The notes below the pieces were generated by a model. The model was not told the origin of the DNA and made no database searches. It worked only from the letters and a program-made list of their open reading frames with translations. A stretch of 28,492 nt of DNA, from positions 1 to 28,492 of the forward strand of contig VRVR01000019.1 in assembly GCA_009859145.1 (NCBI GenBank), written 5' to 3'. How positions within the stretch are numbered: position 1 is the stretch's first letter; every line of letters begins with the position of its first letter. The position numbers and the translations under genes are program-made. The stretch is from Andalucia godoyi And28. Taxonomy: Eukaryota; Protista; Jakobida. Shown here one piece after another: positions 1 through 28,492 of the stretch.

Positions 1-185
1 AACCCTAACCCTAACCCTAACCCTAACCCTAACCCTAACCCTAACCCTAACCCTAACCCTAACCCTAACCCTAACCCTAACCCTAACCCTAACCCTAACC
101 CTAACCCTAACCCTAACCCTAACCCTAACCCTAAACCCTAAACCCTAAACCCTAACCCTAAACCCTAACCCTAAACCCTAACCCT
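1..185. repeat. Telomeric repeat array (CCCTAA)n = TTAGGG on minus strand, with proximal CCCTAAA variants
   Basis: 22 perfect AACCCT units at 1-132, then five AAACCCT 7-mers mixed with three 6-mers at 133-185. C-rich strand at the 5' end of the sequence is the orientation expected for a left chromosome end. Confidence 0.98.
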
Positions 186-187
186 GA

Positions 188-2071
188 GAAGATGCAGGAT
201 GTTCTAAGACAAATCATTATGAAGTTGGCATGGTTGTTGCGACCTGCAAGTACCTGCTGCAACAAGAGTACAAGGACGACCAACTTGTTATCCTTACGCC
301 GTATTTAGGGCAACTGCAACTGATTCGTGCAGCTCTACGAGCGGAATTTGACGTCACCATTAACGATTTGGATACTGAGGATTTGATCCGCGCCGGCGAA
401 AACGTAGATCAAAGCGGCAAAGCCTCCAACAAACGACCAAAAATCTATGTTGCAACCGTTGACAACTATCAGGGCGAAGAAGCCGACATTGTCGTTGCAT
501 CTCTGGTCCGCAGTAATGTCTCACGCTCCATCGGATTTCTCGCAGAACCTGAGCGGGTGAATGTACTTCTTTCACGTGCTCGTTTGGGGATGATTTTGTT
601 TGGCGACATGGAAACCTTGACAAATGCGTCTAATCGGAAAGGCGCAGAATTGTGGAAGAAGATTAACTATTTTCTGTCGGACGACACGCGTCGGTCCGTT
701 GTGAGCGGTCTTCCTGTAAGGTGCGATAGGCACCCGGCCCAGCTAAACTACTTGGCAACGGTGGACGATTTCAAGAAATCCGCTCCTGATGGAGGGTGTT
801 TGTCGTCGTGCACATATGTGTTTGAGACTTGTGGCCACAAGTGTGGACGCAAGTGTCATCGACTTGAAGGACATGAAAGTGTGCGGTGCACTTCCGATGT
901 GCGGTCAACCTGTGAAAAGGGTCATCCTTTGCATTTCAAGTGTCACGTAGGACGTCCTTCAATATGCAAGATTTGCGAGAAGCTCCAGGCGGCGGAAGAA
1001 AAGCGGAAGAAAGCGGAAGCGGAAGAACAGCGCAAGCGTGACGTTGAAGAGGCAGCATATAGAGTGCAACAAGCGGAACGAGAAGCAAAGCTGCAAAAAG
1101 TGATTGCTGACATTGAGAATGTTCAGATTTCGGAGCGTAGGAAGCTTCAGGCAGAGCGACTACGGCTTGAAACAGAGATTCAAGAACACAATTTGAAAGT
1201 GGCGAAGGAGCAGCTTCCTGCTCAGACCGATGAAGAGGTCAAACAAATGAAGGAAAAGGCCGAACAGCGGAAGCTTCAAGCTCGCTCTGCTGCTTCTCGC
1301 AACAAAGAGAAAACACCCTGTGCACAAGATACAGGAAAAGGGCGTGTTACAATGGCTACTTCGCAACAACATAGGCAGAGCGGTGCCCCACAACGATCGA
1401 GTGACAGGCCTGCCTCCGAAGGCATGCAGATGTCTACCAATGTTCGCATCGATAATGATACCACAGATTTCCTTTCTTTCGTAGTAGCCGGTTGTGGTTT
1501 GCCCAAGGACAACGCGATTTTGTCGTTTGTGACCGACTGGAAATTTACAGAATTCCGCGAATGTCCTGCATTTGCACAAGTTGCACTTTCGCCCACAATG
1601 AAGACCGTGCTTGAAAAATGCGCTCAAAACGAATGGAGGGCTGCCTTTAGTAGAGCCGGAAAGATGAGTCGAGCAACCGCACCAGATCTGCAGTTGTTTT
1701 TGATGCTGTGTCGGTCAAAACTCAATGACGACAGCTTGCCAAACAATTTGAACGAAAGAAAAGAGATTATTGCTTCGTGCGATAAAATCTCTGGAATTTT
1801 AGATCTTGTGTCCAGTGCCGTCCTTTTGCAGCGGTTTGATGACAATGAGTGCATCCTACGAGGTGCTGTGTGTGCACTGGCTGCCAAAAAGCTTTTGACG
1901 GAAACGTCAGGACCATTCTTGGACCACATCACCGGACTTCCCTCGTCGGTGATGGATTTGTTCAAGAATTTGTGTGATGAAGTCTTGACGGTAGCAAAGC
2001 AGAAATTCAGTCCATCTACTGACACTTCACGTCCGTCAGATCGTGCAGTAAGCAGCGCATTCGCCAGGTGA
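188..2071 (+). pseudogene. 5'-truncated UPF1/ZNFX1-like SF1 helicase C-terminal lobe + NF-X1-type Cys/His-rich zinc fingers + coiled coil (N-terminal part of a helicase-NFX1-CbxX gene)
   Basis: Frame is open from 188 (EDAGCSKTNHYEVGMVV...), upstream of the ATG at 230. AAA_12 motifs: SKTN..E, ILTPYLGQL, ATVDNYQGEEADIVVASLVRSN, IGFL..PERVNVLLSRAR. Followed by CGHKCGRKCH and CEKGH-type Zn fingers and an E/K/Q-rich coiled coil. The N-terminal ATP-binding lobe (Walker A/DEAx) is absent. Ends at TGA 2069-2071, in frame with the next ORF. Confidence 0.88.
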
Positions 2072-2122
2072 TCGGAAGCAAAGACAATCAAAGGTGCAGC
2101 GAGCAAGGCACTTGACAAATTG

Positions 2123-5074
2123 ATGGAGTTAATTGGAGTCGAAGACATCAAGATGCAGTTTCTTGATATGTATGATACAATTTTGCTTGACAAGTCTCGC
2201 AGTACGAACGGGAAACCTTCCATCGGACGTCGCAGTCTCATTCTTACCGGGAATCCCGGTACTGGAAAAACGACCATCGCTCGGATCTACGCAGAATTCT
2301 TGTCAGAACTGGGCATTCTTCCTGGAAAGGCATTTGAAGAAACGACTGGTGCAAGATTGGTTGATGATGGAATCGATGGGTTGAAAAAGGTTATTGCAGC
2401 TGTGGAGAAGGGAGGTGTTTTGTTCATCGACGAAGCGTATCAACTTAATCCTGGACAGGATCGTCAAGGTGGCAAGGTTTTGGATTTGCTTTTAACAGAA
2501 GTAGAAAACAAGAGAGGTACTATGGCCGTTGTGCTGGCTGGGTACAAGGGTCGAATGGACAAGCTCTTGGAATTCAACGAAGGACTTCCGACGCGGTTTC
2601 CAACGGTTATGAATATTTCCGATTTCGACGATTCCGAATTGTTAGTCATTGCCAAAGGACATCTGTCCAAGCAGCAGAATGGCAGATATCACCTTGATGA
2701 TGAAAAGATCATGCGCATTCTCTCTCGTCGTGTTGGTTACCTTCGCGGACGTGAAGGGTTTGGTAATGCGAGGGCCGTCGAGAATGCAATCGAGAAAATG
2801 TCGCAACGACAGAGTCGGAGAATCGTCAGCTTGCGTTCGAAGAACGAGTTTCCGGACGAATGGCTCATTACCATGTCGGACGTGGTAGGGACTGACGGAC
2901 ACCCAGTGTTGGATGACATTCCTGCTTGGCGTCGATTGCTTGCAATGGAAGGGCTTGGCGAGGTAAAGGACGCAATTCGTGGAATTGGTAGAGAGATTGC
3001 AGGAAATTTTATTCGAGAACAGAAGGAAGAAAAACTGGCCGACTTCTTTCTGAATCGAGTATTTCTCGGGAGTCCTGGAACTGGGAAGACGACGGTTGCA
3101 AAGTTGTTTGGAGAAATCATCTGTGGTCTTGGTCTTCTCAGCAAGGGCGACTTGATCGTCAAGAAACCTGCCGATTTTCTCGGTGGAGCATTGGGTGTTT
3201 CGGAACAGCAGACCAAGGCGATCCTGAAAGCGGCCGAAGGTTGTGTTTTGGTGATTGACGAAGCCTACGGGCTTTGTCCGATCGCAGGTGGCAAGAACAG
3301 CAATATCGCAGGAAGTACTCCAGATCCGTTCAAGGTCGGAGTTATAGACACTATCGTGGCCGAAGTCCAGAATACGGCCAGTGAAGACCGATGTGTGATT
3401 CTCTGCGGGTATTCTGATGAAATGGAGCATCTTCTTCGGGTATCGAACCCGGGTCTTGCACGTCGTTTCCCCCTCGAAAAAGCATTCTATTTCGCAGATT
3501 TTACCGAGGATGAGTTACTTCGGATCTTCAACAACAAGGTGCACCAGCTGGATATCTTGGTGTCGACAAATGTTCAGCAAGTGGCGATCGAGGAACTAAA
3601 GAAGATGAAGCGCAAGGCCAACTTCGGAAACGGCGGTGCTGTGGACAACTTGCTTGCGAAAGCGAGAGAAAACTGTGCCAAACGGTGCAAGAACATGACT
3701 GTTTCAGAGTCTGTGGATCAGAGCAAAGTCCTTTTGGAAGAAGATTTTGTTGCTGGCGCCGCGCCCCGTCGATCTTTGGAAACCATTCTTGGAGAGTTGG
3801 TAGGATGCGATGATATCCGTACAAGGATGATCTCCATGAAACAAACAGTAGATTTCTGGAGGGACAAAGGTATTGATCCAATTTCCAAGCTAGCGCTCAA
3901 TTTCAGGTTTGTGGGCCCTCCTGGAACAGGTAAGACAACTGTTGCAAGAAAGATTGGTGAAGTCTTTTACACTCTTGATCTTTTGTCGTCCGCGGACGTG
4001 GAAGAAGTTACTCCCAGGGATTTGATTGGCTCCTTTGTCGGGCAGACCAGACCAAAGACGGAAGCTGTCATGGAACGTGCACTTGGTCGTGTTCTCTTTA
4101 TTGACGAAGCCTATGGATTGCATCCAAACAAGAGCTTGTACGGTACTGAAGCTCTCGAGCAGCTGCTGTCGATGCTAACAGATCCGAAGTACATGAGCAA
4201 GATGGTGGTGATTCTTGCCGGGTATGAAAAGGAGATTGACGAACTGTTGGACACAAATCCAGGACTGAAAAGCCGATTCCCAGAGCAAATTATGTTCAAA
4301 CCGTTGACAGAGCAACAATGTGTCCAACTGCTCGATAAGAAATTACAGACTGTTTCCTTTCAGATGGATGCAGGTGCAAGGGCAAAAGCGCAGGAAATTT
4401 TCCACGATCTTATCAACACTCTAAACTGGGCGAATGGCCGGGATGTCGAAACTGTCGCGAAGAAAGTTGAGCAGCACACTATCAACGTATCGGTGCCTGC
4501 CGACGAGGACGATGATGTGACGCATGTCAAACCGGATCATGTATCGCAGCCAATGCTGCGGTTTCTTCAAGAGCGACAGAAGAGCAGTTTATCTTCTGCA
4601 CGCACAGAGCTGCCCAACATTCTATCACAAGCGCAACAACAGCAAGTTATGCATCCCTCGTTGCAGCCAAAAATTGAGATCGCAAAGTCCACGCAAGTGC
4701 AATCCCGTGATGAGGATGTCAAGGAGGAAATGGAGAAGAGTCGCATGAGCGAGGATGGTTCTCCGGTTGCACCGTCATGGCTGCAAGATGGATTGCATAG
4801 TGCACTCTTGCATCTTGGAATGAACCGTGATGACGCGGTGAATCGACTGATGAAGGAAGAGGCAGATGAAGAGATTGCTCGCGAAGTGGCCAAGAAAACG
4901 AAGAGAGATCTCGAAACGGTGAAGAAGGAAATGGAAGCTATGCAGAAGGAAATTGCAACGCGCGTGCAGAGAGTGGCAAAGGTCCCGGTGATACGTTGTT
5001 TGATTTGCGGTAGTCCAAGCTGTCCTGTCAGACCCGCGGTAGTGGGATATTTGGAAGTGATGTTGCCAGCCTAG
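2123..5074 (+). CDS. Triple CbxX/CfxQ (SpoVK-like) AAA+ ATPase module; C-terminal part of the same gene as 188-2071
   Basis: Three Walker A motifs (GNPGTGKT, GSPGTGKT, GPPGTGKT), three Walker B motifs (LFIDEAY, LVIDEAY, LFIDEAY) and LAGY / NPGL..RF motifs; C-terminal CxxC..C. Same frame as the upstream ORF, separated by one TGA plus 17 sense codons. First ATG at 2123; ends TAG. Confidence 0.9.
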   Translation: MELIGVEDIKMQFLDMYDTILLDKSRSTNGKPSIGRRSLILTGNPGTGKTTIARIYAEFLSELGILPGKAFEETTGARLVDDGIDGLKKVIAAVEKGGVLFIDEAYQLNPGQDRQGGKVLDLLLTEVENKRGTMAVVLAGYKGRMDKLLEFNEGLPTRFPTVMNISDFDDSELLVIAKGHLSKQQNGRYHLDDEKIMRILSRRVGYLRGREGFGNARAVENAIEKMSQRQSRRIVSLRSKNEFPDEWLITMSDVVGTDGHPVLDDIPAWRRLLAMEGLGEVKDAIRGIGREIAGNFIREQKEEKLADFFLNRVFLGSPGTGKTTVAKLFGEIICGLGLLSKGDLIVKKPADFLGGALGVSEQQTKAILKAAEGCVLVIDEAYGLCPIAGGKNSNIAGSTPDPFKVGVIDTIVAEVQNTASEDRCVILCGYSDEMEHLLRVSNPGLARRFPLEKAFYFADFTEDELLRIFNNKVHQLDILVSTNVQQVAIEELKKMKRKANFGNGGAVDNLLAKARENCAKRCKNMTVSESVDQSKVLLEEDFVAGAAPRRSLETILGELVGCDDIRTRMISMKQTVDFWRDKGIDPISKLALNFRFVGPPGTGKTTVARKIGEVFYTLDLLSSADVEEVTPRDLIGSFVGQTRPKTEAVMERALGRVLFIDEAYGLHPNKSLYGTEALEQLLSMLTDPKYMSKMVVILAGYEKEIDELLDTNPGLKSRFPEQIMFKPLTEQQCVQLLDKKLQTVSFQMDAGARAKAQEIFHDLINTLNWANGRDVETVAKKVEQHTINVSVPADEDDDVTHVKPDHVSQPMLRFLQERQKSSLSSARTELPNILSQAQQQQVMHPSLQPKIEIAKSTQVQSRDEDVKEEMEKSRMSEDGSPVAPSWLQDGLHSALLHLGMNRDDAVNRLMKEEADEEIAREVAKKTKRDLETVKKEMEAMQKEIATRVQRVAKVPVIRCLICGSPSCPVRPAVVGYLEVMLPA

Positions 5075-5120
5075 ATGCTGTTTTAAAAAGTAGTGTATCA
5101 GGAACAACAACATAACAACG

Positions 5121-6521
5121 ATGATGATGATGAGGAAGGTGTCATCGGTTCGCCTGCGATTTCATCGATCGAGCAACCACGCCCTGCTTGAAGGGTCCAC
5201 AATTGAACTGCACGAGCATCGACTTTGGATCTATTGCCAGTGGTGACAATCTCCTCGATTACTATGCAAATGCAAAACAAAAAGTGCTGCGCGTTCCGAA
5301 AGAGAGCTCTTCAAAGGTAAATTTACGCCCGAGTTCTTTCCGCGGCGGTTCTGTCTGAAAGACGACATGTACTCCCAGCATCCAAAGATCTTGCGCGAAC
5401 TGATTACCTGGATATGCGATCGGTACCAAACATCCGGAGTGGGATACGCCGAGTTGTCTGTTGGCGCCAAAGACCTGGTGACGCGCCCCTGGTTGATGAA
5501 GCATCTTACCTTTCGTCCTCCAGATAGTCGTGTTCGACTGCGCTATCTGGCAGCATTGCAACGAAAATTCAAGGATGCAAAACGATTGACTCCGCAAGTC
5601 ATGAACGACCTTGGAATTCCAACGTATCCAGCGGGAAATCAAACATCGGAAGATATTGGTGACTGGGTAACGACCGTCAAAGACAGGTTGTCGCCTCAGA
5701 ACGCGAATCATCAAGCAATGTTTCAATCCGAACCCGTTGTAATGTTGGAGGGCATCCGCCGTGCTTTTAATCTTTCTCGGAACACCGACGTGGAAGACCT
5801 TGACTTGCGCGAGAAGCTGCTGCACAACTTCTGTGTGGGGTTGGACTATGTCGGCGACGAGTGGCAGCATCCGTTTTGCCCATTCGATCTTCCAGACTTC
5901 GTCACGTTTCTGCTCAACGAACGCGCGCTTCGACAAGGACACTTTGGCTTCCGATTTCACTGCGGCGAGTGTGACGAGGATTTTGTGACGCCGCAGTTGC
6001 TTGCCCATATGACCATCTCTGCCAACGTCATTCTGAACATCCTCAAAGCCGTGAAAGACAGTGAGTCCGAAAAGTCTCTGCCTGAATCCAAACCGCCGCC
6101 TCTCCGAATCAGCCACGGTGTTGCATTTCGCCACTTTTTGAACATCCCAGATGAAGATGAATCGCTGCGTCGCCACTCGACCATCATCACGAAGGCACTG
6201 CGCAAGATGACGAAACACAAAGTCCCGCTCGAACTTTGTGCTTCCAGCAACCTGTTTCTGGTACAATCGGACCCGGAGCTGCGCAAACCGCTGTTTCACG
6301 CTTCTCCGACGTTGCCGCAACCTCGTTGTCTGCTCGCCACCGATGACGACGGAATCGTCCCCGTCGAGTATTTGTTCTACGTGTCCGTATCCGCCGAGTA
6401 CGCAACCATCCTGTTTTCCCGAAAAGCGAATGGGAGTCAAGACGATCATAACAGTCTCATTTCCAACAGCGCACTCATCGAAATGCTCGAGACTGCCTCG
6501 GCCTCGCGCTTTGGGATTTAA
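5121..6521 (+). CDS. Adenosine/AMP deaminase family amidohydrolase (core ORF 5367-6521; 5' part 5121-5366 disrupted)
   Basis: GYAELS, FRFHCGE (metal His + catalytic Glu), RISHG, PLELCASSN and LLATDDDG match the ADA/AMPD motif series. The first metal-binding HxH (IELHEH, 5202-5219) lies upstream, in the same frame but behind TGA 5244-5246. Confidence 0.85.
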
Positions 6522-6551
6522 CCCGGGTTTCCCCCTATTCTGCGATTGCTG

Positions 6552-6557
6552 AATAAA
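6552..6557 (+). promoter_or_regulatory. Candidate AATAAA polyadenylation signal for the deaminase gene
   Basis: AATAAA about 30 nt downstream of the deaminase stop, inside the 56-nt gap between two convergent stops. Confidence 0.3.
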
Positions 6558-6577
6558 AACAGTGTAGATTACAAAGC

Positions 6578-9500
6578 TTAGAATGGATCGTCGGCAGCTT
6601 CTGTTGCCGATCGTGGCGACAGTAGGTTTGGATCCGTGTTTCCCTTTGGCCACAGCTCTCGAGGCTGAGTAAGGCCACCAAAAAGCTTCTGCATGCGAAG
6701 GACTTCTCCGATCATGGTCCACACGGGATATGCATAGGCCAGCACGTCTTGGGCAGATTGGACGAACTTATCCTCCATACCAAGCGAATGAAGACCCACA
6801 ATCACGCCTCGCAGCAAATCCGTGTACTCGGTGTTCTTTCGAAAATTCGCATCCAACACGCGGTCGATAACCCACACCGCACCCGAGTCGCCCGGAGCGG
6901 GTATATATCCCTTGGTCTTATCCTCACGTTTGCGACAAGCCTTGCAAGGAGGCGAAACAAAAGGATACAATTCCAGGCCCGGTGGATGATCGATATCATC
7001 TGCGCTGATGACTTGCAGAACGGCAAGAGTCGTCCCTGTCGTAATTCCTTTTTTGCAGCAAACTACTTTGCATCCGCGATCCTCTTGCAAGTACCGCAAG
7101 CCCCGTTGCAGCAACTCTGCAGCAGTTTCAGATGGCCAATAAGGTTCAGAAACCGTTTCTTGGGATTCAACGTCACGAATTTGGAACACAAACGGCTGGA
7201 TGAAATCGTGATACTCCATCGGGATAGGGATGAATGCAAAGTCGTGGATCAACTTATGAGATTTCACCGACGATGCTTGCACTTCGACAGTGTGTTCCAC
7301 GCCATACAGATGAACCTTTTGATCGGTCAGGCAGAAATGAAATGCGTCGGAAAGAGAGATGCAACACTGCGCAATAAGCACTTTTGAAGACTCGGCTTTG
7401 GCTTCTCGTGTTGGCGTAGATGAATTCACATTTCTCATCACCGAAAACACACGAGAAACGGCAGACGATAGCCCCAATATTCGATCCAAAGGGAGAAGAA
7501 CATGTCCAGCAGTGACTGCGTAGATATCGTTCTGCTCTTCACCCAACGACACAAAACCCCCCACCGACGCAATATCGGCCCCTGAATTAGCATCGATTCG
7601 GACACAATGCGGAAAATGATTGACGATGGATCCTCCAATCTCTCTCGAATTGTCTGCGCTATGAACAGCCTGTGGGACAAACTTTGCCGAAACCACGGGA
7701 ATATTGATGCCGAATCTCCCCGTCTTCGAGTAACTCATCAGTTCAATTCCATACAGCTCCTTAAAACTGACGCACATTGAATTCAACAGCGCTACGCCAG
7801 ACTCTTTCGCAATGAACGGAGTCAGACACTGGAGACACAGAGTTCCGTCTTTGTTGAAATCAAAGGAACGAACAAGAATGTCCGCATTACCGACTTTGAA
7901 ATAATGGCCATGCTCAATCAAAAAATCCTCAAGATAGGATACGTTTGTGATTAATGACGAAGGCCGAACTGTAAGAGATGAACCGTCATGAGCAACCAAC
8001 AAACGATCCGATGGGACGACGCCGGAATTCTCTTTTTCGAGCCCCAACATACGCTCGCGTAGTATGTAATCTTCATCAGTTGCGGATATGGACGGGATTC
8101 TGCGCAGTTCCTCGGCTGGCAAAAAATAGGAACGGTATTGTTCGAATCCCAAGTCCAGTTTCAGCAAATGCCGCAATAAAACGTACGAAGAATAAACCTT
8201 CTTGTGACTCGGACCGCGGAATGCCAATATCGAACGACCAAATCGGTGACACTTTTCCCAATCCGAGTCCAAAACTAGACAACCAGGTTTGATACGTTGC
8301 ATTGCTCGCTTCAAAGACGCCTCCCATTCCACCAGCGGCTCTTTAAAATCCAATAACTTCGAAAGAACTTCTGCTAAATTGTTGAGATCCGGAACAACAG
8401 ATTCCAGAGAAAACAACACCCTGAAGGACGGATCTGTAAACGGGTCCTCAATTTGATCTTGAAGAATTCGCGAAAAAGGAATGGATGGGGGTCTGAACAA
8501 CGCATCCATAAATCTCTGAACCCTAATCAGACGGGTTTCAGGACGATCAGCCTGAGGATCAGACTTGAATCTCTGTTGAACGGATTGGCGAGCGGTGACA
8601 ATGACATCGTCGATAACCTGCGCTACATGCAAAGACATCCCGAGATATGCGTCACTTGTAATCTCATCATCGAAATTTGGAGAGAAAACTACTCGTTCCC
8701 GAAACTGGGAAGATAACCATGTTTGAAGGGATGTAAAACCCTCTCGAGAAAATTCCTTATAATTCAAGACAACATTCTCGACCAAAGATGAGAGTTGATC
8801 GGAAGTTCCTCGAAACAGCATTTCCATAAATCCGGGCATTGCAAAGATGGCCGTCCAAGTTTTTTGAATGGAAGTCTCCGACGAAGGATCGTATTTCAAT
8901 ATTGTGGAGAAAATGTGTTCACAATGACTAACAAACAGGTTTTCCAACTTGGCGCATAAACGTGCTCTTGCACTGTTTTGCAATTCCATCAAAGAAGCAC
9001 GAAATTTGACATCTTTCTTGGAATCCAGCTTCTTGAACACCCGCATCAACGACTGCAACTTGGTGACAGCTCGCTCGCAGTACTCAAGAATCTCCCTTAA
9101 CCTCGGATTGAACGAAGAGTTTAGCGCACTCATCAGAGGCACCATACCAGCGACACCACGGATATGGTCGTCGTTCTCCTCAAGAAGTCGACGAACTCGA
9201 GCGAGAACAGACTTTGTGATAGCCCCTCCTTCGGACACCAGCTCTTTGTCTACAAGGTGAAATAGCGCATTCACAGTGCAAAACAAGCTTTCATCAAGCT
9301 GAACTCCGAGTCTGCGGCAAAACTCGGCTCTGAAATTCTGTTCCACCGGGTCAATGTCATTGTCAGGTACTTCTGAACGCTCCAGCACTTTGACGACAAC
9401 TAAATTCGCAAGTAAATCGGAACGATCTGGCCGTCGAAGGAACTCCACGAGCGATGAAATGTGAACATCGTCCGAAGACTGCGAATACTTCATGACAAAC

Positions 9501-10468
9501 GCCGCACGATGAACCGTACGAAGAACATTCGCAATCGCATAGTGGCCCAGAAAGTGCTTGTCTCCGGTACCAGGCATGTCAATCAGGCACATTCCATGAG
9601 GAACGAGTGCTCTGTCAAATCTCCCGCGCACCGTAATCTTTTGCAGGAACAACGCTTCGATAGGCACGTTTCTGGAATACTCGCTGTTCTCACCGCGCAC
9701 AAGCTCTGCAAGGACAGCAGTTACGGATTCAATGGCCAGCCCATCGCGGTACTTGTAAGCTCGTTGATGCTGGAAGACGTCGACTTGCCGCTGCAACTGC
9801 GGAAAAGTAGGTACTTCGCAGTCGTCGTCGCACAGCGATCCAAATACGACATCCTGCCAGGAATTGCCCAGAAGACGGCGCAGCAGACCCCGAAGATAAT
9901 CGGCATCGACATGGAAGTTCAGGATCGGCTTTCCATCTGCGTCCTGAAAGTCGGATTCTCCCCAGCTCTTCCAAGCCGACGTTTCAGAATATGCAGAACC
10001 ACGAATCTGTTTCTTAACATACTCGTTCAGCTCCTTGGTGAGAACGACACGAGCGGCCAAAAGCAAATCCTTCATGACTTGATCGACCGAGAAGAAATCG
10101 AGTTCGAGAAAGTACTTTTCCGAAACTTTCCCCTGCGAATCAAGGATTTCCTGCCGAAACAGTGCGACGGGTACGTGCGTGGTTGCCGACCGGTCGTCTG
10201 AGATTGGCAAGAGTTTCGGTTCACCAAACAGCGCGTTGAGCAGGAAGCTCTTTCCCGCATTCGTGATGCCGAAAAACGCAACACCGGCACTCTGTCCATT
10301 GAGAAGATTGTCGAGGGGGATGAGGACATCGCGGCGAAGTGAATTCGTGACGACTTCATCGTGACGCGTACAAGCCAAAATCTGCGGGAGCAGTTTGGAC
10401 AGGGACAGCAGCCGCGAAAAGGTATCTGACGCAGCCGAAGCCGGGCTCAGCATCGCTGGATCCGACAT
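6578..10468 (-). CDS. Dynamin-like GTPase fused to a C-terminal trypsin-like serine protease (1296 aa)
   Basis: N-terminal GITNAGKSFLLNALFG (G1), ATT (G2), LIDMPGTGD (G3) with the long G2-G3 insert typical of dynamin_N domains, then a helical region. C-terminal SVGGFV...YAVTAGHVL (His), HDFAFI (Asp), PGDSGAVW (Ser). Uninterrupted ATG-to-TAA ORF. Confidence 0.85.
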   Translation of the reverse strand: MSDPAMLSPASAASDTFSRLLSLSKLLPQILACTRHDEVVTNSLRRDVLIPLDNLLNGQSAGVAFFGITNAGKSFLLNALFGEPKLLPISDDRSATTHVPVALFRQEILDSQGKVSEKYFLELDFFSVDQVMKDLLLAARVVLTKELNEYVKKQIRGSAYSETSAWKSWGESDFQDADGKPILNFHVDADYLRGLLRRLLGNSWQDVVFGSLCDDDCEVPTFPQLQRQVDVFQHQRAYKYRDGLAIESVTAVLAELVRGENSEYSRNVPIEALFLQKITVRGRFDRALVPHGMCLIDMPGTGDKHFLGHYAIANVLRTVHRAAFVMKYSQSSDDVHISSLVEFLRRPDRSDLLANLVVVKVLERSEVPDNDIDPVEQNFRAEFCRRLGVQLDESLFCTVNALFHLVDKELVSEGGAITKSVLARVRRLLEENDDHIRGVAGMVPLMSALNSSFNPRLREILEYCERAVTKLQSLMRVFKKLDSKKDVKFRASLMELQNSARARLCAKLENLFVSHCEHIFSTILKYDPSSETSIQKTWTAIFAMPGFMEMLFRGTSDQLSSLVENVVLNYKEFSREGFTSLQTWLSSQFRERVVFSPNFDDEITSDAYLGMSLHVAQVIDDVIVTARQSVQQRFKSDPQADRPETRLIRVQRFMDALFRPPSIPFSRILQDQIEDPFTDPSFRVLFSLESVVPDLNNLAEVLSKLLDFKEPLVEWEASLKRAMQRIKPGCLVLDSDWEKCHRFGRSILAFRGPSHKKVYSSYVLLRHLLKLDLGFEQYRSYFLPAEELRRIPSISATDEDYILRERMLGLEKENSGVVPSDRLLVAHDGSSLTVRPSSLITNVSYLEDFLIEHGHYFKVGNADILVRSFDFNKDGTLCLQCLTPFIAKESGVALLNSMCVSFKELYGIELMSYSKTGRFGINIPVVSAKFVPQAVHSADNSREIGGSIVNHFPHCVRIDANSGADIASVGGFVSLGEEQNDIYAVTAGHVLLPLDRILGLSSAVSRVFSVMRNVNSSTPTREAKAESSKVLIAQCCISLSDAFHFCLTDQKVHLYGVEHTVEVQASSVKSHKLIHDFAFIPIPMEYHDFIQPFVFQIRDVESQETVSEPYWPSETAAELLQRGLRYLQEDRGCKVVCCKKGITTGTTLAVLQVISADDIDHPPGLELYPFVSPPCKACRKREDKTKGYIPAPGDSGAVWVIDRVLDANFRKNTEYTDLLRGVIVGLHSLGMEDKFVQSAQDVLAYAYPVWTMIGEVLRMQKLFGGLTQPRELWPKGNTDPNLLSPRSATEAADDPF

Positions 10469-10947
10469 GTTCGCAGATGGAGGAAAGAGGTAGCGGTACG
10501 AATTCGATGGCCAATGAAATCAAAGTGAAAGTGGTGGTTGGAAAGGTGACGGATAGTCAAAGATCTATCAACCTTGTGAAGAAGTTCTGGCCCGAGATTG
10601 CTCGGTGAAAATTGAGAGAGCATGACGGGAGGTTGTGGAAAGCGCATCATCAATTCGCGGAATTCAGACTTTTGAGTGAGCAGCCTGTGCAAGCAGACGC
10701 GGCAATCTGCAAACCAGATGAGGAAATCCTTGTCTTTGCAAACAAAAAATGCAATGAGCAGTCATCTTGCTGGAAAAGACTTTTGGTCGTGACTTGTGAC
10801 TCACAAAAAGCCCAGTGTGGAATCGGGGACACGCTGCTTTTGTCTGTCCTTTACTTCTCTCTCTTTTCAAGATCCACATTCCACGGATCTGACTTTTCTC
10901 ATTTGGCTTTGTAAGTTGACGTAGTGCATGTCTTGTGAAGCTTTGAA

Positions 10948-13161
10948 ATGTCTGCAGCGTCGTCTACTGCCTCACAAGTGGAGAGAGTGTTAACCGAGTT
11001 GCAGTCAGGAAGATTCCCTAATCTTCTTGTCTTTGCTAGCCGCTGCCGGAGTGTGTCCTCGCGGGAAATCCGCAAACTGCAGAATTCATGGAAGGGTACT
11101 CGAATTGACATGCCAGTATGGGTTATTCCGTTGTGTTGTGTTTACCAAGATACTGGAACAAGACCCTTGTGTCTGCGTTTCAATCATTAGAAGGGCTTCG
11201 GATGCGGAGACGTCGAATGTACGTATGAACACATGTGCATGGTTTGCGGCAGCCTCGACCACGGTATGCATAGCAAGCGCACTGATGGAACAATGCTACT
11301 GCAATGCGGAGAACATGCATTACTGAAACAACAGTTCGAATTGATGGAAAACAACGGTTTTCGTTTGGAACATATACTGGAAGCAATCAGATCTGAAAGA
11401 TTCGTTGCAATCTTTCGAGCCCCAACTTCTTCGCAGATGTCCCCTGCTCGACAAGTTAGTGCTTCTCCGACGATACGTCCGCCTTTATGCGCTACTGGTT
11501 CAACTGGATCAATTTCTTCACCATTGTCTATGACCAACTCTACGAACAATGTTGCCGCTTCAGAAATGAATTCATCCTCCAACATTATGCCACCGCCAAG
11601 AGATGGGGACATGAATGCCAAGCGCAGCGATGAGGACGTCGATGATCACGATGCACAGCCTTTTGTGTACTCCATGTCCCGTGGAGAGAATGACGTCTTT
11701 GAATTGCAGTTGAATATTACGTTCACTCGTGCAAATTGCATTGCCCACACAAATCTGTCGAAAGTTTGGCGTTGCAGTCTCACGTCACCATTGTTTTCTT
11801 CTCCGCGTCCCATGGCGATTAAAATGTGGGAACAATCTTTCACAGCAAAACGAGAACAAGTTGCGAAGGATCTTCAAAAATTGCAGCGAGAGATTATGTC
11901 AATTCGCAAGCTTTGTGAAGAAACTCCACATGTGGTACGGATTGAGAGCTCTCCCACAAAGCTGCGAATCGGACCGAACACATATTTTTGCCTTTTGATG
12001 GAACTTTGCAAGCAGCCTCTCAGTCAATATGTAGTCGATACCCACTCTCGGTCAACGATGGATCAGTTTGGCGGACTTGCAAACAGCTCACCCGATGTTC
12101 CTCGTCCCGACAATTCACCCTCCTTGCCTTCTCCATCGGTTCGTCTGCTCGATGACGCTCATGTTCGTTCGATCACCTCACAAATCCTGGCTGCAGTCGA
12201 TGCTTGTCACCGGGCACACATCTCTCACAGAGACATCAAACCTGACAATATTTTGGTGTCTTTTCAGCGAGCGGATGATGATCGGCCTCTCCTTAAACTG
12301 TGTGATTTTGGCTTTTCCAAGATCATTGACTGCCCCGGGACTCGTGGTGAAATGCAAACAGTTATTGGAACAGATTTGTACCGTGCTCCCGAGATTGATT
12401 TGAAGGGAAAATACGAAGTATCTGCGGATATGTGGTCCGTTGGGTGCGTTTTGTATTTTGTGTTGATGGGCGGCACTCATTTATTCGACCGACACCAAGA
12501 CGTTCTCGACGTTGCGAATACAAGTTCGCTGAGTGGAGATGGCCATTCACGTGGCGATGAAAAAGTCGTTGGTCTGCTGACCCGCCACATTGACATTCGC
12601 TTACAGGCTTCAGTGATGTTTGACTTGTTACGCCGCCTTCTGCGAATTGAGCCAACGTTGCGCATTCGCAGCTTCGAGGCTTGTAAACATCCTGCGACGT
12701 GGAGTTGGAAGCGCATGGTCAGTAACATTCGAGTGTTGGTTGATTGTTACAATGATAACGTACCGAGTGCGCTGCGCATTGTAGAACATGTTGAAAAACG
12801 GACTCCATCCGTGCTACATCATTGTGCTGGAGACTGGTTGAGCGAGTTTGATGACACTACAAAGTCAATTTTGACGTCGGTTTGGAAGAAGAATCCGAGG
12901 TTCCAACCTTCCACTCGAACAACAGTTTCCATATTGCTTCGACAAATCCGAAACATGGTTGTGCACATGTCGGAGTCGATGAACCAGTTGCCAGGGTTTT
13001 CTCCGGAAACGATTGCTCATGATCTCGGTCAACGTCTACTGCCCAGGTTCCCGCTGCTTATGCCGGCTATTTTCGATTCTCTTATGGACCCTGCTAACGA
13101 GCGCTTTGTTTCTCTCACTCCAGTTCCCGATGGATGGGAACTATCCTTGAAAAGTGAGTAG
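10948..13161 (+). CDS. Soluble Zn-finger - Ser/Thr kinase - KEN ribonuclease (IRE1/RNase L-like); core ORF 11233-13161, in-frame upstream part 10948-11190
   Basis: Kinase motifs MAIK, alphaC LQRE, HRDIKPDN, DFG, APE, DMWSVG. KEN-like tail HPATWSW...DW...LLRQIRNMVVH...RFPLL (compare IRE1 LLRAMRNKKHH). N-terminal CCCH + CxxCGSxxH. No obvious TM segment. One in-frame TAG at 11188-11190. Confidence 0.85.
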
Positions 13162-14135
13162 AAATATCATTGGTGGCTATGCTCCTTTCCACTTCGTTTG
13201 TTGTCTCAAAAATACCCTCGGTTGACCCCTTGTTTTCGTTTTTTATTTGCATTACCCGGTAAAACCAGGTTGGAAAACAATCGGATCCTTTTTTTTTGTT
13301 TGTTTTTTCCTATTTTTTCCTTTGAACCGTTGCAGTGGACAACACATATGCAAATACACTACTACATTCATTCCGCAAGTGGCACTTCCGGAGAGACATG
13401 ATCATTGAGACGACTCGGGAGACACGCGCGCCAGCACGAGAGATTTCCTGTCCTATATCTTCACGTTCATGATTCGTCAGCATGAGCATTTCGTCGAGTC
13501 TCGCACTCATTCAAAGCCGCTGCTGATCAAGAGATTCTCTCGGAGGACTAAAATGCAACCGTGGTGCGAACTGACAGGAACGTTAGCCATTCACTGCCCA
13601 CTCCTCAGTGGTTTCACTTCTGGAGAAACTTGCTGCTTGGCATTTTGGTAAATGATTGCCCAACGCGCCATCGGTTGTAACATCCATTTAAATGCAGAGA
13701 GGAAGAGCGAAAACGAACAAAACAATGACAAGGAATTCGATTTTGCTTCGACTGCCTGCAGAGGAGGTTTCCTCCAGCACAAGCAAGCATCTTGCACGCC
13801 TTCCTTGTCTAAGCAGGGACTGCATTAACGGTATAAGCAATTCTTCGTTTCCGGAGTTCCGTGATCTCTCCGTTTGTCTGCTGGGTCGCAAACCCCTTCC
13901 GCTGTCCCTGCGGGCTACCAGCTGCTTGAAACAAAGCCTGTCTCCATGTCCTGCCCCAGATACAGGGAGGCCGTTGCAATTCGTCGTCGATCGTGCATCA
14001 ATCGCAGCTTCCAACGGGGAACGATTGTTCTCTCCTCATTTCTCCAGTTTGCAAGCCATGCTGGCAACTCATTAAAATTTCTTCTTTGATGCTCATCACC
14101 TTCGATCTGCACCGTTAACTATTCAGAAGGTGGTC

Positions 14136-15131
14136 ATGATGAATGGATGTTTGGCTGAGATCACACTTGGATCATCCAGTCCCGGATCTCCAGTACCATC
14201 CGATCTCTACAGAATCCCGGCTGATATCTCGAATCTCCAACGATTGTGGGATGGTGCATTCAAGGAAACACCATGGATATTGAGACTTTTCCTTCGTATC
14301 ACGATGTTTTGGTGGAATAGATCGTCGTTCTGGTGGAGTTTGTCGTCGTTCTATGTTGAAATGTCGAGAAATGTCCACGGATTCATGGACGATGGGGCTG
14401 TGCATTCTTGCAGTTTGTGATTTATTGGGTATCAAGGGCAAGGCAATGACTGTCTGATTGCAGTCGGCATGACAGCGCATTTTGCCATGTACTGGTTTGC
14501 TAGTCTTCCGTGGGTCATGAAAGCTTTGTCTTTCTTCTGGTCTGTTCTAAGTCTGTGCCTTCTAATAATTGATTTCGGGAGGCGTCTTCGCGGGTCCTTG
14601 AAGTGTTTCGAAAAAAACTTCGAATTCCCGCCGGAACTAAAGATCGAATGGCACATTATGTCGAACACGGCAGATCGTTTGTCTAGAACTTGGTCTCCGT
14701 TGACATGTCTGACGTTCCTTGCGGTTTTCGTGATCTTACTCTTCAATTTGATTTCCATCCTCAAGAGCAATGCCGATATCTTCATCAATCTGGGGCTGAG
14801 CTTTCTCATTGCTGGAGGGATGATAGGTGCTCTTTTCGTATTAGCGATGCCGCACGCTATTGCAACGAGAGTGTTCGAGAATGTCGTCAATGCCAATGAC
14901 CTCAAGTTCATCGTTCAAGATGAAAAAAAGTTGACACAAAAAAAGCATGACAAGGCATTGAAGAAGCGTCAGGATCCCCTGCTGGAGGAAATCAGATCGT
15001 TCGCACAAAATCATCCCATCAGTCTGTCACTTGCAGGCTATTCCATGACGTTGAGAAAGGTGGCATCTATCCTTATCGGAACGTTAACACTGCTGATTTC
15101 CATATTGGCACTTCAGGGAGTGAAAGTTTGA
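14136..15131 (+). pseudogene. Degenerate multi-TM protein, paralog of 15587-16990 (GRL/7TMIC-like)
   Basis: Clear similarity to the minus-strand paralog (LPWVM...WS..SLC..IIDFG.RL; EWH....TA..LS.TW.PLTC.TFL; SLAG.S.TL..V..I..G.LTL..S.LALQG). In-frame TGA at 14418-14420 and an apparent internal deletion of the first TM helices. Confidence 0.75.
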
Positions 15132-15586
15132 TTCCTGATACCACTCAATCGCAAACCCAGTTGACATGAACCCCTGCACAAAAAATACTGATTCAAGTAG
15201 CGCAACTTTGAAAAGAAGCAAGATCCGACTTTGAATGCAAAAAAAGGGCATCGCATGTTGTTCTGGTTACGAATCGCTGGTGTTTGCCAATCGCAGTGCC
15301 GTGCAAGGTTACTAGCACAATTCGTTCGTCATTCCGTGCACAGTTCGCCGATGTCTCACCAAGGATCGCTGTGCGTCTGTTGTGTACCACAAATGCAAAT
15401 AAGTCAAAGATCCGTCGACAAAAAGCTGTGTTGCTGATGTGAAAGCCATCCGGCTTTAATACAATGAAGCCTGCTCCAATGAGGAAATGGCCAAAAGGGA
15501 AAGGGCAGTCACACAATTCCAATGCAATCATGCACATTGCTCTCCATTCAATAAAATGAGATGAATTGACCTGATGGCATGAGAGA

Positions 15587-16990
15587 TTATAGCCGTAGTC
15601 CTTGAAGAGCCAAGAAGGATACAAAGAGCGTTAATAAGCCCACAAAAATGGTCCCGACGCGTTTCAAGGTTATAGAATGTCCAGCAAGTGACATGAACAG
15701 AGGATTGTCTTTCAGAAGTCGTTTGACATCTTCAAGAGATTCGTCAACACTGCAGACATTCGATTTGAAGTCTGGCCCTAAATGACTCGGGCTGGAAGAT
15801 TTTGACGGGCATTGCTCGACATCCTTTGAAAGTAATTTGAAATGGGTATTGGATATTGCAGCCTCTCTTGCCCTTTCCGCTGTGGAATGGGGCAAGGCCA
15901 AGAGGAAAAGTGCCAGGATCATGCCAACAGCAATTATGGCACTCAGCCACAAGTCAAGAAGATTGTTCGGTCTGTTTTCCAAAGCAATGATCACATTGAG
16001 CAATAAGAATGCCGAACCTACCAAGAATGTAATGCACGTCAACGGAGCCCAGGTATAAGACAAATCCGACGCAGTTTTCAACAGAACATGCCATTCGGAA
16101 TTCAACTGCGAGAAAGCACTGCGTTCATGGGTGGAAATGGCCGTAGCGTCAAAAGAGCGTAATGCGTCTGTGAGGCGAGTTCCAAAATCGATGATAAACA
16201 TGCACAAAGAGAAAATGGACCAGATGAAACACATTGCTACCATCACCCAGGGCAGACCAACTAGCCAGTACATGAGAAAATAAAGCGTTACACGGGAAGG
16301 GATAACACAGTCCTTGTGATCTCCGTCGTACACAATGGCTCCGACGACCATGCCACCCATGATAATTAAAAAATGCCCAAGGAGAATGATATGTAGGCAT
16401 ATTCTGGTTATCCCCTCCGCACTACAAGCTCGAAGTTTTCTTTTTGAATCAAAAGTGGAATTGCGACTCATCATCGCGGCCATCTCCACGCGCCAGAACA
16501 ACGGGCTGCCGGTCAAACGAGCACCATACTTTTTGATCAGAGTATCATCATCCGTGAACTCTTTGGGAATCCGACAATAGAGCATCCACACCGGGAAAAA
16601 AACGGAAAATGTGGCTAAACAAACACACACACCACCAAACAACACGCCCAAATTGAACCATAAATATCCGCTCGTTGCTCCTTCCATGTTACAACCATAC
16701 ACCGGAACTATGTAGACCTGCATCAACCACACAACTCCAGTCCAGAATACCAGAAACAAAAACCTGCCAAGAGCCCACCACATCGACGAATCCACTCTGT
16801 TACCAGCGCCCTTCTTGAACGGACGATACCACCACAAGATGGCGATCCTCAAGTAGGAACGGAGCGACCAGGGCAGGTTGGAAAACACATTGTCCCACGT
16901 GTGCTCCAGAATGCCAGATGTGGTCTCTTTGCTGAAAGATCGACTGCTAGAACACGGAATAATCGAGGCCTGTTTTGTCTCGAGAGTCAT
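15587..16990 (-). CDS. Seven-TM membrane protein resembling gustatory-receptor-like / 7TMIC (DUF3537-like) ion channels
   Basis: 467 aa from ATG 16990. Seven hydrophobic segments by eye, a long TM4-TM5 loop ending EWHVLLKTASDLSYTWAPL, a short TM5-TM6 loop, and a terminal split helix MSLAGHSITLKRVGTIFVGLLTLFVSFLALQ. The CDS is well supported; the family call is tentative. Confidence 0.7.
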   Translation of the reverse strand: MTLETKQASIIPCSSSRSFSKETTSGILEHTWDNVFSNLPWSLRSYLRIAILWWYRPFKKGAGNRVDSSMWWALGRFLFLVFWTGVVWLMQVYIVPVYGCNMEGATSGYLWFNLGVLFGGVCVCLATFSVFFPVWMLYCRIPKEFTDDDTLIKKYGARLTGSPLFWRVEMAAMMSRNSTFDSKRKLRACSAEGITRICLHIILLGHFLIIMGGMVVGAIVYDGDHKDCVIPSRVTLYFLMYWLVGLPWVMVAMCFIWSIFSLCMFIIDFGTRLTDALRSFDATAISTHERSAFSQLNSEWHVLLKTASDLSYTWAPLTCITFLVGSAFLLLNVIIALENRPNNLLDLWLSAIIAVGMILALFLLALPHSTAERAREAAISNTHFKLLSKDVEQCPSKSSSPSHLGPDFKSNVCSVDESLEDVKRLLKDNPLFMSLAGHSITLKRVGTIFVGLLTLFVSFLALQGLRL

Positions 16991-17376
16991 TTGCCAAACA
17001 AGTGTTAAAAAGCACAATAACCGTGAGGAAATGAGGAGATTGTTGAGGAAAAGAGCTTGCAAACGTTGGTTGCCGACAGCAGAGACTGCCCCCTGGTATC
17101 GACAGCCTGACTTTTGGTCAATGCAGGGTCGCAGACTGGGATTTCCGGAGGTCTGTGATCCGCTTGTCGTCCGAGCTTCTGGGTCGAAGCAAACGGCCCT
17201 TCGGAAGTTTCGCTCAGTTGACGAATCTGGAACGTCGTGGGTGACAGCTGTGCAAGCAAACTGCGTTCCTCCTCGGAATAGGTGTTACACATTCGCCAGT
17301 CCCGCATTCCGCAAAAAAGGCCTTCAGTTTTCTCACTATTCTTACATGTTGCCCTCCGCGTTCGTTTCCATTTGCA

Positions 17377-18345
17377 CTACGAAACCATCGACGAACTTGT
17401 TCGGTCAAGATGGGGAGAATACCACGACACCAAGCTGGCCCAGGTCTCCGTCTTCGAGACGTGCTCTGGTTTGCGTGTCTTTGCATCGGTTTTTATGCGG
17501 TGTTTTGGTTCTATCCGACGCCATTCGAGTTGTGCGCGGACTGGCTGAGATCGTGGTATGCATTCGTTGTCCATCATGCACTCGACTGCAAGGTTCTTGA
17601 GTGCTTCGAACACCTGTTCAAAGTTGGAGTTGATTTTGAAGTCTGGTGGACAATGTGCCTCGTCACGATGTCGACCAGAGCTTTCAGCGACTATCTGGCA
17701 GTGTTTTGAATTCAACCGAGCTTCCGCAGTCCGAACGTCACTGTCGATTGCATTCGTCATTGCCCTCGCACTCGGATACGCTGTTTCTGTGAACATCGAT
17801 CTTGCAGGGTGGGAATTCTGGCTGAAACTGCTGTCGCTTGCCTTAGAGCTCGTCCAGTTCTTGTTTGTTTATGCTTGGCTCCATATCCCTTGGGAGTATG
17901 TACCAGCAAACAGAGAGCCCGTCGATGGCGTGCCCAGAGGAGTGAGGGACAACAACAACGCGTTTTTGGCCTTGTACAAAGCCATTTGCTGCGCCAGCAA
18001 CGGTGGAAAATGCTCCTGTTGGACACGGGACGCACAACTGAGAGCCGTTTGCTCCGGTATGGGGAGAGTACGATACAAGCGGACATGGCAGCCACGCGGA
18101 GGATGTGTTTATGCCGGAAACAGAGAAGAACGTTCCAGAAGGACACGGAAGGCAGAATCCGGATGCATTTGCTCCCGCAATTGTAGAAAACATTCCAGCC
18201 TAGCACGGAGTACACGTGTTGCTTGCGGTTGCATCGATCGTCGAGGAGTACGATCCAGGGGTGCATATGCTGCAGTCATTGTTGAAGCGGACCCATAAGA
18301 CCCCGCAGGACAAGAAGAGCACGAATTTCCCTGAACGTACTGCCA
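17377..18345 (-). pseudogene. Decayed Cys-rich repeat (GCC2/GCC3, ephrin-receptor-like CxxCPxGxYS) surface protein
   Basis: Tandem repeats CSSCPAGSYG, CSICTPGSYSS, CTPC*AGMFST, CLPCPSGTFFS, WLPCPLVSYS, CVPCPTGAFST. Frameshift near 18280 and in-frame TAG at 18200-18202. Including the 17377-17796 ORF as a tail is uncertain. Confidence 0.7.
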
Positions 18346-18789
18346 GGCAGCACACGATTATTTCATGACCTCTGCTTTGTTTTGTCCATGCAGACCCCGG
18401 TTTTGCAGAGAGTGGGGTGAAAGACGTTGCCATACTGGGCGACGAAAATCGCCCTCGTGACCGTTCGATTCTGTGCGACTTACGAATATTTGTCGATGGA
18501 TACGAAAGAAGAACCACGAGAACTGCGAAGTGAGGAAATGGAAGAGAGCAGCACCACAGCTTGTGCAGTCTAGATTCGTATTTCTTGTCATACTTGGCTC
18601 TGACTGGAGGTCGAGACCTCTCGAGTTGCGGAGCTGTTCTGCCACATTCGCAGGGTTCATCCCCATCCAGCAACATGCAGTCTGTTCAGAAAACCTCTGC
18701 CTTTGTTCAAGACTTTGTTGATCGTCATCAAGAGGAACAAACCAATGAAGGGCTGAGTAAGCAACAATCATGATGACTTGCACAAACTG

Positions 18790-21700
18790 CTATATAAAAA
18801 CAGGAAGTTCTAGAAGATCTGCCACTTCGCGTAAAACTTCCGGATACAGACGCAAGAACGCGCAGAATGCCTGAACCGGAGACTTCGAAGCTTGCGATTT
18901 CAGAACCATGGGATTCAAAAGGACGCGCCGCTTCCACAGTTCCACAGCCGCCTGTCGATCTCCCATTGCTATAACATGATCAGCAGTTCCGGTATCAAAC
19001 GAATTCAATGCACGCACAACAGCGATGAACACAGTGTCAAAATGATTGAAAAAGTACTTCAAGAATGGAGCAAGATTATTTTGCAATGCATCATTCAGTT
19101 GCTGTCTGGTCCACTCTTTCGGCGCTGCATCAGAGCGAGAGGTCGCTGCAGCCTTCGGTTCGGACTTCTGGTACTCATCAAACTGCGCCATTCTCTGCAG
19201 GAACGCAGGCTTCTGAGCGAGAGGAACGGATCTGGCATTTCCATGAGCGACGAAACCAAGTTGATTTTCATGTCCAAATTTCACCGACTGACCAAGCACG
19301 ACCATGGAACCAGCAGGAATGCCAGTGTCCATGCTCACCAACTTTTTGAAAAGATCGATAATGGGCAGTGGCGCAGCTTCCGCACAACGCCACAAGCGGA
19401 CCGCAAAAAACGGGCCGTTCACACCGCCCGGCATGATTGCAATGCGAACACGATGGCGACTACAATCATCGACCAACTCTATTTCTCGTTCTGCAATCGG
19501 AAACTCCGACGCCAGTGGGTCCACTTCATCTCCGATGCAGAGGACTTCGGTTGTCAGCTGAGCAGCAACATGCAGAAAACTGCAAAGTCGATAGAATACG
19601 TGAGGAGAGACAGTCGGAACTGACGGTACTTCTGACCCACGTCGGGTTTGAATTTGAATGGCCAATGAACAGCTTCTGAGCTGAGTGGAATCAATAGCTG
19701 CTTCGGAAAGATAATCCCTCACAACATTGCTCGTCCTCAGGATGTGTAGACGAGGAGTAAACAAGAAGAATGGAGGATGATCGGTGACGTGCATTTGCAC
19801 GACTCTAATCGGGATGAGAATGCCCATCAAGCAGAGCGTGGAGACCAAGCAATTCTTCTCTTCATCACACAAGCCGTCTTTGGACACTGGATCCACACAG
19901 AGGATGCGACGCACCTCATCTTCCTGTATCGCACCGATTCGCTGCCAAAGTGCATCGAAAAAAGATGAATTTGGTTGCAGGTACCCATTGGCAGACGAAC
20001 GCAGAAATCGATGACTGATCAGAACTGCACAACGTTGCACAAATTCAATAGGCCGAATGACAATCACTGCCTCCGTTTCAGGTACCGCTTCTGCTGCGCT
20101 TCCATTCATACAATTGCCAGAACAAAAGCCAAAAAACGACCCGGATTCAATGAGGGCTCTCAGCGCATCGCGGGCCTCGGCATCGGAACCAAGCTTTAGA
20201 GCAGGAACAACGTAGGAAAGAATCTCTTGATCGGATACCACGCTTCGTGCGCTCCATTCCTGCCGCTGAAGCACAAATGCTTCCAAAAAGAGGTATCGGA
20301 GTGGAACTGGACGGCTTGCAGAAACGAGGTCACCAAATTGTCGCAAAATGAACGTGGAAAAGCTCTTCATGAACTTCAATCGATCGTCATCATACATACC
20401 GCTACCCTCGAGATGCGGATCATTCTCCAGGACGTAGAACGGTCGATCGGGATGAACATCTGCATCACCGCGCGCTCTGCTAGGATTGTCCACTCCCACA
20501 TACACCTCCAAGTTGGCAAAACTCTCTCTGCATTTGAAGATACTGTCTCTGACAGCGTTGCCAACACGATCGACAGAAGAATGCGCCTTGAATTGGCTCC
20601 CTCGTGTGCCAGCAAGAATAACAACTGAACGCTGCGATGGCTGTGAACCCGCATTTGCGAGCATGCTTGAGATTCGCTGCAACCACGACAAGATGCACCG
20701 ATCGATCTCGGACGCAAGGCTGTCAGCTGAAACACTCGCCTTGGCGCACAAACTCAGCAAGTCAAACACCAGAACATACATGCTGGACGGAGCAAAAAAC
20801 AAGGGATCGAGACAGCGATACAAATCTTGACCAGCGAAATCAAATACAGAAATACAGCTTGATTGGATGTGCGAGGCTGCATTCCGAATCTCGGCAAGCG
20901 TGTCATCGATGCCGCCGTTCGAAGCAAGGGGCGACTCCCGGGCTGTCCTGTCCTGCCGTGAATCATCAGCCGAGCCTTCCACAGCATCTGGCATGATGGC
21001 GTTCTCAGAGTCTCGCATAACCGCCGAGAGTGAAGATGACGATGACAACGAGTGAGATTGAGAGACAGTGGAGTTGCGGGCCCTTGCAGCGGACCGCAGG
21101 AACAGCGATACTGCTCCAGCCGCAGCACCACGCTCCGATGAAGCATCCGTCCACGATCGACCATCCACGCCAACTGCAATTTCCATCATGTGAACGCCGC
21201 CAACTTCGGTGCTTTGCCGGTCTGCGTCGTCTGTTCCTTCTTGAGTATGGCAGAACTGCTGCTTGCCGACGCCGCGCAGCAGCTGGATGGTTGACGTTTT
21301 TCCAGCGCGGGTTTCTCCCACAAACAGAACTCGACGACGCGGCAGCTTTGCAGATACCGTGCCGAAATCCCAGGAAAGAATGAGGGTCTTGGAAGGAATC
21401 TTGTGCCGTCTCCGTGTTGGAGGAAGCTTGGAGAGCAACAAGCATGCAAGTTGCGCACGGATATCATTGTCAGAAAGTGAGTTGATCAACGAAATGCGGT
21501 GAGGCAGAGTGATACCCGGCAGAACTGCAGAACTGTCGACAATGTAGTCAAACGAGCGAACGAATACATCGTGCCCCTCTTCGCCCACTGTCTGCTCAAC
21601 GACAAGGTGAAGTCCAAAGGATGCTGATGGATCAGGAGGCAAGCGCAGCACATAGTTCAATGAGAAATGATGAACGGCATCTGAGGAATTGACAGTCATT

Positions 21701-22572
21701 CCCCCTGCAATTCCAATGCGATTCGCCGCTTTATCGTCTTTGGCAGATGCCATCTGACGTGCAATCGAAAAGCGCACCAATGATCTGGATAAATACCTGC
21801 AGATGGACTGCATGCGATGAGGAGTTAATGATAGACCAAGAGCAACTTCACTTAAAACTGAAGACTTGCGGTCTCTAATGAACTGTAACGGGTGGCTATC
21901 GGAATCATCAGTCTCGTCCGCCGTCATCAGACAGAAGTGTATTATTCGTAATCCGTCAAAGACGACTGGAACAGAATAGAACTCGCGGAGGAATAAACCT
22001 TCAGATGATAACAGCGTTGGATTTGGGAGCTCATCAAGACTCCCATGGACCGTAAGTACAGTGTGACCTCGTCTTGGGGACTCTGACAGTGCGTGCTGGA
22101 CAATTTGGAAAAAGGCAGGCAGAAAATAGGCAGTGTCCGATCCGAAAAACAAGACATCCCACTCTAGAGGTGCAAAACGTAAAGTCCAAATCATTTTGCA
22201 ATACAGCGAACGCCCAGGAAAGATCATCTCAGCATTCATAGTAACGCCATTCGACTGTACATTGAAGTTTCCGTCACTATCCAAAGTGACACATTCTGGA
22301 ACCGAGTGCGGAGAGAATGAAACAAGAAGAGGAATACCGACTGTCTCTGCCAACCATGGCATCTCTTCAAACGAGACATCAGGATTCCTACGACAGTATA
22401 TATCCAAAAGCACAACTCGGTGCGGCATCTCCTTCTTCCACAGTAGTAAGAAATCCAATGCGTCACCGAGGTTATCCTCTTCAGTTGAAATCACGCACAG
22501 CCTGTTCGTACCTGGGCCGCATGGAGTGAACACGAGACCTTTACTTGTGCCCCACTCCGGGAAATACGACAT
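18790..22572 (-). CDS. Roco-family Roc-COR GTPase with uncharacterised N-terminus and C-terminal CARD/death-fold-like domain
   Basis: VLFVGETRAGKTS (G1), STEVG (G2), VFDFAGQDLY...LFF...MYVLVFDL (Roc G3), WLQRI, VILAGT (G4), COR-like PVPLRY...LRALIESG...IRPIEFV. First ATG at 22572; the frame is open to about 22626 and a strong splice-acceptor-like tract lies just upstream, so the true start may be spliced. Confidence 0.85.
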   Translation of the reverse strand: MSYFPEWGTSKGLVFTPCGPGTNRLCVISTEEDNLGDALDFLLLWKKEMPHRVVLLDIYCRRNPDVSFEEMPWLAETVGIPLLVSFSPHSVPECVTLDSDGNFNVQSNGVTMNAEMIFPGRSLYCKMIWTLRFAPLEWDVLFFGSDTAYFLPAFFQIVQHALSESPRRGHTVLTVHGSLDELPNPTLLSSEGLFLREFYSVPVVFDGLRIIHFCLMTADETDDSDSHPLQFIRDRKSSVLSEVALGLSLTPHRMQSICRYLSRSLVRFSIARQMASAKDDKAANRIGIAGGMTVNSSDAVHHFSLNYVLRLPPDPSASFGLHLVVEQTVGEEGHDVFVRSFDYIVDSSAVLPGITLPHRISLINSLSDNDIRAQLACLLLSKLPPTRRRHKIPSKTLILSWDFGTVSAKLPRRRVLFVGETRAGKTSTIQLLRGVGKQQFCHTQEGTDDADRQSTEVGGVHMMEIAVGVDGRSWTDASSERGAAAGAVSLFLRSAARARNSTVSQSHSLSSSSSLSAVMRDSENAIMPDAVEGSADDSRQDRTARESPLASNGGIDDTLAEIRNAASHIQSSCISVFDFAGQDLYRCLDPLFFAPSSMYVLVFDLLSLCAKASVSADSLASEIDRCILSWLQRISSMLANAGSQPSQRSVVILAGTRGSQFKAHSSVDRVGNAVRDSIFKCRESFANLEVYVGVDNPSRARGDADVHPDRPFYVLENDPHLEGSGMYDDDRLKFMKSFSTFILRQFGDLVSASRPVPLRYLFLEAFVLQRQEWSARSVVSDQEILSYVVPALKLGSDAEARDALRALIESGSFFGFCSGNCMNGSAAEAVPETEAVIVIRPIEFVQRCAVLISHRFLRSSANGYLQPNSSFFDALWQRIGAIQEDEVRRILCVDPVSKDGLCDEEKNCLVSTLCLMGILIPIRVVQMHVTDHPPFFLFTPRLHILRTSNVVRDYLSEAAIDSTQLRSCSLAIQIQTRRGSEVPSVPTVSPHVFYRLCSFLHVAAQLTTEVLCIGDEVDPLASEFPIAEREIELVDDCSRHRVRIAIMPGGVNGPFFAVRLWRCAEAAPLPIIDLFKKLVSMDTGIPAGSMVVLGQSVKFGHENQLGFVAHGNARSVPLAQKPAFLQRMAQFDEYQKSEPKAAATSRSDAAPKEWTRQQLNDALQNNLAPFLKYFFNHFDTVFIAVVRALNSFDTGTADHVIAMGDRQAAVELWKRRVLLNPMVLKSQASKSPVQAFCAFLRLYPEVLREVADLLELPVFI

Positions 22573-22903
22573 TCCTCTTCTGCACAACTGTGTTGCAAAC
22601 AAGGAATAAAACAAAACGAAAAGATTCTACCAGAAAGAAGGTGAGGCAAAAATGCAAATGCTCCCCTGTCCGAACCCGATGACACATGTGGCTGACTTGA
22701 TGTGACAGACTGACATCTGGCGGAGGTGCTGAGCTGTCGTCATAGCAGATCCTCCATCAACGGCATCCCAACCTCTCAACACGGAGTCCATTCGCGAAAG
22801 TCCAGCCAGCCAGCGAATCGTTTGGGCGCCGCTGATTCTTTTTTTCGTCTTTTCCTGCTGCCCAGTTTTTCCTTTGGAGGCGAGCGTTCCCAACCATTTG
22901 TGA

Positions 22904-23644
22904 CTTTGTGCATCGCGCCCCGCCACGTCTTCTTCTTCGGCCTGGACGCGAAAGGAGCTGGAAACTGCGTTTGACGCGTACCTGCCCGCGTTCCTCGAGT
23001 ATTTTGTGCATCATCATGATTCTGCTTTCGTAGCAGCTGTTCACTACTTGCACACCATTGACCCTGGACAGTCGAATGCCGTGCTGGCAATGTCCGATCC
23101 AGAAGCTGCTGTGATGCGGTGGATGCAGAGGATCGTCATTTGTCCCCTGCATCCAGAGGCAGCGCCTCGTTTCTACGAATTTCTGTCTCGAAAGTCGGAG
23201 CTTTTGGCGGATGTCAGGGTCATGCTGTTTCCCTCCTCAAACACGCCCGTTCATACAACAAGCACCGGAACCACTGCTGCTCTCTCTGGAACTTCTGAAG
23301 TGCATGGAGGAGCATCAGGATCATCAACATCCAGCACACCAGTGAACCGCGTATTTACTCGCCGCGAGGTCACGTTTGAGCATGTGAATGCACCCGCGAT
23401 CAAGACAATTCTTGTCGTTGTGGCAAAGGACCATGAATGGGAATATGCAACTGGTATCGCTGACGATGTTGGGTGGAATGAGGGGAACCGAGGAACGGTT
23501 GGCGCTGGCGATGCCATGCGATACATCGAGTATTCATACAATGGATCAAGAATCGTCTTTGCTGCGGCGTACGCGATGTGCCAGCCGGCCGTGGACAAGT
23601 ATCACGCGCTTATCCACGAGTTTATTTCAACACACATAACGACG
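22904..23644 (+). CDS. N-terminal CARD/death-fold-like domain + Ser/Thr linker + short alpha/beta segment (possibly nucleoside phosphorylase-like); first part of a disrupted or spliced gene
   Basis: Frame open from 22904 (after TGA 22901). WTRKELETAF...WMQRIVICP aligns ungapped to the Roco C-terminus. No in-frame ATG before about 23090, so the start is unresolved. Protein-like character appears to shift to another frame near 23645. Confidence 0.7.
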
Positions 23645-23685
23645 GTAGGGAAAGAGAGCGGATGCACGAGCGGATGGAGCGCAAG

Positions 23686-24945
23686 ACCGGGCCAAATGCG
23701 TATCGTCTGTCGATTCCTGGCCGGTTTCACTCCATTTTTGACACAATCAACCAGCGGCTTCTTGGCGAGCTGCTCAACACCACCGATCCCAGTGCTGTTG
23801 GTGTCGAACACCTGCTGTTCGATGCGACGTGGTGTTACCAAACAGCGGTCGCCGATCTGCCGATCCGCATCGTCGACCAGGCCATCGTGCGGCCCCTTGG
23901 CGAGCTGTTCGCGAAGTTTCAGGAGATGCTGGTCATGGATCCCAGTTGCAACCGTGCGTCGACATGCACGCTGCGGCACTGGATTACCGAAGCTTCTGAA
24001 ATGCTGCTGCGCTTCATTGAGCTGCTGGGCAACGTTCGTGATCGTCGAGTCCACCTGGATCACTGCTCCAGTCCACGTCTTGGCACGCTGTCGTCAGACC
24101 TCGTGGTGGCGGGACGAAGCAGCGGTGACCACGTTTTCGGTTGCCTGCAGTCTCTGCTGGTATTGCTCGACGCACCTTGCCTTGCTGACCTCCGTCCACG
24201 AGCCAGCAGTCTCTTGGCTGACGATGTTGTTCGGCTTTGCGACACCATTCGCAAGGCGCACCGCGCGTTGCTCACATTTACGAAGCGACCTGTGAGCGAG
24301 CATGATTCTGGGTCTCCAGCGCTGTCGACATTGCCATCGACGGCGTCCTCCGTGATAAGCGCTGTCCGACATCGATCGAAAAAAAGGCGGCAGGGCTCGC
24401 AAGATCTGGTGACCGTCCAGTCTGCGTTTGACACGCTTCTCCCGTTCTTCAATCTGTACGACGACGATGCGATGCTGGCCAGCGTGGCGTCCATCATGTC
24501 CATTGCCAAGATGCTCGACACAGAGATCACCGTCCTGGGCGACGCGGCGGTGATGACCACAACGATCATGGACGGGACGGGAACGCATTCGTACGGCGGC
24601 AAGGACGTGGCGTATCGCGGGCCTGTCTTTTGCCAGCAGGTGTTTCCGCGTCTCCTCGCACTGCTGAAGCGCCGGCCGCTCGACGAAGTGCGTTCACGTT
24701 TCGCGATTATCCTTGGCGTTTGTAGCGGTCTCTCGTATCGCGATCACTACTTGATGTCTATTGCGAACGAATTGCTGGCGGTTGCTGGCGGAAACACATT
24801 TGCGCCGTTTGTCAACTCGTTCGCGCGAATCCTCTTCAATTTGTACAAGCCTATGTGCAAGCCGTACGTTGGATGGGTCGATCACCCGTTGTGCTCGCAG
24901 CGGTTCATCACTTCAATGACGGGTCTCCCGGGATCCAACATCTAA
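23686..24945 (+). CDS. Predominantly helical protein segment, unknown function (probable middle part of the 22904-26963 gene)
   Basis: Long ORF (23578-24945) with Leu/Ala-rich, protein-like composition. In the same frame as the following ORF and separated from it by a single TAA. Confidence 0.6.
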   Translation, partial: TGPNAYRLSIPGRFHSIFDTINQRLLGELLNTTDPSAVGVEHLLFDATWCYQTAVADLPIRIVDQAIVRPLGELFAKFQEMLVMDPSCNRASTCTLRHWITEASEMLLRFIELLGNVRDRRVHLDHCSSPRLGTLSSDLVVAGRSSGDHVFGCLQSLLVLLDAPCLADLRPRASSLLADDVVRLCDTIRKAHRALLTFTKRPVSEHDSGSPALSTLPSTASSVISAVRHRSKKRRQGSQDLVTVQSAFDTLLPFFNLYDDDAMLASVASIMSIAKMLDTEITVLGDAAVMTTTIMDGTGTHSYGGKDVAYRGPVFCQQVFPRLLALLKRRPLDEVRSRFAIILGVCSGLSYRDHYLMSIANELLAVAGGNTFAPFVNSFARILFNLYKPMCKPYVGWVDHPLCSQRFITSMTGLPGSNI

Positions 24946-24987
24946 CAAACACTTCTTCTGCTCCGCACAGCGCATCTGGCAGCCGTT

Positions 24988-26963
24988 ATGGCGGTGATGC
25001 GTGTCCTCTCTTCGATCGCGATCCTCGAGCCGATCGCACTTGTTCCCTACCGTGCTTTCTTTGGTGGACTCTTGTTCTCGGCGAGCCTTCCTCCCGCCGC
25101 CGCCGATTCGTTGTGCGTTGTCTGCACAGCGATCGGCAAGACCTGCCTCGACAACGCGACGTACTTTGTTCGCACTGCACTGACTGCTCTGAAGCATGGT
25201 ACACCGGTCACGAACGGCCTGATGCAATTGCGGTCGGGTGTTGTATCGATATGCTCCAGCCTCGTCAGCACATACCCGACCGTCCTGCGTCCCGCGACCA
25301 TGGAGGACGCACTTGGTAACCGGTCGTCTGTCGTCGTCTTCAAATCGCTGACACGGAATGATTTTGTGCTTCTACCGCTGCCCGAGCTCGAGGGCGTGGA
25401 CTTGGCGCCGCAACTGTCGTTCGTCCTCATCGCGAATGGAGACTCTGTGGATGCGGTGGAGTTCGATGCCGTGATCGTGCTTCAGGAGTTGCTGCGGGAT
25501 CCCGTGGAGGCTGTGCGCAGCCAAGCCAAGGATTTGCTGGACACCGTTGTGGCGGGGAAGCCGGTGAACTCGCATCCAGTTGAGCTTGCCATCCGCGATG
25601 CCATGGTCGAGGAGCGGCTCACCACAATGCAAAAGATGTTGGAGGGGGGTTTGATGGCGTCATGCAGCGAGATGGTCGAGATGCGAACGGCGATCGAACT
25701 GATTGTCGGACAAGTGGATGCCGAGCGTGTGGCACACCAGTCGCTCGCTGACGAGGTCGGACAGGTGAAGGAGCGTGTTGCCGAAATGGCGATCGACTTG
25801 GCGCAAGTGCAGAGCGATGTCAACGAACTTGATGCGCAGCAACTGCAGCAAGAAGACATTCGTGAGCTGCGCGGGATCCTCGAATCGCAGCTCTCGGATC
25901 TCCGCAAGCAAGTGGGCGAGTTTGTCCGCCGCGTGCCGGTGCCGCGCCGCATCGTTGTGCGTGATGCGAATGTTCTCCGCGTGTCCGTCGAGCTTCATTT
26001 CTCTTGCGACTGCTCATGCAACGGCCGTGCTGGTCACGGCGACGATACCGCAGCTGATTTTCAGACCTCCGCGAGTGTTGCTTGTTTGGCGACGACGCAG
26101 TGCCGCTCTTTGCAGTGCGGACCGCGAACTGGCGCAAATGGATCAAGGTCAGCGTGGCGTCCCTCTCGCTTGCTGTCTCGCTTGCGACGGCATCGGCCGC
26201 TCATGCCATGACTTCCATTGCGAATATCTACCAGAAGCTCAAGGCGCCAAGTGACGGCGAGTTTGCAAGCATGTGCCGTCAGCTGCAAGAAAATCATGGC
26301 GGTGCACTGATGACCTCGGTCGAGCAAGACGAACTTCTAGGGTCGCTGCGTGCTGCTGGGTTCTTCCAAACGTTTTCGTGGGACCCGGAGATGATGCAAT
26401 GGTGCTGCGCCTCGTGTCGGTCGCACGTGCCTCGCATCCTTGAGCGCGAGGCTCGCAGCAAGATGTTTGTGTCTCTGGCCGAGCAGCTGCGTGTGGTTCA
26501 AGTGCGGCACGCTGCGTTGCAGTTGGATCTGTCGACGCTGGATCACCGCCTACCATGCGAGGGATCGATAACGAAGCAGGGACACAAAGTCAAGAACTGG
26601 AAACAGCGGGTCGCACACCTCGATGTGGACCATTTCTGGTATGCGACTGCGGTGGGACAGCCGCCGATCCGCGTCGTCCCTGTCGCCTCCATTTCTTGCA
26701 TCGCGCCGTATGATCGTCATTCCAACGAGGATTTGAAACTGAACCTGCAGAATCAGAATGAAGACCTCGCGCTTTATCTCGAAACACAAGGCAACGACAA
26801 GTGGTCGTTGCTGTTTGTCGTGGATTCGGAGGCCGAAAGGCAGAAATGGACGACCGCGCTGTCGGATGCGAAGCGCCGACCACTGCTCGTGGTCGATGTG
26901 AGTCGGGTCCGCGATGAAATGACGGCTGTCGAGCAACGGATGCTGGAGGCCGATCAGACTTGA
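24988..26963 (+). CDS. Coiled coil + Cys/Trp-containing domain + C-terminal PH domain (two ORFs joined by a frameshift or short intron near 26075-26115)
   Basis: Heptad-rich segment (VGQVKERVAEMAIDLAQVQSDVNEL), then LHFSCDC...WRKWIKV...WCCASC, then a PH signature GSITKQGHKVKNWKQR...FWY...DSEAERQKWTTALS. Confidence 0.75.
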
Positions 26964-27336
26964 AGAAGTGGCGATGACGATGTTCGCGGAAATGCACGTC
27001 GATGATTGCATTTGCAGCAGCCATTCAGTTCACTGCAAGTCCAGCTGGAACGATGGAGCAGAAGAATGAACGCAAGACTCACCTTCTCACAAGAATGAGT
27101 GATGCGTCGTGGTCCAAAGACGTTCGGAGAATCAATGCATGGGGTGCGACGATGGGATCGAACAGATGGTTGGCGTCGGTTTGAGGGACTTTGCATGAAT
27201 TCCTGATGTTTTTTGCTTTGTTTCATTAGCAAACTGCCTTCTGAGAAGGTCACCACCAGGTTGAGCTTTACGTCTACACGATGCCGAACTTGGACACCAA
27301 AAAAACAAGACATTTCCTCCATACTAAACATGCTGT

Positions 27337-28148
27337 TCACGAAGAAGTCTGTTGTTTTGAACGCTGTACCGAAGAAAAGTTCGTCCATGCAATGGGATTC
27401 GGATAGACAGAATGAGGAAATACTGGAAATTGGTTTTTCCTTCCCCATCTCTTTGCACAGCGTAAACTCAACACACAGACACCTCCAGTCACGCTGCATC
27501 CAATCATCATTCCGATCCCACCAGCATATATATATGTCTCGAGAAAAGAGTGTTGGGCATCCGACGAGCATGGATCACAGGTTACTGGGCACAACGGACA
27601 GGACCTGCACGAGTTCGTTTGCACACATTCAGTTCGTGTGATGTTCACAAAAATTGTTTAATTTGGACAGCTGTTGGATGATTCCAGCGCCTCGATGAGG
27701 CATGGAGAGCAGTTTGCTTCCAAAAACCATACAAAGTGGTGTTCACAAAGACTGTCCTATTTTGGCATGGAAGCGAACTTGCATTAAGAGCAGAACTCTC
27801 ATCAGTTGAGCAAATCGGCTCATTCAAACATTTCACATCCGACCGTACTAGGGAGATGTTGAACACCTTTGTGCTGATATCGTCTTCCGCTATCACGGTG
27901 ACCTTGAATTCCGTATCCACATTCTCAATCAATGAGAAGTTCAGATTGTACGGGTCCGAGAATACAGATATTCCGTTGATTTGAACGACTCCATAACGTG
28001 CGAGAGGAATGGCGGTAATGGTAACAGATCGCACATCTTTATTGGAATACCAACTGCGACAAAAGGTTTGCTCGCTACCCGTGGAATGCGAAACGTGCAT
28101 TTCCAACATGGATTCGCGAGGATACTCTTGCTCCTCAAAGAAGAATCA
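27337..28148 (-). pseudogene. Frameshifted cadherin-like beta-sandwich + Cys-rich segment + single TM helix
   Basis: SDDSSLRS / VRSVTITA...VQING...FKVTVIAEDDISTKVFNISLVRS matches the cadherin-like beta-sandwich pattern. In another frame, CVQTNSCRSCPLCPVTCDPC is followed by IYAGGIGMMIGCSVTGGVCVLSL-RCAKRWGRK (TM + basic stop-transfer). Pieces lie in different frames. Confidence 0.55.
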
Positions 28149-28490
28149 TCACTCCCTTGTTTCGTGTTTGCCTGTGAGCATCGCTTCCATCTCCAGTGGA
28201 ATGCGCAACGACCCAAGGCAAAGCCGCAACACAGTAAAGAAAATGCAAGCAGCGATGAATCCGGTACTCAAAACAACACACGCAAACCACAAATTGGAGA
28301 ATGCGAAAAAGACACCAACCAACAAAGAAAGGAGAGAGGACACTCCATGCATGCTCACCACACAAGTCGCATCGTCCAGCAGCAGTTTCTTGCGCGTCAG
28401 TCGCGCCACTCCCAGAAATCCTAGGCAACCAACCAGAGATGCCAGAAGCCCGTAACCCACAGGAATAACATCCACTATTGAATAAAAATG
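28149..28490 (-). CDS. C-terminal TM helices of an ammonium transporter (Amt/Mep/Rh)-like protein, partial at the window edge
   Basis: GYGLLASLVG...KKLLLDDATCVVSMHGVSSLLSLLVGVFFA...LRIPLEME resembles the Amt DD...vHG (second pore His) and LRv..eeE motifs. Frame is open to the window end. Confidence 0.65.
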   Translation of the reverse strand, partial: HFYSIVDVIPVGYGLLASLVGCLGFLGVARLTRKKLLLDDATCVVSMHGVSSLLSLLVGVFFAFSNLWFACVVLSTGFIAACIFFTVLRLCLGSLRIPLEMEAMLTGKHETRE

Positions 28491-28492
28491 CC

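Follow-up and report, generated by a model that had tools for sequence, protein, structure and literature searches.

The subtelomeric locus and its neighbours

The window, that is, the whole stretch of 28,492 nucleotides that was analysed, opens with the telomeric repeat (AACCCT)30 (1..185, unstranded) and the gene described here is therefore subtelomeric, lying 6.4-10.3 kb from the chromosome end. It consists of a single ORF on the minus strand (6578..10468), which starts with ATG, contains no internal stops in the ORF listing of the window and ends with a stop codon at 6578-6580, encoding the uninterrupted 1296 amino acids (aa) that the initial annotation had described. A chance origin of this ORF was excluded, because 1296 codons are not expected randomly in DNA of 49% GC, and the relatives P0002, P0003 and P0004 are collinear with it over the full length. 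As judged from its sequence, the ORF is one nuclear gene of a jakobid protist (Andalucia-like) encoding one four-part protein. A transmembrane segment was absent from the 1296 aa, the maximum Kyte-Doolittle mean over 19 residues being 1.52, and a soluble protein is predicted as part of the explanation that we tentatively favour below. All features of the protein given in the following sections lie on the minus strand.

The neighbouring genes include a kinase with an RNase-2-5A-like domain, a Roc GTPase and a multi-AAA ATPase. It had been argued that the ORF remains intact while its neighbours are damaged, suggesting selection. Damage was indeed found in a helicase ORF (230-2071), which abuts the telomere and is truncated, and in a fragmented membrane-protein paralogue (14130-15131). 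However, the two immediate neighbours (5367-6521 and 11233-13161) are long, uninterrupted ORFs, and so are those at 2120-5074 and 18790-22614. The argument from intactness is thus weak, because most neighbours are likewise intact; constraint appears to be better evidenced by the collinear architecture and the catalytic triad, both kept down to 24-37% identity.

The N-terminal GTPase domain

The N-terminus contains a putative large G domain of the TRAFAC P-loop GTPase class, dynamin-family-like (aa ~58-400; 9269..10297), recognized by the Pfam families MMR_HSR1 and Dynamin_N and by PDB profile matches. The G1, G2 and G3 motifs previously noted at this end were all present and conserved across the family. 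The G1 motif or P-loop, GITNAGKS (aa 67-74; 10247..10270), follows the pattern G.T.(A/V)GKS, kept in every relative that possesses the P-loop region (GITGSGKS at the P0003 locus). ATTHVP (aa 95-100; 10169..10186) is the candidate G2 or switch I, assigned from its dynamin-type T-x-x-P motif, and reads STT(H/R)VP in P0004 and P0005. The G3 or switch II motif, DMPGTGD (aa 297-303; 9560..9580), begins 222 residues after the end of G1, and its residues D297, P299, G300 and D303 were invariant in six sequences. At the expected G4 site, NLVVVKVLER (aa 355-364; 9377..9406), the family alignment retained N355 as the sole conserved residue, and the KxD of the canonical (N/T)KxD was found in no family member. 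With this motif absent, specificity for GTP can only be presumed.

The assignment to the dynamins was only in part borne out. MMR_HSR1 matched the protein at 27-31 bits, above its cut-off, while Dynamin_N, whose Pfam gathering threshold is 27 bits, scored 23.5 bits with the whole protein and 27.6 bits with its N-terminal fragment. Among the relatives, P0004 (32.3 bits) and P0005 (28.7 bits) exceeded this threshold and P0006 (24.3 bits) did not; these matches span G1-G2 alone, covering positions 1-71 of the 168 in the profile. In the PDB profile search, too, the matches (EngA, mitofusin and dynamin-like proteins of bacteria) were confined to the surroundings of the P-loop. The nearest match outside the family, P0007, used as an outgroup, is a strong Dynamin_N protein of a type that we take to be SLIP-GC-like, with multiple GTPase domains. 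In common with the dynamin superfamily, the protein has G1, a G2 of the T-x-x-P kind and G3, its large G domain is succeeded by a long stretch that is non-globular, and its family includes members that reach or exceed the Dynamin_N threshold; it differs in the long insert between G1 and G3, in lacking G4 and in matching just the first ~50-70 profile positions. To our knowledge, no characterised dynamin carries a C-terminal protease. The N-terminus is thus best described as a dynamin-family-like P-loop GTPase, as predicted from these motifs, with borderline membership in the dynamins.

The central and middle regions

The G domain is followed by a variable central region (aa 401-720; 8309..9268), presumed to form a helical stalk, which had zero matches in a Pfam search. 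It is the least conserved part of the protein, with 38-76% identity to the paralogue ANDGO_07244; in the windowed comparison the values were mostly 38-54%, as they were across aa 401-700. Next comes a conserved middle domain (aa 721-941; 7646..8308), kept in P0003 and partly in P0004. This domain also had zero Pfam matches, in agreement with its earlier description as unassigned, although its length is about 220 aa rather than ~250. Neither the N-terminal part of the bacterial proteases described below nor their operon partner was related to it, and in Pfam and profile comparison it showed no similarity to anything else.

The C-terminal protease domain

The C-terminus (aa 942-1262; 6683..7645) was identified by hhalign, profiles, AF2 and Foldseek as a putative PA-clan serine protease domain of the NAL1/alpha-lytic-like type. 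The catalytic motifs lie where the initial annotation had placed them. The His motif AVTAGHV (aa 984-990; 7499..7519, previously ~7505) contains His989, and the Asp motif HDFAF (aa 1075-1079; 7232..7246, previously ~7240) contains Asp1076; both were invariant in a 21-sequence alignment (A7). GDSG (aa 1193-1196; 6881..6892, previously ~6888) provides Ser1195, kept in 20 of the 21 sequences, together with the oxyanion-hole Gly1193 and the invariant D1194 and G1196. The complete His/Asp/Ser triad claimed for this protein was therefore recovered, its residues following the S1-like order His-Asp-Ser within xTAxH, D-hydrophobic and GDSG motifs (GDSGA at S1195). All four eukaryotic members, down to the most distant at 24% identity, retained the triad, the Gly of the oxyanion hole and the motifs flanking these residues.

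Two protease hallmarks beyond those originally noted were also observed. KKGITTGTT (aa 1139-1147; 7028..7054), typical of the NAL1/alpha-lytic/streptogrisin branch, is matched in the alignments by KSG.xTG.T in the bacterial family and by GRSSGHTTGT in NAL1, and GLHSLG (aa 1225-1230; 6779..6796) would, judging from its motif, correspond to the Ser214 strand in proteases of the chymotrypsin fold.

A direct sequence search with this domain matched no Pfam family and no PDB chain, and its homology to known proteases appears to be transitive, via a small family of bacterial proteins. A profile built from the eukaryotic sequences only matched the bacterial family with a probability of 95.9-96.2% (hhalign, E 2.5-5.5e-9); the bacteria-only profile in turn matched NAL1 (E 6e-9) and alpha-lytic protease (E 8e-5) in the PDB, and the merged profile matched NAL1 with an E of 4e-10. 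Compared with a NAL1 fragment, the eukaryote-only profile gave a probability of just 1.6%, though the TTG motif was correctly aligned (hhalign). The AF2 model of the domain (pLDDT 69.8, pTM 0.78; an earlier run from only 3 sequences had a pLDDT of 27.5) contains two groups of beta-strands, the putative beta-barrels, and a C-terminal helix. With this model, the top 50 Foldseek matches in the PDB were all PA-clan serine proteases, with probabilities of ~1.0 and modest TM-scores of 0.3-0.6; they included Deg1, DegP, DegS, HtrA1, complement factor B/C2 and, at rank 21, NAL1. In BFVD about half of the top matches were nameless, and those with names were serine proteases of the sobemo-/barnavirus type and picorna-like polyproteins. 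Together, the transitive profiles, the model and the structural matches support the trypsin-like protease proposed for this end of the protein, and point to a chymotrypsin-fold PA-clan serine protease of the rare NAL1/alpha-lytic branch.

Relatives of the protein

A search of 1.84 billion representative proteins gave six matches, two of which, besides the window's own protein, showed the full architecture, and all of them were nameless. About four uncharacterised proteins in total among the billions searched have the GTPase-protease architecture, which was collinear in P0002 (78% identity), P0003 (36%) and P0004 (24%), each on a separate contig. The earlier statement that no characterised protein shares this architecture thus survived an exhaustive search, in which it proved to be neither common nor annotated. 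On sequence and model, the fusion is real and unusual, and its product is a predicted enzyme.

The A. godoyi paralogue, ANDGO_07244, is 78% identical overall, and its identity is distributed as a mosaic: the values reach 98-100% in the core of the G domain (aa 1-100 and 251-350) and 84-98% in the protease, with the low values of the central region between them. P0003, P0004 and P0005 are divergent paralogues from one metagenomic sample. In the metagenomic relatives, the gene is flanked by housekeeping genes and shows no conserved synteny with the window, so that the "immune-like" surroundings found here may be a coincidence.

The closest sequence relatives of the protease domain are bacterial (P0009-P0025, from Pedobacter and metagenomes), with 35-42% identity over the second barrel and the same H/D/S and TTG motifs. 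They are unannotated proteins of ~300 aa with an N-terminal extension of ~95 aa and differ from the window protein in standing alone, without a GTPase. In the three Bacteroidota-type loci examined, the protease gene was followed by a partner gene of ~330 aa, whose product showed a signal-peptide-like N-terminus in two cases. Some bacterial relatives adjoin SRA-HNH, HNH or GmrSD genes; no defence genes were found at the Pedobacter locus.

Discussion

Several known systems resemble parts of this protein. The HtrA, DegP, DegS and Deg1 proteases, which are activated by oligomerisation or allostery, were the top Foldseek matches (E 4e-5 to 1e-3, probability 1.0), but they carry PDZ domains in place of a GTPase, and their profile similarity was marginal (E ~1e-3). 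Alpha-lytic protease and streptogrisin (S1E), the second-best PDB sequence match (E 7e-5 to 8e-5), have in common with the window domain the G.TTG.x.G and GDSG motifs and the order of the triad; however, they are bacterial enzymes that are secreted and carry a pro-region and disulfides, whereas the window domain is the C-terminus of a predicted cytosolic multi-domain protein and has no match to Pfam Trypsin. The best solved-structure match of the protease-family profile was rice NAL1 (NARROW LEAF 1; PDB 8HAT, 8PMM and 7Y77), with which the motif set GTLG..TNHHV (His), D.A.I (Asp), G..TG.T and GDSG is shared. NAL1 is a plant protein without a direct match to the jakobid domain; it forms a D3 hexameric cage and combines its protease with an N-terminal and an ATP-binding domain instead of a P-loop GTPase. 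In the window protease, long stretches are inserted between His and Asp and ahead of GDSG. In NAL1, hexamerisation is needed to hold the triad in its active geometry, making activity dependent on oligomerisation (PMC12012508). The prokaryotic conflict systems that combine an NTPase with a protease show a comparable set of a nucleotide switch, a peptidase effector and a variable module, and no dynamin-trypsin fusion is described in their survey by Kaur et al. 2020 (PMC7159879), from which the word dynamin is absent. Both these systems and Eleos (LeoA/LeoBC), a defence system of dynamin-like proteins, differ in being multi-gene and prokaryotic, with no significant homology to the window protein beyond the P-loop. 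LeoBC was the sole PADLOC match (16.8 bits, at aa 63-97 around the P-loop), with no stretch passing alone and no assignment to a defence family.

Our preferred reading, which we consider quite possible and advance tentatively, is that of a four-part protein in which a GTPase switch would lead to self-assembly and this to activation of the protease, with a role in regulated proteolysis. Nucleotide binding by the G domain would drive self-assembly, as it does in proteins of the dynamin superfamily, and assembly would gather the protease domains and thereby activate them, as in the NAL1 hexamer and in the trimers and cages of HtrA, DegP and DegS. The variable central region may set the trigger for assembly or the recruitment to it. 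By analogy with NAL1 and HtrA, it is plausible that GTP-driven oligomerisation gates the protease, as the initial annotation had already suggested. The least secure step is the role itself; most likely this would be regulated proteolysis serving a process that evolves rapidly and may belong to defence or conflict.

Other readings assign the protease a different task. It could be a self-processing module that cuts its own chain once, in cis, releasing or maturing the GTPase or the middle domain. Intramolecular processing is a known property of the alpha-lytic branch, with alpha-lytic-like viral capsid or polyprotein proteases cutting once; this would fit the polyprotein-processing sobemo-/barnavirus enzymes among the structural neighbours and the location of the protease behind a long multi-domain chain. 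Nevertheless, such a function seems improbable, given that NAL1, the closest relative with a structure, acts in trans and depends on oligomerisation, that the bacterial relatives are stand-alone proteins of ~300 aa and that a cleavage site was not identified in the 1296 aa. The profile matches near the P-loop, to mitofusins and to dynamin-like proteins of bacteria, along with a Dynamin_N assignment at threshold, would agree with a dynamin-related protein that remodels membranes or organelles by fission or fusion, its protease serving an accessory task such as quality control at the remodelling site. We regard this as even less probable: the hydropathy maximum leaves neither a transmembrane nor a strongly hydrophobic paddle segment, the published survey of mitochondrial dynamin-family proteins in Andalucia names AgDFP1 and AgDFP2 (= _08796) and not the window gene, and the occurrence of the family in very few organisms would be unexpected for a core organelle function. 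That the C-terminal domain is a dead pseudo-protease retained for binding only, or the gene a decaying subtelomeric relic, could be imagined from the truncated and fragmented genes of the region and the lack of a direct Pfam match for this domain, but is highly improbable with an ORF intact across 3.9 kb and with the triad, its flanking motifs and the Gly of the oxyanion hole kept in every eukaryotic member.

A further reading, compatible with the gating mechanism, is that of a eukaryotic cell-autonomous defence or conflict protein, which would be switched by its GTPase and act through its protease as effector, with the hypervariable central region as the sensor of an invader or a selfish element. 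Parallels to such a role exist in the interferon-inducible large GTPases and in the prokaryotic NTPase-protease defence systems. The subtelomeric position is consistent with it, as are the paralogue with near-identical enzymatic domains and a divergent central region, the several divergent paralogues in one metagenomic sample, the neighbours of types common in immunity, the nuclease genes (SRA-HNH, HNH or GmrSD) beside some bacterial relatives and the weak LeoBC match. This evidence is wholly circumstantial, the identity mosaic could stem from gene conversion and relaxed constraint, the metagenomic neighbourhoods are of the housekeeping kind, and the Pedobacter locus is without defence genes; we therefore consider a defence role somewhat unlikely.

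In summary, regulated proteolysis by a GTPase-gated, self-assembling protease is our preferred reading of this jakobid protein. It is a long shot that the protein is the first example of a new class of immune or conflict proteins that act cell-autonomously in eukaryotes, combining in one chain a dynamin-like GTPase as switch, a hypervariable region as sensor and a protease of the NAL1 type as effector. If this were true, its genes would persist at the chromosome ends of a deep-branching protist as paralogues that diversify, and the class would be to eukaryotes what the NTPase-protease defence systems are to prokaryotes, and comparable to GBP, IRG and Mx proteins armed with a protease.

The GTPase-protease gene and its chromosomal setting

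On the minus strand, positions 6578..10468 of the window form one ORF with an ATG start, 1296 codons and zero internal stops, in agreement with the uninterrupted 1296-aa ORF of the initial annotation. The GC content of the DNA around it is about 49%, and an ORF of 1296 codons is far too long for a chance occurrence. Long unbroken ORFs such as those of the window fit the published A. godoyi genome, which is compact and intron-poor (PMC7050145). The GTPase and protease motifs assigned earlier to this product were all found at their proposed places, namely G1 (GITNAGKS, aa 67-74), a G2 candidate (ATTHVP, aa 95-100) and G3 (DMPGTGD, aa 297-303), followed by the His motif AVTAGHV with His989 (7499-7519), the Asp motif HDFAF with Asp1076 (7232-7246) and GDSG with Ser1195 (6881-6892). 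Two further protease hallmarks, KKGITTGTT (aa 1139-1147) and GLHSLG (aa 1225-1230), were absent from that earlier list; all these motifs are encoded on the minus strand. No transmembrane-like segment was detected in the protein, the top 19-residue hydropathy mean being 1.52.

Positions 1-185 of the window, (AACCCT)30 including some AAACCCT variants, are a telomeric repeat; the window therefore starts at a chromosome end and all its genes are subtelomeric, the GTPase-protease gene lying 6.4-10.3 kb from the telomere. Its neighbours are eukaryotic-type genes, coding for a kinase, a Roc GTPase, a triple-AAA ATPase and an SF1 helicase fragment. The ORF of the latter (230-2071, plus strand), whose start lies about 45 bp from the telomere junction on its inner side, comprises the C-terminal half only, aa 2-127 matching positions 95-194 of Pfam AAA_12; it is a helicase gene truncated by the telomere and recalls the telomere-linked helicase genes that fungi have. 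Next to it, the ORF at 2120-5074 (plus strand) encodes three AAA domains and AAA_lid_6 domains, with weak PADLOC matches to IetA and TRIP13. It is followed downstream by a 384-aa ORF (5367-6521, plus strand) in which HCGE, SHG and TDDDG motifs resembling those of adenosine or AMP deaminases were seen by eye; searches of this ORF against Pfam, PADLOC, NCBIfam and PDB gave zero matches, leaving its identification as an adenosine deaminase unsupported.

Divergent from the GTPase-protease gene, and separated from it by a 764-bp spacer, is a protein kinase gene (11233-13161, plus strand; Pkinase 127 bits) whose product has a weak C-terminal match to Ribonuc_2-5A (19.3 bits, under the cut-off). Its layout is like that of the kinase-KEN part of IRE1 or RNase L, without the lumenal or transmembrane part. 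Farther away, an intact gene for a 491-aa multi-TM protein (15587-17062, minus strand) is accompanied by a fragmented inverted copy (14130-15131, plus strand), the two pieces of which match aa 52-80 and aa 258-491 of the intact paralogue (40% identity, E 6e-56), the middle ~180 residues (~81-257) being missing. Cys-rich C-x-PCP-x-G repeats of a type known from protist surface proteins were observed at 17843-18676 (minus strand) over two frames (17843-18193 and 18200-18676), which represent either a frameshifted or an intron-containing gene. The 1274-aa ORF at 18790-22614 (minus strand) has a Roc (Ras of complex) GTPase domain as its sole recognised domain and is unrelated to the GTPase-protease, so it was discarded as a paralogue. 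Between 23000 and 27000 there is a GC-rich block (58-60% vs. about 48% elsewhere) in which long ORFs of different frames overlap (23006-24295, 23578-24945, 24988-26211 and 26082-26963), of which only the last matches Pfam (PH domain).

The initial annotation took the intactness of the gene among damaged neighbours as a sign of selection. Damage does exist, as the helicase gene is truncated and the multi-TM gene copy is fragmented; however, the immediate neighbours and the other large ORFs are uninterrupted, and this contrast is thus weak evidence of selection. The collinear architecture and the catalytic triad kept in distant relatives constitute stronger evidence.

The closest named protein is ANDGO_07244 of EukProt, a hypothetical A. 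godoyi paralogue with 78% identity over the full length. This identity is unevenly distributed: it is 100% in aa 1-100, 98-100% in aa 251-350, 38-54% in aa 401-700 (76% in one 50-aa block), 76-82% in aa 701-850 and 84-98% in the protease domain (951-1250). Such a mosaic suggests that ectopic gene conversion has acted between chromosome ends, that the central region diverges fast, or that both have happened.

A dynamin-like GTPase domain lacking G4

The assignment of the N-terminus to dynamin-like GTPases is partly sustained by our data. G1, a G2 of the T-x-x-P type and G3 are kept across the family, and the relatives P0004 (32.3 bits) and P0005 (28.7 bits) pass the Dynamin_N cut-off of 27 bits. 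The A. godoyi protein itself scored 23.5 bits as a whole and 27.6 bits as an N-terminal fragment, so that its Dynamin_N membership appears borderline, and it exceeded the cut-off of MMR_HSR1 (27-31 bits). Moreover, its GTPase domain does not contain the G4 (N/T)KxD motif, only N355 being conserved at that site; because of this absence we regard the nucleotide specificity as unproven. When a profile of six G domains was compared to PDB, it matched EngA/Der, bacterial dynamin-like proteins, mitofusins, HflX and IRG proteins, with matches that span only 25-50 residues around the P-loop. Together, these comparisons indicate that the N-terminus is probably a dynamin-family-like TRAFAC GTPase, and aa ~401-720 are presumed to form a helical stalk. 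The protein is distinct from AgDFP2, which the Andalucia genome paper (PMC7050145) calls a "novel dynamin-related protein": AgDFP2 is gene _08796 and has another sequence.

A PA-clan protease domain with transitive homology to NAL1

When the C-terminal domain, by itself or as a four-sequence eukaryotic profile, was searched against Pfam, NCBIfam and PDB, no protease was matched, the sole result being a chance galectin match (E ~1). In a metagenome scan for the His motif and the conserved peptide GDSGA[VA]W[VI]I, a single bacterial locus emerged; this locus, L003, belongs to a compost metagenome and encodes a 312-aa protein that carries GITNYHV, LDYATI, KSGIATGRT and GDSGAVWVID. The 16 relatives of this protein, which come from Pedobacter and metagenomes, are all "hypothetical", and among them only P0020 has a Pfam domain (PF25608). 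Comparison of the eukaryote-only and bacteria-only protease profiles with hhalign gave a probability of 95.9-96.2% (E 2.5-5.5e-9), and a greedier alignment also paired the His and Asp motifs. The bacteria-only profile matched in PDB the rice serine protease NARROW LEAF 1 (NAL1; E 6e-9), alpha-lytic protease (E 8e-5) and then Deg/HtrA and arterivirus nsp4; with the merged 21-sequence profile the NAL1 match reached E 4e-10. Across the merged alignment, no variation was seen at His989, Asp1076, Asp1194 and Gly1196, and Ser1195 is present in 20 of the 21 sequences.

Structural modeling pointed to a serine-protease fold. From a 3-sequence alignment AF2 modelled the C-terminal domain with a pLDDT of 27.5; once the alignment included bacterial relatives, trimmed such that MAFFT aligned the His motif, AlphaFold yielded a model with pLDDT 69.8 and pTM 0.78, showing two beta-strand groups and a C-terminal helix, its low-confidence parts corresponding to lineage-specific insertions. 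The top 50 Foldseek matches of this model in PDB were all PA-clan serine proteases (probability ~1.0, TM-scores 0.3-0.6), including Deg1, DegP, DegS, HtrA1, complement factor B/C2 and NAL1, which supports the chymotrypsin fold expected by the initial annotation. Against viral models, the named matches were picorna-like polyproteins and serine proteases of the sobemo-/barnavirus type, and roughly half of the best-scoring matches were nameless; as the viral matches were no better than the cellular matches, a viral origin is not favoured. By transitive homology, the C-terminal domain most probably is a PA-clan protease of the NAL1/alpha-lytic branch.

The bacterial relatives sit in a conserved two-gene module (L003 5341-7262; L004 6001-7907; L005 6001-7945), where the gene for the ~300-aa protease-like protein precedes, sometimes with a 4-bp overlap, that of a ~326-337-aa protein without a Pfam domain. 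The partner has a signal-peptide-like N-terminus in the L003 and L004 copies, all the module proteins at the three loci are unannotated, and the L003 module lies among SRA-HNH, HNH and AlbA_2-like genes. We also compared the middle domain of the A. godoyi protein (aa 700-945) with the operon partner of the bacterial proteases and with the N-terminal extension that these proteases carry, and rejected a match to either (hhalign probability <0.1%).

A rare architecture

A profile search of all 1.84 billion representative proteins retrieved six matches at E ≤ 1e-3, including the protein itself, which is also present in EukProt. The others are P0003 (1173 aa, 36% identity); P0004 (1186 aa, 24% identity), with the same GTPase-to-protease layout and the motifs AVSAGH, RDFAF and GDSGA; P0005 (511 aa, JGI/IMG), a G domain only and possibly a fragment; P0006 (778 aa, Logan assembly), without a protease; and the outgroup P0007, a multi-GTPase protein (Dynamin_N 143 bits) that was the closest non-family protein in this exhaustive search. 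A single JGI metagenome sample (3300042934) contains P0003 and P0004, each encoded on its own contig beside eukaryotic housekeeping genes. At L001, the locus of P0003, the P-loop-bearing N-terminus (2389-2790, with the P-loop exon-equivalent at 2389-2770, immediately upstream) is in another reading frame than the remainder of the gene (2781-6302), explaining why the database protein lacks G1; the frame change could come from a very short intron, a frameshift, or an error of sequencing or assembly.

None of the relatives found carries a name, in keeping with the initial annotation, to which no characterised protein of such an architecture was known. These comparisons establish a genuine GTPase-protease architecture that persists at identities as low as 24%, is very rare and has gone unannotated. 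It newly joins two known superfamilies, an unusual pairing in which one partner belongs to a branch without a Pfam model; the family itself is tiny, lineage-restricted and functionally uncharacterised.

Possible mechanism and implications

Through motif and profile comparisons we show that one chain unites a P-loop GTPase and a serine-protease domain with conserved catalytic residues. The G domains of the dynamin superfamily dimerise and assemble upon nucleotide binding, HtrA, DegP and DegS are activated through assembly or allostery, and the closest relatives of known structure that the protease domain has are active in defined oligomers only; in NAL1, the hexamer keeps the His234 loop in place (PMC12012508). 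From dynamin-type assembly and the oligomer-dependent activity of these relatives we derive the most economical model, to which we tentatively give somewhat less than an even chance: nucleotide binding would drive assembly of the protein, assembly would draw the protease domains together and activate them, and the variable centre would set the trigger or the target.

Among the rival explanations, a dead pseudo-protease at the C-terminus is to be weighed together with the near-complete conservation of the catalytic residues. The domain might otherwise be a once-only self-processing protease, or the protein a membrane-remodelling dynamin with an accessory protease. A role in defence or conflict is a statement about purpose and is compatible with the assembly mechanism. 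Beyond the architecture, what we say of this tiny family is what we infer.

To our knowledge, no characterised dynamin-superfamily protein has a protease, and we know of no characterised chymotrypsin-fold protease under the control of a large GTPase. In function, the protein may resemble oligomerisation-gated proteases and NTPase-plus-protease conflict modules. The word "dynamin" is absent throughout a survey of the prokaryotic conflict systems of the latter type (PMC7159879), which thus describes no dynamin-trypsin fusion.

If the GTPase and the protease are functionally coupled, this protein would offer a compact single-chain model of nucleotide-gated proteolysis. The protease branch without a Pfam model, comprising NAL1-like proteins, a small bacterial family and the protist fusions, gives the agronomically important NAL1 type a wider distribution than was known before. 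Furthermore, the subtelomeric site and the existence of a paralogue with a divergent centre raise the possibility that early-branching eukaryotes may diversify such proteins as immune receptors are diversified elsewhere.

Follow-up and report, generated by a model that had tools for sequence, protein, structure and literature searches.

The jakobid Andalucia godoyi probably encodes, in a subtelomeric position, a soluble, cytosolic protein of the IRE1/RNase L (kinase-KEN) superfamily that has diverged strongly from the other members, a reading to which we assign a probability of about 0.6. The window considered here is the whole stretch of DNA that was analyzed (28,492 nt), and it carries a single-copy gene in whose product a KEN domain lies directly C-terminal to a protein kinase domain (residues 192-487, then 486-619), which is the arrangement of the kinase-KEN superfamily. 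All coordinates and motifs listed in the first-pass annotation of this gene were found where that annotation had placed them. The main ORF has the following features:

11233-13161, + strand: main ORF, 642 aa, single exon, annotated as protein P0001 (EukProt Andalucia godoyi)
11419-11652, + strand: low-complexity linker (ORF residues 63-140), Ser/Thr/Pro/Asn-rich, then acidic
11695-12702, + strand: protein kinase domain (Pfam Pkinase, 1.4e-36, residues 192-487)
11740-11766, + strand: degenerate Gly-rich loop IAHTNLSKV, in which GxGxxG reads A-H-T-N-L-S
11821-11823, + strand: Lys of the kinase motif AIK
12223-12249, + strand: kinase motif SHRDIKPDN
12301-12318, + strand: kinase motif CDFGFS
12379-12393, + strand: kinase motif YRAPE
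12688-13158, + strand: KEN (kinase-extension nuclease, HEPN-type) domain, residues 486-642, beginning at HPATW at the kinase end
12949-12966, + strand: R573-N574-M-V-V-H578 (RNMVVH), the KEN/HEPN catalytic motif

The kinase and KEN domains

To judge from profile and fold comparisons, the last 157 aa form a genuine KEN domain, although a very divergent one. The Pfam profile PF06479 (Ribonuc_2-5A/KEN) aligns ORF residues 515-617 to profile positions 22-113 of 127, where such a domain is expected, straight after the kinase; the match (E = 0.0013, 19.3 bits) lies below the cut-off of 23.3 bits, and precomputed annotation therefore lists only kinase families for this protein. A phmmer search of the PDB with the C-terminal 157 aa gave nothing relevant, and an exhaustive phmmer search of 1.84 billion representatives recovered the query itself and a chance match to a repeat protein (P0121), and no relative. 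Because single-sequence searches were blind to the KEN domain, we built a KEN HMM from a profile search that yielded 87 full-length domains, reduced to 53 at <70% identity, with the query excluded. This HMM aligns residues 486-619 to its positions 1-124 of 138 and scores the whole ORF at 23.7 bits and the C-terminal piece alone at 27.6 bits, compared with at most 8.2 bits for any of 2000 shuffles and at most 5.2 bits for any of 119 generic kinases (the best database hits of the kinase-KEN protein, used as controls). A check by HMM, as proposed in the first-pass annotation, thus bears out the KEN domain with our own profile (27.6 vs. ≤8.2 bits in controls) and not at the Pfam cut-off. With branch-specific profiles, the protein scores 17.9 bits with an IRE1-only and 21.3 bits with an RNase L-only KEN HMM, and the domain would seem to belong clearly to neither the IRE1-type nor the RNase L-type branch.

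An AlphaFold model of the kinase C-lobe plus KEN domain, computed with a 54-row alignment, has a pLDDT of 86.9 and superposes on the IRE1 structures 3lj0, 2rio, 3fbv, and 4z7g; the best 50 PDB matches listed for the predicted fold are all IRE1 kinase-RNase structures (E-values of 2e-5 to 6e-4, TM-scores of 0.5-0.6), a support that is partly circular because the alignment is made of IRE1 relatives. The single-sequence AlphaFold model was unusable (pLDDT 35.6).

The seven columns that are invariant (100%) in the 53 KEN domains are all kept (W490, L568, L569, R573, N574, H578, and F606). The motif RNMVVH therefore places its Arg, Asn, and His in invariant columns, in agreement with the earlier proposal of a kinase followed by a KEN domain that keeps R-N-x3-H, and these residues (R573, N574, and H578) are equivalent to R1056, N1057, and H1061 of yeast Ire1. 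About half of the 32 columns with at least 80% conservation are kept, and overall the domain is no more than about 20% identical to other KEN domains. Ile567 takes the place of the Asp of DLL (98% D), Met575 that of the Lys that follows RN (92% K), and Gln558 that of a 94% Arg; the Tyr column (92% Y; yeast Y1043) reads Ser560, in a loop whose alignment is uncertain because an insertion of about 7 residues adjoins it. In yeast Ire1, the scissile phosphate is held by R1056 and N1057. The mutation H1061N reduces cleavage there by a factor of at least 3e5 and Y1043F by one of only about 10, so that loss of the Tyr need not abolish RNase activity (PMC3149027). By analogy with IRE1 and RNase L, a protein without the Tyr, Asp, and Lys may be a less active RNase or one of altered specificity.

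The kinase domain shows a similarly mixed state. It keeps Lys197, Glu220, HRD (332-334), DFG (358-360), and APE (385-387), and its P-loop is glycine-free, with 3/3 glycines lost; both the retained residues and the degenerate Gly-rich loop had been noted at first pass. An insert of about 40 aa precedes the catalytic loop. With an IRE-family C-lobe HMM the query scores 28.6 bits, compared with at most 15.7 bits for the 119 generic kinases, and the kinase is therefore IRE-like too. Less specific searches returned the common kinase core: phmmer with the whole ORF against the PDB gave generic kinases only (CDKL, MAPK, and CaMK), with no IRE1 in the best 60 matches listed, a word-index search with the whole ORF gave the protein itself and generic kinases only, and a metagenome scan with the kinase-KEN protein gave the generic kinase core only. 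No paralog or ortholog of the protein was found in database searches, and the viral contigs searched held no relative of it or of its GTPase neighbor. Given the mixed state of the KEN and kinase active sites, RNase activity is plausible, not assured, and phosphotransfer by the kinase may be impaired.

These active sites bear on an explanation in which the protein is a signaling kinase or pseudokinase scaffold, its KEN-derived domain being non-cleaving and serving for dimerization or RNA binding only. The degenerate P-loop recalls the pseudokinase of RNase L, and the Tyr, Asp, and Lys that are missing here are 92-98% conserved in KEN domains. Furthermore, HEPN domains without a full active site are probably RNA binders (PMC3710099). 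However, HEPN domains of the non-catalytic kind usually lose the R, N, and H of RNxxxH, all of which are kept in the A. godoyi protein and are the largest contributors to Ire1 catalysis (PMC3149027), and we regard a scaffold as quite improbable.

The N-terminal region and the in-frame stop

Upstream of the kinase, the gene is less easily read, as an in-frame TAG interrupts a region rich in Cys and His. The relevant features are:

10469-10947, no strand: spacer of 479 nt between the divergent 1296-aa GTPase gene and the upstream ORF
10948-11190, + strand: upstream ORF of 80 codons, in frame with the main ORF and ending in TAG
11134-11316, + strand: Cys/His-rich cluster, with 8 Cys and 5 His in 65 codons
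11170-11232, + strand: C-x10-C-x4-C-x3-H, present only with the TAG read as X
11188-11190, + strand: in-frame TAG that interrupts the Cys/His cluster, after the first Cys of the proposed CCCH and before the second
11236-11271, + strand: C-x2-C-x4-H-x2-H, within the Cys/His cluster
11305-11316, + strand: C-x2-H, within the Cys/His cluster

Cys is enriched in the cluster, with 8 in 65 residues compared with 14 in the other 672 (Fisher p = 3e-4, for a window chosen post hoc). Three Cys and one His lie upstream of the TAG, and five Cys and four His downstream. The annotated protein begins at the Met that immediately follows the His of the CCCH; because the TAG cuts the cluster, this protein keeps only the C-terminal half of it.

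A zinc-finger unit of CCCH/knuckle type had been proposed for this region, and the pattern does appear when the TAG is read as X, in which case 11170-11262 reads CLRFNHXKGFGCGDVECTYEH-MCMVCGSLDH. The CCCH regular expression alone is weak (5 matches in the six-frame translation of the window vs. 2.2 expected); the adjacent pair of CCCH and CxxCx4H arose 0 times in 30 shuffles of the window. With X at the stop, neither a zinc-finger or other Pfam model nor a PDB chain matched the N-terminal region at E ≤ 10. No database protein matched it either, a weak negative in that the search also missed P0001 despite 74 shared identical residues. A continuous C-x(4-15)-C-x(4-6)-C-x3-H arises in this region only when the TAG is read as a residue.

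Splicing does not restore the pattern. Introns of surveyed A. godoyi genes are all GT..AG and 55-756 nt long (PMC7050145), and of the GT..AG pairs around the TAG that are in frame and 55-400 nt apart, 76 in all, none keeps all four CCCH ligands; to splice out the TAG with an intron of 55 nt or more is to lose a Cys ligand as well. The best donor among these pairs, CAG/GTATGG, opens the 75-nt intron (GTATGG...CATTAG) at 11116-11190, which is in frame and deletes the first Cys, just as described at first pass. As the sequence stands, the CCCH/knuckle "module" is only a pattern that needs read-through of the TAG. The N-terminal ~150 residues as a whole are an orphan region, without relatives in the searches.

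Three points favor past coding by the upstream ORF: the 83 codons preceding the TAG at 11188 are all open, the ORF has its own ATG, and a start at 11233 would leave 764 nt to the neighboring gene, more than the reported spacer range of 44-691 nt (PMC7050145). By an estimate from base composition, an open run of 83 codons would occur by chance in only a few percent of cases. By codon usage, in a test with too little signal, the upstream ORF does not stand apart from non-coding sequence, and it may therefore never have been coding; alternatively, it may once have been the N-terminus, or it may be a first exon or a uORF. The most economical reading of the N-terminus is that a nonsense mutation cut a former Cys/His module; an intron and a uORF are less likely alternatives.

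Extended to the whole gene, a nonsense mutation at 11188 in a Cys/His-kinase-KEN ancestor that started from 10948 would make this a decaying or N-terminally truncated gene, either a pseudogene or one whose product is re-initiated at Met 11233 without its sensor and much of its activity. Several observations accord with such decay. The TAG falls inside a statistically real Cys/His cluster and follows 83 open codons that start with ATG; were the gene to start at 11233, 764 nt would separate it from its divergent neighbor, outside the 44-691 nt reported for 47 closely packed A. godoyi gene pairs (PMC7050145). The gene is subtelomeric, with a helicase gene cut by the telomere at the same chromosome end; its KEN domain lacks the conserved Tyr, Asp, and Lys, its P-loop has no glycines, and neither paralog nor ortholog was found. 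Against decay, beyond the TAG the frame is open for 656 codons (11191-13158), and the kinase catalytic residues and 7/7 invariant KEN positions are kept at an overall KEN identity of only about 20%. To judge from codon usage, moreover, the upstream ORF may never have been coding. We consider decay of the gene the main rival explanation of the locus, although a somewhat unlikely one.

The read-through product contains no signal peptide, TM helix, or luminal domain, and its hydropathy, averaged over 19 residues, peaks at 1.46 within kinase helix F. Besides Pkinase and KEN, no further Pfam domain matches the ORF even at E ≤ 10, and this includes the ankyrin repeats that bind 2-5A in RNase L. The first-pass statement that luminal domain, TM helix, and ankyrin repeats are all missing is therefore upheld. 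It is exceedingly unlikely that the gene is an ordinary ER-membrane IRE1 with its signal peptide, luminal domain, and TM helix in unrecognized upstream exons. We found no support for such exons; only 479 nt separate the upstream ORF from the start of the 1296-aa opposite-strand gene, and there is therefore no room for luminal and TM exons of the IRE1 type. In addition, the read-through product has no hydrophobic segment of TM length, and introns occur in only 12% of the 864 A. godoyi nuclear genes surveyed (PMC7050145). The absence of membrane parts together with the 479-nt spacer indicates that this is not an ordinary IRE1, and the upstream signal peptide or TM exon that the first-pass annotation had named as counter-evidence to its view did not come to light.

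At the 3' end of the gene, a GTGAGT at 13154 overlaps the stop codon, and a long polypyrimidine tract ending in TTGCAG (13335) lies 180 nt downstream; 13154-13335 (+ strand) could be an intron in the 3' UTR. A coding intron between the same sites was considered and rejected, as the KEN domain is complete before the stop and the frame beyond is not coding-like.

The chromosome-end setting

The window opens with ~185 nt of telomere repeat, (CCCTAA)n, at positions 1-185, with CCCTAAA variants in the innermost units, and the region is therefore a chromosome end of the ~20 Mb A. godoyi genome (PMC7050145). The kinase-KEN gene lies 11 kb from the telomere. Six ORFs of the window, including the kinase-KEN ORF, are present in EukProt (Andalucia godoyi) exactly as read here, and Rfam, tRNA, and repeat scans of the window found nothing besides the telomere. 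The neighboring genes include:

188-2071, + strand: helicase-remnant ORF, 613 aa, whose product begins at profile position 95/195 of AAA_12 (SF1-helicase C-terminal domain)
6578-10468, - strand: GTPase gene, 1296 aa, with an N-terminal GTPase (weak MMR_HSR1 and Dynamin_N matches) and its start codon at 10468
14469-15131, + strand: hydrophobic ORF, 220 aa; A. godoyi has a paralog of ≥90% identity (ANDGO_08361, 277 aa)
18790-22614, - strand: 1274-aa ORF with a weak Roc-type GTPase match at residues 576-624

The helicase gene at 188-2071 appears to be truncated at the chromosome end, its N-terminal half missing because the telomere begins right upstream. The helicase-remnant ORF is followed, on the same strand and in the same frame, by an ORF for a 983-aa triple-AAA ATPase (AAA and AAA_lid_6); between the end of the former (2071) and the ATG of the latter (2123) there is a single TGA plus 51 nt (2069-2125, + strand). 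The two ORFs are annotated as two proteins and could, from their arrangement, be one former gene. A second in-frame stop, a TAA at 24943-24945, splits two long open frames in a G+C-richer stretch. Stop-codon reassignment was considered for the TGA (2069) and the TAA (24943) that separate these long ORFs and was rejected, because the flanking ORFs are annotated as separate genes, because the 51-nt gap fits the reported spacer range of 44-691 nt (PMC7050145), and because open frames of 1278 and 1313 codons run without internal stops.

The 1296-aa GTPase has a second A. godoyi counterpart, P0243 (1291 aa), which is at least 90% identical, and the GTPase gene is therefore duplicated elsewhere in the genome. 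Its C-terminal region carries TAGHV and GDSGA motifs that by eye recall a trypsin-like serine protease, a likeness for which Pfam and PDB searches gave no match. Overall, the distal 23 kb forms a cluster of large NTPase or effector-like genes (helicase/AAA, GTPase, kinase-KEN, and the Roc-type ORF). G+C content is 0.45-0.52 in the distal 23 kb and rises to 0.54-0.59 at about 23000-27000, which may mark the boundary between subtelomeric and core sequence.

Proposed function and relation to known kinase-KEN proteins

Under the favored reading, that of a soluble and divergent kinase-KEN protein, the kinase domains would, as in IRE1 and RNase L, bind nucleotide and self-associate and thereby pair two KEN domains. 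Paired KEN domains would then act, by analogy with these enzymes, as a metal-independent endoribonuclease that leaves 2',3'-cyclic phosphate ends, with H578 as the proton-transfer residue and R573 and N574 holding the scissile phosphate. The only candidate for a sensor would be the ~150-aa N-terminal region, composed of the Cys/His cluster, a short helical stretch, and the low-complexity linker.

A more ambitious version of this function can be put forward, in which a deep-branching protist of the Discoba has retained a working kinase-KEN RNase in its cytosol, with direct sensing of nucleic acid by the N-terminal Cys/His module, and in which the subtelomeric NTPase cluster that includes the gene would act as an RNase L-like, ligand-triggered RNA-decay defense with an origin separate from the OAS pathway of vertebrates. 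This is very doubtful, and it would require programmed read-through of the TAG or an alternative isoform; direct activation by RNA, as suggested at first pass, is conjecture. The NTPase cluster named in that proposal comprises the SF1 helicase/triple-AAA ORFs, the GTPase with the GDSG motif, and the Roc-type GTPase.

Soluble kinase-KEN proteins are already known from slime molds and animals. Dictyostelium discoideum has seven IRE-family kinases, all with an RNase(L) domain, of which six are apparently not membrane-bound (PMC1420674; Goldberg et al., 2006). Like the A. godoyi protein, these non-membrane kinases join a kinase to a C-terminal RNase(L)/KEN domain, lack both signal peptide and TM helix, and are specific to their lineage; PMC1420674 describes no signal that activates them. 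However, an exhaustive search with the KEN region detected no specific sequence relationship between the two, their N-terminal regions differ, and the A. godoyi gene is single-copy, subtelomeric, and outside any expanded family.

With RNase L, the A. godoyi protein shares its solubility and the order of a kinase-like domain with features of impaired phosphotransfer followed by KEN, and the RNase L-only KEN HMM scores it slightly above the IRE1-only HMM (21.3 vs. 17.9 bits). Unlike RNase L, it has intact HRD and DFG motifs and no ankyrin repeats, and therefore no recognizable 2-5A sensor. The origin of RNase L proper predates the common ancestor of jawed vertebrates, and the same 2023 study reported RNase (KEN) homologs, mostly with a kinase domain, across a wide range of eukaryotes (PMC10400998). 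With IRE1, the protein shares the kinase-KEN core, an equal R-N-x3-H spacing, an IRE-like C-lobe, and a predicted fold that superposes on IRE1 structures. It differs from IRE1 in lacking the signal peptide, luminal domain, and TM helix, in three conserved KEN positions (the Tyr that is Y1043 in yeast, the DLL Asp, and the Lys that follows RN), all of which are lost, and in a KEN identity of only about 20%.

Kinase-KEN fusions with "CCCH in some" have also been listed (PMC3710099, Table 1; Anantharaman et al., 2013), and if the TAG is ignored the A. godoyi architecture would be the same (Cys/His module, kinase, and KEN). Compared with these fusions as described there, where accessions are not given for the CCCH examples, the A. 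godoyi CCCH contains a stop, is unusually spaced (x10, x4), and has no zf-CCCH HMM match. The novelty implied in the first-pass annotation was thus overstated, since both soluble kinase-KEN proteins (PMC1420674) and CCCH fusions (PMC3710099) had already been described. What is new here is modest: a jakobid example that falls below the Pfam threshold and has an unusual active-site make-up.

If this is a decaying subtelomeric gene, it is an ordinary one. As a soluble kinase-KEN protein, it adds a jakobid to the organisms that carry soluble IRE-family kinase-RNases, and it indicates that such proteins can diverge past the KEN threshold of Pfam. If active, the protein would be a natural test of whether the KEN Tyr, Asp, and Lys are dispensable, and it would help in asking what triggered cytosolic kinase-KEN enzymes before the 2-5A system.

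Follow-up and report, generated by a model that had tools for sequence, protein, structure and literature searches.

A species-restricted helical domain carried by a Roc GTPase gene and by a divergent, very probably decayed effector gene in Andalucia godoyi

The window analyzed, a stretch of 28,492 nucleotides from Andalucia godoyi And28 (contig VRVR01000019.1), contains two divergent genes sharing a domain, here called X. X is a non-enzymatic, all-helical domain of ~110 residues, confined to this species. The minus-strand gene, which encodes a Roc-family GTPase ending in X, is intact; the plus-strand gene, in which X is followed by an effector-like region, is, judging from its sequence, very probably a relic and not a working effector gene. 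At the level of domain architecture, the pattern in which X is split among proteins or fused within them matches the principle of the homotypic "effector-associated domain" (EAD), a death-like adaptor. We consider it somewhat probable that X is a homotypic adaptor, and that the pair stems from a block duplication of which only the Roc-X half stayed intact.

Comparison of the two X copies by BLASTP gives 33 of 80 residues identical (E 3e-19, single comparison). When the full Roc protein was compared by tblastn to the remaining window, residues 1143-1254 matched positions 22922-23227 (37.5% identity over 112 aa, E 2.4e-14), and no second match was significant (runner-up E 0.13). The similarity claimed by an earlier, sequence-only reading of this DNA is thus real. 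The gapless block of 68 residues has the coordinates and frames reported, and reads exactly as quoted; the similarity noted past a short gap also exists, as part of the same alignment and not as a separate block. The shared piece, estimated at ~105 aa, measures about 115 aa, and extends over residues 1142-1260 of the Roc protein (18793-19149, minus strand) and over 22925-23239 of the plus strand. That chance or composition generated the similarity is hardly conceivable, and is ruled out by the BLASTP, tblastn and profile searches: the pairwise E value opposes it, as do the single significant tblastn match in the window and the recovery, by profile, of five more A. godoyi proteins (E 1e-10 to 1e-36) from a library of 1.84 billion (1.84e9) proteins. 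Identity between the two copies is 0.49, 0.76 and 0.46 at the first, second and third codon position, respectively, indicating that they diverged under protein-level constraint and do not represent a DNA repeat. The adjacent copies are 33-40% identical, and each is 47-53% identical to the X of Kelch-Roc proteins; by these values, the neighbors are not mutual closest relatives.

The Roc gene (P0001; 18790..22572, minus strand, stop codon at 18790-18792) encodes 1260 aa from the first ATG, and an identical protein is present in a EukProt-derived collection, where near-identical cluster mates of the window proteins bear ANDGO_ names. The product matches the Pfam Roc family PF08477 at 30.1 bits (cut-off 27). 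The motifs of the GTPase domain (residues ~415-700; 20473..21330) were located in the sequence: the P-loop GETRAGKT at 21295-21318, the G3 motif DFAGQ at 20827-20841, and the G4-like motif LAGTRGS at 20596-20616, all on the minus strand, G1 and G3 being separated by a low-complexity insert of ~140 aa. A profile made from four paralogues matches the Roc domain of LRRK2 in the PDB (E 3.6e-6), in the G3 segment only. The ~440 aa downstream (19150-20472) are conserved with Kelch-Roc paralogues, and no profile match to COR was found in them; of the Roc-COR assignment made earlier, the Roc part alone could be detected. Residues 1142-1260 form X copy 1, which was delimited by BLASTP, tblastn and profile analyses, and aligns to profile positions 1-119 with E 1.5e-61.

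The spacer between the two genes (22573..22924) measures 352 bp, from the Roc ATG at 22572 to the first homologous codon at 22925, slightly more than the ~330 bp originally given. It holds a TGA (22901-22903) which closes the plus frame upstream, and no usable in-frame ATG. X copy 2 (22925..23239), recognized by tblastn with P0011 (ANDGO_07231), is followed by a Ser/Thr/Gly/Ala-rich linker (23240..23344), seen in alignments also in ANDGO_07231 and ANDGO_01445, and by a region homologous to the ANDGO_07231-type effector (23345..23650), of which only the N-terminal 102 of ~270 aa are present. Overall, residues 2-235 of P0011 match 22928-23650 at 71% identity (E 1.5e-107), and the X parts are 76% identical. 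The homology ends at Gly235 of the 405 residues of ANDGO_07231, inside the motif FKPTHVTTVG|CCAG, and no trace of residues 236-405 was found anywhere in the window. At the 23650 junction the GC content rises from 0.528 to 0.579, and 12 nt past the breakpoint begins P0006 (23662..24945, plus strand, 427 aa), a gene in another reading frame, with an identical protein in the collection, which lies outside the module. P0006 is not similar to P0011, and no family was recognized for it in Pfam or PADLOC. Duplicated and truncated genes abound in the window: two membrane-protein paralogues, one truncated, are arranged tail to tail, and the dynamin-like gene has a paralogue at least 90% identical.

The X-effector gene might still work, being translated from an ACG at 22925 into X plus a shortened or novel C-terminus that the Roc-X protein would recruit. 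ACG is a weak start codon possible in eukaryotes, and here it is set in the context GCC ACG U, with a purine at -3. The plus frame is open for 463 codons from 22904, with coding-like codon usage to ~23600; 241 codons homologous to P0011 contain neither stops nor frameshifts, and two genes set head to head across a 352-bp spacer would be well placed for co-regulation. However, precisely the codon at 22925-22927 is the initiator ATG in ANDGO_07231 (TSSSSAW vs. MSSSSAW), and the first in-frame ATG, at 23090, falls beyond helix 3 of X; the start listed at 23006 is a GTG, an artefact of an ORF list based on the bacterial code. The source annotation, made with the aid of RNA-seq (PMC7050145), includes P0006 and lacks a protein that would begin at the first in-frame ATG, the only form tested. 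Past 23650 the plus frame scores as non-coding and overlaps the annotated gene, and the missing C-terminal half of the effector includes a DME/EME-type motif present in both P0011 and P0014 (ANDGO_01445). Unique changes are also more numerous in the plus copy than in the paralogue (10 vs. 3, chi2 3.8 in a relative-rate count). On this balance a working pair is quite unlikely. The unbroken frame of 249 codons, with good codon usage, implies that any decay is recent, or that the gene may still be translated from the ACG. A dead duplicate, which the sequence-only reading had named as a possible refuting outcome for the second copy, is nearly what the plus sequence looks like; the wider family does not fit this description.

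The P0001 paralogue ANDGO_07277 is equal in length and 72% identical to P0001; between the X-effector copy of the window and ANDGO_07231 the figure is 71%. ANDGO_07277 and ANDGO_07231 are EukProt entries P004785 and P004784, and since these proteome indices are consecutive, an intact copy of the pair probably resides elsewhere in the genome, adjacency being deduced from file order. The window pair may be the product of block duplication of a divergent pair of this type, followed in the plus gene by change of the initiator ATG to ACG and by replacement, at 23650, of its final 170 codons, which make up the second half of the effector domain, with sequence that is unrelated, higher in GC and home to another annotated gene.

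X had been described as private to the gene pair, which proved wrong, as at least eight full-length copies and one half-domain fragment are found at eight loci of the A. godoyi genome. The X profile retrieved seven matches, six A. godoyi proteins and one low-complexity repeat protein; further copies thus exist within this genome, and none was found in other species among the 1.84e9 proteins searched. X is C-terminal in three Roc GTPases. Architectures include Roc-X (P0001, P0002), Kelch-Roc-X (P0013), Kelch-Roc-X followed by 341 aa of the nucleosidase (PNP) superfamily (P0014), X followed by 300 aa (P0011, 405 aa, X N-terminal), and an X-X tandem (P0012); a Roc-tail fragment of 103 aa (P0015) is encoded elsewhere in the genome. 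Occurrence of X at Roc C-termini, at N-termini, in tandem and in a Roc-X-nucleosidase fusion fits a homotypic adaptor joining a GTPase switch to effectors. The sensor-effector arrangement proposed for the pair accordingly suits the architecture of the family, but not the plus-strand member found here.

X may thus couple GTPase switches to effector-type proteins in an EAD-like or death-like manner. One X is C-terminal in Roc GTPase switches, and small effector-type proteins carry other copies N-terminally; GTPase switching or oligomerization would let the Roc X bind the effector X, concentrating or activating the effector. The 341-aa domain of P0014 is assigned to the PNP/nucleosidase superfamily by four concordant libraries (PADLOC PDC-M60C, E 4e-13, and CBASS "Effector, PN-superfamily", E 3e-5; NCBIfam MTA/SAH nucleosidase, E 1e-3; Pfam PNP_UDP_1, E 2e-3; PDB MTAN, both motifs, in order), so that nucleotide or nucleoside cleavage would be its likely output, in the context of defence or cell death. 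Neither for ANDGO_07231 nor for the window copy did the effector part give a significant match in the libraries searched; the putative PNP-like nature of this part rests on a motif region of 24 columns, aligned by hhalign to the ANDGO_01445 nucleosidase domain at 21% probability. As the X-effector gene in the window is a probable relic, the Roc-X protein, if signalling, would need X-partners encoded elsewhere, and ANDGO_07231 and ANDGO_07253 are candidates.

Alternatively, X could be, instead of an interaction adaptor, a tail with a structural or regulatory task in a quickly evolving Roc family, carried into other genes by duplication and by shuffling of exons or domains; the head-to-head layout would then be a by-product of segmental and inverted duplication in a decaying, paralogue-rich region. 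The crowding of the window by duplicated or truncated genes, such as the membrane-protein and dynamin-like paralogues, speaks for this, as do the Roc-tail fragment and the distant relationship of the neighboring X copies. Yet simple fission of a fused gene does not explain X on both products, X is always terminal or at the junction of GTPase module and effector, and a free-standing X-X protein is known in A. godoyi. Moreover, the second codon position has stayed strongly conserved in copies that are otherwise saturated, which denotes long-term selection on the X fold in both contexts, and the best structural matches, CARDs, are dedicated homotypic adaptors. A tail of this kind is therefore unlikely, and the adaptor reading is preferred.

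The AlphaFold2 model of X copy 1 is a helical bundle (pLDDT 84.8, pTM 0.78) with helices at residues 15-24, 26-35, 37-47, 53-61, 65-77, (80-84), 91-101 and 103-113. For two AlphaFold models of X the best PDB matches are CARDs (NLRC4, ARC, Apaf-1, CED-4/CED-3, MAVS), with TM 0.31-0.49 by query and 0.35-0.61 by target length (0.47-0.61 for the top matches of the model with pLDDT 85), values of ~0.5-0.6 being reachable by small helical bundles without homology; the Foldseek E value exceeds 1 for every match. A viral structure library yielded noise only (TM <= 0.30), and Pfam, PDB and other sequence profiles provided no link to CARD, DD, DED, PYD or other families. Of the CARD-like character proposed earlier, the all-helical build and the rank of CARDs among structures hold, and sequence profiles place X in no death-fold family; the models make a death fold only suggestive.

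A close parallel is offered by EAD1-11 and the Death-like domains bDLD1-3 of bacterial NTPase-centred conflict systems (Kaur, Burroughs, Iyer, Aravind; PMC7159879, PMC8195603). As EADs are defined (PMC7159879), X is small, non-enzymatic and terminal, is found on a core NTPase and on the effector of the adjacent gene, is fused directly to a like effector elsewhere, and has lineage-specific paralogues; one EAD feature is lacking, since adjacent copies are not closest relatives. X is all-helical, as most of these bacterial domains are, and in both cases the domains linked to them include enzymes of the PNP superfamily. In contrast to EAD/bDLD systems, X is hosted by a eukaryote, a jakobid, its genes are monocistronic and divergently transcribed rather than in operons, a Roc GTPase, in many cases bearing Kelch repeats, serves as the core, and X matches no Pfam family in sequence. 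Metazoan CARD/death-fold adaptors (Apaf-1/caspase-9, NLRC4, MAVS, CED-4/CED-3) resemble X in size, in helix count and in the interruption of the first long helix; like X, they are positioned where an NTPase switch ends and N-terminally in an effector. They differ in that X matches them at Foldseek E > 1 and RMSD 4-5 A, with no sequence-profile relationship, and is joined to a Roc GTPase switch instead of a STAND ATPase and to a nucleosidase-like effector instead of a caspase. Plant paired NLRs arranged head to head have the divergent layout of the window pair, but both genes are NLRs, and we know of no private adaptor domain common to them.

DAPK1, an animal Roco protein in which ROC-COR precedes a C-terminal death domain (PMC4917528), shares with Roc-X the order of a Roc GTPase module and a small helical interaction domain near the C-terminus. 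Unlike Roc-X, it has kinase and ankyrin modules, a recognizable Pfam Death domain, to which X has no detectable sequence similarity, and no adjoining partner gene with the same domain. In fungal NWD2/HET-S-type pairs (PMC3321046, PMC4344463), a short amyloid signalling motif is common to an NLR and the effector encoded next to it; as with Roc-X, adjoining NTPase-receptor and effector genes have a short homologous element in common, and fused forms occur in relatives. The fungal element is private and transmits activation, as X may do. In contrast to X, it is an amyloid-forming motif of ~21 aa and not a folded helical domain of ~110 aa, and is located at the NLR N-terminus and effector C-terminus; the NTPase belongs to the STAND class. 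Brown-algal ROCO genes, proposed immune receptors (PMC11378527), differ from Roc-X in that LRR or TPR sensor exons vary and no adaptor common with a neighboring effector is reported; they are Roc-COR GTPases which, as possible immune receptors, have expanded and diversified in a eukaryote outside the animals, a trait in common with Roc-X.

The C-terminal ~115 aa of the Roc GTPase encoded on the minus strand (P0001; 1260 aa from the first ATG, 18790-22572 in the ORF list) align to the start of a plus strand frame which opens after the TGA at 22901-22903 and reads ...PATSSSSAWTRKELETAFDAYLPAFLEYF... (33/80 identical residues, BLASTP E 3e-19). When the whole P0001 was compared with the rest of the window, a single significant match was found (112 aa, 37.5% identical, tblastn E 2.4e-14), and the similarity noticed in the sequence-only reading is real. 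Identity at the three codon positions of the two copies is 0.49, 0.76 and 0.46, which denotes long divergence under selection on the protein fold, not a DNA repeat. Position 23006, said to hide part of the plus strand copy because taken as its start in the ORF track, is indeed an artefact, being a GTG called under the bacterial genetic code.

The shared domain, hereafter X, was converted into a three-sequence profile, and scored against all 1.84 billion representative proteins. The search returned seven matches, corresponding to six A. godoyi proteins and a 766-aa ENA repeat protein (P0016), discarded as a low-complexity false positive. X is not private to the pair, as had been claimed, and recurs on Roc and Kelch-Roc proteins, a linkage that the same reading had proposed to look for; the retained matches are A. 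godoyi proteins only and, within the reach of HMMER, X is confined to this species. The domain is C-terminal in the Roc-X proteins P0001 and P0002 (ANDGO_07277), and in the Kelch-Roc-X protein P0013 (ANDGO_07311). It is N-terminal in P0011 (ANDGO_07231), where it is followed by ~300 aa, in P0012 (ANDGO_07253), an X-X protein with a divergent second copy, and in the window plus strand copy. In P0014 (ANDGO_01445), a Kelch-Roc-X protein ending with a 341-aa domain, X lies between the GTPase module and the effector. A 103-aa Roc-tail fragment (P0015, ANDGO_08394) completes the set. None of the eight copies matched CARD, Death, DED or PYD families in Pfam-A at E <= 10, death-fold families are absent from the matches of the X profile to PDB sequences at the same threshold, and X has no matching Pfam, NCBIfam-type or PDB sequence profile. 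A weak match to malate synthase G (E 0.007), made up by two short pieces, was judged to be due to chance.

The fold of X was modelled with AlphaFold2. Three input sequences yielded a weak model (pLDDT 63), an alignment of eight copies a confident one (pLDDT 84.8, pTM 0.78), in which helices span residues 15-24, 26-35, 37-47, 53-61, 65-77, 91-101 and 103-113; the count of seven takes the first helix as broken, and an additional short helix is found in a loop that only the Roc-tail subgroup possesses. Against 350,542 PDB chains Foldseek found nothing at E <= 0.001. Death-fold domains top the lists of both models, CARD matches having TM scores of 0.31-0.49 (query) and 0.35-0.61 (target), E values of 1.4-5.3 and RMSD of 4-7 A. 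The confident model ranks the NLRC4 CARD first (6mks, E 1.4, target TM 0.59, query-length TM 0.47), the ARC CARD second (4uz0, E 4.2, target TM 0.58) and the FADD death domain seventh (3ezq, E 8.6, target TM 0.40). The weaker model ranks the NLRC4 CARD first again (6mks, E 1.4, target TM 0.61), followed by CARDs of CED-4/CED-3 (8jol, E 1.7, 0.41), Apaf-1 (3ygs, E 3.0, 0.52) and Apaf-1/caspase-9 (5wve, E 3.5, 0.52), with the MAVS CARD at rank nine (8wkw, E 5.3, 0.35). Chance level, set with the viral library BFVD, corresponds to TM <= 0.30, and comparison of X with this library gave noise only. The CARD-like death fold claimed earlier is a reasonable but unproven assignment: CARDs head both lists, but at E values from 1.4 upward and without a sequence-profile link, and the models are suggestive only.

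The Roc domain of P0001 scores 30.1 bits with Pfam PF08477 (cut-off 27), features a P-loop (G1), DxxGQ (G3) and G4-like motifs, and carries a ~140-aa low-complexity insert; a profile of the Roc paralogues matches the Roc domain of LRRK2 (E 3.6e-6). The following ~440 aa are conserved in all four paralogues, and matched no COR profile or PDB sequence. The label Roc-COR is consequently sound in its first half, but not backed by a profile in the second. In a collection of 5.8 billion proteins the only homologue returned for P0001 was ANDGO_07277, 72% identical and likewise of 1260 aa. Homologue searches of this collection gave blanks for queries containing exact member proteins, and negatives from that search for A. 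godoyi are not to be trusted. EukProt has exact entries for several ORFs of the window, one of which falls in the same >=90% identity cluster as ANDGO_08361; the window is therefore nuclear DNA of A. godoyi, and ANDGO_07277 a paralogue of P0001.

The nature of the effectors is best seen in P0014. Its 341-aa C-terminal domain matches PDC-M60C (E 4e-13) and the CBASS model "Effector, PN-superfamily" (E 3e-5) of PADLOC, the NCBIfam MTA/SAH nucleosidase (E 1e-3), Pfam PNP_UDP_1 (E 2e-3, under the gathering cut-off) and PDB MTAN, with both motifs in order. The nucleosidase/phosphorylase matches are below curated cut-offs, yet concordant across four independent libraries, and the domain is taken to be a PNP-superfamily enzyme, of the kind serving as effector in bacterial defence. 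The part of P0011 outside X and the corresponding window part gave no significant Pfam, NCBIfam, PADLOC or PDB match, and a hit to uL29m (E 0.004) was judged spurious. The effector parts of P0011 and P0014 share a 24-column motif only, FKPTHVTTVGCCAG vs FKPSHVLVSGVCAG (hhalign probability 21%), from which we infer that P0011 may be nucleosidase-like as well.

P0011 provides the measure for the plus strand copy. Residues 2-235 of its 405 align to 22928-23650 with 71% identity (tblastn E 1.5e-107), and the alignment is free of stops and frameshifts. The codon corresponding to Met1 is an ACG (22925-22927), seven codons past the in-frame TGA, and the next in-frame ATG, at 23090, lies past helix 3 of X. 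The ORF starting at this ATG, the sole form tested, is absent from the source proteome. An upstream exon, joined through an intron, might supply the missing ATG. The Met of P0011 aligns exactly to the ACG, the spacer between the two genes holds a 17-codon ORF only and no joinable ATG, and A. godoyi genes are mostly intronless, in a compact genome with RNA-seq-supported annotation (PMC7050145), and the upstream exon was accordingly rejected. At the other end the homology breaks off sharply at 23650, midway through the effector domain and right before the CAG of the motif. No trace of P0011 residues 236-405 was found within the window; residues 231-405 and the P0014 C-terminus gave noise only against the window (tblastn, E <= 50, word size 2), which led us to reject a displaced remainder in another frame or place. 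Across 23650 GC content moves from 0.528 to 0.579-0.598, and coding potential moves to another frame. The annotated gene P0006 (23662-24945, plus strand) starts 12 nt after the end of the homology, and shows no similarity to P0011.

Over X, 10 unique changes were counted in the plus strand copy and three in P0011 (chi2 3.8, marginal). The ACG start, the truncation, the foreign junction and the faster divergence argue that the copy is not a working gene; the most economical reading of these data is that of a recently inactivated, 3'-truncated paralogue, the inactivation being recent because 249 codons are still unbroken. Alternatively, this open frame may still be expressed through weak initiation at the ACG, a reading which would leave the copy without the end of its effector. 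If the copy is the inactivated paralogue, an unannotated start-less gene remnant adjoins an intact receptor gene. Unique changes in X number seven in the window Roc gene and four in ANDGO_07277, and both window copies exceed ANDGO_07277 and ANDGO_07231 by a few percent in their divergence from the other family members, hinting that the whole module, beyond the broken gene, may be evolving faster.

The window Roc gene shares 72% identity with ANDGO_07277 and the X-effector copy 71% with ANDGO_07231, values that fit duplication of the pair as a block. In EukProt, ANDGO_07231 (X-effector, with ATG) and ANDGO_07277 (Roc-X) are entries P004784 and P004785, the X-X and Kelch-Roc-X proteins P004796 and P004798, the Roc-tail fragment and ANDGO_08361 P005494 and P005496. 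These near-consecutive indices suggest that the entries are numbered as the genes lie in the genome; the last pair repeats an order seen in the window, whose gene at 14469-15131 is closely related to ANDGO_08361. By this numbering ANDGO_07231 and ANDGO_07277 are probably adjacent, and would form an intact pair. The Roc-tail fragment P0015 shares 78% identity with residues ~1081-1179 of the window Roc protein, ends in the middle of X, and lies two proteome indices from ANDGO_08361. Its decay and its neighbour make it seem that a third, more heavily decayed copy of the window segment resides elsewhere in the genome.

Other regions of the window were also inspected. P0006 and P0007 (24988-26211, plus strand), both in the source proteome, are in the same reading frame, with just one TAA plus 14 codons between them. 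Another ORF, in a different frame, begins before P0007 ends; it encodes a PH domain (26082-26963, plus strand; Pfam PH, E 1e-6), and its form starting at the ATG at 26208 is absent from the proteome. The arrangement looks like that of a single larger gene, disrupted by one nonsense mutation and one frameshift, or else like faulty gene models. GC content over 23662-26963 is 0.57-0.60, vs. ~0.48-0.51 elsewhere in the window. A second inverted pair of paralogues, tail to tail, is found at 14130-15131 (plus strand) and 15587-17062 (minus strand). The membrane protein encoded at 14469-15131 (220 aa) shares 40% identity (E 6e-56) with the C-terminal half of its multi-pass counterpart on the other strand (491 aa). 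Just upstream, the short ORF at 14130-14420 is similar to the N-terminal part, in a different frame, and suggests a further decayed copy. Neither membrane protein belongs to a Pfam family. The 1-13161 interval abounds in large genes for NTPases and signalling proteins. A protein with a SF1-helicase C-terminal domain (AAA_12) is incomplete at the window edge; the other products are a 983-aa protein featuring three AAA+ modules, a dynamin/MMR_HSR1-like GTPase of 1296 aa, whose 1291-aa paralogue (P0004) is at least 90% identical, and a protein kinase of 642 aa that extends far beyond its domain at the C-terminal end. Such a set of genes recalls conflict or immunity-type loci.

Roc GTPases and small proteins of A. 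godoyi share X as a terminal, non-enzymatic, helical domain, found also in a fused Roc-X-nucleosidase and in tandem X-X. Homotypic X-X contacts may couple the GTPase switch to effectors, with cleavage of nucleotides or nucleosides as the likely output. Coupling of this type through small domains has been formulated for bacterial effector-associated domains (EADs) and Death-like domains (bDLDs; PMC7159879, PMC8195603). Like EADs, whose effector-side copy is often encoded by the adjacent gene (PMC7159879), X is a small, non-enzymatic terminal domain, one copy residing on the core NTPase and one on an effector; the window Roc-X gene and X-effector remnant are head to head, 352 bp apart. EAD systems also feature the same kind of effector fused to the core elsewhere, for which P0014 (Kelch-Roc-X-nucleosidase) is a candidate counterpart, the effector of P0011 and the window matching it by the motif only. 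Differently from EADs, in which adjacent copies are the closest relatives (PMC7159879), the adjacent window copies are 33-40% identical to each other, and the effector-side copy shares 47-53% identity with X domains of the Kelch-Roc proteins, which suggests promiscuous or trans-locus pairing, or counts against the model. Profiles of PNP_UDP nucleosidases cover both fold halves in P0014 and gave no match in the window copy or in P0011, and the window copy also lacks the C-terminal half. The paired sensor-effector module proposed from the sequence is supported in part, holding at the level of the family; a functional window pair is probably wrong, the plus strand copy being startless and truncated.

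In its full form the reading is that A. godoyi, a free-living jakobid (Discoba), has its own genuine death-fold (CARD-like) system, in which Roc and Kelch-Roc sensors would recruit and activate nucleosidase-type effectors and bridging X-X adaptors by homotypic assembly of X, an independent counterpart, in a eukaryote, of bacterial EAD/bDLD and animal CARD signalosomes, the window being a decaying module. We hold this whole chain to be rather unlikely as it stands. Full-text searches for A. godoyi together with Roco, death-domain, CARD, NLR or immunity turned up no paper on the X system. The adaptor idea lends itself to direct testing, for which a few small domains suffice. If true, decay of the window module would be in line with the birth-and-death evolution of immune loci, and Roco proteins would gain a concrete candidate output mechanism. 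Two new features of a species-restricted, CARD-like adaptor would be a wiring built on a Roc GTPase instead of a STAND ATPase, and the link of Roc GTPases to nucleosidase-type effectors. Homotypic adaptors join NTPase switches to death or immune effectors through the death fold in animals, amyloid motifs in fungi, and EADs or bDLDs in multicellular bacteria; a third new feature would be that the same logic arose, or persisted, in a deep-branching unicellular eukaryote. The X system is a known principle in a new form, and the order of parts in the Roc-X protein parallels that of DAPK1 (ROC-COR-death domain, PMC4917528).
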